Part shown: in pieces, positions 1 through 64,000 of the stretch
How positions within the stretch are numbered: position 1 is the first letter of the stretch
Layout: every line of letters starts with the position of its first letter
Source: an uncultured Lachnospiraceae bacterium
GTDB taxonomy: Bacteria > Bacillota > Clostridia > Lachnospirales > Lachnospiraceae
NCBI GenBank assembly: GCA_947593975.1
Contig: CANQDW010000003.1
Location: forward strand, 1,312-65,311
Direction of reading: 5' to 3'
DNA: 64,000 nucleotides
Program-made: the position numbers and the translations under genes
Notes under the pieces: generated by a model
What the model saw: the letters and a program-made list of their open reading frames with translations, nothing else
What the model was told of the DNA's origin: nothing
The model's database searches: none

Positions 1-2
1 GG

Positions 3-791
3 AAAATTATACAGGAAGCAGATAACGGCGAAAACGACGGAAAGGTTTATCTTGAAAAGATAAAGAAAAATTTTAATGCGCCCATGGTCAAGGTATCGGA
101 GATCGTGCGTGAGATGAGTGAGGAAGGCTGGCTTTTGTGGAAGCTTGACTCGCATAACAAAAAAACATATGTCGAAGTTACGTCTTCAGGCAGGGAGAAA
201 TGCGAGCAGCAGAGAAAAGGAATGAAGAAGATAAGGGACAGGATCGAAGAGGAAATCTCCGAAGAAGATAAGAAGGTGTTCCTTTCTGTGCTTGATACAT
301 ACGGCAGGGTAATACGCGAAGAAGTTGACCAGACAGAGGAATATTTTAATCTTATACTTGGAAAAAACAGAGATACGATGAACATCATCAGCATACTGAA
401 ACCCAAGAATACCGTAACGTATGTATATGACACGGATTCTTTGGAAGAGGTGCTGTCAGTTATACGCAAGAGCGGTTTTGCAACTATACCGGTAATAGAC
501 AGATCGGGTAAATATGCCGGAACGATAAGCGAAGGCGATATGCTGTGGTATATAGATAAGAAGGGCGGACTTGACGCGCTTAAGACTTCAAATGCTTCGG
601 ATATTGTCAATAAGACAAGAAATCCTGCCGTTAAGGATATGGTTAACAACAAGACGCTCATAGACGGCTTAAAATCACAGAATTTTTTGTGCATGGTCGA
701 CGACAGGAACTGTTTTATAGGCATCATTACCAGAAAAGAACTGCTTAAGTATTTTGAAGAGTATGTGCAGAGAAGACAAAACAGAGGTTAA
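3..791 (+). CDS. MarR-type winged-helix plus tandem CBS (YkuL/DarB-like) fusion protein, 5' truncated by window edge
   Basis: Frame is open from position 3 to the stop at 791. The N-half has a MarR wing (KKTYVEVTSSGRE). From Met at 378 it reads MNIISILKPKNTVTYV...IPVIDRSGKYAGTISEGDMLWY...FIGIITRKELL, a CBS pair. Confidence 0.75.
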   Translation, partial: KIIQEADNGENDGKVYLEKIKKNFNAPMVKVSEIVREMSEEGWLLWKLDSHNKKTYVEVTSSGREKCEQQRKGMKKIRDRIEEEISEEDKKVFLSVLDTYGRVIREEVDQTEEYFNLILGKNRDTMNIISILKPKNTVTYVYDTDSLEEVLSVIRKSGFATIPVIDRSGKYAGTISEGDMLWYIDKKGGLDALKTSNASDIVNKTRNPAVKDMVNNKTLIDGLKSQNFLCMVDDRNCFIGIITRKELLKYFEEYVQRRQNRG

Positions 792-815
792 TCTTCGCAT
801 TTTTCAAAAAAATAC

Positions 816-844
816 TTGCATTTGTTGTTATTATAGTGTATGAT
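816..844 (+). promoter_or_regulatory. Sigma-A promoter for tRNA-Glu
   Basis: TTGCAT-17 nt-TATGAT, 18 nt before the tRNA. Confidence 0.6.
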
Positions 845-862
845 AGCAAATGTTGATTGATT

Positions 863-934
863 GGTCCGTTGGTCAAGCGGCTAAGACGTCGCCCTCTCAC
901 GGCGAAAACAGGGGTTCGATTCCCCTACGGACTG
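863..934 (+). tRNA. tRNA-Glu(CTC), CCA not encoded
   Basis: Cloverleaf: acceptor GGTCCGT/ACGGACT, D-arm TGGTCAAGCGGCTAAGA, anticodon stem TCGCC-ctCTCac-GGCGA, T-arm AGGGG-TTCGATT-CCCCT. Confidence 0.95.
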
Positions 935-952
935 TTTGATTACCATAAAGGC

Positions 953-981
953 TTGCAAAGACAGGCAGATGGTGATATACT
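953..981 (+). promoter_or_regulatory. Sigma-A extended -10 promoter of the rimP-nusA-infB operon
   Basis: TTGCAA-17 nt-TATACT, with TG one base before the -10. Confidence 0.7.
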
Positions 982-1007
982 GTATACGGTTAAGTGACTG
1001 TTATGGT

Positions 1008-1040
1008 AAGAGTGGACGCAAGTTCACTCTTAACTTTTTG
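1008..1040 (+). terminator. rimP leader hairpin (attenuator-like)
   Basis: AAGAGTGGAC-GCAA-GTTCACTCTT followed by AACTTTTTG, between the promoter and the rimP start. Confidence 0.65.
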
Positions 1041-1073
1041 TTGATTGGAAATGTCGGAAAACGAGGTGAAAAT

Positions 1074-1562
1074 TTGGGAAAAAGAGAAGAATATGAAAAA
1101 AAGGCTGAAGAGCTTATACTTCCCGTTATAAATGATAATAATTTTGAACTTGTGGATATAGAATATGTAAAAGAGGGAAATAACCATATTTTGCGGGCTT
1201 ATATAGATAAAGAAGGCGGGATCACGATTGACGACTGCGAGCTTGTGAACAGGGCGATGAGCGATATACTTGATAAAAATGATTTCATAGAGGATTCATA
1301 TATATTGGAAGTAAGTTCGCCGGGACTTGGCAGACAGTTAAAAAAACCGCGCGACTTTGTAAGGAGCATCGGCAAAGATGTAGATATCAAGCTGTATAAG
1401 AACATATCCATAACGGAAAACGGCAGACAGATAAACGCCAGGGAGTTTACAGGAAGGCTTGACGGCTATGACGGGGATACGGTTTTGGTATTTTTGGGAG
1501 AAGAGACTAAAAACATTCCATGCAGCGATATTGCGGTAATAAGATTATCAATTGATTTTTAA
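1074..1562 (+). CDS. rimP: Ribosome maturation factor RimP
   Basis: LRAYIDKEGGITIDDCE...YILEVSSPGLGRQL motifs; TTG start after a GAGGTGA SD (the ORF track start of 936 is too long). Confidence 0.95.
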   Translation: MGKREEYEKKAEELILPVINDNNFELVDIEYVKEGNNHILRAYIDKEGGITIDDCELVNRAMSDILDKNDFIEDSYILEVSSPGLGRQLKKPRDFVRSIGKDVDIKLYKNISITENGRQINAREFTGRLDGYDGDTVLVFLGEETKNIPCSDIAVIRLSIDF

Positions 1563-1600
1563 ATAATTTATTAATGTTATATTTTAGGAGGATAATTAAA

Positions 1601-2647
1601 ATGAGCGAGATTGATAGTAAGGACCTGATTGCAGCGCTTGACGAGCTTGAGAGAGAAAAAGAGATAAGTAAAGATATCATATTGGAAGCTATAGAAAATT
1701 CACTGCTTGCGGCATGTAAAAACCATTTTGGCAAAGCTGATAATATCAAGGTGAATATTGACAGGGAAACAGGGGAAGTAAACGTATACGCCGAAAAAGA
1801 AGTGACAGAAGAAGTTGAAGACGACGTTCTGCAGATAAGCCTTTCGGACGCAAGAAAAGAATTTGGAAACGATATAGCACCGGGCGATACCGTAAATGTT
1901 GTCGTAACCCCTAAGAATTTCGGAAGGATAGCCGCGCAGAAGGCGAAGCAGGTAGTTGTGCAGAAGATACGCGAGGAAGAAAGAAAAGTAATATATAACC
2001 AGTATTATGAAAAAGAAAGAGATATAATCACAGGAACCGTACAGAGGATAGTTAACGGCAATATATCGATAAATCTTGGCAAGATAGATACTGTACTTAC
2101 TGAAAATGAACAGGTTAAGACAGAACATTTCAGACCGTCCGATACGATAAAGCTTTATGTCGTGGAAGTAAAAGATACTACAAAAGGACCAAGGATAAGC
2201 GTTTCAAGGACGCATCCCGAGTTAGTAAAAAGGCTTTTTGAATACGAAGTTGCAGAGATCGCCGACGGAACCGTTGAGATAATGGCTATTGCTAGAGAAG
2301 CAGGTTCCCGCACAAAGATGGCGGTATATTCAGATAATCCTGACGTAGATCCCGTAGGTGCCTGCGTAGGCGTAAACGGCGCCAGGGTTAATGAAGTGGT
2401 TGAGGAGCTTAGAGGAGAGAAGATTGACATAATCAACTGGAGCGACGATCCGGGAACTCTCATTGAAAATGCCCTAAGCCCTTCAAAGGTAATATCTGTA
2501 GAAATCGATGAAGAAGAGAAGAAAGCGAGCGTTATCGTACCTGATTACCAGCTGTCGCTGGCTATAGGAAAAGAAGGACAGAACGCAAGGCTTGCCGCAA
2601 AGTTAAGCGGATATAAGATTGATATTAAGAGCGACGCTGATTTTTAA
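1601..2647 (+). CDS. nusA: Transcription termination factor NusA
   Basis: FGRIAAQKAKQ, S1 and KH domains, AREAGSRTK, AIGKEGQNARLA; AGGAGG SD before 1601. Confidence 0.98.
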   Translation: MSEIDSKDLIAALDELEREKEISKDIILEAIENSLLAACKNHFGKADNIKVNIDRETGEVNVYAEKEVTEEVEDDVLQISLSDARKEFGNDIAPGDTVNVVVTPKNFGRIAAQKAKQVVVQKIREEERKVIYNQYYEKERDIITGTVQRIVNGNISINLGKIDTVLTENEQVKTEHFRPSDTIKLYVVEVKDTTKGPRISVSRTHPELVKRLFEYEVAEIADGTVEIMAIAREAGSRTKMAVYSDNPDVDPVGACVGVNGARVNEVVEELRGEKIDIINWSDDPGTLIENALSPSKVISVEIDEEEKKASVIVPDYQLSLAIGKEGQNARLAAKLSGYKIDIKSDADF

Positions 2648-2659
2648 GGAGGTTTCTGC

Positions 2660-2935
2660 TTGAAAACAAAAAGGGTACCAATGCGTACGTGTGTTGGCTG
2701 TCATGAATTAAAGAAAAAGATCGAGCTTATGAGGGTGATAAAAACGCCCGAAGGAGATATCGTCTATGATGACACAGGCAGAAAGAACGGACGGGGAGCT
2801 TATATATGTCCTTCGGCAGAATGTCTGCATAAAGCAAGAAGATCGGGAGCTATAGAGCGTTCGCTTGGAACGGCTGTGCCTGATGAGGTTTATGATGTTA
2901 TAGAAAGGCAGATGTCAGGTATTGAAAAGAAATAA
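2660..2935 (+). CDS. rnpM: YlxR / RNase P modulator RnpM
   Basis: PMRTCVGC...GRKNGRGAYIC, downstream of nusA. Confidence 0.92.
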   Translation: MKTKRVPMRTCVGCHELKKKIELMRVIKTPEGDIVYDDTGRKNGRGAYICPSAECLHKARRSGAIERSLGTAVPDEVYDVIERQMSGIEKK

Positions 2936-3251
2936 GGTATATTCTTATATTGGTTTTGCAATGAAGTCCGGCAATATAAAAAGCGGTGAATTTGCTGTGG
3001 AAAAAGCGGTAAAGTCACAAAATGCATATGTTGTGATCGTAGCCGGCGACGCATCTGCCAATACCAAAAAAAAGTTTTACAATATGTGTGAATTTTACGA
3101 AACAGCGTTTTTTGTATACGGTACGAAAGACGAACTGGGGCATTGCATCGGGAAAGAATACAGGTCGTCATTGGCCGTAACTGACCGGGGGCTGGCTGAT
3201 GCCATTATTCAGAATATTAACCAGGAGGTAGTAGATATATGGCAAAAATGA
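2922..3251 (+). CDS. ylxQ: L7Ae/L30e-family RNA-binding protein YlxQ
   Basis: [10 protein letters not shown]...[12 protein letters not shown]...ELGHCIGK; conserved position in the operon. Confidence 0.92.
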
Positions 3252-5776
3252 AAATACATGAGATTTCAAAAAGTTTACAGACGCAGGGCTTGAAAATAAA
3301 AAGTTCTGATCTTGTAAAGCTGTTGAATGAAAATGGTTTCGAGGTAAAAGGGGCGAACAGTAATATAGAAGACCCCGCTATTGCTTTTTTGCTCCGTAAG
3401 TTTGCAGAACCGGCAGCAGGGGCAAAAACAAAGGCGGCAAAGCCAGATGATTCTCCGGGTAATAAAAAAGACGCGCCTAAAAAGGAAGCGTCAAAGAAAG
3501 AGCCGCCAAAGAAGGAAGAAAAGAAAGATGCTCCAAAGAAAGAGCCGTCTTTAAAAGAGGATAATAAAAAGCCTGCGGCGCAGGAAGAAAGGAAACCGCA
3601 GAGACCTGTAAGAAATGATAACGGCGGAAGCGCGCGAGGAAATAATTACAGGAATGAACGCCCGTCCGACAGAGGAAACAGAAACGACCGCGGCGACAGA
3701 CGCCCGGGAATGTCAAGAAACCAAAACGGACAAAAAGGCGGTATGCGCAGTCAGGACGGAAACGATACAAGAGTGCTTGAAAAATTCAAAAAGAGCCAGT
3801 CGGGATTTGACGGCATCAAGCAGGAACAAAAGAGCGGAAGGAACCAGAGAGGCTCAAAAGGCGGTAAAAAAGATAACAATAAAAAATACGCAAAAGAGAA
3901 AAAGATCTATGACGACAATGATACGATCAGAATGACAAAACCTAATAAGAAGAAAGATCCTAACCGTAAAGGGGCATTTATAAAACCTGAAGTTGTAGTG
4001 CATGAAGAACCTGAGGATACGATCCGTACGATCACGCTCCCTGAAAAGATGACGCTTAGAGAACTCGGCGATATGATAAAAGTTCCGCCGGCGCAGATAG
4101 TAAAGAAACTTTTCATGAAGGGACAGATGGTATCCATAAGTCAGGAGATTTCATTTGATGAGGCTTCGGAGATCGCGCTTGAGTACAACTGTATCGCCGA
4201 AGAAGAGGAAAAGGTGGATGTTATCGCGGAGCTTCTTAAAGAAGGCGAAGAAGATGAATCAAGGCTCGTTAAGCGTCCTCCTGTAGTGTGTGTAATGGGA
4301 CACGTCGATCATGGCAAGACTTCGCTTCTTGACGCGATAAGGAATACTAACGTAATTGCAAGGGAAGCCGGAGGCATTACACAGCATATAGGCGCATATA
4401 TGGTTGAGTGCAACGGCGAGAATATAACTTTCTTAGACACGCCGGGACACGAAGCATTTACATCAATGCGTATGAGAGGCGCAAAGTCTACTGATATCGC
4501 GATACTTGTCGTTGCGGCGGACGACGGCGTTATGCCGCAGACGGTGGAAGCGATCAACCATGCAAAAGCGGCGGGCGTTGAGATCATAGTTGCAGTAAAT
4601 AAAATTGATAAACCGGGCGCTAACGTAGAGCGCGTAAAGCAGGAACTTGTAGAATATGAACTTGTTTCGGAAGAATGGGGCGGTTCGACGATATTTGTCC
4701 CGGTATCGGCAAAGACGGGCGAAGGAATAGAAAATCTTCTGGAAATGATACTTCTTACTGCGGAGATAATTGAGCTTAAAGCGGATCCCGACAGGAATGC
4801 AAGAGGAATAGTAATAGAAGCAAGGCTTGATAAAGGAAGAGGACCTGTTGCCACGATACTCGTACAGAAAGGTACGTTAAAGATAGGCGACCATATCGTT
4901 ATCGGTTCGGCGCACGGAAAAGTCCGCGCTATGATGGACGATAGAGGAAAGAAAGTAAAGGAAGCTGCGCCGTCTACACCGGTTGAGATACTCGGACTTA
5001 ATGTAGTTCCGGACGCCGGAGAGGTATTTATCACAACCGACAGTGAAAAAGAGGCAAGGACGATCGTTGATGCATATATAAGCCAGAGCAAGGCAAGACT
5101 TATAGAAGATACCAAGTCGGTAATGTCTCTTGACGGATTGTTCAACCAGATCCAGGCAGGAAACATAAAAGAACTTAATATTATAGTAAAGGCTGACGTA
5201 CAGGGTTCTGTTGAGGCAGTTAAACAAAGCCTCCTGAAATTATCGGATGAGGAAGTTGCAATAAGGATAATCCATGGCGGAGTAGGAGCAATTACTGAAT
5301 CCGACGTATCGCTTGCCATTGCTTCAAGCGCTATTATCATAGGATTCAATGTGCGTCCTGACAATATGGCAAAATCGACGGCTGAGCGTGAAAAAGTTGA
5401 TGTAAGGCTTTATAAGGTAATATATGATGCCATTGCCGATATTGAAGCGGCTATGAAGGGAATGTTAGATCCTATATATGAAGAAAAGGTTATCGGTCAT
5501 GCGGAAGTCCGTCAGACATTTAAAGCGTCAGGGCTTGGAACCATTGCAGGTTCTTATGTGCTTGACGGCAAGATCGAAAGAGGCTGCAGGGCGCGTATAA
5601 GCCGCGGTGATGAACAGATATTTGAAGGAGCTTTGGCATCGCTTAAGCGATTCAAAGACGACGTTAAGGAAGTCGCTGCGGGATATGAATGCGGACTTGT
5701 ATTTGAAGGCTTTAATGATATCAGCATAGAAGACAGGGTAGAACTGTATGTAATGGTTGAAGTTCCAAGAAAATAA
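3239..5776 (+). CDS. infB: Translation initiation factor IF-2
   Basis: [32 protein letters not shown]; low-complexity Lys/Glu/Pro N-terminus. Confidence 0.99.
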
Positions 5777-5841
5777 TAACATACTTTATGCAGGGGGACT
5801 GTTTTATGCAGTTCCTTTGCAGTTTAACGGAGGCTATTATC

Positions 5842-6225
5842 ATGAACCGAAAGAGCAGTAAGAAATATATAAAAGAAACAAAGATAAATGAAGCGATGCT
5901 TCGCGAGATAAGCAGGATCATAAGAGATGAGGTAAAAGATCCCGCCATTCCCGATATGACTTCGGTAACGGGAGTATCGGTAACGGGAGATCTTAGATAC
6001 GCCACTGTGCGTGTAAGCGTATATGGAGATGATGAGGTTAAGGAAAAAGCGATTAAAGCATTGAAAAAAGCGGCTCCTTTTGTAAGAAGCAGGGTGGCTG
6101 CCGGTATGAATATGCGCTATACGCCCGAGATTAAATTTGTGCCTGATGGCGCTATTGAATATGGCGTTAATATGATAAGTAAGATCAATAAGCTCATGAG
6201 AGAGGAAAAAAGCAATGAAGAATGA
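5842..6225 (+). CDS. rbfA: Ribosome-binding factor A
   Basis: DLRYATVRVS...MRYTPEIKF; GGAGG SD before 5842. Confidence 0.95.
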   Translation: MNRKSSKKYIKETKINEAMLREISRIIRDEVKDPAIPDMTSVTGVSVTGDLRYATVRVSVYGDDEVKEKAIKALKKAAPFVRSRVAAGMNMRYTPEIKFVPDGAIEYGVNMISKINKLMREEKSNEE

Positions 6226-7162
6226 TATTTTTAATGCTATAGAGATGTCCGATACGATAGCGGTAGGAGGACATGTGCGGCCGGACGGCGACTGCGCCGG
6301 CGCGTGCCTTGCCGTCTATCAATATATACGGAAAGTATATCCGGATAAAAAAGTATATGTATATTCAGATAAGATACCGGAAGTATTTAGCTATATAAAA
6401 GGGTATGAAGCTGCGAAACCGGATGAGATTACGGAACCTGTGGATCTGTTCATATCGCTCGACTGCAGTTCGGTCGACAGGCACTGCGACCAGGGAAAAT
6501 GTTTTAATTCGGCAAAGCATACCGTAAACATAGACCACCATATAAGCAATAACGGATTTGCGCAGATCAATCTGGTAGAACCGAAAGCAAGCTCGACCTG
6601 CGAGGTAGTCTTTGGCCTGTTTGACGAGTCTGTGATAGACAGCGACATAGCGACGGCGTTATATACGGGGATAGTGCATGACACGGGTGTGTTTACATAC
6701 AGCAATACTTCGAGAAAAACTATGGAAACGGCAGGATTCCTTCTGGAAAAAGATATAGATACCGATAAGATAATCGACGAATCGTTTTATGAGAAAACCT
6801 ATAAGCAAAACCTCATACTCGGAAGATGCATATTGGAGAGCAGGCTCATCCTTGACGGCAAAGTTATTGTGTCAGTAGCGACGGAAGAACTTATGAAGGA
6901 ATATGACGTTACGGCGCAGGATCTGGAAGGCATTGTAAATCAGTTACGACTTACAAAAGGCGTAAAGGCAGCGGTATTTGTATATCAGCTTAAAGAAAAT
7001 GAATATAAAGTCAGCCTGCGCGCAAACGGCAGTACGGACGTAAGCAAAGTTGCGGTAAGTTTCGGAGGCGGCGGACACGTAAAAGCGGCGGGATGCACCC
7101 TGTACGGCGATCTTTGTGGACAGATGGAAAAACTTATAAGCAGGATTGGAGTTATTTTATAG
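6215..7162 (+). CDS. nrnA: DHH/DHHA1 phosphoesterase (NrnA-like nanoRNase/pAp phosphatase)
   Basis: HVRPDGDC, IDHH, HDTG, GGGGHVKAAG motifs. Confidence 0.9.
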   Translation: MKNDIFNAIEMSDTIAVGGHVRPDGDCAGACLAVYQYIRKVYPDKKVYVYSDKIPEVFSYIKGYEAAKPDEITEPVDLFISLDCSSVDRHCDQGKCFNSAKHTVNIDHHISNNGFAQINLVEPKASSTCEVVFGLFDESVIDSDIATALYTGIVHDTGVFTYSNTSRKTMETAGFLLEKDIDTDKIIDESFYEKTYKQNLILGRCILESRLILDGKVIVSVATEELMKEYDVTAQDLEGIVNQLRLTKGVKAAVFVYQLKENEYKVSLRANGSTDVSKVAVSFGGGGHVKAAGCTLYGDLCGQMEKLISRIGVIL

Positions 7163-8083
7163 TTGGACGGAATCATAAATATATATAAGGAAAAAGGTTA
7201 CACATCGCATGATGTTGTGGCGGTATTAAGAAAGATTACCGGGATAAAAAAAATAGGACATACCGGTACGCTTGACCCGGAAGCAAAAGGAGTGCTTCCG
7301 GTATGTATCGGGAAAGCGACCAAATTGTGCGGATATATGACCGATAAGGATAAAGAATATGTTGCTAAGGTAAAGCTCGGCATTGTGACGGATACTCTTG
7401 ATATGACCGGAAATATATTAAAAGAAGGAAGATATGACGGCGACGAACAGGGTATAATAAACGCGGCAAAGATGTTTGTCGGAAATATCATGCAGACGCC
7501 GCCGATGTATTCCGCGGTAAAAGTAAACGGGAAAAAATTATACGAGCTTGCAAGAAATAATATAGAGGTCGAAAGAAAAGAACGAGCGGTATATGTATAT
7601 TCGCTTGATGTTTTTGACACTGATACAAAGCACCAGGAATTTAAGTTAAGGGCGAAGGTTTCAAAGGGAACTTATATACGCTCGCTGTGCGACGACATAG
7701 GAAAAGCCCTTGGATGCGGGGCGTGTATGTCGGAACTTGAAAGAGTGCGTTCGGGAGTATTTGATATTGAAAGCAGCATTACGCTTGCGCAGGCGGAAGA
7801 TATCGTAAAGGAGGGCGGATTATCCGCGCTGTCCGGGTATATTGTCCGTATGGGAGATGTTTTTGCGCTCGATAAAGCGATAATGAAAGAGGAATATGAC
7901 ATAAGGGTAAAGAACGGGAATGATGTTTCAAAAGATATGTTTCTCCCGTATGAAAAAAAAGGAAGCATAGAACCTTTTATAGATATAAAAGATTCGATAG
8001 CCGTATATCTGTCGGACGGTATATTTAAAGCCATATACAAAAAAAGCGGTACGGATACATACCGCGTACTCAAAATGTTTTAG
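7163..8083 (+). CDS. truB: tRNA pseudouridine(55) synthase
   Basis: KIGHTGTLDPEAKGVL, PPMYSAVKVNG, SKGTYIRSL. Confidence 0.98.
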   Translation: MDGIINIYKEKGYTSHDVVAVLRKITGIKKIGHTGTLDPEAKGVLPVCIGKATKLCGYMTDKDKEYVAKVKLGIVTDTLDMTGNILKEGRYDGDEQGIINAAKMFVGNIMQTPPMYSAVKVNGKKLYELARNNIEVERKERAVYVYSLDVFDTDTKHQEFKLRAKVSKGTYIRSLCDDIGKALGCGACMSELERVRSGVFDIESSITLAQAEDIVKEGGLSALSGYIVRMGDVFALDKAIMKEEYDIRVKNGNDVSKDMFLPYEKKGSIEPFIDIKDSIAVYLSDGIFKAIYKKSGTDTYRVLKMF

Positions 8084-8094
8084 GAGCGGCACGG

Positions 8095-9045
8095 ATGAAG
8101 ATAATCAAAGGATCGGATAATAAATTTACAGAACCCTCGGCAGTTACGATAGGCAAATTTGACGGACTGCACATAGGGCACAGAAAACTAATCAGACATA
8201 CCCTTAATTATAAGAAGGATGGGTATAAGTCTGTAGTATTTACATTTGACATATCTGCCGGCGAAGCCCTTAAAGAAGACGGGAGGAAATATATATATAC
8301 GGCGGACGAAAAAAGGATCATGCTTTCTAAAACAGGCGCAGACATACTGGTGGAATGTCCTTTTGATCGCAGGCTTATGCATATGCCGCCGGAAGAATTT
8401 TTTAAGGATGTCCTTATTGATAAGATCAACGCAAAAGCTGTTATAGTCGGAGAGGATTTTCGTTTTGGCTATCAGAGAGCCGGCGATACAGACCTTCTTT
8501 TCAGATTATGCAGCGAATATAAAATTGCCCTTGAAGTAATTAAAAAGGAATGTGTTTCGGGATACGAGGCAGCAAGTACGCTTATAAGGTCAGAGCTTTT
8601 AAAGGGCAATATGGAAGCTGTAAACGATATGCTTGGATGTCCGTATACGATATATGCAGCTGTGGAACATGGCAGAAAACTTGGCAGGACGCTTGATATG
8701 CCGACGGTAAATACACCTGTCTCCCCGATTAAGCTTATTCCGCCAAACGGGGTTTATGCATCGCTTGTAAAATATAAAGACAGGATATATAAGGGCGTGA
8801 CAAATATAGGATTAAAGCCCACTATAGAAGGAATGCGGAGCGTCGGGGCGGAAACCTATATATTTGATTTTGATGCCGATATATACGGAGAAGATATTGC
8901 CGTAGGGCTTCTTAGTTTCAGGCGTAAAGAAGTAAAATTCGGAAGTCTGTCCGAATTAAAGGAACAGATGCATAAGGATAAGGAAGACGCTTTTAAGTAT
9001 ATTGAAAAGTCTTTTCGTCCGGATTGGGGTGAACTTTTTGGATAA
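8095..9045 (+). CDS. ribF: Riboflavin kinase / FAD synthetase
   Basis: GKFDGLHIGH, GEDFRFG, GRTLDMPTVN, NIGLKPT. Confidence 0.97.
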   Translation: MKIIKGSDNKFTEPSAVTIGKFDGLHIGHRKLIRHTLNYKKDGYKSVVFTFDISAGEALKEDGRKYIYTADEKRIMLSKTGADILVECPFDRRLMHMPPEEFFKDVLIDKINAKAVIVGEDFRFGYQRAGDTDLLFRLCSEYKIALEVIKKECVSGYEAASTLIRSELLKGNMEAVNDMLGCPYTIYAAVEHGRKLGRTLDMPTVNTPVSPIKLIPPNGVYASLVKYKDRIYKGVTNIGLKPTIEGMRSVGAETYIFDFDADIYGEDIAVGLLSFRRKEVKFGSLSELKEQMHKDKEDAFKYIEKSFRPDWGELFG

Positions 9046-10045
9046 CGGGTTTTATAACCGGAGGTTTGACAGCATACAGCTTTTAAGGGCGGCAGCAGCC
9101 ATAAGCGTGATATTTAACCATATGGCGTTTATAGGAAAAGGCGCGTTTGGTGTAGATATATTTTTCTGCATAAGCGGATTTATAATGATGTACGTTACCG
9201 AAACGGATACGGATTATTTTTTCGTAAAAAGGTTAATAAGGCTCGCGCCTTTATATTATTTTATGACTGCCGTAACTTATATCGGGGTAACTGCCGCGCC
9301 GCAGCTTTTTGATAAGACTACGGCCGATCCTTTAATGCTTCTTAAATCAATATTTTTCATACCGTATACGATCGGAGATACGATACAGCCTATAGTACGC
9401 GTAGGCTGGACTCTTAATTATGAAATGTTTTTTTATCTCATAATATGGGTGTCTTTAAAGATCAGCAAAAAATACAGGGGGATAATTGCTTCGCTCATAA
9501 TATTTGTCCTTGTGATCGCAGGGAGTTTTTATGAAGGCGGCAATGTTATCGTACGGTTTTTTACTGATTCGATCATGACTGAATTTATATATGGGATACT
9601 TGCGTACGAAATCCACAGATATGCCGCCGCGCATTATGAAAATATGGATATTTCGGTAAGGCTGCCTGTATTTTTGCTGGCGGTATGTTCATATGCGCTT
9701 CTGTGGGTCGTGGATTACGACAAAGTATTTTCTTACAGCTGCAGGGCTGTAATATACGGAGTGCCTGCATTTATTATCTTTAACGGTATCTTTGTGGCGG
9801 GATACGGCGCAAAGATACCCCGTGTATTCGTATGGCTTGGAGATATAAGCTATTCTATGTATCTTATACATTATTTTATAGTACGTCTGTATAACCGTTA
9901 TCTGTGCCCTGACGGGATATGCGACGGGACGGCTCTTATAGGGGCGGTTTTTGCCGTCTTTGTCACAGTGTGCGCCGGAGCGGTAAGTTACGCCCTGTTT
10001 GAAAAGAAACTCAATACATATCTCAGGAAAAAGATCCTGCATTAA
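9029..10045 (+). CDS. Acyltransferase-3 (OafA-like) membrane O-acyltransferase
   Basis: FDSIQLLRAAAAISVIFNH, GVDIFFCISGF, RLIRL, WTLNYE, LGDISYSMYLIH; multiple TM helices; likely GTG start at 9029. Confidence 0.88.
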   Translation: MNFLDNGFYNRRFDSIQLLRAAAAISVIFNHMAFIGKGAFGVDIFFCISGFIMMYVTETDTDYFFVKRLIRLAPLYYFMTAVTYIGVTAAPQLFDKTTADPLMLLKSIFFIPYTIGDTIQPIVRVGWTLNYEMFFYLIIWVSLKISKKYRGIIASLIIFVLVIAGSFYEGGNVIVRFFTDSIMTEFIYGILAYEIHRYAAAHYENMDISVRLPVFLLAVCSYALLWVVDYDKVFSYSCRAVIYGVPAFIIFNGIFVAGYGAKIPRVFVWLGDISYSMYLIHYFIVRLYNRYLCPDGICDGTALIGAVFAVFVTVCAGAVSYALFEKKLNTYLRKKILH

Positions 10046-10067
10046 AAATTTTGCCGCGGCATATATT
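10039..10067 (+). promoter_or_regulatory. Putative sigma-E (mother cell) promoter for yqfC-yqfD
   Basis: GCATTAA-14 nt-CATATATT resembles the sigma-E consensus; yqfCD is sigma-E dependent in B. subtilis. Confidence 0.5.
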
Positions 10068-10097
10068 TTAAAGATAAATATTTGCGGGAGAACTGCC

Positions 10098-10367
10098 ATG
10101 AAGGCAAGACCTCTTAATTATGTTTCGGAACATCTTAACCTGCCCGCGGACGTAGTGGGCGGAGCCTGTATTGTAACTTCTTACGGGCGGAATCATATAT
10201 ATATCGAAAATTATAAAGGAATAATAGAATATACGTCAGAGCTTATACGCATACAGGGAAAAAACTGCAGGGTGGCGGTTTTTGGGACAAAGCTGTGTAT
10301 CAATTATTATACGGATAATGATATGAGGATTGACGGCAATATATGCGAGGTACATTTATCAGAATAG
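10098..10367 (+). CDS. yqfC: Sporulation protein YabP/YqfC family
   Basis: IYIENYKGIIEY...IRIQG...I.G.I motif; adjacent to yqfD. Confidence 0.88.
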   Translation: MKARPLNYVSEHLNLPADVVGGACIVTSYGRNHIYIENYKGIIEYTSELIRIQGKNCRVAVFGTKLCINYYTDNDMRIDGNICEVHLSE

Positions 10368-10383
10368 TATATGGAGGGGTTGT

Positions 10384-11637
10384 GTGTTAAAACTTATTAT
10401 CCGGTGGATAAAAGGATATCTCTTTGTGGAACTTAGCGGCAATTCACCCGAGAGGTTTATTAATCTGTGCAGGCATCACAAAATATATATACGGAAAGTA
10501 AGGCAAAGAGACGGAAAGCATACGTTTTATATGTACGCGGGAGATTATTTTAAGATACACGATACGGCATATAAGACATCTACGTATCCGCACATAATAT
10601 ACCGCAAAGGACTGCCTTTTATTATCAAAGCCGTGCTTTCTAAGAAATCCCTTGCGCCGTGTTTTATCCTTTTTATGGCGATAATATATATATTGTCGAA
10701 GATTGTATGGAACATTGATATTTCAGGGGAACTAAAACATACGGATGAAGAAATAAGAGAATATCTTTCGGAAATCGGCGTATGCGAGGGAATGAGTATT
10801 GATAAGGTTTCCGGCGACGAGATAGAGAGGCTTATACGAAACAGATATAATGATATAAGCTGGGTATCTGCCGAACTTCGCGGCACCAATGTATATATTA
10901 AAGTGCTGGAAGCAAATGTTATGGAAAGTATGCAGGATAATACCGGAAATTATTCAAGCATAACGGCTTCTTCGAAGGGCACGGTAAGATCCATTATCAC
11001 ACGGGCGGGGACGCCTATGGTAAGGCCCGGAGATAAGGTAAAAAAGGGCGACGTGCTTGTATCCGGTATCATAAATATATATAATGACAGCGGTGAGGTG
11101 GTTAAAAAGAATCCGGTATATGCGGATGCCGACATATATCTGGATACGAAATATAAGTATTCGGATGAATTTGATATGATATATATGTACAGGCAGTATA
11201 CCGGAAAAAAGAAAAAGAGCAGAGTCCTTAATATATGCGGCAGTCTCTTTTTTTTGGAAAACCCGTTAAATAAATTTGATTCCTATGAAAATTATGATAT
11301 AATGAAAGAGTGTGTGAACCTGAAGATAGCAGGAATAGATTTTAATGATATTTCGGTAACACGCAGGACGCTTAGTGAATATGAACCCGTTTTCGCAACA
11401 TATAATAATGAAGAAGCGGTAAATAAAGCGCGTACCAATCTCAGGCTGTATCTTAACAATCTGATAGAGGAAGGCGCGATAGTTAATTCAAAAGATGTAC
11501 AGGTGAGTATAAAAGACGGCATATGCCGTTCGGAAGGAAAAGTTTTTGTTACCGTGCCTCAGACGCAGAGGACGGCTGTGAGCGAACAGGACTGGAGAGT
11601 GGATGCTACTGATGAGCAGGACGGAGAAGATAATTGA
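10384..11637 (+). CDS. yqfD: Sporulation protein YqfD (SpoIV)
   Basis: SGNSPERFINLC, WVSAELRGT, GDKVKKGDVLVSG; GTG start after GGAGG. Confidence 0.9.
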   Translation: MLKLIIRWIKGYLFVELSGNSPERFINLCRHHKIYIRKVRQRDGKHTFYMYAGDYFKIHDTAYKTSTYPHIIYRKGLPFIIKAVLSKKSLAPCFILFMAIIYILSKIVWNIDISGELKHTDEEIREYLSEIGVCEGMSIDKVSGDEIERLIRNRYNDISWVSAELRGTNVYIKVLEANVMESMQDNTGNYSSITASSKGTVRSIITRAGTPMVRPGDKVKKGDVLVSGIINIYNDSGEVVKKNPVYADADIYLDTKYKYSDEFDMIYMYRQYTGKKKKSRVLNICGSLFFLENPLNKFDSYENYDIMKECVNLKIAGIDFNDISVTRRTLSEYEPVFATYNNEEAVNKARTNLRLYLNNLIEEGAIVNSKDVQVSIKDGICRSEGKVFVTVPQTQRTAVSEQDWRVDATDEQDGEDN

Positions 11638-12595
11638 AATTACTGCAGCGCATGAAAAAAATATTTTCGGAGAACTGGATTCTTATATAAAGATTATCGA
11701 AAGGGCATTTGATGTGTCGATCATTGTCAGGGACGGGATATGCAAGATCATAGGATCTGCCGAAAAAAGCGAGGCATGCGGGAATGTCATTAACCAGCTT
11801 ATCAGGCTTTCGGATAATAATACGGAGATAACCGAACAGGCCGTAAATTACGCCATTGCACTGGAAATGGAGAATGATTCGTCTTCAATAGCGGATATGG
11901 ATTCAGACGTGATATGCCGCACTGTGCTTGGCAAGCCGATCAAGCCGAAGACTCACGGGCAGGAACAGTATGTTGATAATATCAGAAATAAAATGATAGT
12001 ATTCGGTATAGGGCCTGCCGGTACCGGAAAGACTTATCTTGCTATGGCAATGGCGATCAATTCTTTTAAGCATGACGAAGTGAGCAGGATAATACTTACA
12101 AGGCCGGCGATAGAAGCGGGCGAAAAGCTTGGGTTCCTTCCGGGGGACCTGCAGAGCAAAGTAGATCCGTATCTGCGTCCTCTTTATGACGCGCTGTATC
12201 AGATAATGGGCGCGGAGAGTTTTATGCGCAACATGGAAAAAGGGGCGATAGAAGTGGCGCCGCTTGCATATATGAGGGGACGTACGCTTGATAACGCATA
12301 TATAATACTTGATGAAGCGCAGAATACGACTCCGGCGCAGATGAAGATGTTCCTTACGAGGATAGGCTACGGCTCAAAAGTTATCATAACGGGAGACCTT
12401 ACGCAGAAAGATCTTTCTTACGGTACGGTATCGGGGCTTGAACATGCGGTAAAGGTCCTTAAAGGCGTTGACGAGATAGGTTATTCGTATCTTACGTCAA
12501 GGGATGTTGTAAGGCATCCGCTTGTACAGAAGATCGTAAAGGCTTATGATGATTACGAGGCAGCCGCCAAAAAAAGAACGAGGAAAAACCATTAG
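11603..12595 (+). CDS. phoH: PhoH-family ATPase
   Basis: GPAGTGKT, LTRPAIEAGEKLGFLPGD, YMRGRT, DEAQN, VVRHPLV. Confidence 0.97.
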   Translation: MLLMSRTEKIIEITAAHEKNIFGELDSYIKIIERAFDVSIIVRDGICKIIGSAEKSEACGNVINQLIRLSDNNTEITEQAVNYAIALEMENDSSSIADMDSDVICRTVLGKPIKPKTHGQEQYVDNIRNKMIVFGIGPAGTGKTYLAMAMAINSFKHDEVSRIILTRPAIEAGEKLGFLPGDLQSKVDPYLRPLYDALYQIMGAESFMRNMEKGAIEVAPLAYMRGRTLDNAYIILDEAQNTTPAQMKMFLTRIGYGSKVIITGDLTQKDLSYGTVSGLEHAVKVLKGVDEIGYSYLTSRDVVRHPLVQKIVKAYDDYEAAAKKRTRKNH

Positions 12596-12616
12596 ATATG
12601 ATTGGAAAGATGTTTT

Positions 12617-13123
12617 ATGAGTTATATATATTATCAGAATGATTACGGTAAGGAATTTGATATCGATACGGATACCGAAAGCCTTGCCCGCCTTTTGCTT
12701 GATAAAGCGCTCGATTATCTGTCATGCGAATATGAAGCGGAATGCAGCCTGCTTATCACATCGCGTGAAACGATAAGGATCATCAACAAAGAGAACCGGG
12801 ATATAGATGCAGAGACCGACGTGCTGTCTTTTCCGGTCACGGATTTTAAACCGCCATGCAATTATGATATGATAGATGAAGAAGATTATTCGCAGTTTGA
12901 TTATGATACCGGACGGCTGATGTTAGGAGATATTGTTATATCGTATGAGCATGTGATAAGCCAGGCGAAAGAATACGGACACAGCGTAAAAAGGGAGTTG
13001 TCGTTTCTTATACTTCACAGTATACTTCACTTGTTCGGATATGATCATATGACTGATGAGGACAGGCTTATAATGGAAGATGTGCAGAGAAATATTCTTA
13101 ATGAACTTGGGATCACAAGGTAG
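12617..13123 (+). CDS. ybeY: rRNA maturation RNase YbeY
   Basis: TDVLSFP, LGDIVIS, HSILHLFGYDH. Confidence 0.97.
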   Translation: MSYIYYQNDYGKEFDIDTDTESLARLLLDKALDYLSCEYEAECSLLITSRETIRIINKENRDIDAETDVLSFPVTDFKPPCNYDMIDEEDYSQFDYDTGRLMLGDIVISYEHVISQAKEYGHSVKRELSFLILHSILHLFGYDHMTDEDRLIMEDVQRNILNELGITR

Positions 13124-13143
13124 ATTCACAATAGGAGGAAATT

Positions 13144-14274
13144 ATGAGAAAAAATTTATTGGCAGTATTTATTGTATTGTGCGCGCTGGCATTTGCATCG
13201 GGATGCGGGAAAGGAAAAAAGCAGGAAGAGAAGGCAAATGATACCGCGACGCCCGCGCCGACGACTGAAGTTTCCGCAACGGAAGCGCCGACGGCAGAAC
13301 CCCTTCCTACGGAGGATCCGTACGCGGGAAAGGCAAAAAGCCTTCTTACCGGACAGTATATATCTGAAAAGAAAGCGAAAAAAAGACCGTATGCGGTCAT
13401 GATAAATAATATCGAGTATGCGGCAAGGTTCCACAGCGGCATATCAAAAGCGTCGATTTTATACGAAGCAAAAGTTGAGGGCGGAATAACGAGGCTTATG
13501 GGTATATTTGAAGACCCTGATGTGAAAAAACTCGGTTCAGTAAGAAGCGCAAGGCATTATTATGTAAGCGTTGCTTCAGAATATGATGCGGTATTCGTGC
13601 ATTTTGGACATACCAAATTTGCGCTTTCAAAGATAGACAAGCTTAATGTCGATAATATAAGCGGGCTTTCGGGATATGGCGGAAAAGTATTTTTCCGTGA
13701 CAACAGCATATCCGCGCCGCATAATGCGTTTACAAGTTCAAAAGGACTTGCAGCCGGCATGAGCACGCTTAAATACCGCAAGAAATATAAAGACGGCTAT
13801 GAAGGGCATTTCAAATTTTATGACGCGGATACAGACCCTGCTTCCGGAAAGGAAGCCGCTAAGGTGACGATCCAATTTTCGGGATATGCATCGCCGTATT
13901 TTGTATACGACGCCGAAAAAAAAGTATATAAGAGATACCAGTACGGCAGAAAACATATAGATACTGCCAATAATAAGCAGCTTGCATTTAAGAACCTGAT
14001 AATACAGTATGTGGACGATGAGCCTATAGTACCAGGACATGCTAAGGATTACAGGACGATCAATTTTGAAAACGCTTCCGGAAAGGGCATGTATATTACA
14101 AACGGAAAGGCTGTTAAGATCACCTGGAAGAAAAACGAGTCCAAAAAGATGATGAAATATTATGCCGAAGATGGTTCGGAACTTACTATAAATCCTGGAA
14201 AGACTTATGTCGCACTGTTCCCTGATAACGGTTCTAAGCTTACGATATCGGGAAAGAGGAAGGATAAGAAATAA
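13144..14274 (+). CDS. DUF3048 (YerB-like) lipoprotein
   Basis: Lipobox ASGC, T/P/A linker, RPYAVMINN, EGGITRL, GSVRSARHYY. Confidence 0.85.
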   Translation: MRKNLLAVFIVLCALAFASGCGKGKKQEEKANDTATPAPTTEVSATEAPTAEPLPTEDPYAGKAKSLLTGQYISEKKAKKRPYAVMINNIEYAARFHSGISKASILYEAKVEGGITRLMGIFEDPDVKKLGSVRSARHYYVSVASEYDAVFVHFGHTKFALSKIDKLNVDNISGLSGYGGKVFFRDNSISAPHNAFTSSKGLAAGMSTLKYRKKYKDGYEGHFKFYDADTDPASGKEAAKVTIQFSGYASPYFVYDAEKKVYKRYQYGRKHIDTANNKQLAFKNLIIQYVDDEPIVPGHAKDYRTINFENASGKGMYITNGKAVKITWKKNESKKMMKYYAEDGSELTINPGKTYVALFPDNGSKLTISGKRKDKK

Positions 14275-15899
14275 TGAAGGATAACTATATTAAGCAGGGC
14301 AGCATCTTAGCGGGTGCGTCCCTGCTTGTACGTATTATAGGAATGCTGTACCGTTTTCCGATGTCGAATATCATAGGCGAAGAAGGAAACGGTTTATATT
14401 CTGTAGCTTTTGAAATATATGACATCATGCTCATAATATCTTCATACAGCCTGCCTTTGGCTATTTCCAAAATGATTTCGGCAAAACGTGTAAAAAAAGA
14501 ACACGGCAACATCATGAAAATGTTCAGGTGTTCGATGATATTTGCGCTGATATCGGGCGGCGCGGCGGCGCTTATACTGTTTTTCGGCGCTCCGTTTATA
14601 GAAAGCCATATGGCGGGCGGTAAATACAGCGGACTTGCGATCCCTCTCAGGTTCCTTGCGCCTACTATATTTGTCGTTGCGGTAATGGGAGTATTAAGGG
14701 GTCTGTTCCAGGGCAAGGGTACAATGATACCTACCGCGATATCGCAGATAATAGAGCAGATCGTAAATGCATTCGTAAGCATATATGCGGCATACTCGTT
14801 AATGAAAGCCCACAATCTGTCGATGGAACTCGCGGGCTGGGGCGCTGCGGGCGGTACAATGGGAACTTTATGCGGCGCCATATCGGGCTGCGCGATACTT
14901 ATAATGGTATATGTTATTTACAGGCCGGTCTTAAAAAGACAGGCAAAGAGGGACAAAAACAGACATTTTGATTCGTCGGGAAGTATATACAAGCTGATAC
15001 TTATTACCGCGATCCCTATCATATTAAGCCAGACGGTGTATCAGATAAGCGGCATTATAGATTATTCCGTGCTTGGCGCGATACAGTCGTCTAAAGGCTG
15101 GGATGACCTTGCGGTAAAGAATGCAACAGGCCTGTACAGCACCAAATACAGGCTGCTCTTAAGCGTGCCGATCGCTATAGCGACATCCATGTCGTCTTCA
15201 ATACTTCCAAGCGTAGTGTCGTCATATGCGGCAAATGATGAAGAAGGACTGAATAAAAAGATCGCTACGGGCATTAAATTCAATCTTATGGTTGCGTTTC
15301 CGTGCTTTGCAGGGCTTACGGTATTCGGTAAACAGATACTTATGCTGCTGTTCCCTTCGCAGGATTACATAACGGGCGGAAAGCTCCTTATGGCGGGAAG
15401 CGCAGCGATAATATTGTATGCGGTATCCAATGTGACCGGCGCCGTGCTTCAGGGGATAGATAAGATGAGGCTTCCTGTTATACATTCGGCAATAGCGCTT
15501 GCGGTACACGTCGGCGCAGTTGTTCTGCTCCTTAAGTTTACGCCGGCAGGCGTATTTGCGCTCGTTGCCGGAAACGTGGTATTTCCGCTTGTGGTCTCGG
15601 CGCTTAATATGGCCTCGATATACAAATATACGACTTACAGGCAGGAAGTTGTAAAGACGTTCCTTGTGCCGTTTCTTTCATCTGTGATAATGGGAGCCGT
15701 ATCATTCGGGGTATATCATATACTTTATATGCTGTGGTCTCATAATACCGTGCTCATATTGCTCGCTGTGCTTGTTGCGGTTGTTGTTTATTTTGTGCTG
15801 TACCTTGCTCTTAAAGGCGCAACCGATGAAGAAATATACGAATTCCCCATGGGAGTCAGGATAGTTAAGCTCGGCCGCAGATTAAAAATAATACAATAA
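14274..15899 (+). CDS. MOP-superfamily flippase (SpoVB/YtgP/MurJ-like polysaccharide biosynthesis protein)
   Basis: RIIGMLYRFPM...GEEGNGLY, LRGLFQG, SQIIEQI; about 14 TM helices. Confidence 0.88.
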   Translation: MKDNYIKQGSILAGASLLVRIIGMLYRFPMSNIIGEEGNGLYSVAFEIYDIMLIISSYSLPLAISKMISAKRVKKEHGNIMKMFRCSMIFALISGGAAALILFFGAPFIESHMAGGKYSGLAIPLRFLAPTIFVVAVMGVLRGLFQGKGTMIPTAISQIIEQIVNAFVSIYAAYSLMKAHNLSMELAGWGAAGGTMGTLCGAISGCAILIMVYVIYRPVLKRQAKRDKNRHFDSSGSIYKLILITAIPIILSQTVYQISGIIDYSVLGAIQSSKGWDDLAVKNATGLYSTKYRLLLSVPIAIATSMSSSILPSVVSSYAANDEEGLNKKIATGIKFNLMVAFPCFAGLTVFGKQILMLLFPSQDYITGGKLLMAGSAAIILYAVSNVTGAVLQGIDKMRLPVIHSAIALAVHVGAVVLLLKFTPAGVFALVAGNVVFPLVVSALNMASIYKYTTYRQEVVKTFLVPFLSSVIMGAVSFGVYHILYMLWSHNTVLILLAVLVAVVVYFVLYLALKGATDEEIYEFPMGVRIVKLGRRLKIIQ

Positions 15900-15950
15900 T
15901 GATGTTGCCTGACACAAAATTAACATATAATGATGTTTTAAATATTATTG

Positions 15951-15979
15951 TTGAGTTTTTTAAGAAATTCTGTTACAAT
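15951..15979 (+). promoter_or_regulatory. Sigma-A promoter of the xylanase gene
   Basis: TTGAGT-17 nt-TACAAT with extended TG. Confidence 0.55.
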
Positions 15980-16052
15980 ATTAAAGCAAAAAAATATAGA
16001 AAGGAGACAAGTATAATCAGGATAAAATATATGCCTGAATATACGAAGAAAG

Positions 16053-17687
16053 ATGAAAAAAAACATTAAAAAAGCATTTTCATTAGTTTTATGTATGTCA
16101 ATGGCAGTTACGCTTGCGGCAGTATCACCGGATGCAAGCGCTGCGCCTAAAGCAAAGAAGATCACTCTTAACGCTAAAAACAAGACATTGACAGTAGGAG
16201 AGAAGTTTACGCTTAAGGTTAAGAAGATCAAACCTGGAAAAGCAAATAAGAAAGTAAGCTGGAAGACAAGCAACAAAAAGATCGTATCAGTAACCAAAAA
16301 GGGCGTTGTAAAAGCTAAAGCCGAAGGTACGGCTAAAGTTACGGCAACCTCAAAGTCAAACAAGAAGGTAAAGGCAGTATGTAAAGTTACCGTTACCGGC
16401 GCGCAGAATACGCCGCAGAATACCACGGCTCCGGCACCGACCAATACAGTAACGCAGGCGCCTACGACAGAGCCTACGCCTACACCTACCGCAACACCTA
16501 CGCCAACCCCTTCACCAACTCCGTTTGAGCTTCCGAAAGAATCGCTGAAGGACAATGCAGACTTTACAGTAGGAACAGTTGTAAACCGTGACAAGACTTA
16601 TGATAAGAACTTTACACAGCTTGCAGCACAGCAGTTTGAAGTAGTTTCATTTGAAAATGAGATGAAAGGTTATTCACTTATTGATGTCGGAGCTTCACAG
16701 GCAGCTGTTGCAACCGAAGGCGAAGGAGTAGTTAAATGCCAGTTCGGTACAGCTGACGATATGGTAAAATGGGCTCAGGATAACGGCCTTAAAGTGCGCG
16801 GACACGTATTATTCTGGGAAGAGAGTATGGCAAATGCATTCTTCTACAAGGGATATGACGAGAACGGAGAGCTTGTAGACCGTGCAACGCTCGAAGCGCG
16901 TATGAAGAGTTATGCAGACCAGGTTATCAGCCATTTTGAAACAACATTCCCGGGAGAAGTTATCGCATGGGACGTAGTTAACGAGGCTGTTATGGTAGGC
17001 GAAAACGACGGCAAAAACGATCCTAAGGACGAGCAGACAGGACTGTATCTTAATAATACAGGAAAATTCTATCAGATATTTGGCGGCGGAGAATATATTA
17101 AATACGCATTCCAGTGCGCTCAGGACGCAAAGAAGGCTGCAAATGCAGATATTGATCTGTTCTACAACGACTTCAACTGCTTCCAGTCTCCAAAGACAAA
17201 CCGTATAATTGCTCTTATCAATTATCTGAACGAAGATGAGAACAATAAGCTTATGGACTGCATGGGTATGGAAGGATATGTACTTACATACTGGCCAAGC
17301 GCAAATGACGTTAAGAGCGCGATGGAGAAATTTGCAAACCTTGGAGTTAAAGTTGGTATCAACGAGCTTTGCATAAGATTAAGCCCGCAGTATTCAAGCG
17401 ACGGCAAAACGGTTACAGAAGCGGATATAGCAGCGCATGTACAGAAATGCGCAGATATGTTCCAGGTATACTGCGACTTTAATAAGGCTCATCCGGGAGT
17501 ACTTACAAACGTAAGCATCTGGGCTCTGTTTGACAGACCTGACCTTATGTCGGAAGCTGATAAAGAAGAGGCAGACCGTCATTATGATTATGGCGTATAC
17601 GGAACACATTCAGGTCTCTTTGATGAACAATACAAAGCTAAGGAAGCATTTGATAAGGTTATCGAAGTGTTAAAGGCCAATAAATAA
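16053..17687 (+). CDS. Secreted GH10 endo-1,4-beta-xylanase-like enzyme: signal peptide, Lys-rich Big_2, PT linker, GH10 domain
   Basis: ENEMK, RGHVLFW, WDVVNEA (acid/base), YNDFN, INEL (nucleophile); PTPTPT linker. Confidence 0.9.
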   Translation: MKKNIKKAFSLVLCMSMAVTLAAVSPDASAAPKAKKITLNAKNKTLTVGEKFTLKVKKIKPGKANKKVSWKTSNKKIVSVTKKGVVKAKAEGTAKVTATSKSNKKVKAVCKVTVTGAQNTPQNTTAPAPTNTVTQAPTTEPTPTPTATPTPTPSPTPFELPKESLKDNADFTVGTVVNRDKTYDKNFTQLAAQQFEVVSFENEMKGYSLIDVGASQAAVATEGEGVVKCQFGTADDMVKWAQDNGLKVRGHVLFWEESMANAFFYKGYDENGELVDRATLEARMKSYADQVISHFETTFPGEVIAWDVVNEAVMVGENDGKNDPKDEQTGLYLNNTGKFYQIFGGGEYIKYAFQCAQDAKKAANADIDLFYNDFNCFQSPKTNRIIALINYLNEDENNKLMDCMGMEGYVLTYWPSANDVKSAMEKFANLGVKVGINELCIRLSPQYSSDGKTVTEADIAAHVQKCADMFQVYCDFNKAHPGVLTNVSIWALFDRPDLMSEADKEEADRHYDYGVYGTHSGLFDEQYKAKEAFDKVIEVLKANK

Positions 17688-17715
17688 TTTCAAGTAATAT
17701 TGTAACAGTTATCGT

Positions 17716-17760
17716 AAAACATCCTGTATGCAGATAAGTCTGCGTTCAGGATGTTTTTTT
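17716..17760 (+). terminator. Rho-independent terminator after the xylanase gene
   Basis: AAAACATCCTG...CAGGATGTTTTTTT with an inner TGCAGA/TCTGCG stem. Confidence 0.85.
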
Positions 17761-17795
17761 GCGCGTATATATGATGTCATAGACAGATAATTACA

Positions 17796-17832
17796 ATTAG
17801 TACTTGACAATATATAGTACTAATAGTAATAT
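17796..17832 (+). promoter_or_regulatory. Sigma-A promoter with an inverted-repeat operator over the -35
   Basis: TTGACA (17804)-17 nt-TAATAT; the perfect IR ATTAGTACT-N11-AGTACTAAT straddles the -35. Confidence 0.7.
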
Positions 17833-17864
17833 TATAAATATAGCAGCAAATAGCGGATCAGGGG

Positions 17865-18752
17865 ATGATTTATATGGATAATAAAAAAAGGAAAAAGTAT
17901 GTAATAAAGCTTAAGGGAATTACATTTCTTGCTCCGAGCGCATTAGGCGTGCTTGTATTTTTTGTTATTCCTTTTTTTGTTATCATATATTACAGTCTTG
18001 TGGACAATCCGGTCCAGAAAAATTTTGTAGGTCTTAAGAATTTCGTGTCGTTAATTACAAACGTTGCTTTTTCGGAAGCATCCGTGAACACGCTGGTTTT
18101 TTCCGCAATAGCGGTACCGATGGCGGTCATATTATCGCTTCTTCTGGCAATGCTCTTAGATATGGGGCTTCCCGGCAAAAGTCATTTCAGAACGATCTTT
18201 CTGTGCCCGCTTATGGTGCCGGTCGCGTCGGTAGTTATTGTCTGGCAGGTGATATTCGACACGAACGGAGCGCTTAATGAGATCATTAAGAATTTCGGCG
18301 GGACGGCTGTGGACTGGATGAATTCACGCTATAACCAGCTCATTATATTGAGTCTGTTTCTGTGGAAAAATCTTGGCTATAATATGGTCCTGTTCCTTGC
18401 GGGACTTAATAATATGCCCGATGACCTTATCGAGGTTGCAAGGCTTGAGGGCGCGGGCGCATGGAAGATATTCTGGAAGATAAAGATAAGGTATCTTTCG
18501 CCAATGATATTCTTTGTAGCAATATTATCGCTTATCAATTCCTTTAAAATATTCAGGGAGGTATACCTTCTTACCGGGGGATATCCCTACGGACATATAT
18601 ATTATATGCAGCATTTTATGAATAACCAGTTTGAAGCTCTCAATTACCAGAAGCTGTCGGCTGCCGCCGTGCTTATGAGTATAATAATGATAATTATAAT
18701 AGGAATCCTCTTTATCATTGAAAATAAGTTTGGAAGAGAGGTGGAAGAGTAG
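17865..18752 (+). CDS. Carbohydrate-importer-type ABC permease (MalF-like)
   Basis: 6 TM helices; WKNLGYNMVLFLAGL; EAA loop EVARLEGA. Confidence 0.9.
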   Translation: MIYMDNKKRKKYVIKLKGITFLAPSALGVLVFFVIPFFVIIYYSLVDNPVQKNFVGLKNFVSLITNVAFSEASVNTLVFSAIAVPMAVILSLLLAMLLDMGLPGKSHFRTIFLCPLMVPVASVVIVWQVIFDTNGALNEIIKNFGGTAVDWMNSRYNQLIILSLFLWKNLGYNMVLFLAGLNNMPDDLIEVARLEGAGAWKIFWKIKIRYLSPMIFFVAILSLINSFKIFREVYLLTGGYPYGHIYYMQHFMNNQFEALNYQKLSAAAVLMSIIMIIIIGILFIIENKFGREVEE

Positions 18753-19664
18753 ATGCAGCGAAAAAAGAAAGTGTTTCGCGTATTTGGATTTATACTGGCG
18801 CTTATATTTTCGGTATTGTTCATATATCCGACTGTTGTCACGCTTGCGGATTCTTTTATGTCGGAAAAGGAAATCTCCGCGCATTACGGAAGAGTGCTTG
18901 AAAAAAATACCGACGAAGGAATGTATTATGCGGACGGGGGACGGGATACAACGTATAAAACCGATAAGATAAGCATAAGGATAATCCCAAACAAAGTTTC
19001 GTTATCGCAGTATGCGTCGGTATTGTTTAAGAGTCCCGAATATCTGTTTAAGTTCTGGAATTCCGTGGAACTGGTAGTGCCGATACTGGTATTTCAGATA
19101 ATGGTCGCGCTCGGGGCGGCATACAGTTTTTCGCGTTATAGCGGGCGTATTAAGGAAATTGCCTTTTTCCTGTATATAATACTTATGCTTATGCCGTATC
19201 AGGTTACGCTTGTTCCGAACTTTATAGTTGCAGACTGGATGGGAACGCTTAATACATACTGGTCGATCATACTGCCGGGAGTATTTTCGCCATTCGCAGT
19301 ATTTATACTGACAAAATATATGAGGCGTATCCCTTCGTCCTATGTTGAGGCTGCAAAGATTGACGGCGCGGGCGATTGGAAGATATTTACCAAAATATAT
19401 ATGCCTTTGTCAAAAGGCGCTATAGTGTCGGTAGCTATACTTATATTTATTGATTATTGGAATATGGTGGAACAGCCGCTTATCATGCTCTCGGATACCG
19501 ACAAACATCCGCTTGGGGTATTTTTAGCGCAGATCAATACAGGGGAAGCCGGACTGGCATTTGCGATAGCTTCGATATATATGATACCGTGCATCCTGCT
19601 GTTTTTGTATTGTGAAGAATATATTGTAGAAGGAATCACCTATTCAGGTGGCCTTAAAGCATAA
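18753..19664 (+). CDS. Carbohydrate-importer-type ABC permease (MalG-like)
   Basis: FWNS, AAYSFSR, LMPYQVTLVPNF; EAA loop EAAKIDGAG. Confidence 0.9.
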   Translation: MQRKKKVFRVFGFILALIFSVLFIYPTVVTLADSFMSEKEISAHYGRVLEKNTDEGMYYADGGRDTTYKTDKISIRIIPNKVSLSQYASVLFKSPEYLFKFWNSVELVVPILVFQIMVALGAAYSFSRYSGRIKEIAFFLYIILMLMPYQVTLVPNFIVADWMGTLNTYWSIILPGVFSPFAVFILTKYMRRIPSSYVEAAKIDGAGDWKIFTKIYMPLSKGAIVSVAILIFIDYWNMVEQPLIMLSDTDKHPLGVFLAQINTGEAGLAFAIASIYMIPCILLFLYCEEYIVEGITYSGGLKA

Positions 19665-19674
19665 GGAGGGTAAA

Positions 19675-21375
19675 ATGAAAAAGAACAAAACAAGAAAAGA
19701 ATGGGTGAAAAATCTATTGATAGTATTTCTGGCAGTCATGCTCGTGCTTACTTTCTGTTCAAATACTATTATGAATATGTATCTGCCGGAAGTGCAGACC
19801 GAGGCGGTAAGGTCCGGCAAGATCCAGGACAGTATAAGGGGCAGCGGAGTGGCTGAACTTAACCAGGCTTATCAGATCAAGCTTCCGTCAGTGCGCACGG
19901 TTAAAACAGTGCTTGTAAAGGAAGGACAGGAAGTAAAAGTCGGGGATGTGCTGTTTCAGCTTGATAAAGGCGACGAAGCTGAGCTTGACGCTGCAAAGAG
20001 CACATATCTTGAGTATCAGACTGAATATCAGAAAAAACTGATAGGTAAAGATTATAATTATGATAAAGAAGAACTTGCCATAGAAAGCGCAAGGTTAGAT
20101 TACAAAAAAGCGGTAAAGGCGCTTAACACTGCCGTTAAGAATAAAAAGCAGGCAAAGAAAAAGACGAAAGAACTTAATTCGGTGAATAATAAAGTTGCCG
20201 AACTGGAAAAAAGTTCCGCGTCATATGAACAAAAAATAGCAGGCGTCGGAGATGTTGATGAAAAATCTGCATATGACGATCTTGAATCAAAGAAGCGTAC
20301 GCTTACGGTACTTAAAAATGAACTTAGCGATATAGATAACGATATTGCCGCGCTTAAAGAAGCCGGCGCGCCGCAGTCTGATATTACGGAAAAAGAGCGG
20401 GCAAGACGCGATAAAGCGGCAGAGGTAAATAATATGCAGGCTGACGTTGATAGTGCATCCGAAGCCGTAAACGCCGCGGCAGCAAATGCGGATAAAGTTA
20501 AAGTATATACGGATAAAAAAGCAAAAATAGATGCGCAGCTGGAAACGTACCGCGCAAGTCAGGCGAAGCTTAGCGCAGAACTTGAGGCGCTTAACGCGTC
20601 GATGTCAAAAGAAGAAGCGCAGGCGCAGGTTACGGAAAAGGAGCTTGCATGGAATAATCTAATCGCTGATTATGAGATTAAAAAATCAGAAGATTCTTAT
20701 AATAAGCAGACAGATGATATCGACCTTAAGGCGGCAAAGGACAAGTTAGACGAGCAGAAAAAACTTGTGGATGAACTTACGGATACTATAGGTAAGTCTG
20801 AGATCACTGCCCAGATGGCAGGAGTAGTAACGGGGATAAGCTGTATGCCGGGCGATTCCACACAGCCCGATACCCCGCTTGCAGTTATTTCCGCAGACGA
20901 CGGCTGCTTTACGCTTAAGGTATCCGTAACAAAAGAACAGGCTGTTAAGGTAAAACCGGGACAGAGCGCATCTCTTACAAATTACTGGGGAAGCGACGGA
21001 AGCGCGGTTTTAAGGAGCATAGAACCTGATACGGAGGATCCGGCAAACAGGATACTGTGTCTGGAAGTAAAAGGCGAGGATATAGCCGAGGGCGATACTA
21101 TTTCGGTATCCATAGGCGGTGAAAGCAAAGAATATGACGCTATCGTTTCCAAAAACAGCATATATGAGGATAATAACGGCAAATTTGTACTTGTGATCAC
21201 GAACAAAAATACGCCGCTTGGAACAAGATATATTGCAGCAAGACGAGATGTCGAGGTGCTTGCGGAAGATGATATGCGGGCCGCCATATCCATGGAAACA
21301 TACGGCAATGATTATGTGATCACGGCGTCGTCAAAAGTTGTAGAACCGGGTAAACAGGTAAAATTAAAGGAGTAA
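19675..21375 (+). CDS. Efflux-type membrane fusion / periplasmic adaptor protein with a very long coiled coil
   Basis: N-terminal TM; lipoyl halves VLVKEGQEVKVGDVLFQL and ITAQMAGVVTGI...GD; long heptad region; beta-barrel and C-terminal VITASSKVVEPGKQV. Confidence 0.85.
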   Translation: MKKNKTRKEWVKNLLIVFLAVMLVLTFCSNTIMNMYLPEVQTEAVRSGKIQDSIRGSGVAELNQAYQIKLPSVRTVKTVLVKEGQEVKVGDVLFQLDKGDEAELDAAKSTYLEYQTEYQKKLIGKDYNYDKEELAIESARLDYKKAVKALNTAVKNKKQAKKKTKELNSVNNKVAELEKSSASYEQKIAGVGDVDEKSAYDDLESKKRTLTVLKNELSDIDNDIAALKEAGAPQSDITEKERARRDKAAEVNNMQADVDSASEAVNAAAANADKVKVYTDKKAKIDAQLETYRASQAKLSAELEALNASMSKEEAQAQVTEKELAWNNLIADYEIKKSEDSYNKQTDDIDLKAAKDKLDEQKKLVDELTDTIGKSEITAQMAGVVTGISCMPGDSTQPDTPLAVISADDGCFTLKVSVTKEQAVKVKPGQSASLTNYWGSDGSAVLRSIEPDTEDPANRILCLEVKGEDIAEGDTISVSIGGESKEYDAIVSKNSIYEDNNGKFVLVITNKNTPLGTRYIAARRDVEVLAEDDMRAAISMETYGNDYVITASSKVVEPGKQVKLKE

Positions 21376-21378
21376 GGG

Positions 21379-22398
21379 ATGAAAAAGAAGATAGTATTTC
21401 TGCTGATTTGTCTGATATTCATATTTGCGGGCGTGATAAGCTACAAAAGGATTGCCGGAGGTATATCCATGCAGTCGCCTGAAAAAAGATGGTCGGATGA
21501 CGGCAGCGCATATGCCCATATAGCTGTATATTTTCCTGAAACGCAGAGTATAACTTTAGAGGATGTAGACTCTTACAGAAATTCGCTCAATTTATATATA
21601 AAAGAAGATGGGATAGAAGTAAAAGAAGGCAGCCGCGCATATATTGACGCATACAGCGCGTATGGCAATGTGGAAATATCGGTAACTGACAGGAACACAT
21701 CCTGTAAGACGGACGTTACATACTGCGGCGGAGATTATTTTTTCTTTCATCCTGCGGAATTCTTATACGGAAGCGGATTTGGTGAAGACGATACCATGCG
21801 GGATAAAGCCGTGATCGATGAAAACGCGGCATGGATGTTATACGGCAGTACAGATATATGCGGCAAATACATGATGATGGGAGACAAGATGTTTTATATA
21901 TGCGGCGTAGTAAGATCAACAGAAAAAAATCTTAATATATATGTTCCTTATAATGATAAAAATAATGCGGAAGAAAAACACATAACCTGTTATGAGACGG
22001 TATATCCGGACTTGATATCAGACTATGCATACAAAAAAGTAATGTCTCTTGTAAATGAGGATACTTTATTTGCGGATGAAGAATCTGAAAAAGATGATAC
22101 TTCGTCTGCAGACGTTATTAATATCACTGACCGGTTTGATATAAGCAATATATTTGGAGTTGTATGCTCGTATGGGAAGCGTTCGATGCAGACAAACGCG
22201 ATCATATATCCGGACTGGGAAAATGAATGCAGAGAAGCTGAGGATTTCTGCGCGCTTGCTATGGTATGGGTTGTTATATGGATAATCATATCGGTATGTC
22301 TTGCACTTAAATGGTTTGCGGGTGATGTTGTTTCTGCGGCCGTAAGGTTTGCGGGAAGTATGAAAAACACATTACAAAACAAATTCAAGAGAAAATAA
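21379..22398 (+). CDS. MacB-like periplasmic-core domain protein with only two TM helices
   Basis: KAVIDENAAWMLYGSTDICGK...FYICGVV is a MacB PCD-type motif; one N-terminal and one C-terminal TM. Confidence 0.7.
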   Translation: MKKKIVFLLICLIFIFAGVISYKRIAGGISMQSPEKRWSDDGSAYAHIAVYFPETQSITLEDVDSYRNSLNLYIKEDGIEVKEGSRAYIDAYSAYGNVEISVTDRNTSCKTDVTYCGGDYFFFHPAEFLYGSGFGEDDTMRDKAVIDENAAWMLYGSTDICGKYMMMGDKMFYICGVVRSTEKNLNIYVPYNDKNNAEEKHITCYETVYPDLISDYAYKKVMSLVNEDTLFADEESEKDDTSSADVINITDRFDISNIFGVVCSYGKRSMQTNAIIYPDWENECREAEDFCALAMVWVVIWIIISVCLALKWFAGDVVSAAVRFAGSMKNTLQNKFKRK

Positions 22399-22412
22399 TC
22401 AAAAAACAAATA

Positions 22413-22450
22413 AAGAAAATCCCCTCATTCACACAGACGGGGATTTTCTT
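22413..22450. terminator. Bidirectional terminator between convergent genes
   Basis: AAGAAAATCCCC-N14-GGGGATTTTCTT. Confidence 0.8.
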
Positions 22451-22480
22451 AACATCATATAAAATTATACATATTTAAGT

Positions 22481-23188
22481 TTAATCAAGAAGCCTGTTGA
22501 TATATTCATCAACTAAAGAATCAGCCATTGCGGGATCGACATCCGGTATACTGAACAAAAGTTGTTCTTTTACTTTTTCGCAGTAATTAAAATAGTTGAT
22601 CTCATCGGAAACTTCAGGATCTTTGATTGATTTTAAAGTGCTTTTATCAATATTTTCCGAGAGCCATTCATTAACGGAATCAATTTTTTTGTTTTCAATG
22701 CCAATCTGTGCTTTTATTGTCCTGGATTTGCTGTACATTGCAATTCCGCCGATGAAGAATAAAATAAATACGCCAAGCAATATATACTGTGTAAATTCTG
22801 CTGATACGATACTGAATACGCCGGCAATATTAAGTATCCCGAAGATAATTCCTGCAAATCCGACAAGCATGCACGTATAAGCGCTAAACAGATATTCCTG
22901 GTATTGATCCGCTTTTTTAACAAATGTATTAGAAATAGAAGCCTGCGCTTCGTTTATATCATTTTCAAAATCCTTAGGACTGTAGCTTTCGTCTTCAAAA
23001 GACGGGTCGGCTTCATTTTCGAATCCTTCATACTCTAATCCATCATACATTTGTGCGCCGGCGTTTTCTTCGGCAGCATCATCAGGATCATTTATATCAT
23101 CCAGTGAATCGACCAGAGGAACCCTGCAGTCGTAGCAGTTGGTGATTCCCTCACGGTATTCACATTTACATACAGGACACCATGGCAT
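22481..23188 (-). CDS. Hypothetical membrane protein with N-terminal Zn ribbon
   Basis: CPVC..EY..G...CYDC, acidic linker, 2 TM helices; GGAGG SD. Confidence 0.75.
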   Translation of the reverse strand: MPWCPVCKCEYREGITNCYDCRVPLVDSLDDINDPDDAAEENAGAQMYDGLEYEGFENEADPSFEDESYSPKDFENDINEAQASISNTFVKKADQYQEYLFSAYTCMLVGFAGIIFGILNIAGVFSIVSAEFTQYILLGVFILFFIGGIAMYSKSRTIKAQIGIENKKIDSVNEWLSENIDKSTLKSIKDPEVSDEINYFNYCEKVKEQLLFSIPDVDPAMADSLVDEYINRLLD

Positions 23189-23202
23189 AATATTAACCTC
23201 CT

Positions 23203-24435
23203 TTATTCCGGTTTATAAAGATGGAATGCTTTCTTACCGCGTTTTATGAGAAGCGCGCCATCAGAATTCATATCGTTAAGAGTAAAAGTCTTTGCAAAGT
23301 CAGTGCATTTTTCGTCATTTACAGTTACGCCGCCCTGGGTGATATTTCTTCTTGCGTCGCCGCGGCTTGAGCAGAGCCCTCCGTCGCAGAGAAGGGTTAT
23401 AAGATCGATCCCTTCCTCAAACCTTGCCTTAGGATACGTTGTGGTAGGGATGTCTTCGGTATTCATTGAACCGCCGAATAATGATTTGGAAGCGGAGAGA
23501 GCTTTTTGTGCTTCTTCTTCGCCGTGTACGATTTTGGTGACTTCGTAAGCAAGTACTTCCTTTGCATGGTTTATTTCGGAATCTTTAAGCGCGCCGAGAC
23601 GTCTTACTTCATCCATAGGCAGGAAAGTAAGAAGGCCGAGACATTCTTCGACTTTTACATCTTCGATATTCCTCCAGTACTGGAAAAATTCATAAGGGCT
23701 TGTCTTTTCAGGGTCAAGCCATACTGCGCCCTTCATGGTTTTGCCCATCTTTATGCCCTCGCTTGTCGTAAGAAGCTTGAACGTAAGTCCGTAAGCGGGT
23801 TTTCCTTCTTTACGCCTTATCAGCTCAACGCCTCCGAGGATATTTGACCATTGGTCGTTGCCTCCAAGCTCGAGATTACAGCCGTACATCTGGTTTAGTT
23901 TCAAAAAGTCGTATGACTGCATAAGCATATAGTTAAATTCAAAGAATGTAAGTCCTTTTTCCATCCTTTGCTTGTAACATTCGGCAGCAAGCATTTTATT
24001 TACGGAGAAATGCACTCCAACTTCGCGTAAGAACTCAACATAATTGAGGTCTAAAAGCCAGTCCGCGTTATTTGCTATGATAGCTTTGTCATTATCAAAA
24101 GTTATGAAGCGGGAAAGCTGTTCTGCAAATCTCTGCGCATTGTGTTCAATAGTTTCTTTAGTCATGACTTTACGCATGTCAGATTTTCCTGAAGGATCGC
24201 CGATCATTGTAGTACCGCCGCCAAGCAGTGCGATCGGACGGTGCCCTGCGCGCTGCATATGCATCATTGCCATAATGGTAAGAAAGTGTCCGGCAGTAAG
24301 ACTGTCAGCAGTTGCATCAAAGCCTATATAAAATGTAACGGACTCCTTTCCCAGCAGTTCTCTGATCTCATCTTCGTGTGTTGTCTGTTCAATAAAGCCG
24401 CGTTCCATAAGTATGTCATATACGTTTTGAGACAT
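23203..24435 (-). CDS. tyrS: Tyrosine--tRNA ligase
   Basis: [30 protein letters not shown]-terminal S4 domain. Confidence 0.98.
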
Positions 24436-24473
24436 TGTTTTTCCTTCCTTTCATTAGTTTGTTATTCTATCTG

Positions 24474-24502
24474 ATGTTATCATAATAAATAAATAAAGTA
24501 AA
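24474..24502 (-). promoter_or_regulatory. Sigma-A promoter of tyrS
   Basis: Minus strand TTTACT-17 nt-TAACAT with extended TG. Confidence 0.55.
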
Positions 24503-24557
24503 GAATGAAGCCGTAATTATTTCATATAAATATATAAAAAACAGAAAGGACCGGTAT

Positions 24558-24752
24558 ATGATGAAAAAATATATATGTTTCCAGTTTGCGGTGTGCATGG
24601 CCTGCGTAGCGGCGTCGCTTCTTATTGCATATACGGACAGGCCGGCCGGCGCAAAAAAGATATTAAAGCATGTCATCACGGACAGCAGCCGGATACATGA
24701 ATCTGAAGAAAATATTGCCAAAATAGTTTCGGGAATTGTTGTTGGGGACTGA
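24558..24752 (+). CDS. Small hypothetical protein with an N-terminal hydrophobic segment
   Basis: AGAAAGGA SD; 64 aa filling the intergenic gap; signal/TM-like N-terminus. Confidence 0.5.
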   Translation: MMKKYICFQFAVCMACVAASLLIAYTDRPAGAKKILKHVITDSSRIHESEENIAKIVSGIVVGD

Positions 24753-24810
24753 AAAATATGTTAATATACTTAGTACTTAAGTTAAAACCTATATGGTCAG
24801 GAGGATTATT

Positions 24811-26667
24811 TTGGATAGAAAACTGGCGCTTGAAAGAAATATACTTATGTCGGTCGAAAAGCCGGCAAGATATATCGGAAATGAGATAAACATGGTAAAA
24901 AAAGACCTTAATGATATTGATATAAGGTTCTGCATGTGTTTCCCCGATGTTTATGAAATCGGAATGTCTCATCTGGGTATTCAGATCTTATATGATATGT
25001 TCAATAAACGTGACGACACATATTGTGAAAGGGTATATTCGCCATGGAAAGATCTGGACGAGATTATGAGAAGAGAGAATATACCTTTATTTGCGCTTGA
25101 AAGCCAGCAGCCTGTAAAAGATTTTGACTTTCTCGGTATTACGCTGCAATATGAGATGTGCTATACAAATGTGCTTCAGGTGCTTGATTTGTCGCAGATA
25201 CCTTTATTTGCAGCCGACAGGGGTAATGATGATCCTATTGTAATAGGAGGAGGACCATGTTCATATAACCCTGAACCTTTGGCAGACTTTTTTGATATAT
25301 TTTATATAGGCGAGGGAGAAACGGTATATGATGAACTGCTTGACTTATATAAGGATATGCGCAATAAAGATTATGACAGGCATGAATTTTTAAGGAAAGC
25401 CGCAATGATAGAAGGCCTGTATGTTCCGTCATTGTATAGCGTTGAGTATGATGCAAACGGGCTTATAAGCTCATTTGAACCTATATATGAGGAATTGCCG
25501 CATAAAATAAGAAAACAGGCTGCGACAGACCTTGAGGAATATTACCCCAAAAATCCTTTGGTCCCGTATATAAAAGTTACCCAGGACCGCGCTGTGCTTG
25601 AGATAATGCGCGGATGCATAAGGGGATGCCGTTTCTGCCAGGCGGGAATGATATACAGGCCGCTTAGGGAAAGAAATGCGGATTATCTGAAATCACTGGC
25701 TGGGGAAATGATTGATTCGACGGGATATGAAGAGATATCACTCAGCTCATTAAGTTCAAGCGATTGTTCGTGCATTAAGGAAATGGTATATTATCTCATT
25801 GATGAATTTTCTGATAAAAAGGTCAATATATCGCTTCCGTCATTAAGGATAGATGCTTTTTCGCTGGATGTAATGAGCAAAGTGCAGGATATAAGGAAAA
25901 GCAGCCTTACGTTTGCGCCCGAAGCGGGTTCTCAGAGAATGAGGGACGTCATCAATAAAGGGCTTACCGAAGAGATAATCTTAAGCGGGGCGATGGATGC
26001 GTTTAAGAGCGGCTGGAACAGGGTGAAACTGTATTTTATGCTTGGACTGCCTACGGAAACTTATGATGACATTGAAGCGATCGCAAAACTTGCGGAGAGT
26101 ATTGCGGAAGAATATTATACGATACCGAAAGAGGAAAGAAACGGTAAGGTGAATATAGTGGTAAGCACTTCGCTGTTCGTGCCTAAGCCTTTTACGCCTT
26201 TTCAATGGGTATCCATGAATAAAGCGGAGGAATTTACCGATAAAAAAGGATTTTTGATGTCAAAGATAAAGGAGCAGCTAAACCAAAAGAGTATAAAATA
26301 CAACTGCCACGATTCAGAAGTCTCTGTCCTTGAGGGAGTATTTGCAAGAGGCGACAGAAGATGCGCAAAGGTAATCTATTCCGCATATAAAAAGGGCTGT
26401 ATGTTTGATTCCTGGTCGGAATTTTTTGACGCCGGAAAATGGGAAGAGGCATTTTTGGAAAATGATATCGATCCGTCATTTTATACTGCAAGAGAGCGGA
26501 GCACCGGCGAGATGCTTCCGTGGGATTTCATAGATATAGGGGTTACCAAAGAGTTTCTTATAAGAGAATATGAGAATTCAAAAAAAGCGGTTGTAACGCC
26601 AAACTGCAAGGAGAAGTGTTCCGGCTGCGGCGCTTCGTCATATCTGAAAGGGGGCTGCAGATTTTAA
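24811..26667 (+). CDS. TIGR03960-type B12-binding radical SAM protein
   Basis: VEKPARYIGNE, FPDVYEIGMSHLG, GGPC, CxxxCxxC (RGCIRGCRFC), FAPEAGSQRMR; TTG start after AGGAGG. Confidence 0.9.
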   Translation: MDRKLALERNILMSVEKPARYIGNEINMVKKDLNDIDIRFCMCFPDVYEIGMSHLGIQILYDMFNKRDDTYCERVYSPWKDLDEIMRRENIPLFALESQQPVKDFDFLGITLQYEMCYTNVLQVLDLSQIPLFAADRGNDDPIVIGGGPCSYNPEPLADFFDIFYIGEGETVYDELLDLYKDMRNKDYDRHEFLRKAAMIEGLYVPSLYSVEYDANGLISSFEPIYEELPHKIRKQAATDLEEYYPKNPLVPYIKVTQDRAVLEIMRGCIRGCRFCQAGMIYRPLRERNADYLKSLAGEMIDSTGYEEISLSSLSSSDCSCIKEMVYYLIDEFSDKKVNISLPSLRIDAFSLDVMSKVQDIRKSSLTFAPEAGSQRMRDVINKGLTEEIILSGAMDAFKSGWNRVKLYFMLGLPTETYDDIEAIAKLAESIAEEYYTIPKEERNGKVNIVVSTSLFVPKPFTPFQWVSMNKAEEFTDKKGFLMSKIKEQLNQKSIKYNCHDSEVSVLEGVFARGDRRCAKVIYSAYKKGCMFDSWSEFFDAGKWEEAFLENDIDPSFYTARERSTGEMLPWDFIDIGVTKEFLIREYENSKKAVVTPNCKEKCSGCGASSYLKGGCRF

Positions 26668-27395
26668 TGAAAGCTAGGCTTAGATTCGTAAAACTCGGTG
26701 AGATGCAGTATATAGGGCATCTTGATCTTATGAGGTATTTCCAGAAGCTTTTCAGAAGAAGCGGACTTTACATGTCTTATTCAAAGGGATTTAACCCGCA
26801 TCAGATAATGTCGTTTGCGTCACCGCTTGGCGTAGGGCTTACAAGCATAGGGGAATATCTGGATATTTCACTTGAGTCGCTCGGAGAACATACCGAGAGC
26901 GAGTGGATCGATATAATAAACGCCCGCTCTAACGGGCTTATCCTTGTTACGGCGTTTATGATAATGCCTGACGATACGAAACCGTCAATGTCGCTTCTTG
27001 GCGCGGCGTCGTACAGAGTAGAATTGTTTAGCGAGGACGCCGTAAAAGACGTGGAAAGATTTTTTTATGGGAATGAAAGCATAGTATATATTAAAGAAAC
27101 CAAAAAATCGAAAAAAGAAATAGATCTTAGGAAAGAGATTCCCATACTAAGCGCAGATTATAATGTGTTTAGCGATGAGATGTCAAAAATCTGCATATAT
27201 GACCATGATTATGAAAAAAAATACATTGACGCCGGGGAAAAAGGCTGCATATATATGTTGTGCCGGGCGGGAAGCGTATTAAATATCAAGCCGGAAATGC
27301 TTTTTGATATATATGGTAAAATAACAGGATATCAGATCATGCGTCTTGATATGTTAAGCGGCGAAGATAAGTATGTGTCAATGTCTGTAGGATAG
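26667..27395 (+). CDS. TIGR03936 radical SAM-linked protein (DUF2344)
   Basis: YIGHLDLMRYFQK...SKGFNPH...FASPLGVGLTS.GEY. Confidence 0.9.
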   Translation: MKARLRFVKLGEMQYIGHLDLMRYFQKLFRRSGLYMSYSKGFNPHQIMSFASPLGVGLTSIGEYLDISLESLGEHTESEWIDIINARSNGLILVTAFMIMPDDTKPSMSLLGAASYRVELFSEDAVKDVERFFYGNESIVYIKETKKSKKEIDLRKEIPILSADYNVFSDEMSKICIYDHDYEKKYIDAGEKGCIYMLCRAGSVLNIKPEMLFDIYGKITGYQIMRLDMLSGEDKYVSMSVG

Positions 27396-27396
27396 G

Positions 27397-28572
27397 GTGG
27401 ATATAATGGAACTTGTTATTACAAAATATATGGACAGCATAATATGCGCATGGTTTAAAGACGAGCGGCTTATACAGGTTTACCGCTGCATTTCGGATAC
27501 CGGGTATCATGTAGGGGATATATTTGTCGGAAAAGTAAAAAATATAGTTAAGAACATAAACGCCGCGTTTGTCGATATCGGGAAGGACGAGCTTTGTTTC
27601 CTGCAGCTTTCGGACGCCGACAGGATAAAAAGGGAAGATGAGATTATTGTACAGGCAGTACGTGAAGGAATAAGGACAAAACAGCCTGTCGTGTCACAAA
27701 ACATTTCTATTGCCGGAAGACTGTTAATAATAAATGACAAAAAAAACATAAACATATCAAAAAAGATAAAAGATAAAACGCGCAGGAATGAACTTAAGGA
27801 ACTTCTTTCGGAAGATATAAAACATAATGGTTTTATTGTGCGTACCAATGCCTCAAATGCTGATAATGACAGTATTATTTCTGAAAAAGAATCGCTTATA
27901 AAGATATATGATACTATAATTTCAAAAGCGAAGACCGCATCGGTTTACTCAAGGTTATATAAAGCGCCCGCCGGTTATATTGAATCGGTAAGGGACAGTT
28001 ATGCTTACGATATGCAAAGGATAATTACCGATATCCCGGAAATATATGCGGAAATAAAATCCTATACGGAAGAATGCTGCCCTGATATGACCGGTATCTT
28101 ATCTTTGTATGAAGACAGCTCTTTTCCTATCGATTCGTTGTTCGGTCTTACTTCAAAAATAAAGAAGGCTCTGAATAAAAAAGTGTGGCTGGATTCAGGC
28201 GCCTATATAATAATAGACGTGACAGAGGCATGCACTGTGATCGACGTTAATTCGGGAAAGATGATAAAGGGTAAAAAAGATACGGAACAGACTTTTTTTA
28301 ACATAAACTGCGAGGCGGCAAAAGAGATAATGCTGCAGTTAAGGCTTAGGAACTTATCGGGTATTATCATCATAGATTTTATAGATATGAAAAGCCCTGA
28401 ATATAATAATGAGCTTGTCAGGATCTTATCAGGGCTTGCGGCTTGTGATACTGTAAGCTGCAATGTTGTGGACATAACAAAGCTTGGCCTTGTTGAGATG
28501 ACAAGGAAAAAGAAAAGCAGTCCGCTTTATGAGCAGTTTAAAATATCGGGCGACGAACTTATAGTTATATGA
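27397..28572 (+). CDS. rng: Ribonuclease E/G family
   Basis: S1 domain, VIDVNSG, LRLRNLSGIIIIDFIDM, TKLGLVEMTRK. Confidence 0.93.
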   Translation: MDIMELVITKYMDSIICAWFKDERLIQVYRCISDTGYHVGDIFVGKVKNIVKNINAAFVDIGKDELCFLQLSDADRIKREDEIIVQAVREGIRTKQPVVSQNISIAGRLLIINDKKNINISKKIKDKTRRNELKELLSEDIKHNGFIVRTNASNADNDSIISEKESLIKIYDTIISKAKTASVYSRLYKAPAGYIESVRDSYAYDMQRIITDIPEIYAEIKSYTEECCPDMTGILSLYEDSSFPIDSLFGLTSKIKKALNKKVWLDSGAYIIIDVTEACTVIDVNSGKMIKGKKDTEQTFFNINCEAAKEIMLQLRLRNLSGIIIIDFIDMKSPEYNNELVRILSGLAACDTVSCNVVDITKLGLVEMTRKKKSSPLYEQFKISGDELIVI

Positions 28573-29668
28573 TTTTTACGCTTTCATTGTATATATCCCA
28601 TAATATCTCTTCGTTTACCGGATATGGACAGTTGCCGAGCTTTTTTGGGTCGCTTGATATATCTTTTACCGATTTTTTTGCAAGGCTTAGGGGAACTTCG
28701 ATATGCCCGCAGAGTTCGTGTATAGTGTCGGCAAGAATCTGTACAGTGGCAAAACCGCAAAGCGATAGTATATGGTTGCATGAATATATATCGGCATGGC
28801 GCATGTATGCGCAAAGGAATGTTCCGACTGCTTTTCCGTGAGGAACGTTCCTTTCATATGTCAGAGGGTAGCTCAGTTTATGGGGAAGGGATGTCCCTGT
28901 ATGCGATATGGCCATGCCCGCGTATGCCGAGATCATCATCAGAAGTTCATAGGATTCATAGCTTCGTATATTATTTTTAAGTATATAGGGAACGGCTTTC
29001 CACATGGACAAAGCATGGTTACAGAACATTTTGCTTATGCCGGATGCGTTTTTATTTATATAGCTTTCAATAAGGTGTCCGAGCGCATCTATTGCCGTAT
29101 TTTTCAGTACCGTGTCGGGAGCGCTGTCCAGATACATCGGGTCTATAAGCGCAAGGGAAGGATATATTTTATGCGGGAGACTTGATTTGGTGCAGAGACT
29201 GTGTATCGTAAGGATAGAATAAGGAGTGATTTCGGAACCTGTTCCGCAGGTCGTAGGTATTGTTACTACCGGAAGATAACCCGCGTCACATTTTTGGTAC
29301 AGCAAATCCTCGTTCTTATCCGGGTTGGCGAGCATAAGCGATACCGCTTTTGAAGCGTCAAGGGGAGAACCGCCTCCGATGCCTATTACAAAGTCTGTGC
29401 TCTCGGAAGCTGTTTTAACCGCTTCCATTACGTTTTCTATTGAAGGATTCTCGCATACGCCGTCAAATATTTTATATGATATATGTCCGCTTTCAAGTAC
29501 GCTTATTACGTCATTAAGCGAACCGTTTTCTTTTGAAGAATGTTTCCCGGTTATGATATACGCCGATTTTCCGTGAGCGCATATATCGTCTGCATGATTT
29601 ATGATACAGTTTTTTTCGCAGTGTAATTCGGTAGGCAGTTTATAATACATATTTGAACTTCCTTTCAT
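28565..29668 (-). CDS. Iron-containing alcohol dehydrogenase family
   Basis: GGGSPLD, PTTCGTGSE, DALGHLIE, HKLSY, PHG. Confidence 0.92.
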   Translation of the reverse strand: MKGSSNMYYKLPTELHCEKNCIINHADDICAHGKSAYIITGKHSSKENGSLNDVISVLESGHISYKIFDGVCENPSIENVMEAVKTASESTDFVIGIGGGSPLDASKAVSLMLANPDKNEDLLYQKCDAGYLPVVTIPTTCGTGSEITPYSILTIHSLCTKSSLPHKIYPSLALIDPMYLDSAPDTVLKNTAIDALGHLIESYINKNASGISKMFCNHALSMWKAVPYILKNNIRSYESYELLMMISAYAGMAISHTGTSLPHKLSYPLTYERNVPHGKAVGTFLCAYMRHADIYSCNHILSLCGFATVQILADTIHELCGHIEVPLSLAKKSVKDISSDPKKLGNCPYPVNEEILWDIYNESVKII

Positions 29669-29734
29669 TTTTGTGTATAATGGTTGATATAAGTTTAATC
29701 CATTATCCGGATTATGTAAATATCGGAGTTAATA

Positions 29735-30391
29735 ATGAAAGGATATTTTTCTTCATCGACAATTAAGATCATTGCGGTTTTTTCAATGCTTATTGACCAT
29801 ATGGCAATGTGCCTGCATTTTTTTTGGAGCAAACCTGAGTTATATATGTTTATGAGGCAGATTGGAAGGCTGGCGTTTCCAATATTTTGTTTCTGCATAG
29901 TCCAGGGATATTTTCATACATCAGATATTAAAAAATATATTTTCAGGCTTTTTTTATTTGCGCTTATTTCGGAAGCGCCGTTTGATCTTGCAAGAGGAGC
30001 CGATAAGAGCAGTTGTTTTGGACATCAGAATGTATTTTTTACGCTGTGCCTGGGGCTTATCGCCGTATATATGATCGACAGCATGAGGGAAAGCACGGTT
30101 TTTCAGATTTATGTTATAATAGCCGCATGTATAATTGCTTATGCGCTCAAAGCCGATTATAACTTATTTGGGATCATACAGATCCTTGTGTTTTATTATT
30201 TCAGGGACAGGAGAAATTGCAGGATTGCCGGGATCATAATCGTTAATGTACTGTTAGGACAATCCTCCGGGATAGCGGCTCTTTTGTTTACCGAACTTTA
30301 TAATGGTAAGAGGGGGCTTAAGCTTAAATATACACTATATGCTTTTTATCCGGTTCATTTTATGTTATTATATTTTATAAATATGCTTTAA
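29735..30391 (+). CDS. TraX-family membrane protein
   Basis: MLIDH, IGRLAFPIF, ISEAPFDL, QNVFFTL, YNGKRG, FYPVH. Confidence 0.9.
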   Translation: MKGYFSSSTIKIIAVFSMLIDHMAMCLHFFWSKPELYMFMRQIGRLAFPIFCFCIVQGYFHTSDIKKYIFRLFLFALISEAPFDLARGADKSSCFGHQNVFFTLCLGLIAVYMIDSMRESTVFQIYVIIAACIIAYALKADYNLFGIIQILVFYYFRDRRNCRIAGIIIVNVLLGQSSGIAALLFTELYNGKRGLKLKYTLYAFYPVHFMLLYFINML

Positions 30392-30402
30392 GGAGTATTC
30401 TT

Positions 30403-31227
30403 GTGGGAACACGAATCGATATTACCGAATACGAATATGTGTCTGACAAAGTGCCGGAAGAATTTGACGGATATAAGATATCAGTGCTGTCGGATCTGCA
30501 CTGCAATCGGATTGGCAGACATAACGATATACTTATAGATAATATTAATCGGATAAATCCGGATATTATCATATGCGCCGGCGATATGGTGTCTGATAAC
30601 GCCAGACGTATGAATGTTACGCTGAGGCTTATGCGAAGGCTTGCGGCAAAGTACCGGATATATTATGCATGCGGAAACCATGAACTGAGGCTTTTTATCA
30701 ATCCCGTAACGAACAGGATGTACCGCAGGTACTGCGTAAGGCTTAAAAAAATGGGGATTGCCTATATGAATAACCGGTCGGTATATATTAAGAAAGGCGA
30801 TAAGGCGATAAGGCTTGTCGGGCTTAACATAAGCAGGCAGTATTACAATAAGATATGGAATAAGATAGATATGCCGCCCGGATATGTCGATATGCTTATA
30901 GGAAGGTCGGAAAAAGACGCGCTTGAAATACTTATAGCGCACAATCCCGATTATTTTAAGAGATATGCGCAGTGGGGAGCCGATATTGTATTTTCGGGAC
31001 ATGTGCACGGCGGGATAGCTGTGCTTCCGTATATCGGCGGAGTTATCGCACCGTCGTTAAAGCTTTTTCCGAAGTATGATTTCGGGGAATTCAGATACGG
31101 CGAATCGGTTATGTATTTAAGCAGGGGCCTGGGCTCGCATACAATACCGTTAAGGATATTTAATAACCCTGAGATAATGAATATAACGTTAAGGAGGAAG
31201 CGGCATGGGAATACCGATAAAACTTGA
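30403..31227 (+). CDS. Metallophosphoesterase (YkuE-like)
   Basis: SDLH, GD, GNHE, AHNPD, SGHVHGG, SRGLG. Confidence 0.92.
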   Translation: MGTRIDITEYEYVSDKVPEEFDGYKISVLSDLHCNRIGRHNDILIDNINRINPDIIICAGDMVSDNARRMNVTLRLMRRLAAKYRIYYACGNHELRLFINPVTNRMYRRYCVRLKKMGIAYMNNRSVYIKKGDKAIRLVGLNISRQYYNKIWNKIDMPPGYVDMLIGRSEKDALEILIAHNPDYFKRYAQWGADIVFSGHVHGGIAVLPYIGGVIAPSLKLFPKYDFGEFRYGESVMYLSRGLGSHTIPLRIFNNPEIMNITLRRKRHGNTDKT

Positions 31228-31963
31228 GGCTTTTGAAGGACCCTTAGACCTTCTCCTTCATCTTATAGAAAAAAACCGCATTGATATATATGATATACCT
31301 ATTGTCATCATAACTGACCAGTATCTTGAATACATAGAAAAGATGCATACTGAAGACATGGATACTTTGAGCGAATTCCTTGTCATGGCGGCAACGCTTA
31401 TAAGGATCAAATCAAAGATGCTTCTGCCTCCGGATAAGACGGATGATGAAGAAGAAGCACAAGATCCGAGAACGGAACTTGTGGAAAGGCTTTTGGAATA
31501 TAAGATGTATAAGTATGCTTCATATGAGTTGAAAGACAGGCATATCGAAGCGGCAAAGATTTTATATAAAGCGCAGGATATACCCGCGGAAGTAGCGTCA
31601 TATAAGGAAGAAGTTAATGTAGAAGAGATCCTTGACGGGGTTACGATGAAGAAACTTCAGGATATATTCGAGATGATACTTAAGAAAAGGGAAGATAAGG
31701 TCGATCCGATACGGAGCAAGTTCGGAAAGATCGAAAAAGAAGAAGTAAGCCTGTCTGACAGGATTGCGGATATAAAAAGTTATGCAAAAGGAAGAAAAAA
31801 TATAAGTTTCAGGTCGCTTATAGAAAAGGGAAGAAGTATCAGATATATGATAGTTTCATTTCTGGCTGTGCTTGAGCTTATGAAAACGGGAGAGCTGTAT
31901 GCCGTTCAGGAAAATCCTTTTGACGATATTATCATATCCTATAGAGAACCGGAGGGTATTTGA
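31205..31963 (+). CDS. scpA: Segregation and condensation protein A
   Basis: FEGPLDLLLHLI...IDIYDIPI..ITDQYL. Confidence 0.97.
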   Translation: MGIPIKLEAFEGPLDLLLHLIEKNRIDIYDIPIVIITDQYLEYIEKMHTEDMDTLSEFLVMAATLIRIKSKMLLPPDKTDDEEEAQDPRTELVERLLEYKMYKYASYELKDRHIEAAKILYKAQDIPAEVASYKEEVNVEEILDGVTMKKLQDIFEMILKKREDKVDPIRSKFGKIEKEEVSLSDRIADIKSYAKGRKNISFRSLIEKGRSIRYMIVSFLAVLELMKTGELYAVQENPFDDIIISYREPEGI

Positions 31964-32553
31964 TGGAAAATTACAATGAAGATGAATTATGCGCAGCGTG
32001 CGAGGCGATATTATTTTCGATGGGGGACGCGGTAGAAGCGTCCCATATTGCGCAGGCGCTTGAAGTGGATAAGGATGCTATTAAAGATATAATGAATAAG
32101 ATGATGGATAAATATAAAGCATCCGACAGGGGTATCATGCTTATCGAACTCGACGGGGCGTATCAGCTGTGTACAAAAAAAGAGATGTATGATTATCTTG
32201 TAAAGATTGCGCATGTCCCGAAACCGAAGGAGCTTACGGATGTTATGCTTGAAACTTTATCGATAATAGCTTATAAGCAGCCTGTCACCAAACTTGAGAT
32301 TGAAAAGATAAGGGGCGTAAAATCCGACCATACGGTCAATAAGCTTATTGAATATAATCTTATATGCGAAGCCGGAAGAAAAGATGCGCCGGGAAGACCT
32401 ATACTTTTTGCGACGACTGAGGAGTTTTTAAGAAATTTCGGCATAGAATCCACGGAAGAACTTCCGGAACTTGACAGCGAAATGATAGAAGAATTTAAAA
32501 TGGAGGCGGAAGCTGAAGCAGACGGCGCAACGCAGCTTACGCTTGATATATAA
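31960..32553 (+). CDS. scpB: Segregation and condensation protein B
   Basis: ETLSIIAYKQPVT..EIEKIRGV, GRPILFATT. Confidence 0.97.
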   Translation: MMENYNEDELCAACEAILFSMGDAVEASHIAQALEVDKDAIKDIMNKMMDKYKASDRGIMLIELDGAYQLCTKKEMYDYLVKIAHVPKPKELTDVMLETLSIIAYKQPVTKLEIEKIRGVKSDHTVNKLIEYNLICEAGRKDAPGRPILFATTEEFLRNFGIESTEELPELDSEMIEEFKMEAEAEADGATQLTLDI

Positions 32554-32561
32554 TAAAGTGT

Positions 32562-32589
32562 TTGACATTTGGAGATAACCTGATATAAT
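32562..32589 (+). promoter_or_regulatory. Strong sigma-A promoter of the gltB-carB operon
   Basis: TTGACA-16 nt-TATAAT with extended TG. Confidence 0.85.
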
Positions 32590-32615
32590 AGTAGTGATAA
32601 TATTGTGGAATTAAC

Positions 32616-32684
32616 AGTGGAAATTAGCTGCAACGGGGCGGCAAGTTTCCACTTTAGTATGCCCAAAATTACCGTAAGGAGGCG
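32616..32684 (+). promoter_or_regulatory. Putative ANTAR-recognised dual hairpin leader RNA
   Basis: Hairpin 1 GCTGC-AACGGG-GCGGC within a 16-bp stem; hairpin 2 CGT-AAGGAG-GCG; both are hexaloops with A1 and G4. Confidence 0.6.
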
Positions 32685-32690
32685 TTTTAT

Positions 32691-35600
32691 ATGCAACAGA
32701 TTGAAGAAACAAAGCGGATGAGGAAAGGACTGTACGACCCGTCATTTGAACATGATAACTGCGGAATAGGCGCGATTGTCAATATTAAGGGCAAGAAGAC
32801 CCATGACACAGTTAAAAGGGCGCTCGATATAGTCTGTAATCTGGAACACCGCGCAGGAAAGGACGGAGAAGGAAAGACCGGGGACGGAGTTGGTATCATG
32901 CTCCAGATCGGCCACGAATTCTTCAAAAAAGAAGTTAAAAAGCTTGGTATAGAACTTGAAGGCGAAAGAGATTACGGAATAGGAATGTTTTTCTTCCCTC
33001 AGGATGAGCTTATCAGGCGTCAGGCGATGAAGATGTTTGAAACGATCGTCGAAAAAGAAGAAATGGAATTCTTAGGCTGGAGGGAAGTCCCGATATGTCC
33101 CCAGACACTGGGCAAAAAAGCTCTTTCCTGTATGCCGTACATAATGCAGGGATTTGTAAAACGCCCCAAAAAGGTAAACAAGGGACTTGATTTTGACCGC
33201 AAACTGTATATTGCGAGAAGGGTATTTGAACAGAGTAACGAAGATACATACGTTGTGTCTTTATCAAGCAGGACGATCGTATATAAAGGAATGTTTCTGG
33301 TATCGCAGCTTCGTTCCTTCTTTACCGATCTGCAGAATACGTCATATAAATCGGCAATAGCAATCGTGCATTCAAGGTTCAGCACCAATACCAATCCGAG
33401 CTGGCTGCGCGCGCACCCTAACAGATTTATTGTACATAACGGAGAGATAAATACGATCAGGGGCAACGTGGATAAGATGATAGCCCGTGAAGAAAATATG
33501 GAGTCGGAATACTTAAAAGGACAGCTCCATAAAGTACTTCCGGTAGTTAACGCAGAGGGCTCCGATTCGGCAATGCTCGATAATACGCTCGAGTTTCTCG
33601 TAATGAACGGAATGGATCTTCCGCTTGCGGTGATGATAACCATTCCTGAGCCATGGATGAATAATAAAGGCATACATCCGGCTAAGAAAGATTTTTATCA
33701 GTATTATGCGACGATGATGGAACCGTGGGACGGACCGGCGTCCATACTTTTCAGCGACGGCGACCTCATGGGAGCGGTGCTTGACAGAAACGGCCTCAGA
33801 CCGTCGAGATATTATATCACGTCAGATGACGAGCTTATCCTTTCTTCCGAAGTCGGAGTACTTGATATACCTGAAGAAAAGATAATTAAGAAAGACAGGT
33901 TAAGACCCGGGAAAATGCTTCTTGTGGATACGGTAGCGGGCTGCATAAGGGATGACGACGAGCTTAAGATGAAATATGCCACAAGGCAGCCGTACGGAGA
34001 ATGGCTGGACGGCAATCTTGTCATGCTTAAAGACCTCCATATACCTAACCACAGGGTTGAAACCTATACTGACGAACAGAGGACACAGCTTCAGAAAGCT
34101 TTCGGATATTCATATGAAGAGATTAAAAACACAATACTTCCTATGGCGCAGAAAGGCTCCGAACCTATAGGCTCGATGGGAATCGACAGGCCGCTCAACG
34201 TGCTTGATAAGCAGCCTAATAACCTGTTTGGCTATTTTAAACAGCTCTTTGCGCAGGTTACGAACCCGCCGATCGATGCGATAAGGGAGAAGCTTATCAC
34301 GGCAACTTCGGTATATATAGGAACGGACGGAAACCTTCTTGAGGAAAAAGAAAGCAACTGCAACGTCCTTCGCGTAAATAATCCTATACTTACGAATACG
34401 GACCTCCTTAAGATCAAATATATGAATAAGGAAGGCTTTAAAGTAGCTGTAATACCGATCATCTATTATAAGAACACATCTCTTGAAAAAGCTATTGACA
34501 GACTTTATCTTGAGGCGGACAGGGCTTATAAAGACGGCGTTAATATCATAATACTTTCCGACAGGGGAGTTGACGAAAACCATGTGGCGATACCGTCGCT
34601 CCTTGCAGTTGCGGCAATGCAGCAGCATCTTGTAAAAACAAAGAAGCGTACTTCTGTAGCGATGATCCTTGAAAGCGCAGAGCCAAGGTCGGTCCATCAT
34701 TTCGCAACTATACTCGGATACGGAGCATGCGCCGTCAATCCTTATCTTGCGCAGGAGTCTATAAAAGAGCTTATTGACAAGAATCTTTTAGACAAAGACT
34801 ATTATGCGGCAGTTGACGATTATAACCTTGCGGTACTTGACGGTATCGTTAAGATAGCTTCCAAAATGGGAATATCAACGATACAGTCTTATCAGGGTTC
34901 TAAGATATTTGAAGCGATCGGCTTAAGCCAGAGCCTTATAGACAAATTCTTTACCCACACGGTAAGCAGGGTAGGCGGAATAGATATCATAGATATACAG
35001 AATCAGGTTGAAATGCTCCATACGAAAGCGTTTGACCCGCTCGGACTTAAGACGGACAATACGCTTGACAGCCTTGGAATACACAAAGTAAGAAGCGGAA
35101 AAGAAGATCATCTGTACAATCCGCAGACTATACATATGCTCCAGATGGCAACAAGACGCGGCGATTATGAGATGTTTAAGGAATATTCGAAGCTGATAAC
35201 TTCCGAAGACAGGCATGTGCATTTAAGGAGTATGCTTGGTTTTAGATGGGCGGATAAACCGATACCGCTTGATGAGGTTGAGAGCGTTGATGAGATCGTA
35301 AAAAGATTCAAGACCGGGGCAATGTCTTACGGTTCGATTTCGGAAGAAGCGCATGAATGTATGGCGATCGCTATGAACAGGCTTCACGGCAAATCAAACA
35401 GCGGTGAAGGCGGAGAAAGCCTCGAAAGACTTGAAACCGCAGGCACGGAAAACGACCGCTGCTCGGCGATCAAGCAGGTTGCTTCGGGAAGGTTCGGCGT
35501 CACATCAAAATATCTCGTGAGCGCAAAAGAGATACAGATAAAAAGGGCGCAGGGGGCAAAGCCGGGCGAGGGCGGACATCTTCCGGGAGGAAAAGTATAT

Positions 35601-37265
35601 CCGTGGATTGCAAAAACAAGACATTCAACTCCGGGCGTAAGCCTTATATCACCGCCTCCTCACCACGATATATATTCGATAGAGGATCTGGCGCAGCTTA
35701 TATATGATCTTAAGAACGCCAACCGCGATGCAAGGATATCGGTAAAACTTGTATCTGAGGCAGGCGTCGGAACGGTTGCGGCAGGCGTTGCAAAGGCAGG
35801 CGCAAGGGTAATCCTTATATCGGGACACGACGGAGGTACCGGAGCTGCGCCGAGAAGTTCGATATGCAACGCAGGTCTTCCGTGGGAACTTGGACTTGCG
35901 GAAACCCAGCAGACGCTTATAATGAACGGACTCCGTTCAAGGGTCGTTATCGAGACGGACGGAAAGCTTATGACAGGGCGCGACGTCCTTGTGGCAGCGC
36001 TTCTTGGAGCCGAAGAATACGGATTTGCCACAGCTCCGCTTGTAACTATGGGATGCGTAATGATGAGGGTATGTAACCTTGATACCTGTCCTGTAGGAGT
36101 TGCAACCCAGAATCCGGAACTTAGGAAGAGATTTACCGGAAAACCGGAATATGTTGAGAATTTCATGAGGTTTATTGCGATGGAACTTCGTGAATATATG
36201 GCAAAACTAGGAATAAAGACCGTTAATGAGCTTGTCGGACGCACAGACCTTCTTAAGATGAAAGATGACACAACACTTAATTCCATAAACGGAAAACACG
36301 GCGAAATAGACTTTTCCGGAATTTTGTGCGAAGAATATGCAAAAGAAACAGATAAAAAATCATCGCCTGACAATATATACGATTTTGAACTTGAGAAGAC
36401 CAAGGATATGAAAATCCTCATGAGCAGGTTTAAAAAAGCGTTTGAAAAAGGCGAGAAAGCGGAAACGGATGTGGAAGTAACCAATATAGACAGGACATTC
36501 GGAACTATATTCGGTTCGGAGATCACCAAGAAATACGGAGATACGCTTGAGGACGACACATATGTTGTCAATGCAAAAGGAGCCGGCGGACAGAGCTTCG
36601 GCGCATTTATACCGAAAGGAATGACAATAAAGCTCTGCGGCGACAGCAACGACTATTTCGGAAAAGGTCTTTCGGGCGGAAAACTTATTGTATACAAATC
36701 GCCTAAGAGCACGTTTAAGGCAGAAGAAAACATTATTATCGGAAATGTTGCGCTGTACGGAGCTACAAGCGGAAAGGCATTTATAAACGGTATAGCCGGC
36801 GAAAGATTCTGCGTGCGGAACTCAGGAGCTTACGCGGTCGTAGAGGGAATAGGAGACCACGGATGCGAGTATATGACCGGAGGACGCGTTGTAATACTCG
36901 GACGCACCGGAAAGAACTTTGCGGCAGGTATGAGCGGCGGTATCGCATATGTGCTTGATGAAGACAGAAATCTGTATCTTAAACTTAATAAAGAACTTGT
37001 TTCTATGGAGCCTGTAACGGATAAGTATGACGTCCTTGAGCTTAAGAACATGATCGAAGAGCATGTTTTGGCGACAGGTTCCGAAAGAGGAAAAGATATA
37101 CTTGATAACTTCTCGTCATATCTTCCTGAATTTAAAAAGATCATACCTCATGATTACCATGCAATGCTTCAGACTATCGCGCTCATGGAAGAAAGAGGAC
37201 TCAGTAACGAACAGTCGCAGATAGAAGCATTTTATGAGAATAAAAGAAGGAAAGAGAGGAATTAA
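32691..37265 (+). CDS. gltB: Glutamate synthase large subunit
   Basis: HDNCGIG N-terminal nucleophile, HSRFSTNT, HNGEINT, AQGAKPGEGG, ISPPPHHDIYSIEDL, 3Fe-4S CVMMRVCNLDTC. Confidence 0.98.
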   Translation: MQQIEETKRMRKGLYDPSFEHDNCGIGAIVNIKGKKTHDTVKRALDIVCNLEHRAGKDGEGKTGDGVGIMLQIGHEFFKKEVKKLGIELEGERDYGIGMFFFPQDELIRRQAMKMFETIVEKEEMEFLGWREVPICPQTLGKKALSCMPYIMQGFVKRPKKVNKGLDFDRKLYIARRVFEQSNEDTYVVSLSSRTIVYKGMFLVSQLRSFFTDLQNTSYKSAIAIVHSRFSTNTNPSWLRAHPNRFIVHNGEINTIRGNVDKMIAREENMESEYLKGQLHKVLPVVNAEGSDSAMLDNTLEFLVMNGMDLPLAVMITIPEPWMNNKGIHPAKKDFYQYYATMMEPWDGPASILFSDGDLMGAVLDRNGLRPSRYYITSDDELILSSEVGVLDIPEEKIIKKDRLRPGKMLLVDTVAGCIRDDDELKMKYATRQPYGEWLDGNLVMLKDLHIPNHRVETYTDEQRTQLQKAFGYSYEEIKNTILPMAQKGSEPIGSMGIDRPLNVLDKQPNNLFGYFKQLFAQVTNPPIDAIREKLITATSVYIGTDGNLLEEKESNCNVLRVNNPILTNTDLLKIKYMNKEGFKVAVIPIIYYKNTSLEKAIDRLYLEADRAYKDGVNIIILSDRGVDENHVAIPSLLAVAAMQQHLVKTKKRTSVAMILESAEPRSVHHFATILGYGACAVNPYLAQESIKELIDKNLLDKDYYAAVDDYNLAVLDGIVKIASKMGISTIQSYQGSKIFEAIGLSQSLIDKFFTHTVSRVGGIDIIDIQNQVEMLHTKAFDPLGLKTDNTLDSLGIHKVRSGKEDHLYNPQTIHMLQMATRRGDYEMFKEYSKLITSEDRHVHLRSMLGFRWADKPIPLDEVESVDEIVKRFKTGAMSYGSISEEAHECMAIAMNRLHGKSNSGEGGESLERLETAGTENDRCSAIKQVASGRFGVTSKYLVSAKEIQIKRAQGAKPGEGGHLPGGKVYPWIAKTRHSTPGVSLISPPPHHDIYSIEDLAQLIYDLKNANRDARISVKLVSEAGVGTVAAGVAKAGARVILISGHDGGTGAAPRSSICNAGLPWELGLAETQQTLIMNGLRSRVVIETDGKLMTGRDVLVAALLGAEEYGFATAPLVTMGCVMMRVCNLDTCPVGVATQNPELRKRFTGKPEYVENFMRFIAMELREYMAKLGIKTVNELVGRTDLLKMKDDTTLNSINGKHGEIDFSGILCEEYAKETDKKSSPDNIYDFELEKTKDMKILMSRFKKAFEKGEKAETDVEVTNIDRTFGTIFGSEITKKYGDTLEDDTYVVNAKGAGGQSFGAFIPKGMTIKLCGDSNDYFGKGLSGGKLIVYKSPKSTFKAEENIIIGNVALYGATSGKAFINGIAGERFCVRNSGAYAVVEGIGDHGCEYMTGGRVVILGRTGKNFAAGMSGGIAYVLDEDRNLYLKLNKELVSMEPVTDKYDVLELKNMIEEHVLATGSERGKDILDNFSSYLPEFKKIIPHDYHAMLQTIALMEERGLSNEQSQIEAFYENKRRKERN

Positions 37266-37267
37266 TT

Positions 37268-38719
37268 ATGGGTAAGCCTACAGGTTTTATGGAATATAAC
37301 AGAGTAAATAATGTTGCTACAGCTCCTTTAAAACGAATCAAGGATTTTGATGAATTCCATATTCCTCTTTCAGATGAGGAAAGACGTCTTCAGGGTGCAA
37401 GATGTATGGACTGCGGCGTTCCGTTCTGCCAGTCGGGAATGATGATAGGCGGTATGGTTTCAGGATGCCCGCTTAATAATCTGATTCCCGAATGGAATGA
37501 CCTTCTGTACAAGGGTAATATGGAACAGGCGCTGACACGTCTGTTAAAGACTAATAATTTCCCGGAGTTTACTTCCAGGGTATGTCCCGCGCCGTGCGAA
37601 GCGGCATGTACATGCGGGCTTAACGATTCGCCTGTTACGATAAAGGAAAATGAAAACGGGATCATTGAATATGCTTATGAAAACGATCTTATAAAAGCGG
37701 AACCTCCTAAAGTAAGGACGGGAAAAACCGTTGCGATAGTAGGTTCCGGAGCTTCAGGGATTGCCTGCGCCGACCAGCTTAACAAGAGAGGGCACAGCGT
37801 AACGGTCTATGAGCGTGAAGACAGGCCGGGCGGACTGCTTATGTACGGAATCCCGAATATGAAACTTGAAAAAGAAGTCATTGAAAGACGTATCGGGATA
37901 ATGAAGGAAGAAGGAGTTGAATTCAAGGTCGGCGTAGATGTCGGAGTGGATATCAAAGCTTCCAAATTAGAGAAGGATTACGACTGCGTTGTTTTGTGCT
38001 GCGGAGCATCCAATCCTAGGAATATAAAAGCGCCGGGAAGAGATTCAAAAGGGATATATTTTGCAGTGGATTATCTTAAGAGGGTAACAAAAAATCTTCT
38101 TGACCCTTCGTTTAAAGACTATTACAATGCAAAAGGGAAGCATGTAGTTGTAATAGGCGGAGGCGATACCGGAAACGACTGCGTGGGAACTGTCATAAGA
38201 CAAGGATGTGCATCGGTAACGCAGCTTGAGATGATGCCAAAGGCGCCCGACTGCCGTACGGAGAACAACCCGTGGCCCGAATGGCCGAAGGTGTGCAAAA
38301 CCGATTACGGTCAGGAAGAGGCAATAGCCGTATTCGGACACGATCCGAGAATATATGAAACTACGGTAAAAGAATTTGTCGCCGATGAAAAAGGCAATCT
38401 GAAAGCTGTAAATACGGTTATGCTTGACCGCTCGTTTAAAGAAGTCCCCGGCAGCGAAAAACAGCTCCCGGCAGATATCGTCCTTATAGCGGCAGGTTTC
38501 CTTGGCGCGCAGGAATATGTCTATAAAGATTTTAAGGTTGAAGTTACCGAAAGGACGAATATAAAGACTGATGCCGGAAGTTTTAAGACTAATGTCGAAA
38601 ATGTATTTGCGGCAGGAGATATGCACAGGGGACAGTCTTTGATCGTATGGGCCATAAGAGAAGGACGCGACGCCGCAAGACAGGTAGACAGTTATCTTAT
38701 GGGATATACAAACCTGTAA
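37268..38719 (+). CDS. gltD: Glutamate synthase small subunit
   Basis: RCMDCGVPFC, GGGDTGNDC, AGDMHRGQSLIVWAI. Confidence 0.97.
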   Translation: MGKPTGFMEYNRVNNVATAPLKRIKDFDEFHIPLSDEERRLQGARCMDCGVPFCQSGMMIGGMVSGCPLNNLIPEWNDLLYKGNMEQALTRLLKTNNFPEFTSRVCPAPCEAACTCGLNDSPVTIKENENGIIEYAYENDLIKAEPPKVRTGKTVAIVGSGASGIACADQLNKRGHSVTVYEREDRPGGLLMYGIPNMKLEKEVIERRIGIMKEEGVEFKVGVDVGVDIKASKLEKDYDCVVLCCGASNPRNIKAPGRDSKGIYFAVDYLKRVTKNLLDPSFKDYYNAKGKHVVVIGGGDTGNDCVGTVIRQGCASVTQLEMMPKAPDCRTENNPWPEWPKVCKTDYGQEEAIAVFGHDPRIYETTVKEFVADEKGNLKAVNTVMLDRSFKEVPGSEKQLPADIVLIAAGFLGAQEYVYKDFKVEVTERTNIKTDAGSFKTNVENVFAAGDMHRGQSLIVWAIREGRDAARQVDSYLMGYTNL

Positions 38720-38748
38720 ACAGCACTGTATTTTGAAAGGAGTTTTAT

Positions 38749-40035
38749 ATGGTAAAGTATACTAAGCAGGATATCATATCCATGGTAGAGGAAGAAGACG
38801 TTGAATTTATAAGGCTTCAGTTTGTAGATATCTACGGAATATTAAAAAATGTCGCGGTAACGGCAAGCCAGTTAAACCGTGTGCTTAATAATGAGCTTAC
38901 GTTCGACTGCGGGGCGATTGAAGGTTTTGAAAGCAAAAATCTGTCCAAACTTATCCTTTCTCCGGACATAGATACCTTTGCCATATTCCCGTGGCGTCCG
39001 CAGAGCGGAAGAGTTGCGCGGTTCATATGCGACATTAAGAATACGGACGGTACTCCATATGAAAACGATTCAAGATATGTGCTGAAGAAAGTGCTTAAGC
39101 AGGCGGCGAAAGAAGGATATTATTTTAATATCGGTCCCGAATGTGAGTTTTTTCTGTTTGACGTAGATGATGAGGGCAATCCGACCACGGACACAAAAGA
39201 AAAAGGCGGATACTTTGATGTCGGACCTCTTGACAAGGGCGAAAATGCAAGACGCGATATGGTGCTGTCGTTATCTGATATGGGATTTGAGATTGAGACT
39301 TCATACCATTCGGACGAAGTGGCGCAGCATCAGATCGATTTTAAATATGATTCGCCGCTGCATACGGCAGATAATATAATGACGTTTAAACTGGCAGTGC
39401 ATACGGTTGCAAGAAGGCACGGGCTCCATGCAACCTTTATGCCGAAGCCGAGAACTGAACTTAACGGTTCGGGTATGCAGACGCATATTACCGTATATAA
39501 AGACGGCAACAACATATTTGCGGGAGCGTCCGACGGGACATGCAGCAGCGAGGGATACGCTTTTATGGCAGGTCTTTTGGCGCATCTTCCGGGAATGACC
39601 CTTATAAATAATACCGTAATAAATTCATATAAAAGATTATATGGTTTATTTGATAAGATGATCGCATATGATTGTTCCGAGGGCGAACGTTACGCGCTCT
39701 TACAGATGACGGATATAGGAAGGATGGGGGCAGGGCTTGTGCTGAGAAGTCCCGACGCAGCATGCAATCCTTATCTTATGCTTGCGGTTGTTTTATCGGC
39801 AGGCTTAGACGGGATAAAGAACGACATGAAAATTGATGTAAACAGCGAGTATGTCAGCAATCTTCCCAGAACACTTGAGGATGCCATAAAGGCGTATCAG
39901 GCGGACGGGTTCATACAGAATGTTTTAGGCAGTTTTATGTCGGATAAACTTGTCAGCCGCAAAAAGAAGGAATGGAAAGAATATTGCAGGCAGGTTTCTT
40001 CATGGGAAATAGACCAGTATTTGGACAAAATTTGA
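38749..40035 (+). CDS. Type I glutamine synthetase homologue with degenerate active site (probable pseudo-enzyme)
   Basis: Intact 428-aa ORF with GS-I scaffold (IRLQFVD, VARFICD, GPECEFFLF, GGYFD, HGLHATFMPKP, NGSG), but the HHE, QHE, GMH and RxExR motifs are altered. Confidence 0.85.
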   Translation: MVKYTKQDIISMVEEEDVEFIRLQFVDIYGILKNVAVTASQLNRVLNNELTFDCGAIEGFESKNLSKLILSPDIDTFAIFPWRPQSGRVARFICDIKNTDGTPYENDSRYVLKKVLKQAAKEGYYFNIGPECEFFLFDVDDEGNPTTDTKEKGGYFDVGPLDKGENARRDMVLSLSDMGFEIETSYHSDEVAQHQIDFKYDSPLHTADNIMTFKLAVHTVARRHGLHATFMPKPRTELNGSGMQTHITVYKDGNNIFAGASDGTCSSEGYAFMAGLLAHLPGMTLINNTVINSYKRLYGLFDKMIAYDCSEGERYALLQMTDIGRMGAGLVLRSPDAACNPYLMLAVVLSAGLDGIKNDMKIDVNSEYVSNLPRTLEDAIKAYQADGFIQNVLGSFMSDKLVSRKKKEWKEYCRQVSSWEIDQYLDKI

Positions 40036-40060
40036 TTTTTTTGCGCAGCAGAAGGAGGGA

Positions 40061-40603
40061 TTGTACTTGTTAAGCATAATAGTTGCATTCCCTAAGCTTG
40101 ATGATGCTAATAAAATCAAAAACATACTTGTAAAAAACGGATATGAAGTTGCGCTAAGCTGCAATAATGCGGCGCAGATAATAAATATGTGCAGTAAGCT
40201 CGACGAAGGGATGATCATATGCGGCTATAAGCTTGCCGACATGATTTATACCGAGCTTTTCGGTTATCTGCCCGCCGGTTTTTCAATGATTCTTTTGGCA
40301 TCGGCAAAGAAACTTGCTGACTGTTACGAGCCCGATATTGTAAAGGTTGCAATGCCTTTAAAAATAAATGAACTTGTAAAATCGATAGACAGCGTGTATC
40401 ATGCTTATAAGAGACAAAAGAAGTTTAACAGGCCTAAGGAAAGAACGGAAGAAGAAAAAAAGATAATAGACGATGCCAAGACTCTTCTTATCTGCAGTCA
40501 TGGGATGACAGAAGAAGAAGCGCACAGATATATTCAGAAGATCAGTATGGACAGCGGCAATTCAATGGTTGAAACGGCAGAGATGATACTGATTTTAAAA
40601 TAG
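40061..40603 (+). CDS. ANTAR-domain RNA-binding regulator with pseudo-receiver domain (NitR/AmiR-like)
   Basis: C-terminal AK..L...GMTEEEAHRYIQKISMD; the receiver reads MIICGYKLADM at the phospho-Asp position. Confidence 0.88.
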   Translation: MYLLSIIVAFPKLDDANKIKNILVKNGYEVALSCNNAAQIINMCSKLDEGMIICGYKLADMIYTELFGYLPAGFSMILLASAKKLADCYEPDIVKVAMPLKINELVKSIDSVYHAYKRQKKFNRPKERTEEEKKIIDDAKTLLICSHGMTEEEAHRYIQKISMDSGNSMVETAEMILILK

Positions 40604-40622
40604 TAGATCAGGAGGGTAATAA

Positions 40623-41723
40623 ATGAAAACATATCTTATCCTTGAAAACGGAGCGGTATTTGAAGGAGAAAGCATAGGAGCCGCGCGGGAAGTAATAAGC
40701 GAAATAGTATTTAATACCTCAATGACGGGATATCTTGAAGTGCTTACCGATCCAAGCTACGCGGGACAGGCGGTAGTCATGACATATCCGCTTATCGGAA
40801 ACTACGGTATCTGCAGAAAAGATATGGAATCACAAAAACCCTGGCCGGATGCGTTTATAGTCAGGGAATTATCACGTTTGGCAAGCAATTTCAGGAATGA
40901 ATGCAGCATACAGGAATTCCTTAAGGAATATGATATACCCGGAATAGCCGGCATCGATACGCGCGCGCTGACTAAGATACTCAGGGAAAACGGAACGATG
41001 AACGGTATGATAACGCAGAATAAAGACAGGGACATTAACGAACTGAAACGCATGATATCTTCATATTCCGTTAAGGGAGTCGTAAAAAGAGTATCGTGTG
41101 ATAAAGTAAGGGAATATGTTCCGGGAGACCTTGATACGGATGCCAAGACCATAGTAAAAAGGCATGTGGCCGTTTTGGATGTCGGAACTAAAAATAATAT
41201 TATAAGAAGTTTAATAAAAAGAGGCTGCAGGGTTACGGTATTTCCGTGCGGCGCCAAAGCCTCTGATATTATAGACAGCAGGCCGGACGGTATTATGATT
41301 ACCAACGGACCGGGAGACCCGAAGGAATGTCAGGATGTCATAGCTGAGATAAAGAAGCTGTATGACACAGACATTCCTATTTTTGCGATATGTCTCGGCC
41401 ATCAGCTTATGGCTCTTGCAGCCGGAGCGGATACGCATAAAATGAAATACGGGCACAGGGGCGCCAATCATCCGGTAAAGGATCTTTTCGGAGGAAAGGT
41501 TTATATCTCGTCACAAAACCACGGATATGTAGTAGATGAAAACAGCCTTGATAAAAATATATGCGTGCCGGCGTTTATCAATGTAAATGATAAGACGATA
41601 GAAGGGCTTAAATATACCGGAAAGAATATATTTACGGTACAGTTCCACCCTGAGGCCTGCGCCGGACCGAAAGACTCGGACGAATTGTTCGACCGTTTTA
41701 TAAACATGATGGAGGTAAGATAG
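40623..41723 (+). CDS. carA: Carbamoyl-phosphate synthase small subunit
   Basis: FNTSMTGY, DPSY, GICLGHQ-type AICLGHQ, SQNHGY, QFHPE. Confidence 0.98.
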   Translation: MKTYLILENGAVFEGESIGAAREVISEIVFNTSMTGYLEVLTDPSYAGQAVVMTYPLIGNYGICRKDMESQKPWPDAFIVRELSRLASNFRNECSIQEFLKEYDIPGIAGIDTRALTKILRENGTMNGMITQNKDRDINELKRMISSYSVKGVVKRVSCDKVREYVPGDLDTDAKTIVKRHVAVLDVGTKNNIIRSLIKRGCRVTVFPCGAKASDIIDSRPDGIMITNGPGDPKECQDVIAEIKKLYDTDIPIFAICLGHQLMALAAGADTHKMKYGHRGANHPVKDLFGGKVYISSQNHGYVVDENSLDKNICVPAFINVNDKTIEGLKYTGKNIFTVQFHPEACAGPKDSDELFDRFINMMEVR

Positions 41724-41724
41724 G

Positions 41725-44700
41725 ATGCCAAAATTAGATTTCATCAAAAAGGTGCTTGTAATTGGTTCAGGACCTATTGTCATAGGACAGGCTGCGGAAT
41801 TTGATTATGCCGGCACACAGGCGTGCCGTTCGCTCAAAGAAGAAGGGGTTACGGTTGTGCTCATCAATTCCAATCCGGCAACGATAATGACTGATAAAGA
41901 TATTGCGGATATGGTATATATTGAGCCTCTTACCCCTGAAATGGTTAAAAAAGTCATTCTTAAAGAAAAACCGGACAGCATCCTTCCCACATTGGGAGGA
42001 CAAGCTGCCCTTAATATTGCAATGGAGCTTGACGAGTCGGGATTCCTTAAGGAAAACGGCGTAACGCTTATAGGAACGACCCACGCGACGATAAAAAAAG
42101 CGGAAGACCGTCTTGAATTCAAAAAGACCATGGAAAAAATAGGAGAACCGTGCGCCGCAAGCGAGGTAGTAAATACCGTAAAAGCAGCGGTAGAGTTCGC
42201 CGATAAGATAGGTTATCCCGTAGTAATAAGACCCGCGTATACGCTTGGAGGAAGCGGCGGCGGAATAGCGGATAACGAGGAAGAACTGCGCGAGATATGT
42301 GAAAACGGACTCAGGCTCAGCAGGGTTTCGCAATGTCTTATCGAAAGGTGCATTGCCGGCTGGAAAGAGATCGAATACGAAGTAATGCGCGACGGAAACG
42401 GAAACAGCATTACCGTATGTAATATGGAAAACCTTGATCCAGTAGGGGTACATACCGGAGACAGTATCGTAGTTGCGCCTTCGCAGACGCTTTCCGATAA
42501 AGAATACCAGATGTTAAGGAGTTCCGCGCTTAATATCATAAATGAGCTTAAGATAACCGGAGGCTGCAACGTGCAGTTTGCGCTTAAGCCGGATTCATTT
42601 GAATACTGCGTGATAGAAGTCAATCCAAGGGTAAGCCGCTCTTCGGCGCTTGCGTCCAAAGCCACGGGTTATCCTATTGCCAAAGTCGCTGCAAAGATAG
42701 CTCTCGGATATACGCTTGACGAGATACCTAACGCAATTACAAAAAGGACTTACGCAAGTTTTGAACCCGCGCTTGACTATGTCGTTGTTAAGATACCGAG
42801 GCTTCCGTTTGATAAATTTATACATGCGAGCAGGTCGCTTACGACGCAGATGAAAGCAACCGGTGAAGTTATGAGCATATGCACGAATTTTGAAGGCGCG
42901 CTGATGAAAGCCCTCCGCTCGCTTGAACAGCATATAGACAGCCTTTATACGGACAGTTATTCCGGACTTTGTGACGATGATATCCTCGAAAAGCTGAAAA
43001 AGATAGACGACAGGAGGATATTTGTCATAGCGGAGGCGATAAGAAGGAATATATCATATGAGACGATACATGACATTACAAAGATAGACGAATGGTTCAT
43101 AGACAAGATCGCTATTCTCGTTGAAATGGAAAAAAGACTCATGAACGAGGAGCTTACCGCAAATCTTCTCCGCGAGGCAAAAAGGATAGAGTTTCCCGAT
43201 AATGTTATCGCAGAACTTACCGGCAGGGATATAGCTGACATTAAGGATATGCGTAAAAAATATAACATTACCGCCGCGTTTAAGATAGTGGATACATGCG
43301 CAGCGGAATTTGAAGCTTCGACTCCTTATTATTACAGCTGTTTCGGAAGCGAAAGCGAGATAACAAAAAGAAGCCCGCATAAAAAAATAATGGTGCTTGG
43401 TTCGGGCCCTATTAGGATAGGCCAGGGAATTGAATTTGATTACTGTTCGGTACACAGCGTATGGTCGCTTGCCGAAAACGGATATGAAACTATTATTGTA
43501 AATAACAACCCTGAAACAGTGAGCACTGATTTTGATGTGGCTGACAGGCTGTATTTTGAACCGCTTACTCCCGAAGACGTCGAAAATATAGTCGATATAG
43601 AAAAGCCTGACGGAGCCGTAGTGCAGTTTGGAGGACAGACTGCGATCAAACTTACCGAGGCGCTTATGAAGATGGGCGTAAAGATACTGGGGACCAGCGC
43701 TGAGAACGTCGATGCCGCCGAAGACAGGGAGCTTTTTGATGAGATACTTGAAAAGTGCAGGATACCAAGACCGGCGGGAAAAACGGTATTTACAACCGAA
43801 GAGGCGCTTAAAGCGGCGGAAGAGCTTGGATATCCAGTGCTTGTAAGGCCTTCTTATGTTCTTGGCGGACAGGGTATGCAGATTGCCATATCAGACGACG
43901 ATATAATAGAATTCATGGAAGTTATCAACCGCTATGAACAGGAACATCCGATACTGGTCGATAAATATCTTATGGGAAAAGAAGTTGAAGTAGACGCCGT
44001 ATGCGACGGTGAAAATATACTCATACCGGGCATAATGGAGCATGTGGAGAGGGCAGGCATACATTCGGGCGACAGCATTTCGGTGTATCCGGCGCAGAGC
44101 CTTTCGGATAAAGTTACCGACACGCTTGTTGAATACACGGAAAAACTTGCAAGGTCGCTTCATGTAATAGGCCTTATAAATATCCAGTTCATAGTATTTA
44201 ACGAAGAGGTCTACGTAATAGAAGTCAATCCGCGTTCCAGCCGTACCGTGCCTTATATAAGCAAGGTTACGGGAATACCTATCGTAAAGCTGGCGTCGCA
44301 GGTTATACTCGGAAAGAATATAAGAGAGCTCGGATACAATCCGGGACTTCAGAAAAAATCAGATTATATAGCAGTAAAGATGCCTGTATTTTCATTTGAA
44401 AAGCTTAGAGGAGCAGAGATAAGCCTCGGGCCCGAGATGAAATCCACTGGCGAATGCCTTGGAATAGCGGGAGATTTTAATGAGGCGCTGTATAAAGCGT
44501 TCCTTGGCGCAGGCATAAATCTTCCGAAATACAGAAGGATGATCCTTACCGTAAGGGATGAAGATAAAGAAGAAAGCATAAACGTGGCAAAAAGGTTCAT
44601 AGATCTCGGATATGAGATATATGCTACGAGAGGAACGGCAAAATACCTTAAGGCGAATGGCGTTTGCGTCGTAGGCGTAAATAAGATCGAACAGGAATCG

Positions 44701-44919
44701 CCTACTTTGCTTGATCTTATACTCGGCCACAGGATAGACCTTGTAATAGACATACCAAGGCAGGGCGAACATTCAAAGGACGGATTCCTTATAAGAAGGC
44801 TGTCCATAGAAACAGGCGTTACCTGCATCACATCGCTTGATACGGCGAACGCGCTTCTTACAAGCCTTGAGAATGCTGACAAATCGCATTTATCGGTACT
44901 TGATATTGCAAAATTATAA
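41725..44919 (+). CDS. carB: Carbamoyl-phosphate synthase large subunit
   Basis: GSGPIVIGQAAEFDY, two ATP-grasp repeats, EVNPRVSRSS, MGS domain. Confidence 0.98.
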   Translation: MPKLDFIKKVLVIGSGPIVIGQAAEFDYAGTQACRSLKEEGVTVVLINSNPATIMTDKDIADMVYIEPLTPEMVKKVILKEKPDSILPTLGGQAALNIAMELDESGFLKENGVTLIGTTHATIKKAEDRLEFKKTMEKIGEPCAASEVVNTVKAAVEFADKIGYPVVIRPAYTLGGSGGGIADNEEELREICENGLRLSRVSQCLIERCIAGWKEIEYEVMRDGNGNSITVCNMENLDPVGVHTGDSIVVAPSQTLSDKEYQMLRSSALNIINELKITGGCNVQFALKPDSFEYCVIEVNPRVSRSSALASKATGYPIAKVAAKIALGYTLDEIPNAITKRTYASFEPALDYVVVKIPRLPFDKFIHASRSLTTQMKATGEVMSICTNFEGALMKALRSLEQHIDSLYTDSYSGLCDDDILEKLKKIDDRRIFVIAEAIRRNISYETIHDITKIDEWFIDKIAILVEMEKRLMNEELTANLLREAKRIEFPDNVIAELTGRDIADIKDMRKKYNITAAFKIVDTCAAEFEASTPYYYSCFGSESEITKRSPHKKIMVLGSGPIRIGQGIEFDYCSVHSVWSLAENGYETIIVNNNPETVSTDFDVADRLYFEPLTPEDVENIVDIEKPDGAVVQFGGQTAIKLTEALMKMGVKILGTSAENVDAAEDRELFDEILEKCRIPRPAGKTVFTTEEALKAAEELGYPVLVRPSYVLGGQGMQIAISDDDIIEFMEVINRYEQEHPILVDKYLMGKEVEVDAVCDGENILIPGIMEHVERAGIHSGDSISVYPAQSLSDKVTDTLVEYTEKLARSLHVIGLINIQFIVFNEEVYVIEVNPRSSRTVPYISKVTGIPIVKLASQVILGKNIRELGYNPGLQKKSDYIAVKMPVFSFEKLRGAEISLGPEMKSTGECLGIAGDFNEALYKAFLGAGINLPKYRRMILTVRDEDKEESINVAKRFIDLGYEIYATRGTAKYLKANGVCVVGVNKIEQESPTLLDLILGHRIDLVIDIPRQGEHSKDGFLIRRLSIETGVTCITSLDTANALLTSLENADKSHLSVLDIAKL

Positions 44920-44975
44920 AAAATCGTTATAATATTTTTATAATATTATAAAAAGTAAAGGGGAGAGAGTTTGTT

Positions 44976-46502
44976 ATGAGACACAATAGATCATTAACAT
45001 TTATTGCAGCCGTATTGTCGGTTTGTCTTTTGGCAGGAACGGTTTTTACGGCTTCGCCCGTATCGTCGGCCGCAAGCAAAAAGGCAGTAACTATCAAACT
45101 TAACAAAAAAACGATAACGATCAAAAAGGGCGAGAGCTTCAAGTTAAAGGCAAAGACTGCGCCGGGAGGCTGCAAGGTAACATGGAAATCGTCAAAGAAG
45201 AAGATCGCTTCGGTTTCAAAGAAAGGCAAAGTCACGGCAAAATCCGCAGGAAAGGCAAAGATAACAGCAGCGGCTTCATATAAGGTGCGAGGCAAAAAAT
45301 ATTCCGCAAAAGCCGTATGCAAAGTTACGGTAAAGCCTGCGGGAAACGATAATACGGGAACGCCGGCGCCGTCAGAAACGGCTGCGGCGACGAACGATCC
45401 GCAGAAAGGAAATGATAATGTGGAAAATACTGTACCTGTAACGGATATAAATGTAAACGGTCCGATAAACCTTAAAGTTGGCGAGACGGGAAAGATACAG
45501 CCGGATATCCTTCCAAAAGAAGCAGGGCTTTCAGACTGCAATATATCTAATACAAAGGATTATGTAGCTTCGGTCGGGGCTGACGGTACCGTTACGGCAA
45601 AGTATCCGGGAATAACCGTAGTTACGCTTGCCGCAAAATCAAACGCCGATATCAAATGCAGCTTCAGGATCCAGGTTACGGATGATTTTGCGCCGCCGGA
45701 AGGTTTTGATAAAGAAAATCCCGATATCGCGCACGGTACGCTTGAAGGCATTAACTATCCTTCCGATTATAGGGATGGAGGAACTGCGCATGCCCTTGCA
45801 TGGTTCCCGCCGGGATATGATACGAATAAAAAGTACAACCTTCTTTTCTGCCTGCATGGCGGAATGGATAACGAATACTACTGGACAGGTGATAAAGGCG
45901 GAACAAACGACGGATGTTCCGGAGATAATGTGCTCGATAATCTGTATGCAGAAGGCCTTATGGAAGATACTATCGTAGTATTTACAAGCGGAGTCATAAA
46001 CTATGACGCCGGAAAAGATTATCCGAACCTTAAAAACGATCCGCCTGTCGGAAGCGACTGGATCAATCACTATCTGTTGGAATATGAGATACTTAACAAC
46101 CTGCTTCCTTATATGAGACAGGAATATCCTGTAATGGACGGCGCTGAGCATACCGCGATATGCGGCTTGTCTATGGGCTGCGGACAGTCCTATGAGATCG
46201 GATTTAAGAATCCGGATGTGTTTGATTATATAGGAAGTTTCTCGGCAGGCCCATTCCAGGGAGCCAACCAGCAGTTTGTGCTGAGCGAAGAAGATGCGGA
46301 AGTAATGAATAATACAGTTAAGCTGTTCTTCTTTATGACAGGTGAAAATGACCATATGAGAGACGACAGTATGCGCAACTTCATAAAAACATGCGACGGA
46401 TACGGACTTAACCATGTATTTTATGAGGTTCCGAAGTACGGACATGAGGACGCGTGCTGGGACAGATGCCTGTATGCATTTATGAAATATGCATTTAAAT
46501 AA
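44976..46502 (+). CDS. Secreted CE1-like esterase (feruloyl/acetyl xylan esterase type): signal peptide, Lys-rich Big_2, linker, Ig-like, alpha/beta hydrolase
   Basis: LHGG, GLSMG (Ser), GEND (Asp), GHE (His). Confidence 0.82.
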   Translation: MRHNRSLTFIAAVLSVCLLAGTVFTASPVSSAASKKAVTIKLNKKTITIKKGESFKLKAKTAPGGCKVTWKSSKKKIASVSKKGKVTAKSAGKAKITAAASYKVRGKKYSAKAVCKVTVKPAGNDNTGTPAPSETAAATNDPQKGNDNVENTVPVTDINVNGPINLKVGETGKIQPDILPKEAGLSDCNISNTKDYVASVGADGTVTAKYPGITVVTLAAKSNADIKCSFRIQVTDDFAPPEGFDKENPDIAHGTLEGINYPSDYRDGGTAHALAWFPPGYDTNKKYNLLFCLHGGMDNEYYWTGDKGGTNDGCSGDNVLDNLYAEGLMEDTIVVFTSGVINYDAGKDYPNLKNDPPVGSDWINHYLLEYEILNNLLPYMRQEYPVMDGAEHTAICGLSMGCGQSYEIGFKNPDVFDYIGSFSAGPFQGANQQFVLSEEDAEVMNNTVKLFFFMTGENDHMRDDSMRNFIKTCDGYGLNHVFYEVPKYGHEDACWDRCLYAFMKYAFK

Positions 46503-46520
46503 AAAAATATTCAAAACCCC

Positions 46521-46549
46521 TTGACAACATATAACCCTTGCTGTAATCT
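46521..46549 (+). promoter_or_regulatory. Sigma-A promoter of degV
   Basis: TTGACA-17 nt-TAATCT. Confidence 0.6.
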
Positions 46550-46586
46550 AGTATCGAAAACTACATTACGGAAGGGAGTAAACTAT

Positions 46587-47489
46587 ATGTATAAAATTAT
46601 TACTGATTCAGCAAGCAACCTTACAGAAGATATTCTGAACAAGTATGATATTGATATGTTGTCATACAGGTGCATGATAGATAATGAGCCGTATGTATGC
46701 TATGAACCGGGCAGGGACGATAAGAAGGACGGAAAAGCGTTTTATGATAAAATAAGACGCGGGGCAAAAGTGCTTACAAGCCTTATAAGCCCGCACGAGA
46801 TCATGACGAAATTCAGCGCGTATATGAAACAGGGATTTGACGTATTGTTTGTAACGATATCATCAAAACTCAGCGGAACGTATCAGTCCGCGCTCATAGC
46901 AGCCGAAGAGATGTCGGAACAGTTCCCGGAAAGAAAGTGTATTGTGGTCGATTCGCTTTCGGCGTCGCTCGGAGAAGGATTCCTTGCGATAAAGGCGTCT
47001 AAGTTAAGGGCGCTTGGCCAGAGCATACATGAAACGGCGGGATGGATCCTTGCAAACAGGCTTAAGATGCGACACATATTTACCGTAGACGATCTTAAGT
47101 ATCTTAAGGAAGGCGGACGTATATCATCGGCAGTTTCCATGATAGGAAACGTGCTTAATATAAAGCCGGTGCTCGCAGCGGGACGCGAAGGGACAATAGA
47201 ACTATTCAGGACTATCCGCGGACGAAAAAAAGCGCTTGACGCAATAGTGGATGATTATCTCAAATTTGCCGCTTCGCCTGAAAATGAAATGGTAGGCATA
47301 GCTCACTGCGACTGTCCGGAAGATGCTGATTATATTGCTTCGCGGATAAAGAGCATACGGCCGCCGAAAGAACTTATCAAATGTTACTATGACAGATGCT
47401 CCGGCGCGCATGTAGGGCCGGGCGCGTTATGCCTGTTCTTTAAAGGCTACGACAGAAGTATGGTAAGCATAAAGGATATGGCTATCTGA
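46587..47489 (+). CDS. DegV-family fatty-acid-binding protein
   Basis: IITDSAS, ISSKLSGTY, VDSLSASLGEG, GGRIS, NIKP, HVGPGAL. Confidence 0.93.
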   Translation: MYKIITDSASNLTEDILNKYDIDMLSYRCMIDNEPYVCYEPGRDDKKDGKAFYDKIRRGAKVLTSLISPHEIMTKFSAYMKQGFDVLFVTISSKLSGTYQSALIAAEEMSEQFPERKCIVVDSLSASLGEGFLAIKASKLRALGQSIHETAGWILANRLKMRHIFTVDDLKYLKEGGRISSAVSMIGNVLNIKPVLAAGREGTIELFRTIRGRKKALDAIVDDYLKFAASPENEMVGIAHCDCPEDADYIASRIKSIRPPKELIKCYYDRCSGAHVGPGALCLFFKGYDRSMVSIKDMAI

Positions 47490-47513
47490 TTACAAAAAGA
47501 TTGGTTAAAGCGT

Positions 47514-47960
47514 ATGTATAAAATAACAGACAGGGCAAATACGGTTTTTAAAAGAATAAAAAAGGATGGACCGGTTATTTTCTGTACCGCGGCCTTTTCC
47601 GTATTGTACTATGTTATCCTTAATACGGCGCTTTGCGGCATATGCCCGATAAAACTTGTCACCGGATATCCGTGTCCGGGATGTGGGATCACAAGAGCCT
47701 GCATAAGCGTATTTCAATTTAAGCTTATGCAGGCATTTATGTTGAATCCGTCGTTCGTTTTATGGGGCATATTTTTTATATTTTTTGTCATAAGAAGATA
47801 TATCATGGGAAAAACGAACGATAAAGCGGTAATATATTTTCTTGCCGCAGTTTTAGTCTTATCTGTAGTTATATATATCATAAGGATGATTTTTTTATAT
47901 CCTATGGAACCTGTACTTACATATTACGGGGACAATCTTTTTTCACACTTTTTTTCTTGA
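47514..47960 (+). CDS. DUF2752 membrane protein
   Basis: CPIKLVTGYPCPGCGITRA...AFMLNP. Confidence 0.88.
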   Translation: MYKITDRANTVFKRIKKDGPVIFCTAAFSVLYYVILNTALCGICPIKLVTGYPCPGCGITRACISVFQFKLMQAFMLNPSFVLWGIFFIFFVIRRYIMGKTNDKAVIYFLAAVLVLSVVIYIIRMIFLYPMEPVLTYYGDNLFSHFFS

Positions 47961-48020
47961 TACTGCGCGGATGTTATGCTAACATTATTTAAATATAATA
48001 AGACTGAAAGGAATTATGTC

Positions 48021-49265
48021 ATGAAAATCAAAACAGTAAAAGGCACTAACGATTATCTCCCAAAGGAGGCGGCTCTAAGAGATTATCTTCAGAATACCAT
48101 TCTTAATACATATATAAATAACGGCTTTGAGCATATAACTACTCCCGCGATAGAAGACGCGGAGAATCTGGATAAAAGCGAAGGCGGGGAAAACCTTAAC
48201 CTTATATTTAAGATACTTAAGCGCGGTGATAAGCTTGAGCGGGCTATTGAAGAAAAAAAGTATGACGAACTGTCCGATATGGGATTAAGGTACGACCTGA
48301 CTCTTCCGTTGTCAAGATATTATGCGAATAATAAAGCCAATCTTGTGCTCCCTGTTAAAACAATACAGATAGACCGGGTATACCGCGCTGAAAGGCCGCA
48401 GAAGGGAAGGCTTAGGGAATTTGTGCAGTGCGATATAGATATACTCGGTTCCGAATCTTCATCTTGCGAGACGGAGCTTATATATACCACGGCGAAAGCG
48501 CTGCTTGCGATAAATATCAATGAATTCAGGATAAAGATCAACGACAGGCGCATACTTAATTCGGTACTTTTGCATATGGGCTTTGAAAAAGACGACCTTA
48601 TGGGAGTATGCATTATTTTTGACAAAATGGATAAGATCGGAAAAGACGGGGTGATGAGCGAACTTGCCGAAAAAGGATATGAAAGCGGCGTGCTTGACAG
48701 ATTTTCGGAGTTTGTTAACGAGGAGCACCTCGACCTTTTAAGCATACGTTCTTATATTGCCGAAGAAGACGAAGTATATATCGACCGGATTGAAAAGATC
48801 ATATCGGAATCAGAAAAGCTTGCGGCAGGCAGGTATGAGATCGTATTTGACATATCTTTAGTGCGCGGACAGGGCTATTATACAGGAACGATATTTGAAG
48901 TAGAGAGCTTAAGGTTCAAAGGCGCGATAGCGGGCGGCGGAAGGTATGATAACCTTATCGGGAAATTTACCGGTGAAAATATCCCGGCAGTAGGCTTTTC
49001 AATTGGCTTTGAAAGGATATTTTCTATCTTATCCGAACAGGGATATATGCCTTCTTCCATGAGAAAAAAGGTTGCGGTATTTTATTCGGGCGATGAATAT
49101 GTAAACGCCGCGGCCAAAGCTGACGAACTAAGAAAAGAATACGACGTTAATATGATCGAAAGGCCGAAGAAACTTGGCAAATATCTTAACAGGCTGGAAG
49201 AACAGGATTATTATGGTTATATGGTGTATGGCGAAACAGAGGATATAAAATATCTTTCGGTATAA
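48021..49265 (+). CDS. hisS: Histidine--tRNA ligase
   Basis: LRYDLT, YRAERPQKGRLREFVQCD, RGQGYYTG, GGGRYD, GFSIGFER. Confidence 0.96.
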   Translation: MKIKTVKGTNDYLPKEAALRDYLQNTILNTYINNGFEHITTPAIEDAENLDKSEGGENLNLIFKILKRGDKLERAIEEKKYDELSDMGLRYDLTLPLSRYYANNKANLVLPVKTIQIDRVYRAERPQKGRLREFVQCDIDILGSESSSCETELIYTTAKALLAININEFRIKINDRRILNSVLLHMGFEKDDLMGVCIIFDKMDKIGKDGVMSELAEKGYESGVLDRFSEFVNEEHLDLLSIRSYIAEEDEVYIDRIEKIISESEKLAAGRYEIVFDISLVRGQGYYTGTIFEVESLRFKGAIAGGGRYDNLIGKFTGENIPAVGFSIGFERIFSILSEQGYMPSSMRKKVAVFYSGDEYVNAAAKADELRKEYDVNMIERPKKLGKYLNRLEEQDYYGYMVYGETEDIKYLSV

Positions 49266-49277
49266 ATTGTATCCGGA

Positions 49278-49715
49278 TTGGAGGGACGGAAGTTGAAGGA
49301 AAGATTTCTCAGGTTCATGCAGGGAAGATACGGAGTTGATGAATTTTCGCGTTTCCTTATCTGGATGGTGATTGCGTTTTGGCTGCTTGCAATCGTTATC
49401 CGTATGGGAGGGGGAGCCGAAAACCACGCGGCTGCCGCCGCCGGAACTGTGTGCGATTACATTTCATTTGCCGCGATCATTTACAGCTGGTTTCGCATGA
49501 TCTCAAAGAACATAGCAAAAAGGCAGAATGAAAACCGTGTGTATCTGAAATATAAGCAGAAAATATCAGGTATATTTAAATCGGCGAGTACGGATAAAAC
49601 GCACAAAATATATAAATGTCCCAAGTGCGGACAGAAGATCAGGGTTCCGAAGCATAAAGGGAAAATAGCAATATCATGTCCTAACTGCAGGACGGAATTT
49701 GTAAAAAAGACCTGA
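49278..49715 (+). CDS. Hypothetical membrane protein with C-terminal Zn ribbon
   Basis: FMQGRYGVD, 2 TM helices, CPKC...RVP...G....CPNC. Confidence 0.8.
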   Translation: MEGRKLKERFLRFMQGRYGVDEFSRFLIWMVIAFWLLAIVIRMGGGAENHAAAAAGTVCDYISFAAIIYSWFRMISKNIAKRQNENRVYLKYKQKISGIFKSASTDKTHKIYKCPKCGQKIRVPKHKGKIAISCPNCRTEFVKKT

Positions 49716-49731
49716 CAGGTGATAATTGTTT

Positions 49732-50613
49732 ATGTTTGGATATATTATATTTAATAAGCCGGAACTGAAATTCAGGGAATTTGATGAATACAGGGAGTGT
49801 TACTGCGGCATATGCAGGAGGCTTAAGAAGAATGCGGGAAACGCGGGACAGCTTGCGCTTAATTATGATATAACGTTCCTTTTTATGCTGCTTACGGGAT
49901 TGTATGAACCGGCATGCGGCAAAAAAAAGATCAGATGCATGATACATCCGTTAAAAAAGCGCGGTATCATTGAAAATGAATTTGCAGATTACAGCGCTGA
50001 TATGGGACTTCTTCTGGTATATTATAAGTGTCTTGACGACTGGAATGACGAGAAAAAACTTTCCAGATATATATATTCGGCGCTGATCAAGAAAAAAGTC
50101 CGTCTGATAAAAGATAAATATCCAAAAAAATGCGAAAATATTGAAAAACTGCTCGATAAGCTGAGCGAATATGAAAAACGCGGAGAGCGCAGCATAGACA
50201 TGGTATCCGGATGCTTCGGGAGCATAATGTCGGAAATATTCGGATATAAGGACGATATATGGAAAGATACTTTGGAACGCCTCGGATTTTATATGGGGAA
50301 ATATATATACCTTATGGACGCTTACGAGGATATTGAAGATGATATAAAGACGGGGTCTTATAATGTCCTTCGGAATGTCTATGAGAAGTCTGCGGCTGAA
50401 TGCGATGACAGATACGCGGCTTTTATGGATTTTTCGGATAAGTGCAGGAAGCTTATGACAATGATGATAACGGAATGCGCAAAACAGTTTGAAAAGCTTC
50501 CGGTAATCATATATGCAGATATACTAAGGAATATACTGTATTCGGGCGTATGGTGCCGCTTTAATGAAATAACGGCAAAGATGCTCAAAACTTGTAAAAA
50601 AGGGGAAAAATAA
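49732..50613 (+). CDS. DUF5685-family protein
   Basis: MFGY...YCG.C...[24 protein letters not shown]. Confidence 0.82.
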
Positions 50614-51245
50614 TGGCTAAAGACCCATACAGCGTTCTTGGCGTTCCAAGAAACGCCACGGATGATGAGATAAAAAAAGCATACAGGAACCTCAGCAGGA
50701 AGTATCATCCCGATGCCAATATCAATAATCCTAATAAGGAATACGCTGAGCAGATGTTTAAAGAAGTACAGCAGGCATACCAGCAGATCATGGACAGCCG
50801 GTCAGGCGGTTACGGCTCATATAATTACGGCGGCGGTTTCTATGGATATAATGAGAATAAAGAATATGAAGATGACGATACAAGATATATGAAAGCCGTG
50901 ATCAATTATATCAACAACAGAAGGTTTAACGAAGCGTGCAACCTGCTTAACTCGATAAAAAACCGCACCGGTCAGTGGTATTATTACAGCGCTATCGCAA
51001 ACGCCGGAGCGGGAAATAATGTTACTGCGATGGAACATATAAATACCGCATGTGAAATGGAGCCTTACAACACTGATTATGCGCGTCTTAAGAACCAGCT
51101 TGAAAACGGCGGCGACTGGTACGCGGGACGTACCACGATGTATGGTTTCCCGGGAAGCGACAATGCGGGCATGTGCGGCAAGCTGTGCATGTATTACTGC
51201 CTGTGCAACCTGTGTTCGGGCGGCAGGATGATCATGTGCATGTAA
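50613..51245 (+). CDS. J-domain protein with TPR and Cys-rich tail
   Basis: DPY.VLGV...[14 protein letters not shown]; TPR-like WYYYSAIA; C-terminal five-Cys cluster. Confidence 0.9.
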
Positions 51246-51253
51246 TTTTGCTC

Positions 51254-51282
51254 TTGAATAAGAGCGGGTATTCCTATATACT
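51254..51282 (+). promoter_or_regulatory. Sigma-A promoter of serS
   Basis: TTGAAT-17 nt-TATACT; a GCTCTT/AAGAGC palindrome overlaps the -35. Confidence 0.6.
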
Positions 51283-51319
51283 GTTTGATAAGGCTTAGTT
51301 GATGTAAGGAGGAAATCAA

Positions 51320-52603
51320 ATGTTAGATATGCAGTTTGTCCGTGACAATCCGGACATAGTGAAACGTAATATCAAGAATAAGTTTCAGGATGAAAAACTG
51401 CCTTTAGTTGATGAGGTTATAGAATTTGATAAAAGATCGCGCGCGGCAAAAAAGGAAGCCGACGACCTTCGCGCGGAGCGAAACGCCATATCAAAGCAGA
51501 TAGGCGCGCTTATGGCTCAGGGCAGGAAAGAAGAAGCGGAAGAAGCCAAGAAAAAGGTCACTGAAAAATCAGAGTATCTCGCATCCCTTGAAGAAGAAGA
51601 GGCGAAACTTAAAGAAGAGATAAGAAAGAGGATGCTTGTCATACCTAATATTATCGATGAAAGCGTCCCTATCGGAAAAGATGACAGCGAGAATGTCGAA
51701 GTTAAAAGGTACGGAGAACCAAAAATCCCGGATTTTGAGATACCTTATCATACCGATATAATGGAAAGGCTTTCCGGAATCGACCTTGATGCGGCAAGGA
51801 GAGTTGCCGGAAACGGTTTCTATTATCTTATGGGCGATATTGCGAGGCTTCATTCAGCGGTGATCGCATATGCAAGGGACTTTATGATAGACAGAGGGTT
51901 CACTTACTGCATACCGCCGTATATGATAAGAAGCGAAGTTGTTACGGGGGTTATGAGCTTTGCCGAAATGGAAGCAATGATGTATAAGATCGAAGGCGAA
52001 GATCTGTATCTTATAGGTACGAGCGAACATTCTATGATAGGAAAGTTCATCGATACGATAATCCCGGAAGAAGAACTTCCAAAAACCCTTACAAGCTATT
52101 CACCGTGTTTCAGAAAAGAAAAAGGCGCGCACGGCCTTGAAGAAAGAGGCGTATACAGAATACACCAGTTTGAGAAACAGGAAATGATAGTTGTGTGCAA
52201 ACCCGAAGAAAGCCCGGTATGGTTTGACAGGCTGTGGCAGAATACCGTGGATCTGTTCAGGTCGCTTGACATACCTGTAAGAACGCTTGAATGCTGTTCG
52301 GGAGATCTTGCGGATCTTAAAGTAAAATCGATCGATGTTGAGGCGTGGTCGCCAAGACAGCAAAAATATTTTGAGGTCGGCAGCTGTTCAAATCTCGGCG
52401 ACGCTCAGGCAAGACGCCTTAAGATACGTTATAAAAAAGAGGACGATAAGTCCAAAGTCTTTGCGCATACTTTAAACAATACGGTTGTTGCGCCTCCAAG
52501 AATGCTCATAGCATTTCTTGAAAACAACCTTAACGCAGACGGATCGGTGAACATACCCGAAGCGCTGCGTCCTTATATGGGAGGCAAATCTGTTATTAAA
52601 TGA
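51320..52603 (+). CDS. serS: Serine--tRNA ligase
   Basis: N-terminal coiled coil, LIGTSEH, FRKE, YRIHQFEK, EVGSCSN, HTLN. Confidence 0.97.
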   Translation: MLDMQFVRDNPDIVKRNIKNKFQDEKLPLVDEVIEFDKRSRAAKKEADDLRAERNAISKQIGALMAQGRKEEAEEAKKKVTEKSEYLASLEEEEAKLKEEIRKRMLVIPNIIDESVPIGKDDSENVEVKRYGEPKIPDFEIPYHTDIMERLSGIDLDAARRVAGNGFYYLMGDIARLHSAVIAYARDFMIDRGFTYCIPPYMIRSEVVTGVMSFAEMEAMMYKIEGEDLYLIGTSEHSMIGKFIDTIIPEEELPKTLTSYSPCFRKEKGAHGLEERGVYRIHQFEKQEMIVVCKPEESPVWFDRLWQNTVDLFRSLDIPVRTLECCSGDLADLKVKSIDVEAWSPRQQKYFEVGSCSNLGDAQARRLKIRYKKEDDKSKVFAHTLNNTVVAPPRMLIAFLENNLNADGSVNIPEALRPYMGGKSVIK

Positions 52604-52638
52604 TCTGAAATATATTAAAATAAAAGGAGGACAAGTAT

Positions 52639-53262
52639 ATGTCAATCGAATTAAAAAAAGTTACGGACGAGGCATTTTCCAAGTACGGAAGGATAATAAG
52701 CGGCTATGATACGGCTGAGCTTATTGAAAAAATGGGCGCAACGCCTCTTCCTGATGATGTGATCTATGTTGCATCGGATCCTGCGCTTGAGGCGCTTGAT
52801 ATCGCAAAAGATTTTAACATGAGCCTTTACGGAGGACTGCCTGTGGAGATAGGTTACTGCAACGGACATAATAAGTTCCTTAATGCCGTTGAATATCATA
52901 GGACTTCGGAATTTAACATTGCGTGCGATGACCTTATTCTTCTTCTCGGAAGCCAGCAGGATATAAAGGAAGATTATACTTATGATACGTCGCTTATCGA
53001 GGCTTTCCTTATTCCAAAGGGAACGATGATCGAATGTTATGCGACTACGCTTCATTATGCGCCGTGCAGTTATATGGGAAATGGTTTCAGATGCGTTATT
53101 CTCCTTCCTAAGGAAACTAATTATGACCTTGAGGCTGTTCCGGCGATCACTGACGAAGATCCTAAGCTTGCCGCAAGGAACAAATGGCTTATCGCGCATC
53201 CTGACGCAGGCATTGAAGGCGCATTCTGCGGACTTAAGGGCGAGAATATATCGGTAGACTGA
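52639..53262 (+). CDS. DUF4867-family protein
   Basis: GYCNGHN..LNAVEYHR.SE, YATTLHYAPC, NKWLIAH. Confidence 0.8.
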   Translation: MSIELKKVTDEAFSKYGRIISGYDTAELIEKMGATPLPDDVIYVASDPALEALDIAKDFNMSLYGGLPVEIGYCNGHNKFLNAVEYHRTSEFNIACDDLILLLGSQQDIKEDYTYDTSLIEAFLIPKGTMIECYATTLHYAPCSYMGNGFRCVILLPKETNYDLEAVPAITDEDPKLAARNKWLIAHPDAGIEGAFCGLKGENISVD

Positions 53263-53891
53263 TGAAGGAAAAATATATATTGGCGTCAGGCTCGCCAAGA
53301 AGGAAAGAAATTCTGAACCTGATTGGCATAGAATTTGAAGTGATAAAGAGCGGCTGCGAAGAATGCGCAGCAAGTACCGAGCCTGAAGAAATGGTAAAGG
53401 AGCTTGCCGGCATGAAAAGCCGTGATGTGGCTGAGCAGATCATATCGGGAAGCGCTGCCTTAGATGCAGAATACGGACAGGACATATACATCATAGGCGC
53501 CGATACAATGGTATTTTATAACGGGCTTGCGCTCGGGAAGCCAAAGGATGAAGATGATGCGGTATCAATGCTTTGTATGCTTTCCGGCAATACCCATCAG
53601 GTGTGTACCGGAGTATCCGTATTAAAGCTTGTTAAGGAAACTGACGGTTTATGCATAAGAGACAGCAGGTCCTTTTCGGAAACTACTCATGTAAGCGTTG
53701 CCGATATGGAAAAAGAGGATATACTTGAATATATAAGTACCGGAGATTATAAGGATAAAGCGGGCTCATACGGAATACAGGGACTATTTTCAAGATATGT
53801 GCGAAAGATAGACGGCGACTATTTTAATGTCGTGGGATTTCCGGCCTGCAGATTCTATACGGAAATGAAATACCTTAAGAGCGGTAAATAA
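53262..53891 (+). CDS. maf: Maf nucleoside triphosphate pyrophosphatase
   Basis: ILASGSPRRKEIL, GADT, KP, DKAGSYGIQG, NVVG.P. Confidence 0.95.
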   Translation: MKEKYILASGSPRRKEILNLIGIEFEVIKSGCEECAASTEPEEMVKELAGMKSRDVAEQIISGSAALDAEYGQDIYIIGADTMVFYNGLALGKPKDEDDAVSMLCMLSGNTHQVCTGVSVLKLVKETDGLCIRDSRSFSETTHVSVADMEKEDILEYISTGDYKDKAGSYGIQGLFSRYVRKIDGDYFNVVGFPACRFYTEMKYLKSGK

Positions 53892-53948
53892 TTAAAATGC
53901 TTTCTGCAGATAATGATAATAAAAATTATCGGCAGGAGGCATTTTTTT

Positions 53949-54989
53949 ATGCTTAAAATAGCGTTTTATGATACAAAACCGTATGACAGGGAGTGGTTTG
54001 AAAAGAAAGAACATAATGGTATAGAATTCAGATATTATGAACACAGGCTCGATTCCGATACCGCGGACTTTGCAAGAAACTGCGACGGGGTATGCGCGTT
54101 TGTAAACGACACGATAGACAAAGAAGTGATCGACAGACTGTATGATATCGGGATACGGCTCATTGCGCTGAGGTGCGCCGGATATAACAACGTGGACTTT
54201 AAAGCAGCGTATCAGAAAATAAGCGTTGTAAGGGTGCCGGGGTATTCGCCGTATGCGGTGGCAGAACATGCAATGGGACTCCTTTTATGCCTTAACAGAA
54301 AGATCCATAAGGCATATTTTAGGACAAGGGATTTTAATTTCAGCCTTAACGGGCTTACGGGATTTGATCTGCATGATAAAACCGCAGGCGTAATAGGAAC
54401 CGGTAAGATAGGACAGGTATTCATATCAATATGCAACGGTTTCGGTATGAACGTCATTGCATATGATCCGTATCCCGCAAAAAATTCAGGCATAACTTAT
54501 GTTTCAAAAGACGAGCTTTTTAAGAGGAGCGATATCATATCGCTGCACTGCCCGCTTACTGACGAGACAAAACACATTATCAATAAAGAAAGCCTTAATA
54601 AAATGAAAGACGGCGTATATATAATCAACACGTCCCGCGGCAGCCTCATAGAGAGCGAAGATCTGTATGAAGCGATTAAAAGCGGCAGGGTGGGCGCTGC
54701 GGGGCTTGATGTATATGAAGAAGAGGCAGACCTTTTCTTTGAAGATATGAGCAACTGCATAATAAAAGACGATGTGCTCAAGCTGTTTTTATCGCTGCCA
54801 AATGTGCTTATAACGTCGCATCAGGCATTTCTTACCGCCGAAGCGCTCTCGAACATTGCCGGATGCACAATAGATAATATAAATGCATATTTTAGTGGTG
54901 AGGCGCTCGAAAATGAGATATGTTATAACTGCCTTCCGGGCGAAAGACACGGAAAATGCCGTAAAAAAGAAAAAGGACGCTGTTTTTAG
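53949..54989 (+). CDS. ldhA: D-2-hydroxyacid (D-lactate) dehydrogenase
   Basis: LRCAGYNNVD, AVAEH, GTGKIG, SLHCPL, NTSRG, LDVYEEE, TSHQAF. Confidence 0.9.
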   Translation: MLKIAFYDTKPYDREWFEKKEHNGIEFRYYEHRLDSDTADFARNCDGVCAFVNDTIDKEVIDRLYDIGIRLIALRCAGYNNVDFKAAYQKISVVRVPGYSPYAVAEHAMGLLLCLNRKIHKAYFRTRDFNFSLNGLTGFDLHDKTAGVIGTGKIGQVFISICNGFGMNVIAYDPYPAKNSGITYVSKDELFKRSDIISLHCPLTDETKHIINKESLNKMKDGVYIINTSRGSLIESEDLYEAIKSGRVGAAGLDVYEEEADLFFEDMSNCIIKDDVLKLFLSLPNVLITSHQAFLTAEALSNIAGCTIDNINAYFSGEALENEICYNCLPGERHGKCRKKEKGRCF

Positions 54990-54991
54990 TG

Positions 54992-55020
54992 TTGATATTT
55001 TAATATAAAGGGTGTATTAT
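54992..55020 (+). promoter_or_regulatory. Sigma-A promoter of the aminotransferase gene
   Basis: TTGATA-17 nt-TATTAT. Confidence 0.55.
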
Positions 55021-55051
55021 AACTAACGGAGAAAAGACAGGAGGATATATA

Positions 55052-56335
55052 ATGAATATACCGTATACGAAACTGAACAAAGATCAGCTTATCAAAGAAA
55101 GAGAAAAGGTAGAAGAAGAGTACAACAGATATAAGGAAATGGATCTGAACCTCGATATGTCAAGGGGCAAGCCCTCAAAAGAACAGCTTGACATATCCGT
55201 GGGGATAATGGACGCCGTAAACAGTTCATCCGATTATATGAGCGGCGCAGACGTAAGAAATTACGGACTCCCGGCAGGAATACCGGAAGCAAAGAAACTT
55301 ATGGCGGATATGCTTGATGTGGAAACTGACGAGATCATAGTAAGCGGAAACTCAAGCCTTAATATAATGTTTGACCTTGTGTCAACTGCAATGATCAAGG
55401 GAATCATGGGACACACTCCCTGGTGCAGGCTTGATAAAGTAAAGTTTTTGTGCCCGGTTCCCGGTTATGACAGACATTTTGGGGTAACCGAATATTTCGG
55501 AATAGAAATGATAAATGTACCTATGACGGCAGACGGACCTGATATGGATATAGTCGAAGAGTATGTTAATAATGATGAATCCGTAAAGGGAATATGGTGC
55601 GTGCCTAAGTATTCCAATCCTCAGGGGATCACTTATTCAGACGAAACGGTAAGGCGGATGGCTGCGCTTAAGCCGGCGGCAGAGGATTTCAGGATATTCT
55701 GGGACAATGCGTATTGTATACACCATATATATGAGGATGTACAGGATAAGCTCCTTCCGATACTTCCGGAATGTAAGAAAAACGGCAGCGAGGATATGGT
55801 GTACATACTCGGTTCGACATCTAAAGTAACTTTTGCCGGAGGCGGAATATCTGCAGTGGGAGCTTCAAAGGCAAATATTGCGGATATTATGAAAAGGATC
55901 ACGATACAGACGATAGGACATGACAAGATCAACCAGCTCAGGCATGTAAGGTATTTTAAAGATATAGACGGCATGAACAGGCATATGATGAAACATGCAG
56001 AGCTTGTCCGTCCCAAATTCACGCTTGTCCTTGACATCCTTGATGAGGAGCTTGGAGGTCTTGACATAGCCGAATGGATCAAGCCTAACGGCGGATATTT
56101 TATATCTTTTGACGCAATGGAAGGCTGCGCTAAAACGATAGTGGCTCTTGCAAAAGATGCGGGAGTAGTGCTTACGGGAGCAGGTTCAACGTTCCCATAC
56201 AAAAAAGATCCAAAGGACAGCAATATAAGGATCGCGCCTACATTCCCGTCTATGGAAGATCTTGAAATGGCTGCAAGGCTGTTTGTGATATGCGTAAAAC
56301 TCGCTTCTCTTGATAAACTTATCAAGACGGCGTAA
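55052..56335 (+). CDS. PLP-dependent class I/II aminotransferase (aspartate aminotransferase-like)
   Basis: LDMSRGKP, PGYDRHF, VPKYSNPQG, WDNAY, STSKVTF, NIRIAPT. Confidence 0.88.
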   Translation: MNIPYTKLNKDQLIKEREKVEEEYNRYKEMDLNLDMSRGKPSKEQLDISVGIMDAVNSSSDYMSGADVRNYGLPAGIPEAKKLMADMLDVETDEIIVSGNSSLNIMFDLVSTAMIKGIMGHTPWCRLDKVKFLCPVPGYDRHFGVTEYFGIEMINVPMTADGPDMDIVEEYVNNDESVKGIWCVPKYSNPQGITYSDETVRRMAALKPAAEDFRIFWDNAYCIHHIYEDVQDKLLPILPECKKNGSEDMVYILGSTSKVTFAGGGISAVGASKANIADIMKRITIQTIGHDKINQLRHVRYFKDIDGMNRHMMKHAELVRPKFTLVLDILDEELGGLDIAEWIKPNGGYFISFDAMEGCAKTIVALAKDAGVVLTGAGSTFPYKKDPKDSNIRIAPTFPSMEDLEMAARLFVICVKLASLDKLIKTA

Positions 56336-56340
56336 AGGAG

Positions 56341-56958
56341 TTGTCTTATTTGCAGGATAACCGTATAAATTACCAGAAGGAGCTTGATAAGCTCCTTGAT
56401 AACCTTTCGGATAATGAAACGACTGACATAATGCTGCATGCGTGCTGTGCCCCATGCAGCAGTTATTGTATTGAATATCTTTCGGAATATGTTAATATAG
56501 TAGTATTCTTTTATAATCCCAACATTTCAAGCGATACCGAGTATATAAAAAGAGCCTCTGAGCTAAAAAGGCTTATAAGGGAAAGCAGTTATAAAAATAA
56601 AGTAACATATATAGAGGCGGATTATGAACCGGATGAGTTTTACAGCGCGGTCAAAGGATATGAGTCATGCCCCGAAGGAGGTGAACGTTGTTTTATATGT
56701 TATGAGCAGAGGCTCAGAAGGACGGCAAAAGAAGCGGTAAAGCATAACTGCAGTTATTTTTGCTCAACGCTTACGATAAGCCCGTTAAAGCCTGCCGCAA
56801 AAATAAACGAGATTGGCATAAAGATCGCGAAAGAAGAAAATGTATTGTGGCTGCCGTCTGATTTTAAGAAGAAAAACGGATATAAAAGAAGTATAGAATT
56901 GTCAAAAGAACACAATCTGTACAGACAGAATTATTGTGGGTGCATATATTCAATGTAA
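56341..56958 (+). CDS. queH: Epoxyqueuosine reductase QueH (DUF208)
   Basis: LHACCAPCS, YNPNI, RCFICY, YRQNYCGC. Confidence 0.93.
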   Translation: MSYLQDNRINYQKELDKLLDNLSDNETTDIMLHACCAPCSSYCIEYLSEYVNIVVFFYNPNISSDTEYIKRASELKRLIRESSYKNKVTYIEADYEPDEFYSAVKGYESCPEGGERCFICYEQRLRRTAKEAVKHNCSYFCSTLTISPLKPAAKINEIGIKIAKEENVLWLPSDFKKKNGYKRSIELSKEHNLYRQNYCGCIYSM

Positions 56959-56982
56959 TGCATAATGGGAAGGAGTAAAAAA

Positions 56983-59286
56983 ATGAGGAAATATTTTTAT
57001 TTGTTTGTATTAATGGTAATGACCGCGGCATTTGCTGTACTTATGGCTGCATGTTCCAAAAAGGGCGAATATGTATCGGATGAATATGTGTTTGAAAAGA
57101 TACCGCTTAAGGCAGATGCCGGTAAGTATGCTTCTGAATATGAATACGGCATATCGCAGCTGTATATAGATCAGGAGGCCGGTACAGCGCTTAACGGAAA
57201 CGAACTGTATTATATACTGCAGCTTACGCTTTATAATCCTGAGGAATATAAAAATGAGCGCGGCAGATCCGTTACAAAATTATGCAGGTTCAATATCAAA
57301 ACGGGTGAAGATAACGAATTATTTGATCTGGAAGACGGGATATATATATACGGATTTCATGTTGATAGTGAAGACCGGTTAAGAATGGTATGTTCCGATT
57401 CCGATGATGTCTTAAGGCTTGTAACTTATACAATGACCGGCGAATGTATTTCCGATGTGAACCTTACGGATATAATATACGGAAAAAACGATAATAAGGG
57501 GATAAACACTGCCTTTTTGGCGGACGGGACATTGTATGCCCAGACGGGCGGCGAAGAAGGCGGATATATTTATAAGCTTGATCTTGATGGAAATATAGCG
57601 GGCGCAGTACCCGATGAGGGCCTTTATTTTAGCAATATGATCATAGATAATAACGGAAATGTCATAGATTACGAACTTAATGAAGAAGGTATCTGCTACA
57701 GGCATCTGGATTTTGACAAAGGAGAGGTAAGTCAGGGAAAAACCATACCTTTTGTAAATCCCGATAACGAAGATGAGAAATATGATTTTGGAAGCGGGAT
57801 AAATTCATCCCTGATAGACGGAAGCGGCGACACCACATTTTTTGTCAAGGAACTGGAAAAGCTGTATCAGTATAATGAAGATACGGGTGAATTAAAACCC
57901 GTGCTTAACTGGCTTGATACGGGGCTTGTCGGTGAGTTTGTAAAAAGCATGACGCCTATGGACGACGGAAGGTATTTCTGTATATGCAGTACGGAATCAG
58001 GCGCTGAGACCGCAGCCGGATTTATTAAAAAAGCGGATGAAAATGCTCCTGCGAAAAGGGTTATCACATGCGCGGCGGTAAATCCTGACAAAAAGCGCGC
58101 CTATGATCTTGAAAGCCGGATCGCAGATTATAATATGACTAGCGATAAATACAGGGTTGTGTATAAAAGTTATGCAAAGTCGGATAATCCCATATCAGAT
58201 TTTGCGCAGGATATAATATCCGGAGAAGTACCGGATGTGCTTGGGGTATCTTCGCTTGATATAAGAGAGTATATAAATAAGGGGCTTATGGAAGATCTGA
58301 GTCCGTACCTTAAGAAGGATGATACGCTTAATGAGGGGTATTTTGTGGACGGACTGCTTGATGCGTCGAAAATTGACGATAAAATATATTATCTTATAAG
58401 CGGGTTTGACCTTGAGACCATTGCCGCAAAAGCATCCGACGCAGGAAAATATAAAGACGGTTACACGTACGAGGACCTTCTTAAGTACTATCATTCAAAA
58501 CCTGAGGGCACAATGCTTAATACATATGAATCTAAAGAAAATATATTTGAAAGGTTTATCGGTTACGATATTGACAGTTATATAGACTGGGATACCGGTC
58601 AGATAAGTTTTGACAGTGAAAAATTCAGGAAAATGGCGGAATTCTGCAATGGATTCCCTGATGAAGCGGACATAGACATCTCATGGAAAGAGGTTTATGA
58701 AAAAATAAAGGACGGTACGATGCTTACCAATGACGCCTCTTGTTTTTATGATATGGGCATATTTATACGGTTAAATAAAAAGCTTTTCGATAATGACGCA
58801 GTCTATATAGGATATCCTTCGGAAGACGGCAGGGGCACATATATCAATCCGGACGCCGGCTCGCTGGCAATGACTTCTGTATCGGAAAATAAGGAAGGCG
58901 CATGGGATTTCATAAAATATATCATTACATCTCCGCCTGATCATTCGGCCGTTCTTCCGTCCGGTAAAAAAGAGTTTGAAAAGATCGTAAAAAAGTTTTC
59001 CGCAGCGGAACCATATGTTGATGAAAACGGACTTGTCGTGACGCCGTATAACGGCGGGGCAGGCGGTTATGAAGACTTTAGCGTGGAAGCCGCCCCTCTT
59101 ACGAAAGATGAGGTGCAGATCATATACGATCTTATAAAAGACAGCAAAGTAAAGACTGATAACAGCGAGATCGTTAATATGGTAAAGATAGCGCTTGGCG
59201 ATTATTTTAAAGGAAATAAGAGTCTTGATGATGCAATAGGCATTATACAGGACAGAGTAAAAAAATATGTAAATGAGAACAGATAA
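56983..59286 (+). CDS. Very large lipoprotein: beta-propeller-like N-region plus family-1 extracellular solute-binding domain
   Basis: Lipobox LMAAC; repeated beta-hairpin units; C-terminal GEVPDVL, GLMEDLSPYL, NKEGAWDFIKY. Confidence 0.78.
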   Translation: MRKYFYLFVLMVMTAAFAVLMAACSKKGEYVSDEYVFEKIPLKADAGKYASEYEYGISQLYIDQEAGTALNGNELYYILQLTLYNPEEYKNERGRSVTKLCRFNIKTGEDNELFDLEDGIYIYGFHVDSEDRLRMVCSDSDDVLRLVTYTMTGECISDVNLTDIIYGKNDNKGINTAFLADGTLYAQTGGEEGGYIYKLDLDGNIAGAVPDEGLYFSNMIIDNNGNVIDYELNEEGICYRHLDFDKGEVSQGKTIPFVNPDNEDEKYDFGSGINSSLIDGSGDTTFFVKELEKLYQYNEDTGELKPVLNWLDTGLVGEFVKSMTPMDDGRYFCICSTESGAETAAGFIKKADENAPAKRVITCAAVNPDKKRAYDLESRIADYNMTSDKYRVVYKSYAKSDNPISDFAQDIISGEVPDVLGVSSLDIREYINKGLMEDLSPYLKKDDTLNEGYFVDGLLDASKIDDKIYYLISGFDLETIAAKASDAGKYKDGYTYEDLLKYYHSKPEGTMLNTYESKENIFERFIGYDIDSYIDWDTGQISFDSEKFRKMAEFCNGFPDEADIDISWKEVYEKIKDGTMLTNDASCFYDMGIFIRLNKKLFDNDAVYIGYPSEDGRGTYINPDAGSLAMTSVSENKEGAWDFIKYIITSPPDHSAVLPSGKKEFEKIVKKFSAAEPYVDENGLVVTPYNGGAGGYEDFSVEAAPLTKDEVQIIYDLIKDSKVKTDNSEIVNMVKIALGDYFKGNKSLDDAIGIIQDRVKKYVNENR

Positions 59287-59357
59287 AAAAGGATATTTTT
59301 CTTTTTGCTTGTATTTTATATTATGGGACATAAAATATTGATTGCGGGGATGTTTCT

Positions 59358-60383
59358 ATGTTACAGGATTCGGGTATTACCATAAGGGAAAGGTTTGAGA
59401 AAAGAGAGCACGAGATATTAAGCCCTTATGCCGCTTTCAGCGATGAAAGCAGGGGACGCAGCCGTAATGAAGAACAGTGTGATATAAGGCCTGTGTACCA
59501 GAGGGACCGTGACAGGATACTGCACTGCAAAGCGTTTCGCAGGCTGAAGCAGAAAACGCAGGTGTTTCTGGCGCCGAGAGGCGACCATTATCGGACAAGG
59601 CTTACGCATACGCTTGAAGTATCGCAGAATGCAAGGACCATTGCAAAGGCATTAAGGCTTAACGAGGAGCTTACGGAAGCGATAGCGCTTGGGCATGATC
59701 TTGGACATACCCCATACGGGCACTGCGGCGAGCGGGTGCTTAATAAGCTTTGTCCCGGCGGATTTGCGCATAATAAGCAGAGCGTAAGGGTCGTTGAACT
59801 GCTGGAAAAAGACGGCGCCGGCCTTAATCTTACATATGAAGTACGAGACGGCATACTTAATCACCAGACGTCAGGGAATCCTTCCACGCTGGAAGGAAAG
59901 ATCGTCAGGTTTTCAGATAAGATCGCTTACATTAATTCGGATATTGACGATTCCATAAGGGCGCACATACTTAAAGAGGAAGATATACCGACGGAGTATA
60001 CTAAAATACTGGGAAATTCTATCAGGACGCGGCTTAACACACTTATCCACGACATCATACAAAACAGCGAGGGAAAAAACGATATCTGTATGTCGGATGA
60101 AGTGTATAGGGCTCTTATGGGACTGAGAAAATTTATGTTTGAAAACGTCTATACGAACCCTGCTGCCAAAGCGGAAGAAAAAAAGGCGGAAAATGTCGTA
60201 CAATATCTGTTTGAATATTATTGCGGACATATTAATGAGCTGCCTGAGGAATTTTATAACCTTATAATAAACGGAACGGACAAGGAAAGAGCCGTATGCG
60301 ATTATATAGCCTGCATGTCAGACATGTTTGCAACCAATACGTTTAAGCAGCTGAATATCCCAAGGACATGGAATATTCTCTGA
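59358..60383 (+). CDS. dgt: Deoxyguanosinetriphosphate triphosphohydrolase-like HD protein
   Basis: RDRDRILH..AFRRL..KTQV, RTRLTHTLEV, HDLGHTPYGH.GE. Confidence 0.95.
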   Translation: MLQDSGITIRERFEKREHEILSPYAAFSDESRGRSRNEEQCDIRPVYQRDRDRILHCKAFRRLKQKTQVFLAPRGDHYRTRLTHTLEVSQNARTIAKALRLNEELTEAIALGHDLGHTPYGHCGERVLNKLCPGGFAHNKQSVRVVELLEKDGAGLNLTYEVRDGILNHQTSGNPSTLEGKIVRFSDKIAYINSDIDDSIRAHILKEEDIPTEYTKILGNSIRTRLNTLIHDIIQNSEGKNDICMSDEVYRALMGLRKFMFENVYTNPAAKAEEKKAENVVQYLFEYYCGHINELPEEFYNLIINGTDKERAVCDYIACMSDMFATNTFKQLNIPRTWNIL

Positions 60384-60401
60384 CAGTTACGGAGGAAGTA
60401 A

Positions 60402-62168
60402 ATGTATTATCCCGATGAAACAGTAGAAGAAGTCAGAAGCAGAACAGATATTGTAGATCTTATATCTTCCTGTATCAATCTTAAGAGGCAGGGGGCTAAT
60501 TATGTCGGGCTGTGCCCGTTCCATAATGAAAAGACCCCTTCTTTTTCCGTGAGTCCGGCAAAACAGATGTATTATTGCTTCGGGTGCGGGGCAGGAGGAA
60601 ATGTCTTTACATTTGCCATGGAATATGATAATCTGACATTTCCCGAGGCCATACAGATGCTTGCGGCGCGAAGCGGGGTTGCGCTTCCCGAAGCAGATGA
60701 AAATGAAGAGCTTAGAAAAAAAGACAGTATAAAAAAACGCGTGTCGGATATACAAAAGGATGCCGGGGTTTTCTACTATTCGGTATTAAAATCGGATAAA
60801 GATACGGCAGGTTATGATTATTTTAAAAAGAGAGGACTTACCGACGAGACAATAAGGAAGTTCGGTCTCGGTTATTCCGGGAAAAGCGGAGAACTTTACC
60901 GTTATCTCAAAAAAAAGGGATACAGTGATAATGAACTTAACAAGTCGGGCCTGTTTACATTTGATGAAAGGAAAGGCGCGCGCGATAAATTTTGGAACCG
61001 GGTAATGTTTCCGATAATGGACGTAAATAACAGGGTTATAGCTTTCGGAGGACGGGTTATGGGAGATGCGCTCCCAAAATATCTCAATTCGCCCGAGACC
61101 GTGATCTTTGATAAAAGCCGCAATCTGTATGGGCTTAATTATGCAAAAAGGACAAGGCGGGGATATTTTATACTGTGCGAAGGCTATATGGATGTCATAA
61201 TGCTCCATCAGGCGGGATTTGAATGCGCATGCGCCTCGCTTGGCACGGCGCTTACGGGACTTCAGGCAAGGCTCATTAAAAGATATGTTAATCAGGTCAT
61301 AATATCATATGACAGCGACGGCGCAGGGAAAAAAGCTTCCTTAAGGGCAATACCGATACTTAAGGACGCGGGGCTTTCGGTAAAAGTGCTCGATATGTCG
61401 CCATATAAAGACCCTGATGAATTTATCAAGAATCTTGGTACGGATGAATATGAAAAGCGCATTGAAAATGCCCAGAACGGTTTTTATTTTGAGATAGCGG
61501 TGCTTGAACAGAATTATGACTTTTCGGATCCCGAGCAGAAAACGGAATTTTACAATGAAACGGCAAGAAAGCTGCTTGTATTTGAAGACGAACTTGAAAG
61601 AAATAATTATACCGAAGCCGTTGCGGCAAGATACAATATAAAATCCGAACAGCTTAAGCGGCTTGTTGCAAAACAGAGCGCAGATATTGCGGGGATACCT
61701 GTAACAACGCGCATGCAGCCTAAGCGCGGAAGAGACAAAAAAGAGGACGGAGTGGGACAGGCACAGGCTATGCTCCTTTCGTGGATGGCAAACGAACCGT
61801 ACATAACAGACAGGCTTAAGGGATATATAAGCGCGGACGATTTTTTTGAAGAGCCGTGTCACAGGCTTGCGGAATTGATCTTTTCGCAGTATGAAAATGA
61901 AGGCGCCATAATGCCGGCAAAGATTCTTAACAGCTTTAATGATGTAAATGAACAGAAGGCTGTTGCGAATATACTTAACCAAGATGTACCGGATCGCTTA
62001 GGCGATAAGTACGAAAGAGAAAAAGTACTGAATGAAATAGTAAAACGCATCAGAAAACAAAGTATTGACCGTATGACAAGGAATGCAACAAAACCTGAAG
62101 AGCTCCAGAGTCTGATGATTATGCGGGCCGATTTACAAAAATTGCATATTTCTTTGCAGGATGGTTAA
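60402..62168 (+). CDS. dnaG: DNA primase
   Basis: [11 protein letters not shown]...[24 protein letters not shown]. Confidence 0.98.
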
Positions 62169-62196
62169 GTTATTAAAAGACAGGAGGACCTTATTG

Positions 62197-63315
62197 ATGG
62201 ATGAAAACATGGAGAAATTCACGGAAAAACTGAATGAGCTGATAAAACTTGCCAAGAAAGAAAAGAATCTTCTTATGCCTGACGAGATCAATAATTATTT
62301 TAAAGATATGAACCTCAGTCCCGATAAGATTGAGCAGATATATGACTATCTCGAAAAAAACGGCATTGAAGTACTCAGAATGACCGATGAGAATTCAGTG
62401 GTAGATGATGATATCATTATGGAGATGTCAACAGTCGAAGAGGAAGAAGATATAGAAAGCATTGATTTATCAGTACCTGAAGGAATCAGTATCGAAGATC
62501 CCGTAAGAATGTATCTTAAAGAAATAGGAAAGGTTCCTCTGCTTACGGCTGAAGAAGAAGTAGAGCTTGCAAAAAGGATGGAAGCCGGCGACGAAGACGC
62601 GAAGAAAAGGCTTGCCGAAGCAAATCTGCGTCTTGTAGTAAGCATTGCCAAGAGATATGTAGGACGCGGAATGCTTTTTCTTGACCTGATCCAGGAAGGC
62701 AATCTCGGACTTATTAAAGCGGTAGAAAAATTTGATTATAAAAAAGGATACAAATTCAGTACTTATGCGACATGGTGGATAAGACAGGCTATAACAAGGG
62801 CAATAGCAGACCAGGCAAGGACGATAAGGATCCCTGTCCATATGGTGGAGACTATCAACAAGCTCATAAGGGTGCAGAGACAGCTCCTTCAGGAACTCGG
62901 AAGGGAACCGTATCCGGAAGAGATAGCCGAGGAGATGCATCTTCCCGTTGAGCGTGTACGCGAAATACAGAAAATATCACAGGAACCTGTTTCTCTTGAA
63001 ACGCCTATAGGCGAAGAAGAGGACAGCCATCTCGGTGATTTCATACAGGATGAGAATGTACCTGTTCCTGCCGAGGCCGCAGCGTTTACGCTGTTAAAAG
63101 AACAGCTCAGCGAGGTGCTTGAAACGCTTACCGAAAGGGAACAGAAGGTATTAAGGCTCAGGTTCGGACTGGACGACGGACGTCAGAGAACGCTTGAAGA
63201 AGTGGGCACCGTATTTGAAGTAACCCGTGAGAGGATACGTCAGATAGAAGCCAAGGCACTCAGAAAACTGCGTCATCCGAGCAGGAGCAGAAAACTAAAG
63301 GATTATCTTGATTAG
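62197..63315 (+). CDS. rpoD: Primary sigma factor RpoD/SigA
   Basis: [50 protein letters not shown]. Confidence 0.99.
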
Positions 63316-63323
63316 GTGATAAT

Positions 63324-64000
63324 ATGCAGTTGTCAAAGAGACTTTATGCAGCCGCATCATTTGTGACAAAAGGAAGCGTGGTGGCAGATATCGGATGCGA
63401 CCACGCTTATACTTCGATATATATTGCAGAAAACGGGATCGCAAAGCGCGTCATTGCGGCGGATATAAACGAAGGCCCGGTAAGAACGGCAAAAGAAAAC
63501 GTAAAAGCCTGCGGTATGCAAAAGTACATTGAAGTAAGGCAGTCATGCGGACTTGAAAAGCTAAGGCCCGAAGATAATGTCGATACGCTTCTTATAAGCG
63601 GCATGGGCGGAAATCTGATCATAGATATACTTAAAGGCAATGCCCCTGTAATGGAAAATGTGAAAGAGCTTATACTGCAGCCGCAGTCTGACATTTACCG
63701 CGTAAGGCATTTTTTGCATGATACGCATTTTAAGATAGACGCGGAGAAAATGATTTATGACAACGAAAAATATTATACCGTAATAAAAGCGGTAAGAGGA
63801 ACGCAGACATTCGATAACGAATATGAATATATATATGGAAGATATCTTATTGATAACCGGGATGAGATATTTATGCGTTATCTTAAGAAACTGTACGCAT
63901 CAAATTTAAGCATCATAGACAGCCTTAACAAGCGGGATTCAGAGACTCAGGCGCAAAGGCGCATGCAGCTTATAAGCGATAATGAGATAATATCAAAGCT
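63324..64000 (+). CDS. trmK: tRNA (adenine(22)-N1)-methyltransferase TrmK, 3' truncated by window edge
   Basis: My translation (absent from the ORF track): MQLSKRL...VADIGCDHAY...DINEGP...ISGMGG...ILQPQS; open to the window end. Confidence 0.93.
   Translation, partial: MQLSKRLYAAASFVTKGSVVADIGCDHAYTSIYIAENGIAKRVIAADINEGPVRTAKENVKACGMQKYIEVRQSCGLEKLRPEDNVDTLLISGMGGNLIIDILKGNAPVMENVKELILQPQSDIYRVRHFLHDTHFKIDAEKMIYDNEKYYTVIKAVRGTQTFDNEYEYIYGRYLIDNRDEIFMRYLKKLYASNLSIIDSLNKRDSETQAQRRMQLISDNEIISK

Follow-up and report, generated by a model that had tools for sequence, protein, structure and literature searches.

We found that four tightly packed genes at positions 17865-22398 of the analysed window, a stretch of DNA 64,000 nucleotides (64 kb) in length, are the membrane core of a conserved five- to six-component ABC machine of gut Lachnospiraceae, Oscillospiraceae, and other Clostridia. 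Based on sequence, structure prediction, and comparative genomics, this core is a binding-protein-dependent importer of the CUT1 (MalFGK2) type. The importer combines two permeases with EAA loops, an ATPase of the UgpC/MalK/MsmX type that has a regulatory domain at its C-terminus, and between one and three giant lipoprotein binding proteins (SBPs). Two extra subunits are always present. These are an adaptor resembling MacA, whose N-terminal TM helix is conserved, and a 2-TM membrane protein that carries only a MacB-type periplasmic core domain (PCD). An importer joined to a membrane-fusion protein (MFP) and a stand-alone PCD is an uncharacterised combination without a described precedent in the literature searched. 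No description of such an importer was found in full-text searches, and neither the MFP nor the PCD protein nor the giant SBP has a dedicated model in NCBIfam. The first-pass annotation had called the system uncharacterised, and this stands, as neither source contained a characterised orthologue.

The genes lie on the forward strand in the order permA, permB, MFP, and PCD protein (ORF list), and their intergenic spacing of 0, 10, and 3 nt fits translational coupling. Directly 5' of the operon is a GH10 xylanase gene (Pfam), whose intrinsic terminator on the forward strand (17712-17768; -25.4 kcal/mol, z -6.8, followed by a T-run) marks the 5' boundary. Between this hairpin and permA, we identified a forward-strand sigma-70-like promoter candidate at 17804-17832 (TTGACA, 17-nt spacer, TAATAT), a consensus match only, at 10 of 12 positions. 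The 3' end is closed by a bidirectional intrinsic terminator (22408-22455; -17.8 kcal/mol, z -6.5 on the forward strand and -17.9 kcal/mol, z -4.8 on the reverse strand) that is common to the PCD gene and the convergent gene at 22481-23188. Both terminators have loops of more than 8 nt and were missed by a consensus scan; they were confirmed by folding. The ORFs, the promoter-like site, and the hairpins at both ends agree with the initial description of a four-gene operon with its own promoter and terminator. The window operon was absent from RNA runs and present only in DNA runs (rabbit gut and other gut metagenomes), and the locus of Lachnospiraceae bacterium V9D3004 was likewise absent from the RNA runs searched. 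In bovine-gut metatranscriptome contigs, each of the five genes of a Bovifimicola-like cassette is represented by fragments, and the apparent joints in these contigs of related strains have anchors of 20-35 nt (20-21 nt for long skips). These fragments weakly suggest that the cassette is expressed.

The first two genes encode ABC importer permeases, permA of the MalF/UgpA/SugA type (17865-18752, forward strand, 295 aa) and permB of the MalG/UgpE/SugB type (18753-19664, forward strand, 303 aa). Both match PF00528 with 67.6 bits (cut-off 26.4) and have six TM helices in the TM scan. An EAA-like loop, EVARLEGAG, is located at about residue 190 of permA, and an EAA loop, EAAKIDGAG, at residue 199 of permB. 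By NCBIfam, permA is UgpA-like (E 1e-27) and permB is GlcU/UgpE/MalG-like. The closest solved structures in the PDB were SugA (7cad, 9e-23), MalF, and AlgM1 for permA, and SugB (1e-17), AlgM2, and MalG for permB. Together the two proteins provide the transmembrane subunits expected of a CUT1 type I importer, two BPD_transp_1 proteins each with an EAA coupling loop, in line with their first assignment as EAA-loop sugar-importer permeases.

The third gene encodes the MFP, or periplasmic adaptor (19675-21375, forward strand, 566 aa). We placed its start at ATG 19675, which has GGAGG 7 nt upstream and agrees with the 566-aa database gene call; the mechanical ORF start, GTG 19648, was rejected on these two grounds. 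The protein matches HlyD_3 (32.6 bits, cut-off 22.2) and Biotin_lipoyl_2 in Pfam and has the full set of adaptor domains: an N-terminal TM helix as membrane anchor (residues 14-32, TM scan), an alpha-hairpin set into a split lipoyl domain, a beta-barrel, and a membrane-proximal domain. The best Foldseek matches of its AF2 model (whole-model pLDDT 83) were to MacA (9qgy_G, 2.8e-14, and 5nik_D), followed by AcrA, MexA, and EmrA, in the range 1e-14 to 1e-11. In the model, helices 102-229 and 234-373 form the hairpin between the lipoyl halves with pLDDT >90, and the arms of ~128 and ~140 residues are ~19-21 nm long. These values match the roughly 280 aa of coiled coil and the ~20 nm length that had been estimated earlier. 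Short breaks are modelled at 123-129, 191-195, and 308-311, and the hairpin may be kinked and thus shorter than 20 nm. The family alignment contains 13 invariant residues in the TM helix and juxtamembrane region and none in the hairpin, which suggests that the MFP has specific intramembrane partners and that the hairpin is spacer-like. Over 74 family members the hairpin insert ranges from 167 to 549 aa and is bimodal by lineage, corresponding to a hairpin length of ~12-41 nm. Short inserts of ~175 aa occur in L015 and L016, and long ones of >450 aa in L041 and L074.

The fourth gene encodes the PCD protein (21379-22398, forward strand, 339 aa), identified by MacB_PCD (PF12704, 28.0 bits, cut-off 27), AF2, and Foldseek. 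The TM scan detected TM helices only at residues 4-22 and 292-310, and the protein stops ~29 residues past TM2. Its AF2 model (pLDDT 78, pTM 0.74) matched MacB (5lil, 1.2e-11) and the isolated ectodomains of MacB (3ftj, TMt 0.64) and YknZ (5f9q, TMt 0.67) in Foldseek. The periplasmic core domain (Porter plus Sabre) is located between TM1 and TM2, as in MacB (type VII). No FtsX TM3-4 block, FtsX match, or NBD coupling element was detected by Pfam, TM scan, or AF2, and a four-TM FtsX-type membrane domain with a cognate MacB-type NBD is missing family-wide as well. Because it does not have the four-TM FtsX-type domain, the protein contains a MacB domain but is not a MacB-family transporter. The first-pass annotation had correctly described a MacB-like extracytoplasmic domain with only two TM helices and no FtsX block. 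Its term "truncated MacB" does not hold, as two TM helices are normal for this protein, which belongs to a large, separate family. This family comprises at least 632 clusters at 50% identity (E<=1e-30), almost all of 330-450 aa, and shares the motifs GGDFFFFHP and YPxWEN..R in the family alignments. A truncated MacB pseudogene was ruled out by the family-wide length distribution and the invariant motifs. Fusion proteins were found to support the topology. In PCD::SBP fusions (P0206, L036, and L082), the lipoprotein signal of the SBP is retained as a third TM helix, which is consistent with it. In PCD::HAD fusions, the HAD domain follows TM2, and the orientation is thereby fixed, with both termini inside and the PCD outside.

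The operon itself contains neither an ATPase nor an SBP gene, as first annotated; for the machine as a whole this does not hold, since relatives carry both in cis. A trans-encoded giant lipoprotein SBP is located in the window at 56983-59286 (forward strand; SBP_bac_1). Its ORF opens at 56965, and an AGGAG RBS favours ATG 56983. It is made of a lipobox (LMAAC), an N-terminal beta-propeller of ~330 aa, and a C-terminal family-1 sugar SBP with PDB matches to CbpC and YesO. The N-domain matched beta-propellers at 3e-21 in a profile search against PDB and bears a weak likeness to propellers in the periplasmic part of two-component regulators (Pfam Reg_prop); when this domain alone was the query, a word-index homology search gave no matches. 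In the related locus L003, the SBP encoded immediately 5' of the permease genes is 37% identical to the window protein (E 2e-102). Judged from this homology, the window protein is the probable cognate family-1 binding protein of the cassette, encoded outside the operon. In relatives, one to three giant SBPs occur per locus as diverged paralogues. A MalK-type ATPase had no match anywhere in the 64-kb window. The ATPase encoded in cis at L010 exceeds the UgpC cut-off (482 bits, cut-off 432) and contains ABC_tran, OB_MalK, and TOBE_2. L010, L021, and L044 are examples of loci with all components in cis. UgpC/MalK-type ATPases are often shared or orphan in Firmicutes, and the one serving the window cassette is presumed to be encoded elsewhere in the same genome. 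The early guess that the operon borrows the large lipoprotein at 56983 and an MsmX-like ATPase gains support from relatives, in which both are encoded in cis.

We then analysed the gene neighbourhood in 80 related species-level genomes, a co-occurrence test that had been named beforehand. The order permA-permB-MFP-PCD was contiguous in 70 of the 80 loci, so the test was passed, and the remainder showed contig-end breaks or fused ORFs. The giant SBP was found in cis in 70 of these genomes, and the UgpC/MalK-type ATPase gene was located directly 3' of the PCD gene in 32. The same synteny was seen in another six loci, from metagenomes. In a reciprocal metagenome survey seeded with the SBP (the query was a 5-sequence alignment, a 15-sequence alignment being too diverse), the cassette adjoined the SBP in 30 of 44 resolvable loci. 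Counted by species-level genomes, at least 124 Lachnospiraceae, Oscillospiraceae, and other Clostridia carry the cassette, and the four genes remain together across families at 25-35% identity. An independent MFP/PCD pair serving a distant MacB was ruled out by this synteny and by the PCD::SBP fusions.

The neighbours of the cassette bear on whether it is an ordinary xylo-oligosaccharide importer of a xylanase locus, with the MFP and PCD genes an unrelated efflux remnant placed downstream by chance. A GH10 gene is indeed directly upstream in the window, as had been pointed out, and in the closest relative (L011), and L003 has another GH10 gene 7 kb downstream. However, L011 is the only one of the 80 relatives' loci with GH10 directly upstream, so the link to xylanase is lineage-specific. 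Further against this reading, the xylanase gene has its own terminator, the four genes stay together across families, the 2-TM PCD protein is a family norm and not a remnant, and PCD::SBP fusions exist. We regard this explanation as highly improbable and largely refuted by synteny. A xylan locus was likewise ruled out by the neighbour census, which covered 87 upstream and 128 downstream ORFs and found no CAZyme or regulator kept beside the cassette across lineages. The arrangement of a Gram-positive polysaccharide utilisation locus (gpPUL), a transporter conserved alongside CAZymes and a cognate regulator, was not seen in this census, and the surroundings of the cassette in the window are housekeeping genes.

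A large or complex glycan is the probable substrate, as suggested by CUT1 membership, the sugar-SBP fold, the Reg_prop-like propeller, and the multiple diverged SBP paralogues per locus. Since no conserved CAZyme or sugar regulator adjoins the cassette and its context is housekeeping, this assignment holds at the family level only. As a working model, the components could assemble into a single importer supercomplex, in which the MFP and the PCD protein would form a duct through the wall zone, a mechanism to which we give somewhat less than an even chance. The PCD protein would sit in the membrane beside the permeases and present to the adaptor the same docking surface that the MacB PCD presents to MacA. 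The adaptor would oligomerise on it, probably as a hexamer as in MacA, YknX, and Spr0693, to give a long tube or stalk through the inner wall zone and the peptidoglycan, directly above the importer. The giant SBPs would catch substrate at the base of this structure and pass it to the permeases, with uptake powered by ATP hydrolysis of the MalK-type ATPase. The duct could offer a bulky substrate protected access through the wall or, alternatively, hold the wall open above the transporter. Several points count against such a duct. Peptidoglycan is normally porous to oligosaccharides, which makes the need for one questionable. An adaptor ring above the permeases could get in the way of an 85-kDa SBP when it docks. 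Moreover, the MFP tubes and MacB PCDs of known systems work in the outward direction, as valves for expulsion.

The last point leads to an outward-acting machine, in which the MFP/PCD pair would work as in MacAB, YknXYZ, and Spr0693-95 and use the adaptor tube to rid the membrane surface of a substrate, with a peptide, a lipid-linked glycan, and a toxic by-product as candidates. The MalFGK2-type conformational cycle would then stand in for the FtsX/NBD engine, and the SBPs would be triggers or substrate loaders. The intact PCD and MFP folds count in favour of expulsion, as does the flanking-gene census, in which no sugar-utilisation genes were kept nearby. However, the engine bears the signature of uptake: its permeases have the type I importer fold and EAA loops, its ATPase is of the MalK type, and each locus encodes one to three paralogous SBPs. 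To our knowledge, no exporter with a type I importer TMD fold has been described. The PCD protein also does not have TM3-4 and the coupling helix, which carry mechanotransmission in MacB. We therefore consider export improbable, even with all characterised MFPs and MacB PCDs serving export or expulsion (PMC5985334, PMC5768738).

The long, length-variable coiled coil and the housekeeping context without a regulator would also suit a device that, like FtsEX, transduces mechanical force or remodels the envelope. Here a ligand-loaded SBP would trigger ATP cycles, and the motion would pass through the PCD to the coiled coil. The target of this motion would be the wall or a wall enzyme; alternatively, the motion would serve to signal wall or nutrient status. 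The ectodomains of the MacB family often have functions outside the cytoplasm other than transport, FtsEX-PcsB and LolCDE being examples (PMC5985334). However, neither the cassette nor its flanks contain a conserved effector such as a hydrolase or kinase, and the adaptor retains the full four-domain architecture of MacA, unlike an enzyme-tethering coiled coil. These observations make a mechanotransducer quite improbable.

In textbooks, MFPs and MacB ectodomains belong to efflux and mechanotransmission, and type I ABC systems that depend on binding proteins are importers. The operon joins the two and is strictly conserved, which breaks this division and bears on the role of adaptor proteins in bacteria without an outer membrane. 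The carriers belong to dominant fibre-degrading gut groups and include the cultured Konateibacter massiliensis, Bovifimicola ammoniilytica, and Lachnospiraceae bacterium V9D3004. Across the family, the adaptors form a natural series of hairpin lengths from ~12 to 41 nm that lends itself to comparison with wall thickness. If the duct serves uptake, it would change the view of nutrient capture through thick cell walls in the gut microbiota, and an inward conduit could permit selfish capture of large glycans through peptidoglycan. The cassette might then be the first uptake system on an efflux-type scaffold, with a 12-41 nm MFP tube on a free-standing MacB core domain acting as an inward conduit or wall-opening chimney in monoderm gut bacteria. 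A type I importer with an ATP cycle mechanically coupled to a MacB-type ectodomain would be just as new. We consider these broader claims rather unlikely.

The cassette resembles the CUT1 importers MalFGK2-MalE, LpqY-SugABC, and AlgM1M2SS-AlgQ in its two 6-TM BPD_transp_1 permeases with EAA loops, its family-1 SBP lipoprotein, and, in cis in its relatives, the UgpC/MalK-type ATPase. It differs from MalFGK2, SugABC, and AlgM1M2SS, which have no membrane-fusion protein or MacB-type ectodomain subunit, and its SBP is about twice the normal size and contains an N-terminal beta-propeller that separates the lipid anchor from the SBP fold. By analogy, the proposed duct would share with the MCE-type trans-envelope lipid importers (Mla, Pqi, Let, and mycobacterial Mce1/4) the concept of an ABC engine under a multimeric tube or needle, through which substrate crosses the envelope towards the membrane; these importers differ in having unrelated folds and another ABC type, MCE rings in place of an MFP, lipid substrates, and diderm or mycolate envelopes. 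As in FtsEX-PcsB/CwlO, a MacB-family ectodomain is combined with a long coiled-coil partner outside the Gram-positive membrane, but the cassette has no hydrolase domain, its adaptor is a true MFP, and its ATPase and TMDs are of the importer type. With MacAB-TolC, YknWXYZ of Bacillus, and Spr0693-0694-0695 of S. pneumoniae, it shares the four-domain MacA fold and N-terminal TM helix of the adaptor; the partner ectodomain has the PCD fold of MacB and YknZ, and, as for YknX and Spr0693, the host is monoderm and has no outer-membrane channel. Unlike in these pumps, the PCD carrier has two TM helices and not four, there is no MacB-type NBD or coupling helix, and the co-encoded engine is an importer. 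The hairpin barrel of Spr0693 is 5.6 nm high, and the complete assembly reaches 15.4 nm, a height that according to its authors corresponds to the inner wall zone (PMC5768738). At ~20 nm, the cassette hairpin is ~3.5 times as long, and in relatives it reaches up to ~41 nm.

An ORF listing confirmed the four genes of the first-pass annotation and their boundaries: they lie on the same strand at 17865-22398, separated by intergenic gaps of 0, 10, and 3 nt. The products of permA (17865-18752) and permB (18753-19664) each matched BPD_transp_1 with 67.6 bits (cut-off 26.4), the nearest curated models being UgpA/MalF/GlcT and GlcU/UgpE/MalG, respectively. Each permease contains six hydrophobic segments and an EAA-type loop; among solved structures, the two are closest to SugA/SugB, MalF/MalG, and AlgM1/AlgM2, all of them permeases of importers. 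The third gene encodes a membrane-fusion protein (MFP, the adaptor) with HlyD_3 and Biotin_lipoyl_2 matches. Its ORF mechanically opens at GTG 19648 and its true start is ATG 19675, with GGAGG 7 nt before it, giving a 566-aa product identical to the call in the public protein collection. The fourth gene (21379-22398) encodes a protein with just two hydrophobic helices (residues 4-22 and 292-310) that matched MacB_PCD, the MacB-type periplasmic core domain (PCD), with 28.0 bits, narrowly over the gathering score of 27. A promoter-like sequence, recognized by its consensus match (TTGACA-17-TAATAT), is located 33 nt 5' of permA. The GH10 xylanase gene upstream has its own strong terminator (z -6.8 versus shuffled controls), and the operon's 3' end has a bidirectional terminator (z -6.5 versus shuffled controls).

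Many adaptor homologues were found, and the permease-permease-MFP-PCD order was identical in 6 out of 6 neighbourhoods fetched, with adaptor identity as low as 33% in an Oscillospiraceae genus. The fetched loci add a giant SBP of ~770-875 aa directly up- or downstream, and in one homologous locus, L010, a MalK-type ATPase gene immediately follows the PCD gene; both are missing from the window operon. When 185,579 species-representative genomes were scanned by motif, 124 encoded a PCD-protein relative, nearly all gut MAGs from Lachnospiraceae, Oscillospiraceae, and other Clostridia. The three cultured carriers are Bovifimicola ammoniilytica, Konateibacter massiliensis, and Lachnospiraceae bacterium V9D3004.

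With one HMM per component, we scored every ORF of the best 80 loci. The four-gene order was contiguous in 70, confirming by neighbourhood survey that the permeases, MFP, and PCD protein co-occur; the other 10 were cut by contig ends or had the PCD ORF fused with the next gene. A giant SBP was present in cis in 70 of the 80 (1-3 copies), and a MalK-type ATPase gene directly followed the cassette in 32, mainly in Oscillospiraceae. The L010 ATPase scored 482 bits against the NCBIfam UgpC subfamily cut-off of 432 and has OB_MalK and TOBE_2 domains. The earlier description of a machine without ATPase or binding protein therefore holds for the window operon but not for the system. Loci with neither component in cis are a minority (the window and, for example, L011, L014, L049, and L057), and no MalK-type gene was found within the 64-kb window. 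In Firmicutes, CUT1 systems usually share an ATPase encoded by an orphan gene. These surveys reveal a conserved module of importer-type TMDs, a MalK-type ATPase, and giant sugar-type SBPs, to which a MacA-type adaptor and a stand-alone MacB PCD are always added. Close to the cassette, the Konateibacter locus (L039:12380-16010) also encodes a classical ABC-ATPase, MFP, and MacB-type permease set, and another carrier (L009:1-2759) an ABC-ATPase and MacB-type permease with no MFP, indicating that the same genomes keep ordinary MacAB-like pumps too.

A lipoprotein that had been flagged at 56983 in the window proved to be a homologue of the SBP found in cis at locus L003 (37% identity over ~500 residues, E 2e-102). 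Its ORF (56965-59286, 773 aa) opens at ATG 56965; the likely start is ATG 56983, behind AGGAG, in agreement with the earlier call. A lipobox was detected in 84 of 99 strong SBP ORFs, whose lengths from the start codon were 749-917 aa. The C-terminal half of the giant SBPs is a family-1 sugar SBP (PDB matches CbpC and YesO). The N-terminal domain (~330-400 aa) is poorly conserved, with a mean column identity of 25%; its profile matched beta-propellers in the PDB (Cake10, 3e-21; a PQQ-type propeller, 7e-13), and 7 of 15 members had weak Pfam Reg_prop matches. No NCBIfam model covers the giant SBPs. In a reverse metagenome scan seeded with the SBP, the cassette was adjacent in 30 of 44 resolvable loci, 12 held an orphan SBP like that of the window, and two (L162 and L169) paired more distant SBPs with ordinary CUT1 permeases and had no MFP or PCD. 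The SBP family thus shows a strong, though not exclusive, association with the cassette. Some loci without a nearby cassette carry tandem arrays of 3-5 giant SBP paralogues that are more distant (L151:9344-21163, L155:8523-16869, and L133).

An AF2 model of the PCD protein, built on a 14-sequence alignment (pLDDT 77.9, pTM 0.74), begins with a TM helix, continues with an ectodomain of mixed alpha/beta structure (45-248), and ends in a long TM helix at the C-terminus. Foldseek against the PDB matched this model to MacB (5lil, 1.2e-11), the isolated MacB periplasmic domain (3ftj, TMt 0.64), and the YknZ ectodomain (5f9q, TMt 0.67), with Spr0695, LolC/E, YbbP, and HrtB lower. By its predicted fold, the protein is a true MacB-type periplasmic core domain that lacks the FtsX TM3-4 block. 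It had been described as a truncated MacB. A full HMMER pass over 1.84 billion representative proteins argues otherwise: the family comprises 632 clusters at E<=1e-30 and 856 at E<=1e-10, nearly all of 330-450 aa, so the two-TM form is the family norm and no truncation. Two ectodomain motifs are invariant: GGDFFFFHP and, immediately before TM2 at the outer face of the membrane, YPxWEN..R.

Gene fusions join the PCD protein to other proteins. In P0206 (1089 aa), it is joined to a giant SBP, and the same fused ORF occurs in L036 (9944-13219) and L082 (9920-13207). The SBP lipoprotein signal is kept after TM2 in P0206 and would therefore serve as a third TM, placing the SBP outside; signal peptidase II might still cut at the lipobox, yielding two proteins. 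In one sub-clade including B. ammoniilytica, a generic HAD-IA hydrolase follows TM2 (P0130-P0152; L007:8001-9656; L015, L016, and L018; PCD ORFs of ~558 aa), which fixes an N-in, PCD-out, C-in topology. This cytoplasmic C-terminal HAD domain weakly resembles sugar-phosphatases and beta-PGM.

The adaptor model (pLDDT 83.4, helical part >90) contains a TM helix (7-35), a first lipoyl half, a hairpin made of helices 102-122, 130-190, and 196-229, a 4-residue tip (230-233), and helices 234-307 and 312-373, and then the second lipoyl half, a beta-barrel, and a membrane-proximal domain. Foldseek placed MacA on top (9qgy_G, 2.8e-14; 5nik_D), followed by AcrA, MexA, EmrA, and HlyD. A straight hairpin with the predicted arms of ~128 and ~140 residues would be ~19-21 nm long (0.15 nm per residue); kinks are possible at three short breaks. 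By comparison, the Gram-positive adaptor Spr0693 has a hairpin barrel 5.6 nm in height; measured from the membrane, the full Spr0693-95 assembly is 15.4 nm tall, a height that the authors of that study related to the inner wall zone (PMC5768738). In 74 adaptors of the family, the two lipoyl halves are separated by an insert of 167 to 549 aa (median 383), which would give hairpins of roughly 12-41 nm. These very long hairpins vary in length by lineage: in the L011-L090 adaptors, insert length is bimodal (~275-300 and ~375-425 aa) and tracks lineage and cis-ATPase presence, with medians of ~295 aa without and ~406 aa with a cis ATPase. The loci with HAD fusions have the shortest adaptors (insert about 167-176 aa).

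Across the family, 13 invariant adaptor residues fall in the TM helix and juxtamembrane stretch and others in the barrel and membrane-proximal domains; the hairpin has none. Such a pattern is expected of specific membrane-level partners and a spacer- or tube-like hairpin with no conserved tip partner. Monoderms have no TolC-type channel. We count the conservation patterns and both kinds of fusion as evidence that the parts touch.

The window operon follows a GH10 xylanase gene (16053-17687) encoding a signal peptide, a Big_2 domain, and a Thr/Pro-rich linker. Pfam annotation of the two ORFs closest to the cassette on either flank (upstream, 87 ORFs; downstream, 128) showed no family conserved across lineages. 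The commonest families were lineage-specific: DUF711 (11/87) and the metallo-beta-lactamase fold (10/87) upstream, GGDEF/Cache (8/128) and UxaC (5/128) downstream. The proposed xylanase link failed here, as GH10 was upstream solely in L011, from a 75%-identical rabbit-gut relative; xylanase adjacency is thus no property of the system, which does not resemble a Gram-positive PUL. A plain xylan importer beside an unrelated efflux remnant, a reading that the neighbouring xylanase might invite, is largely refuted by the census and the constant gene order, and we regard it as very improbable.

Other window neighbours are housekeeping or sporulation genes (IF-2, RibF, YqfD, PhoH, MurJ-like flippase, TyrRS, GltB, CarB, HisRS, QueH, DnaG, and RpoD). 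Immediately 5' of the xylanase gene, 13144-15899 encodes a DUF3048 lipoprotein and a MurJ/Polysacc_synt-type flippase, and YqfD (10330-11637) marks the organism as a spore-former; this is an envelope and housekeeping region. The convergent gene beyond the operon (22481-23188, - strand) encodes a 235-aa protein that combines two TM helices with a zinc-ribbon (CxxC...CxxC) at its N-terminus; it matched NCBIfam 'zinc ribbon-containing (seleno)protein DG' far below cut-off and is not conserved beside the cassette. Sequencing runs that contain the window's sequence are all DNA, from rabbit-gut and other gut metagenomes, with none from RNA. Bovine-gut metatranscriptome contigs cover the five genes of the Bovifimicola-type cassette at 90-99% identity and low depth, which is weak evidence of expression because DNA carry-over may account for it.

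In the reading that we tentatively put forward, at somewhat less than an even chance, the PCD protein beside the permeases would provide the adaptor's usual docking platform, the adaptor oligomer would extend above the importer as a tube or stalk crossing the wall zone, and the SBPs would bring substrate, probably a large glycan, for ATP-driven uptake. An importer duct faces several difficulties: the adaptor ring and SBP docking may conflict sterically, peptidoglycan is porous to oligosaccharides, and the flank census found no conserved sugar-catabolic neighbours. The outward bias of every known MFP/MacB system is a further difficulty and points instead to a machine for outward expulsion; such a machine would be driven by the importer core, and we consider it unlikely. 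An FtsEX-like mechanotransducer appears about as unlikely. The remaining probability is reserved for functions beyond these readings.

Compared with known systems, the TMDs and SBPs are those of CUT1 importers, and the corresponding ATPase was identified in relatives and not in the 64-kb window. The adaptor belongs to the MFP family at the level of its predicted fold. The PCD protein is not a member of the MacB transporter family, as it has no 4-TM FtsX domain and no cognate NBD, so that only the PCD domain is common to both. A full-text literature search turned up no paper that links an importer to an MFP or a MacB domain. Public annotations name the components individually, as "HlyD family efflux transporter periplasmic adaptor subunit", "biotin/lipoyl-binding protein", "ABC transporter permease", and "HAD-IA family hydrolase". 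The kinds of component are already known, and what is new is the architecture that combines them.

Follow-up and report, generated by a model that had tools for sequence, protein, structure and literature searches.

A degenerate glutamine synthetase next to an Asp-less ANTAR protein: a candidate nitrogen sensor and regulator in a Lachnospiraceae gltBD-carAB operon

What might a glutamine synthetase (GS) fold with a degraded active site be doing between glutamate synthase (GOGAT) genes and the gene of an ANTAR antiterminator? We addressed this question at a locus in a 64-kb stretch of Lachnospiraceae DNA (the window), where Pfam and NCBIfam assign functions to six co-directional ORFs in the order gltB-gltD-pseudo-GS-ANTAR-carA-carB (Table 1). 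A sequence-only reading had described this order behind a consensus promoter, and both were recovered; the promoter is the sole 12/12 extended -10 site in the 15 kb scanned (31500-46500), and relatives, too, show a promoter in the corresponding place. The gaps of 2, 29, 19 and 1 nt given in that reading also stand, while its 25 nt between the pseudo-GS and ANTAR genes is likelier 31 nt, because the ANTAR start is probably a TTG at 40067, located 8 nt past a GGAGG, and homologues open with MLSII. Kinase genes, said to be absent next to the operon, were indeed not found in the Pfam-annotated flanks within ~8 kb on either side. The operon is best explained as a member of a widespread Lachnospiraceae layout, scpAB followed by promoter-leader-gltB-gltD-pseudo-GS-nitR-carA-carB, with an ancient glnA-nitR pair as its core.

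Table 1. Features of the operon and its leader, in window coordinates.
Feature	Position	Strand	Evidence or remark
Sigma-70 promoter, TTGACA-16 nt-TG-n-TATAAT (TGaTATAAT)	32562..32589	+	12/12 match, extended -10
5' leader, one long imperfect stem-loop	32597..32671	+	core stem 32617-32652, then UUUAGUAU
Apical hairpin GCUGC-AACGGG-GCGGC	32627..32642	+	A1/G4 hexaloop, C-G closing pair; resembles P1 of NitR-type leaders
CGU-AAGGAG-GCG, 'second hairpin' of the sequence-only reading	32673..32684	+	Shine-Dalgarno region of gltB
gltB, glutamate synthase large subunit	32691..37265	+	NF008730, 1641 bits; Pfam GATase_2, Glu_syn_central, Glu_synthase, GXGXG
gltD, glutamate synthase small subunit	37268..38719	+	TIGR01317, 683 bits
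Pseudo-GS, GSI-alpha fold with degenerate active site	38749..40035	+	E = 1e-118, full-length to PDB GS structures
NitR-type ANTAR antiterminator, pseudo-receiver	40067..40603 (longest ORF from 40061)	+	PF03861, E = 2e-15
carA, carbamoyl-phosphate synthase small (glutaminase) subunit	40623..41723	+	NF009475, 534 bits
carB, carbamoyl-phosphate synthase large subunit	41725..44919	+	NF003671, 1554 bits

Aligned to Bacillus subtilis GS (4s0r), whose numbering we use, the pseudo-GS retains the full-length fold and carries the replacements E196Q, H245Q, E333V, E304D (in the flap), R321Q and R62S. The first five bear out the earlier claim that metal and catalytic residues are missing, and the losses amount to three metal ligands, the flap Glu and one ATP-binding Arg; E189 is displaced, and E132 and E134 are retained. 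The E flap, which holds the catalytic Glu304, and the D50' loop are remodelled, and the amino-acid-binding residues G241, R298, R335 and D53 are intact in the lineage. Its TIGR00653 score of 357.8 falls short of the cut-off (429.15), as do its scores for every NCBIfam equivalog, and judging from its residues GS activity is very improbable. The protein is nevertheless maintained: purifying selection on it is strong, with a dN/dS of 0.019-0.11 (0.019 against the related locus L087) next to 0.03-0.10 for gltD and 0.055-0.15 for carA.

The pseudo-GS sits in a large degenerate clade, represented by 112 sequences in which two or more of the five metal ligands are gone, and the ligands lost differ between subclades. 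Position 196 holds H, Q, C, G or V, position 245 F, M, I, Y or Q, and position 333 V, A, T or I; the flap Glu has become N, D, G or L, and S249 is often Phe. By contrast, 182 of the 428 alignment columns reach a conservation of 90% or higher, G241, R298, R335, D53 and H187 being invariant or nearly so. Altered GS-fold ligases have precedents in the gamma-glutamyl-polyamine and gamma-glutamyl-ethanolamine synthetases and in glutamate-methylamine ligase, and the pseudo-GS could accordingly be imagined as just another of the operon's metabolic genes, encoding a ligase of changed chemistry or metal use. The preserved fold would suit such an enzyme, as would the usual retention of E132, E134, R298, R316, R335 and G241 and a clade-wide conserved Glu ('SxE'), located two positions C-terminal to the E189 column, that could stand in for E189. 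To our knowledge, however, known GS-like ligases retain both metal sites, whereas here three ligand positions hold chemically unrelated residues in different subclades. This scatter, repeated at the flap and at S249, indicates relaxed active-site constraint and not a new catalytic constellation. With the scores beneath all equivalog cut-offs also weighing against it, we consider a surviving ligase improbable.

In the ANTAR protein, the phospho-Asp column of the receiver holds G, as the sequence-only reading had noticed, and the acidic pair (F-P) and the Lys (M) are gone too. Its AlphaFold2 model (pLDDT 88) has EutV, Rv1626 and AmiR as top structural matches. Among 78 GS-adjacent ANTAR proteins from Clostridia, the Asp column is G in 57, S in eight, A in six and D in just two, and by these residues the pseudo-receiver of NitR-type ANTAR proteins is shown to be non-phosphorylatable. 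Combining a GS-seeded genome scan with an ANTAR-seeded metagenome scan, we found the Asp-less ANTAR gene directly 3' of a GS gene in 137 of 140 testable loci, most partner GS in this glnA-nitR family being catalytically intact. Given that an Asp-less receiver and GS adjacency are traits of the whole family, the proposal of a new circuit does not hold: the circuit is already known as the glnA-nitR module, and the novelty lies in the degeneration of its GS.

Pairing with the ANTAR gene outlasts this degeneration. The pseudo-GS pair is present in many gut bacteria, and an Asp-less ANTAR gene comes after the pseudo-GS gene in every case, including those without gltBD and carAB. On the other side of the argument, the two proteins could be functionally independent, their adjacency reflecting mere membership of one nitrogen regulon; the ANTAR protein would then answer to a PII/GlnK protein, to a distant modifier acting independently of kinases or to a metabolite that it binds directly, and the pseudo-GS would have another non-catalytic job, e.g., regulating or scaffolding GOGAT, carbamoyl-phosphate synthase (CPSase) or a real type III GS. 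Genomic linkage hints at a function connected with these glutamine consumers, with carAB directly downstream of a degenerate GS in 29 of 30 testable loci but of an intact GS in only 1 of 95, and gltBD frequently upstream of the former; moreover, canonical glnA-nitR pairs have their own NitR leader, and co-regulation alone accounts for part of the adjacency. Yet pairs stripped of both gltBD and carAB survive in three lineages (L084-86, L092-93 and L097), the GS-then-ANTAR order with a short gap recurs in ~92 clusters at 90% identity across Lachnospiraceae, Oscillospiraceae and Clostridium, and neither a PII gene nor another candidate partner was found in the Pfam-annotated flanks (8 kb on each side in the window, and the loci of close relatives). 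We therefore judge independence of the two proteins rather unlikely.

Canonical NitR-type leaders combine a P1 hairpin (consensus gaaC-AAGGGC-Guuc) with an overlapping terminator and precede canonical glnA-nitR in ~30 loci. The GS-ANTAR adjacency of canonical pairs could be no more than a sign of autoregulation of the shared operon. A canonical leader also precedes the type-B gltB-gltD-pseudo-GS-ANTAR-carAB operon (L001, L178 and L180), and another lies before the type III GS gene glnN, 4 kb from the pseudo-GS locus in L015, which agrees with the earlier suggestion that a GSIII may supply real GS activity.

The leader in the window is different. It folds with a minimum free energy of -30.5 kcal/mol (z = -2.8) and looks like a terminator or attenuator, although the U-tract after its stem (UUUAGUAU) is weak; the homologous hairpin in L081 is followed by nine U and is a clear intrinsic terminator. 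Rfam gave no match to it, and neither did a covariance model built for the canonical leaders of the family. The hairpin at the apex of the long stem is, on either strand of the window, the only C-AANG[AG]N-G match whose stem has 4 bp or more, where ~0.002 such matches are expected per 100-nt leader; single A1/G4 hexaloop hairpins of any kind are common by chance, with ~60 in the window. The stem is kept in L087 and L084/L086 with compensatory changes (U-A to U.G and U.G to U-A), and the apical loop reads AAUGGG in L084 and L087 but is lost as a hexaloop in L081. The second of the two A1/G4 hairpins in the sequence-only reading was rejected as an ANTAR element, having a stem of just 3 bp and being absent in L084 and L081, so that one hairpin stands and a dual-hairpin substrate does not. 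A leader comparable to that of the window was not found in L092, L096, L097 and the type-D clade.

It is quite conceivable, though we lean against it, that the apical hexaloop is fortuitous, its stem-loop acting as a constitutive attenuator or stabilising the 5' end, with the ANTAR protein restricted to acting in trans on canonical leaders at other genomic loci, such as that before glnN. The unmatched covariance model, the transcript 5' end pairing into the extended stem and the L081 hairpin fit this, and L015 shows that trans targets exist. However, the loop conforms to the family P1 consensus, closing C-G pair included, and both are kept in three of four lineages, and the type-B sister clade has a canonical P1 and terminator at the homologous position. 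We infer that the RNA target in the window would be a P1-like apical hexaloop on a terminator-like hairpin, a non-canonical geometry.

By analogy with AmiC-AmiR, NasS-NasT and GS-TnrA/GlnR, the best reading of the pseudo-GS would be that of a regulatory partner of the ANTAR protein, the pair probably forming a candidate nitrogen sensor and regulator. In the full account, which we favour tentatively and with slightly less than even confidence, GS or pseudo-GS would be the signal-sensing protein partner, keeping the ANTAR dimer inactive under ample nitrogen and letting it go under nitrogen scarcity. The freed protein would bind hexaloop hairpins of nascent leaders and suppress their terminators, raising GOGAT, CPSase, the pseudo-GS-ANTAR pair and probably also the type III GS encoded elsewhere. 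The GS-ANTAR adjacency, the pseudo-receiver, the scattered active-site losses under purifying selection, the pairs that stand alone, the canonical leaders of sister clades and the P1-like hexaloop with its conservation in relatives count in favour of this account. Against it count the placement of the hexaloop on a terminator-like stem, with no alternative structure excluding that stem, the weak U-tract, the unmatched covariance model and the relatives that lack the hexaloop or a comparable leader. Arg62 reportedly has a role in glutamine feedback of B. subtilis GS, in 2013 work attributed to Murray et al. With Arg62 lost and both the E flap and the D50' loop reshaped in the pseudo-GS, a read-out of glutamine in the B. 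subtilis manner cannot be assumed.

The closest known system is the glnA-nitR-gltAB cluster of Clostridium saccharobutylicum NCP262, in which, as summarised in PMC6316151 (citing Stutz et al., 2007), NitR is an ANTAR antiterminator. That paper reports antitermination of GS/GOGAT genes by NitR when nitrogen limits, under a control described as incompletely understood (PMC6316151). Both loci have a GS-family gene followed by an ANTAR gene with linked GOGAT genes, and the C. saccharobutylicum cluster is controlled by antitermination at leader terminators; its ANTAR protein was outside our set of 78. Its glnA encodes an active GS, whereas the window has a pseudo-GS without three metal ligands and the flap Glu, carAB downstream, the order gltBD-pseudo-GS-ANTAR and a leader without the canonical P1/terminator arrangement. 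Clostridium thermocellum has the same neighbourhood of ANTAR regulator, type I-alpha GS and GOGAT (Clo1313_2030-2036), compared here by gene neighbourhood and with no carAB linkage reported. By the title of Rydzak et al. (2017), deletion of its type I GS is reported to 'deregulate nitrogen metabolism', in the presence of three GSIII genes (PMC4676874; PMC9888227).

EutV/EutW share with the window the ANTAR output domain and coiled coil, and the A1/G4 hexaloop as recognition element (Ramesh et al., 2012); nitrogen-metabolism regulons of ANTAR proteins take in synthase genes for glutamate, glutamine and arginine, with substrates known 5' of them (PMC3369931). EutV, however, is phosphorylated by a kinase, and in the canonical ANTAR substrate two hairpins are present, the second of which, P2, overlaps the terminator (Ramesh et al., 2012), in contrast to the single hexaloop at the apex of a terminator-like stem in the window. 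In AmiC-AmiR of Pseudomonas aeruginosa and NasS-NasT of Paracoccus denitrificans, an adjoining ligand-binding protein sequesters an ANTAR protein with a pseudo-receiver (PMC3369931; PMC3795266), non-phosphorylatable as in the window, where the AlphaFold2 model matches AmiR. Their partner is a sensor of periplasmic-binding-protein fold, whereas the candidate here has a dodecamer-forming GS fold and would form the corresponding complex. Finally, B. subtilis GSI-alpha passes nitrogen status to regulators by direct binding via the E flap and D50' loop, which make most contacts with TnrA (PMC4335299). That GS is catalytically active and signals by its glutamine-bound state to TnrA and GlnR, which are MerR-type DNA binders, while the pseudo-GS lacks Arg62 and the flap Glu and has an RNA-binding antiterminator as its neighbour.

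Domain and family models established the identities of all six genes of the operon, and the promoter proposed in the sequence-only reading of this DNA was recovered in full (see table). The intergenic gaps given there (2, 29, 25, 19 and 1 nt) stood, except that GS*, the degenerate glutamine synthetase (GS), and the ANTAR gene are more likely separated by 31 nt than by 25 nt, with the ANTAR gene starting at TTG 40067. This TTG, 8 nt past GGAGG, is by sequence comparison most likely the true start, with ANTAR homologues and the database gene call starting with MLSII (178 aa); the longest ORF would begin at 40061, a start that is unlikely to be used. Genes for TraX, a metallophosphoesterase, ScpA and ScpB lie upstream of the operon, and genes for a Big_2 esterase and DegV lie downstream. 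No histidine kinase was found among these flanking genes, and no second GS or ANTAR gene was found anywhere in the 64 kb window, the sequence of which was found in rabbit-gut metagenome runs, in DNA runs only.

Features of the window, with positions on the whole stretch
Feature	Position	Strand	Details
tRNA gene	863–934	+	Sole Rfam match at gathering score in the window
TraX/metallophosphoesterase-ScpA-ScpB	29735–32553		Syntenic block preceding the operon
Promoter	32562–32589		TTGACA-16-TGaTATAAT, 12/12 match
Leader core stem	32617–32652		Followed by UUUAGUAU
Leader apical hairpin	32627–32642		GCUGC-AACGGG-GCGGC
Six co-directional ORFs	32691–44919	+	Pfam and NCBIfam identities
gltB		+	NF008730, 1641 bits
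gltD		+	TIGR01317, 683 bits
GS-family protein (GS*)	38749–40035	+	PF03951 and PF00120
Shine-Dalgarno (SD) sequence of the ANTAR gene	40050–40058	+	AGAAGGAGG
ANTAR gene	start most likely 40067	+	PF03861 only, E = 2e-15
carA		+	NF009475
carB		+	NF003671

GS* aligned over residues 1–426 to B. subtilis GS and other solved GSI-alpha structures (E = 1e-118) and has the full Gln-synt_N and Gln-synt_C fold. In B. subtilis numbering, its n1/n2 metal ligand set (E132, E134, E189, E196, H245, and E333) is incomplete, with E196Q, H245Q, and E333V and a Ser in the E189 column, while all six ligands are present in the canonical control proteins P0044, P0066, and P0087 and in 71 canonical GS sequences. The catalytic flap Glu304 is replaced by Asp (E304D), the ATP/phosphate Arg321 by Gln (R321Q), and Arg62 of the D50' loop, contributed by the adjacent subunit (Arg62'), by Ser (R62S). 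These substitutions bear out the earlier claim that GS* lacks metal and catalytic residues. Residual enzymatic activity in a protein with such losses, in which E132, E134, D53, G241, R298, R316, and R335 are retained, is improbable. GS* scored 357.8 bits against the TIGR00653 cut-off of 429.15 and fell under every NCBIfam equivalog cut-off, and a 76%-identical relative from Lachnospiraceae/Lachnoclostridium MAGs bears the NCBI name "glutamine synthetase family protein". Metabolic reconstructions of gut Lachnospiraceae would be misled by the label "glutamine synthetase" that databases give to the degenerate proteins. When the window was compared with its closest relative, dN/dS came to 0.019 (GS*), 0.029 (gltD), 0.055 (carA), and 0.098 (ANTAR gene), and values for GS* over more distant pairs were 0.05–0.11. 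GS* is under purifying selection and, given these low values, is not a decaying gene.

Nearly all of the 120 proteins closest to GS* in a collection of 5.8 billion proteins were degenerate, by differing routes. The window clade (428 aa) has E196Q, Gln, Tyr, or His at H245, R321Q, and E333V; a large clade (435–437 aa) has His or Cys at E196, Phe or Met at H245, S249F, E304N, and Val, Ala, or Thr at E333; two further clades carry E134R with E196G, and E132K, E196V, E304L, and E333V, respectively; and intermediates lack the flap Glu and Arg62 but retain the metal ligands. Across the 112 sequences missing at least two of five metal ligands, conservation was at least 90% in 182 of 428 columns; G241, R298, R335, D53, and H187 were invariant or nearly so, and the ligand columns were scattered. 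Because the ligand columns are scattered while pocket residues stay fixed, we read this pattern as relaxed constraint on catalysis, with the fold and the amino-acid pocket both preserved, which also speaks against a new enzymatic chemistry for GS*. In a large clade frequent in gut metagenomes of humans and animals, GS has thus lost catalysis while changing no faster than the true enzymes encoded alongside, which is new here and argues for a non-catalytic, probably regulatory role of the GS fold. The pseudo-GS clade represents a natural separation-of-function experiment. Among the relatives' loci compared with the window, the GS gene 5' of ANTAR in L137 (4710–5888) was in three fragments, which may be an assembly error or a real pseudogene, and carB of L081 (13058–16263) and gltB of L180 (3799–8366) were each split into two ORFs, which may be assembly errors or pseudogenes.

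The window ANTAR protein has a pseudo-receiver, in which the phospho-acceptor Asp is replaced by G55, the acidic pair by F-P, and the Lys by M98. Among 78 GS-adjacent ANTAR proteins, the Asp column held Gly in 57, Ser in 8, and Ala in 6, the acidic pair was F/L-P, and the Lys was replaced by Met. The AF2 model of the protein (pLDDT 88) consists of a (beta-alpha)5 receiver-like domain, a long helix, and a three-helix ANTAR bundle, with EutV, Rv1626, and AmiR as its best Foldseek matches.

In a genome scan seeded with GS*, which yielded 80 loci from different species, the ANTAR gene was immediately 3' of GS on the same strand in 77. A separate scan of metagenomes, started from the ANTAR protein, gave another 80 loci, and every one with sufficient upstream sequence had a GS gene directly upstream. 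Of the 140 testable loci pooled from both scans, 137 had the pair (92 clusters at 90% identity), and the partner GS was mostly fully canonical. That a GS-family gene precedes this regulator in essentially every case is new here. The Asp-less, kinase-less ANTAR next to a GS that had been pointed out in the window is accordingly real, but it is a family-wide trait and not special to this locus.

Degenerate and canonical loci differed in their downstream genes: carA-carB was directly 3' of ANTAR in 29 of 30 testable degenerate-GS loci vs. 1 of 95 loci with canonical GS (L001–L080, L098–L177), and gltB-gltD was often upstream of the degenerate GS. This link between GS degeneration and carAB, as judged from gene order, is new and unexplained. 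In the closest relatives of the window (L081–83, L087–89), the whole six-gene operon follows scpAB, as it does in the distant type-B clade, another GS*-ANTAR clade, from human gut samples (L178–L180). The order TraX/metallophosphoesterase-ScpA-ScpB followed by the operon is shared by the window, L081, L087, L178, and L180, and only GS*-ANTAR occupies this site in L084 and L092; a search for ScpA/ScpB over 160 loci returned no matches and is uninformative on positional orthology. In L092 (8647–8661; GCA_000621985.1), GS* starts just 13 nt past scpB, so the pair has no leader of its own there. GS* could act independently of ANTAR, in a non-catalytic role linked to carbamoyl-phosphate synthase (CPSase) or GOGAT, with which the gene associations above are consistent. 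Three relatives of the window clade (L084–86, L092–93, and L097) encode GS*-ANTAR alone, at the same or another site; because they keep only these two genes, the invariant core, as far as gene order indicates, is GS*-ANTAR and does not include the biosynthetic genes, and we consider an ANTAR-independent role unlikely.

The predicted fold of the window leader is a single extended stem-loop (−30.5 kcal/mol, z = −2.8). Its stem is kept, with compensatory and wobble changes and the apical loop AAUGGG, in L087 and L084/86, and L081 has a homologous hairpin with a different loop and a run of nine U behind it, clearly an intrinsic terminator; the leader is thus conserved and terminator-like. No homologous hairpin was found in L096, L097, or the type-D clade of GS*-ANTAR loci (L038, L043, L051). 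Upstream of GS* and the operon promoter in L051 (about 9660–9900), a unit of ~95 nt that holds a terminator-like hairpin and a T-run is repeated in ~2.5 tandem copies.

The dual A1/G4 hairpin leader of the sequence-only reading did not survive: there is one good hairpin, and the second, a 3-bp stem round the SD, 30 nt away and not conserved, was rejected. The canonical substrate consists of two adjacent A1/G4 hexaloop hairpins (Ramesh et al., 2012), which the window leader does not have; its one hexaloop hairpin caps the terminator-like stem, and we found in this leader no other pairing that would make a terminator mutually exclusive with a second hairpin. An antiterminator formed via the 5' repeat GUGGAAUU was also rejected, as it could replace the 5' arm and would leave the 3' arm unfreed. 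The apical hairpin was the sole match in 64 kb to the loop signature of P1, the NitR leader hairpin (C-AANGRN-G, stem of at least 4 bp), for which about 0.002 chance matches are expected per 100-nt leader. Rfam yielded nothing relevant for the whole window at gathering score or for the leader alone at E ≤ 10, an exact-pattern search for the window leader in metagenome contigs found none, and a local search for further leader copies within the window returned chance level only. A generic scan for dual A1/G4 hexaloops gave 128 matches on the + strand of 1.3 Mb, mostly noise; the only one in the window (19133–19168, +) lies inside an ORF (18753–19664) and was judged a chance match.

From about 36 canonical glnA-nitR loci we derived a family leader and its covariance model, R1. 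In this canonical leader, the loop and 3' arm of P1 (gaaC-AAGGGC-Guuc) double as the 5' arm of a terminator that ends in GCCCUUUU, and a second hexaloop, AAUGCC, is frequent. R1 matched about 30 glnA leaders at canonical loci and, with weak scores yet precisely at the expected position, the gltB leaders in sister operons of type B (L001, L178, L180). A NitR-type leader (R1, 40 bits) also precedes the gene of a 706-aa type III GS, glnN, in L015 (7571–11146, − strand), a locus of a genome that also carries a pseudo-GS-ANTAR-carAB operon; an amino-acid-kinase (carbamate-kinase-like) gene follows glnN. R1 had no match in the window at E ≤ 10, as would be expected if the window leader were unrelated to the ANTAR protein, a real possibility that we nevertheless tend to doubt, the apical loop being a rare match to the P1 signature. 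We read the leader of the window clade as rearranged, with a P1-like hexaloop atop a terminator-like stem, and as a candidate ANTAR target.

Under the proposed mechanism, GS or GS* would be the protein partner controlling the ANTAR protein, which under this control would suppress termination in the leaders of nitrogen-assimilation operons. The original observation was partly confirmed, and its interpretation, that GS* is a sensor gating the ANTAR protein, is partly supported. We tentatively propose, as a possibility held with some reserve, that GS-fold proteins are dedicated receptors of NitR-type ANTAR antiterminators across Clostridia, and that in a mostly gut Lachnospiraceae clade this receptor has turned entirely into a pseudoenzyme gating the expression of GOGAT, CPSase, and type III GS. 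If true, no pseudo-glutamine-synthetase would have been known as a sensor before, nor any partner with an enzyme fold for an RNA-binding antiterminator, and the question of which signal NitR senses would be answered. GS* offers a clean system for studying such a partnership, free of confounding enzyme activity. Literature searches outside subscription journals, aimed at a GS-ANTAR interaction, a pseudo-GS, or the glnA-nitR system, turned up no description of the pseudo-GS clade, its carAB linkage, or a GS-ANTAR protein partnership, and only the known NitR and mentions of C. thermocellum were found.

Antitermination of GS/GOGAT genes by NitR-type regulators has been on record since the 1990s–2000s, and the glnA-nitR type of circuit is not new. 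In C. saccharobutylicum, NitR reportedly acts as an antiterminator of GS/GOGAT genes when nitrogen is limiting; its mechanism, including how this kinase-less regulator perceives nitrogen, is described as incompletely understood (PMC6316151). Control of glutamate, glutamine, and arginine synthesis genes by ANTAR proteins is likewise known (PMC3369931). The glnA-nitR genes of C. saccharobutylicum have the same GS-then-ANTAR arrangement as the pooled loci here, whereas in AmiC-AmiR and NasS-NasT the sensor partner has a periplasmic-binding-protein fold and the ANTAR neighbour here has a GS fold. Arg62 of GS reportedly has a role in glutamine feedback, a finding ascribed to Murray and colleagues in 2013. 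Compared with the B. subtilis GS-TnrA system, in which the E flap and D50' loop supply most GS contacts with TnrA (PMC4335299), GS* has lost Arg62, and both its E flap, the site of the catalytic Glu304 (Asp in GS*), and its D50' loop are remodelled. These changes disfavour a simple B. subtilis-like glutamine read-out, and the E flap and D50' loop of GS* may have changed to suit a different partner instead.

Follow-up and report, generated by a model that had tools for sequence, protein, structure and literature searches.

The leader of the gltB operon in this uncultured Lachnospiraceae bacterium is best read as a nitrogen attenuator that has been rearranged, and not as a switch of translation. 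We propose, with a confidence that falls a little short of even, that it presents one stem-loop with an apical single-hexaloop site for the NitR/NasT-like ANTAR protein that the operon itself encodes, set on what is now a degenerate attenuator.

All features described here lie on the forward strand of the window, by which we mean the whole 64-kb stretch of DNA that was analysed. The operon begins with gltB (32691-37265), which encodes the large subunit of glutamate synthase with GATase_2, Glu_syn_central, Glu_synthase and GXGXG domains. It continues with gltD (37268-38719) and glnA (38749-40035), both identified by Pfam, the gene for a 178-aa ANTAR-domain protein (40067-40603; PF03861, E = 2.3e-15), and finally carA and carB (40623-44919), identified by domain matches. 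The best NCBIfam match of GlnA is to type I (TIGR00653), but under the curated cut-off. The gene order gltB-gltD-glnA-ANTAR-carAB is tightly packed, with intergenic gaps of 2-30 nt, and the ANTAR gene lies 7.4 kb downstream of the leader. A sigma-A promoter at 32562-32589 (TTGACA, 16 nt, TGaTATAAT) matches in 12 of 12 positions and carries the TG of an extended -10 element, and transcription would start at about 32596. The promoter hexamers are kept in the orthologous loci L161, L165 and L166, and L168 and L176 also have perfect TTGACA and TATAAT. The leader RNA of about 95 nt (32596-32690) falls between the scpB stop codon (32553) and the gltB ATG (32691), two genes between which a terminator scan found no other terminator. 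Inspection by eye gave no convincing match to TnrA/GlnR (TGTNAN7TNACA) or CodY boxes in the leader. The sequencing runs that contain leader sequence were DNA from gut metagenomes, mostly rabbit gut, with no RNA run among them.

The leader contains a long conserved stem-loop, P1 (32616-32653). The sequence-only reading of this DNA had described it as a 16-bp stem with one mismatch, and both its position and its form hold: the arms (32616-32631 and 32638-32653) make 15 pairs and one A.A mismatch (32626/32643), with a lower stem (32616-32625/32644-32653) below and an apical 5-bp helix (32627-32631/32638-32642) above. The comparison rests on six window-type leaders (the window, L161, L165, L166, L168 and L176), five of them in the alignment and L176 compared separately; the orthologues were found by exact look-up of ANTAR and ScpB homologues, and a metagenome scan with GltB for nearer relatives returned none above 82% identity. 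P1 is kept in all six, and its stability exceeds what chance would give: the leader has a folding energy of -30.5 kcal/mol (z = -3.44), none of 200 shuffles was equally stable, the P1 stem alone accounts for -17.6 to -19.7 kcal/mol across leaders, and it is present in more than 90% of the predicted folding ensemble. All 15 pairs are intact in 100% of cells of the five aligned leaders. Five pairs vary, always on one side only (G-C/G-U, U-A/U-G) and with none broken, and pairing is retained in 8 of 8 substituted stem cells, a pattern that the sixth leader fits; the mismatch itself is a conserved A.R in the orthologues. Since G-U pairs are kept in P1, the constraint acts on the plus-strand RNA. 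Double-sided compensatory changes were absent among the six window-type leaders, and one such change (A-U to U-A) was found between the lower stem and the intrinsic terminator of the related leader L001, with which that stem aligns. A covariance search, as proposed earlier, placed the leader in no Rfam family: Rfam models at the gathering score matched only a tRNA in the whole window, and at E <= 10 nothing meaningful between 32400 and 32800.

The apex of P1 carries the hexaloop AACGGG (32632-32637), a putative ANTAR recognition loop closed by the pair C32631-G32638. The apical hairpin GCUGC-AACGGG-GCGGC (32627-32642) agrees with the published description of an ANTAR target hairpin (PMC3369931), a hexaloop with A1 and G4 on three or more base pairs. 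Across the six lineages the loops read AACGGG, AAUGGG, AACGAG, AAUGGG, AAAGAC and AAAGAC, so that none of the six leaders departs from A1, A2, G4, R5 or the C-G closing pair, and at least five loop substitutions are confined to positions 3, 5 and 6 despite a dS of 0.55 to >1.4. The ANTAR-type character that had been assigned to this loop is supported by its invariant A1, G4 and closing pair in six lineages and by the ANTAR gene in the operon. Frequency adds nothing to the case: no other C|AANGRN|G hairpin whose stem reaches 4 bp occurs anywhere in the 64 kb, and shuffled windows give 2.8 C|AANGRN|G hairpins on average against the one observed. As the count is no higher than in shuffles, the argument for ANTAR rests on location and conservation. 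Further sites of this kind outside coding sequence were found neither in the window nor at the orthologous loci. A pseudoknot between the loop and a downstream GCCC was rejected, since GCCC does not covary with the AAAGAC loops.

A matching signature is found in the attenuators of related Lachnospiraceae, which we compared as a set of gltB and glnA leaders (L001-L160 and L174). Their loops follow (A/G)A(A/G)G(G/A)N above a C-G closing pair, on hairpins overlapping the terminators ahead of gltB and glnA, and a signature hairpin was found at 11 of 11 loci whose operon includes an ANTAR gene. The hexaloop hairpin is 3-9 bp long, starts about 7 nt past the -10 box and contributes its loop and an arm as half of a strong terminator, mostly of -15 to -31 kcal/mol with U4-U9 (-44.4 in L050, weaker in AACC-type leaders). 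In these relatives the short 5' hexaloop hairpin is predicted to compete with the strong intrinsic terminator, and 5'-terminal single-hexaloop attenuators appear, on sequence comparison, to serve Lachnospiraceae as their standard nitrogen switch. A second hexaloop was not found in them: the loops of their central hairpins are nearly always 3-9 nt (14 nt in L068) and unconserved. The hairpin AAG-AAYGCC-UUU in the 3' arm of their terminators was rejected as a second hexaloop, being present in only about a quarter of leaders and explained by complementarity. Rfam found nothing relevant in a canonical relative leader, and a published search for dual hairpins is without a reported match at the GS-GOGAT genes of the Lachnospiraceae genomes checked.

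The window leader shares with these attenuators the closing pair, most of the loop signature, the genes and the ANTAR subfamily, and its lower stem corresponds to the L001 terminator. Closing pair, A1, A2, G4 and R5 match the relatives' signature in 6 of 6 window-type leaders, and position 3 deviates in 4 of 6, being C or U where nearly all relatives have A or G (U in one). Unlike the relatives' hairpins, the window hexaloop sits at the apex and shares no arm with a strong terminator; the upstream hairpin is lost, and just UUU follows the stem. A remnant of the ancestral upstream hairpin at ACAGUG (A1/G4) was considered and rejected, with no more than two consecutive pairs in any hexaloop register and GUAGUG in L166.

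The protein encoded in the operon, which we regard as the candidate binder of the apical hexaloop, combines the ANTAR domain with a degenerate (pseudo-)receiver at its N-terminus and has PDB matches to Rv1626, EutV and NasR. Its gene is under purifying selection (dN/dS 0.06-0.17 among window-type lineages), and the five window-type lineages compared show no difference in its C-terminal ANTAR segment (EEEAHRYIQKISMDSGNSM). In an alignment against EutV (PMC8934654), with an inferred numbering offset, the RNA-contact residues Lys143, Lys149, Glu160 and Met172 are identical, and Arg142 and Tyr164 are replaced by Lys and His. The gene is in the operon at 6 of 6 window-type loci and, as in the relatives above, at 11 of 11 canonical ANTAR-operon loci.

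An unlikely alternative is that P1 still works as a leaky intrinsic terminator, possibly NusA-dependent, and that ANTAR binding to the nascent apex raises read-through with no alternative fold. This would fit the homology of its lower stem with the L001 terminator, the G+C-rich base and the UUU that follows directly in all six lineages, and the ancestral sign of regulation would be kept. Three proximal U suffice in some efficient terminators. The tail itself speaks against this reading. As had been noted from the sequence, P1 is followed by only TTAGTAT, the full degenerate U-tract (32653-32660) being UUUAGUAU in five lineages, with UUUCGUAU in its place in L166; UUUAGUAU has 5 U in 8, three of them consecutive, against 4-9 consecutive U in 33 of 34 relatives' leader terminators. 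Its weighted U score is 2.8, compared with 3.4-6.1 for the relatives' terminators, and an approximate terminator score runs from -13 to -19 in the six leaders, below zero in each, where the relatives have a median of +17.8. Terminator-like hairpins elsewhere in the window end in U7 or UUUUCUU, and the terminator scan found no terminator-like site in the window leader. A protein bound at the apex, 10 bp above the stem base, has moreover no obvious way to block closure of the lower stem, and mutually exclusive pairing, the defining principle of ANTAR control, is absent: among the helices tested in the aligned leaders there was no conserved alternative pairing that competes with P1.

Equally unlikely is that P1 is an ordinary 5'-UTR structure unrelated to ANTAR, a stabiliser of the mRNA and/or an insulator against read-through from scpAB, with a loop whose likeness is coincidental or due to another factor. 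A very stable hairpin just past a consensus promoter, with no other terminator separating scpB from gltB, would suit such a role, and one hairpin of this kind per 64 kb is within chance. A 16-position covariance model built from the relatives' hairpins misses the apex at E <= 10, but the model is too small to discriminate; every window match to it has E > 1 and lies inside coding sequence. What this explanation leaves unaccounted for is the invariance of A1, A2, G4 and the closing pair while three loop positions change at least five times, the same signature on the relatives' terminator-overlapping hairpins, and the co-occurrence with an ANTAR gene in the operon at all 6 window-type and 11 canonical loci.

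The sequence-only reading had gone further and drawn a second hexaloop, P2, which contains the SD. In the model that this implies, an ANTAR dimer bound to P1 and P2 would occlude the ribosome-binding site, with an upstream GTGGAA as competitor. We consider this highly improbable, and on comparative data it is close to refuted. The model can point to the ANTAR gene within the operon, to a P2 with A1 and G4 (CGU-AAGGAG-GCG) that can be drawn in the window and in L161, and to the precedent of RBS-overlapping ANTAR RNAs in actinobacteria (PMC8164766; PMC12591593). The P2 sequence, CGT-AAGGAG-GCG, is indeed present at 32673-32684, yet it is best described as the SD with chance flanking complementarity and does not belong to the element. 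L165, L166 and L168 (3 of 5 aligned leaders, with only 73% of cells paired) have lost its middle pair, as has L176, so that fewer than three pairs are intact in 4 of 6 window-type leaders. At least three flanking pairs surround 3 of 52 AAGGAG and 5.3% of ANNGNN hexamers in the window, a chance rate of 5-6%. A caveat raised at the outset was that the P2 loop match might simply come from being an SD. Its 3' arm GCG lies within a GAGGCG context that is also found 3' of the SD in relatives unable to form P2. The two loops part company in orthologous leaders, that of P1 being conserved and that of P2 not. As a tandem partner P2 also fails on spacing: it is 19 nt from the base of P1 and 30 nt from the apical helix, against the 5-12 nt linkers between hexaloop hairpins with which EutV functions (PMC3369931). 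Nor does the proposed sequestration of the SD (32677-32682) stand, as AGGAGG is predicted open in all six leaders, with a mean unpaired probability of 0.52-0.74. The GTGGAA copy is present at 32605-32610, as described; its role as a competitor is unsupported, since it is GAGGAA in L166 and missing from L168 and L176, and the alternative pairing GTGGAA-TTCCAC is broken in L166 and L168. With P2 at chance level, the GTGGAA copy unconserved and the SD open, the dual-hexaloop translational reading is unsupported, and translational ANTAR control loses its support with the SD hairpin.

That copy lies in a variable spacer (32605-32615) that differs at 6 of 11 positions in L166 and 8 of 11 in L168 and is the sole fast-evolving part of the leader. 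Hardly credible, and disfavoured, is a DNA operator just past the transcription start, formed by the tandem direct repeat GTGGAAnTTAnC (at 32605 and 32617) for a DNA-binding regulator: the 12-nt-spaced repeat is seen in the window, L161 and L165, but its first copy is lost in L166, L168 and L176, and the partner arm of the second keeps G-U/U-A pairing, a constraint of RNA and not of DNA. Upstream, the block ATAATATTG (32597-32605) shows zero or one difference from the window in nine positions (32596-32604), and L176 retains its AATATTG. The block might act as another -10-like element (TGnTAATAT) or might pair with 32662-32671; the pairing of ATAATATTG with CAAAAUUA is invariant in the aligned leaders and hence gives no covariation signal. 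Downstream, the linker UUAGUAUGCCCAAAAUUAC (32654-32672) is near-invariant (0-2 differences in 19 positions) although the ANTAR genes of these lineages differ at 43-64% of synonymous sites. Two further candidates were rejected: extension helices between 32598-32614 and 32654-32671, which are mostly invariant or partly unpaired and lie outside the MFE of L165, L168 and L176, and a leader peptide from the AUG at 32659, which is AUA in L168 and L176.

Returning to the single-hexaloop site, the element may be a lineage-specific rearrangement of the relatives' attenuator, in which the lower stem would descend from their terminator, the U-tract would have decayed to UUUAGUAU, and the competing upstream hairpin would have been lost, leaving the hexaloop on an apex without a competitor. 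P1 would then form constitutively, and the ANTAR protein would dock on its apex once its pseudo-receiver domain is activated. The output would be a graded effect on the transcript, neither an either/or switch nor RBS occlusion, possibly because polymerase reads through the weak UUU tail, because the lifetime of the transcript changes or because the regulator is titrated. Among the outcomes of docking, one that alters the fate of the transcript or amounts to autoregulatory titration, with attenuation largely lost, is a real though minority possibility; ANTAR-modulated read-through at a still leaky terminator is unlikely, and ANTAR-promoted termination very much so. Against docking it counts that there is no known ANTAR mechanism for binding a non-competing apex. 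The broader claim, that an ANTAR regulator works through a single hexaloop on a permanently folded, terminator-derived hairpin and not by a choice of folds, we advance as a possibility that is rather unlikely. If it is true, this ANTAR mode would be undescribed in Firmicutes and would have evolved from the single-hexaloop 5'-terminal attenuators of Lachnospiraceae, and it might tune transcript lifetime, let the regulator be titrated by the mRNA that encodes it, or favour or impede termination where the U-tract is weak.

The glnA-nitR nitrogen-assimilation cluster of solventogenic clostridia is cited in PMC4676874. This cluster reportedly has an ANTAR-type gene right after glnA and is linked to glutamate synthase genes, as work by Fierro-Monti in 1992 and Stutz in 2007 is said to have described, and antitermination control of nitrogen assimilation is said to have been proposed for it. 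The window differs from that cluster in its gene order, gltBD-glnA-ANTAR-carAB in a single operon. ANTAR control of Firmicute glutamate-synthase and glutamine-synthetase genes has already been reported (PMC3369931). Like the dual-hexaloop antiterminators EutV/eut, NasR/nasF and AmiR/amiE (Ramesh et al. 2012, PMC3369931), the leader has an A1/G4 hexaloop, a conserved closing pair and a regulator encoded nearby, and like canonical ANTAR antiterminators more widely it precedes nitrogen-assimilation genes, which there include Firmicute glutamate and glutamine synthase genes. Unlike them, it has one conserved hexaloop with no partner within 5-12 nt, no proper U-tract and no mutually exclusive terminator, its hexaloop instead topping a terminator-derived stem. 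For ANTAR binding one hexaloop suffices as the minimal motif, and it has been anticipated that such sites also exist apart from terminator switches (Walshe et al. 2022, PMC8934654); the window leader matches that motif in its one conserved, stem-capped hexaloop with A1 and G4. The same paper discusses EutX (EutX/Rli55), in which hexaloop sites are used to hold the regulator, and by analogy sequestration of the regulator by the gltB leader is one possible output. Unlike the EutX small RNA, the window site is in the leader of an mRNA that encodes both the regulator and its metabolic targets. The leader also recalls the actinobacterial RBS-overlapping ANTAR RNAs (PMC8164766) in having an ANTAR-type loop near the start codon and no evident terminator; it differs from them in that its hexaloop ends 39 nt 5' of the SD.

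ANTAR proteins are understood almost wholly through a model of two hairpins versus a terminator. The window leader and its five orthologues look like an experiment of nature, with the putative recognition loop still under selection and the surrounding switch dismantled, which makes binding and antitermination separable by experiment. More generally, many Lachnospiraceae, a dominant gut family, appear from their leader sequences to control their GS-GOGAT genes through a single hexaloop hairpin that lies at the 5' end and overlaps a terminator. If confirmed, this would provide a straightforward way into the nitrogen regulation of gut commensals and a test bed for the single-hexaloop binding model.

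The long hairpin P1 (32616-32653) lies in the 137 nt that separate scpB (31960-32553) from gltB, the gene for the large subunit of glutamate synthase (32691-37265, 1524 aa). Downstream of gltB follow gltD, glnA, an ANTAR-domain protein gene (40067-40603, 178 aa; PF03861, E = 2.3e-15), carA and carB, with gaps of 2-30 nt. Because a consensus promoter lies at 32562-32589 (TTGACA, 16 nt, TGaTATAAT; 12/12 with TG), transcription would start near 32596 and give a leader of ~95 nt. The conserved block TGATAATATTG (32595-32605), a perfect TATAAT in the orthologous locus L168, also fits an extended -10 (TGnTAATAT), and an alternative start near 32610 would leave ~6 nt ahead of the hairpin, an arrangement shared with canonical relatives. 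A 20-codon uORF (32659-32721) runs across the gltB start in another frame, but a leader peptide is unlikely, since its AUG (32659) is AUA in L168 and L176. In two lineages with ScpB 82-85% identical (L175:9594-9734 and L177:9594-9752, compared with 32553-44976), rpsO-pnp directly follows scpB; on this comparison, the entire gltB-to-carB operon is present or absent at the scpB site between related lineages.

The ANTAR gene directly follows glnA at all loci seen, including those with gltBD elsewhere or absent, an adjacency similar to the clostridial glnA-nitR pair as cited in PMC4676874. The protein matches Rv1626, EutV and NasR in the PDB. Its N-terminal half was not recognised by Pfam as a receiver domain, and the EutV phospho-acceptor stretch ..LVLMDIQMP.. 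aligns with ..IICGYKLA.., the residue opposite the phospho-acceptor Asp being Gly or Cys (40067-40603; L171:9983-10522; L172:10001-10540; L174:10001-10543). This half thus appears to be a pseudo-receiver similar to those of AmiR and NasT, which suggests that a protein partner or ligand, rather than phosphorylation, controls the protein. Comparison with the EutV-RNA structure (PMC8934654), at an inferred numbering offset of 2, shows four RNA contacts unchanged (Lys143, Lys149, Glu160 and Met172) and two substituted, Arg142 by Lys and the G4-stacking Tyr164 by His.

Its relatives place the organism in the Lachnospiraceae. Scanning genomes and metagenomes with GltB yielded 160 loci of this family, with one close relative only, L001 (91%). 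Five more syntenic loci with a leader of the window type, L161 (= L162), L165, L166, L168 (= L169) and L176, were obtained by looking up close homologues of the ANTAR protein and ScpB as exact matches. The variant leader in one metagenome run was of the L161 type. Sequencing runs that contain the sequence were gut metagenomes, mostly from rabbit, with no RNA run among them. Across these lineages the ANTAR gene shows a dS of 0.55 to >1.4 (dN/dS 0.06-0.17), so the leaders had ample time for drift. P1 consists of 15 pairs and one A.A mismatch; an A.R mismatch lies below the 5-bp apical helix in all six leaders, and the hairpin is predicted to form in >90% of the ensemble in each. The window leader folds at -30.5 kcal/mol (z = -3.44; equalled by 0/200 shuffles). 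In the alignment of five leaders all 15 pairs are intact in every sequence, and the five variable pairs each changed on one side, between G-C and G-U or U-A and U-G, a pattern with which L176 agrees; no double-sided compensatory change was found in this small set of six. The linker UUAGUAUGCCCAAAAUUAC (32654-32672) between hairpin and SD is almost invariant as well, with 0-2 changes in 19 positions despite saturated synonymous divergence.

The apical hexaloops (32632-32637 in the window) read AACGGG, AAUGGG, AACGAG, AAUGGG, AAAGAC and AAAGAC. At least five substitutions fell at positions 3, 5 and 6, while A1, A2, G4 and the C-G closing pair stayed constant; were they spread evenly over the eight positions, such a pattern would be expected at ~(3/8)^5, ~0.007 by our own calculation. 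It is possible, if doubtful, that P1 is a structural hairpin with no relation to ANTAR. A small covariance model did not single out the apex. Chance alone could supply one signature hairpin per 64 kb, and the case for an ANTAR target is therefore built on where the hairpin lies, how it is conserved and which genes surround it. An Rfam search of the leader gave no match; at gathering score the window's sole match is a tRNA gene (863-934).

Among the relatives' first 80 loci, 34 have a canonical gltB leader, which opens, ~7 nt past the -10 box, with a 3-9-bp hexaloop hairpin, typically GAAC-AAAGGC-GUUC. These include 10 of the 11 loci with an in-operon ANTAR gene, and the eleventh, L006, has by eye a GAC-AAAGGC-GUC hairpin and a terminator. 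The hexaloop and 3' arm (in others, the loop with the 5' arm) make one arm of an intrinsic terminator, typically of -15 to -31 kcal/mol, weaker in AACC-type leaders, with U4-U9 after the stem; in L004 and L021 the hairpin lies ~148 and ~98 nt upstream of the ATG, and L174 (8560-8610) has an equivalent design upstream of its glnA-ANTAR pair. The stems covary (GAC/GUC, GAAC/GUUC, AACC/GGUU, GUUUC/GAAAC; 18 cells double-sided) in a set script-selected for stem and A..G loop. A scan open to any hexaloop but requiring terminator overlap retrieved the identical class, with a C-G closing pair and the loop (A/G)A(A/G)G(G/A)N, mostly AAAGGN in gltB/glnA leaders. Its G1 subclass (GAAGGC, GAGGGC, GAAGGU, GAAGAU; gltB leaders of L012, L016, L023, L031, L032, L033, L038, L054, L099 and L106-L108) deviates from the ANTAR A1 rule and overlaps terminators too. 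A second conserved hexaloop was sought in the relatives' gltB/glnA leaders and none was found. The published dual-hairpin search had, in the genomes checked, Lachnospiraceae matches at unrelated genes only and none at gltB/glnA (PMC3369931), and structural work has since cut the minimal motif to one hexaloop (PMC8934654). A third type of region, 90-260 nt ahead of gltB in 14 loci (L017, L022, L026, L027, L036, L040, L042, L044, L055, L064, L069, L071, L075, L080), lacks hexaloop and terminator. Most of the 14 carry a pair of TTATCAGA(C/T)AA-type boxes before a TTTACA-type -35, with a spacing of ~39 nt in several, which looks like DNA-level control by some regulator. This type and the RNA class largely exclude each other, with 14 loci against two that combine them.

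The window type appears to derive from the hexaloop-terminator attenuator. In a MAFFT alignment its lower stem (AGUGGAAAUUA...AAGUUUCCACUUU) matches the L001 terminator (AGAGGAAACUA...UAGUUUUCUCUUU), which lies at the equivalent genomic position in this closest canonical relative, with an A-U to U-A compensatory change, and the family-signature hexaloop now sits at the apex of this stem. Where L001 has a U9 tract, the window-type clade has UUUAGUAU (UUUCGUAU in L166), and the upstream competing hairpin has decayed, with ACAGUG for AAAGAG and no complementary 5' arm. All six hairpins have terminator scores of -13 to -19, against a median of +17.8 in relatives (positive in 27/34), by a formula attributed to d'Aubenton-Carafa; terminator-like hairpins elsewhere in the window (17720-17765; 22413-22450), our local standard, have tails of U7 and UUUUCUU. 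Since nothing competes with the P1 stem, the usual two-state antiterminator is impossible. It is rather unlikely that the ANTAR protein modulates read-through at a still leaky terminator, and ANTAR-promoted termination at P1 seems improbable.

The sequence-only reading had proposed translational control through two ANTAR hexaloops, the second (P2, CGU-AAGGAG-GCG, 32673-32684) sequestering the SD, with a second GTGGAA (32605-32610) as competitor. These features and P1 are present at the stated positions, and P1 as an ANTAR-type hexaloop gains strength from the operon-encoded ANTAR gene. The loop signature is constant in all six leaders for P1 only: L165, L166, L168 and L176 all have a disrupted P2 stem, and such stems occur at chance level, three flanking pairs being present around 3/52 AAGGAG and 5.3% of all ANNGNN hexamers in the window. 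In all six leaders prediction leaves the SD mostly unpaired (0.52-0.74), and GTGGAA sits in the leader's sole fast-evolving part, where the spacer differs at 6/11 positions in L166 and 8/11 in L168, against 1/19 and 2/19 in the linker; the translational model is thus very improbable. A DNA operator is hardly credible, because pairs kept through G-U are meaningful for + strand RNA only.

Firmicutes are already known to control GS-GOGAT genes through ANTAR proteins (PMC3369931); the literature searched contained no description of a conserved single hexaloop atop a hairpin that derives from a terminator and does not switch. The description that best fits the element is a putative ANTAR docking hairpin with a single hexaloop, set on a degenerate attenuator. 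Tentatively, binding to its apex may affect the fate of the transcript or titrate the regulator itself, attenuation having been largely lost.
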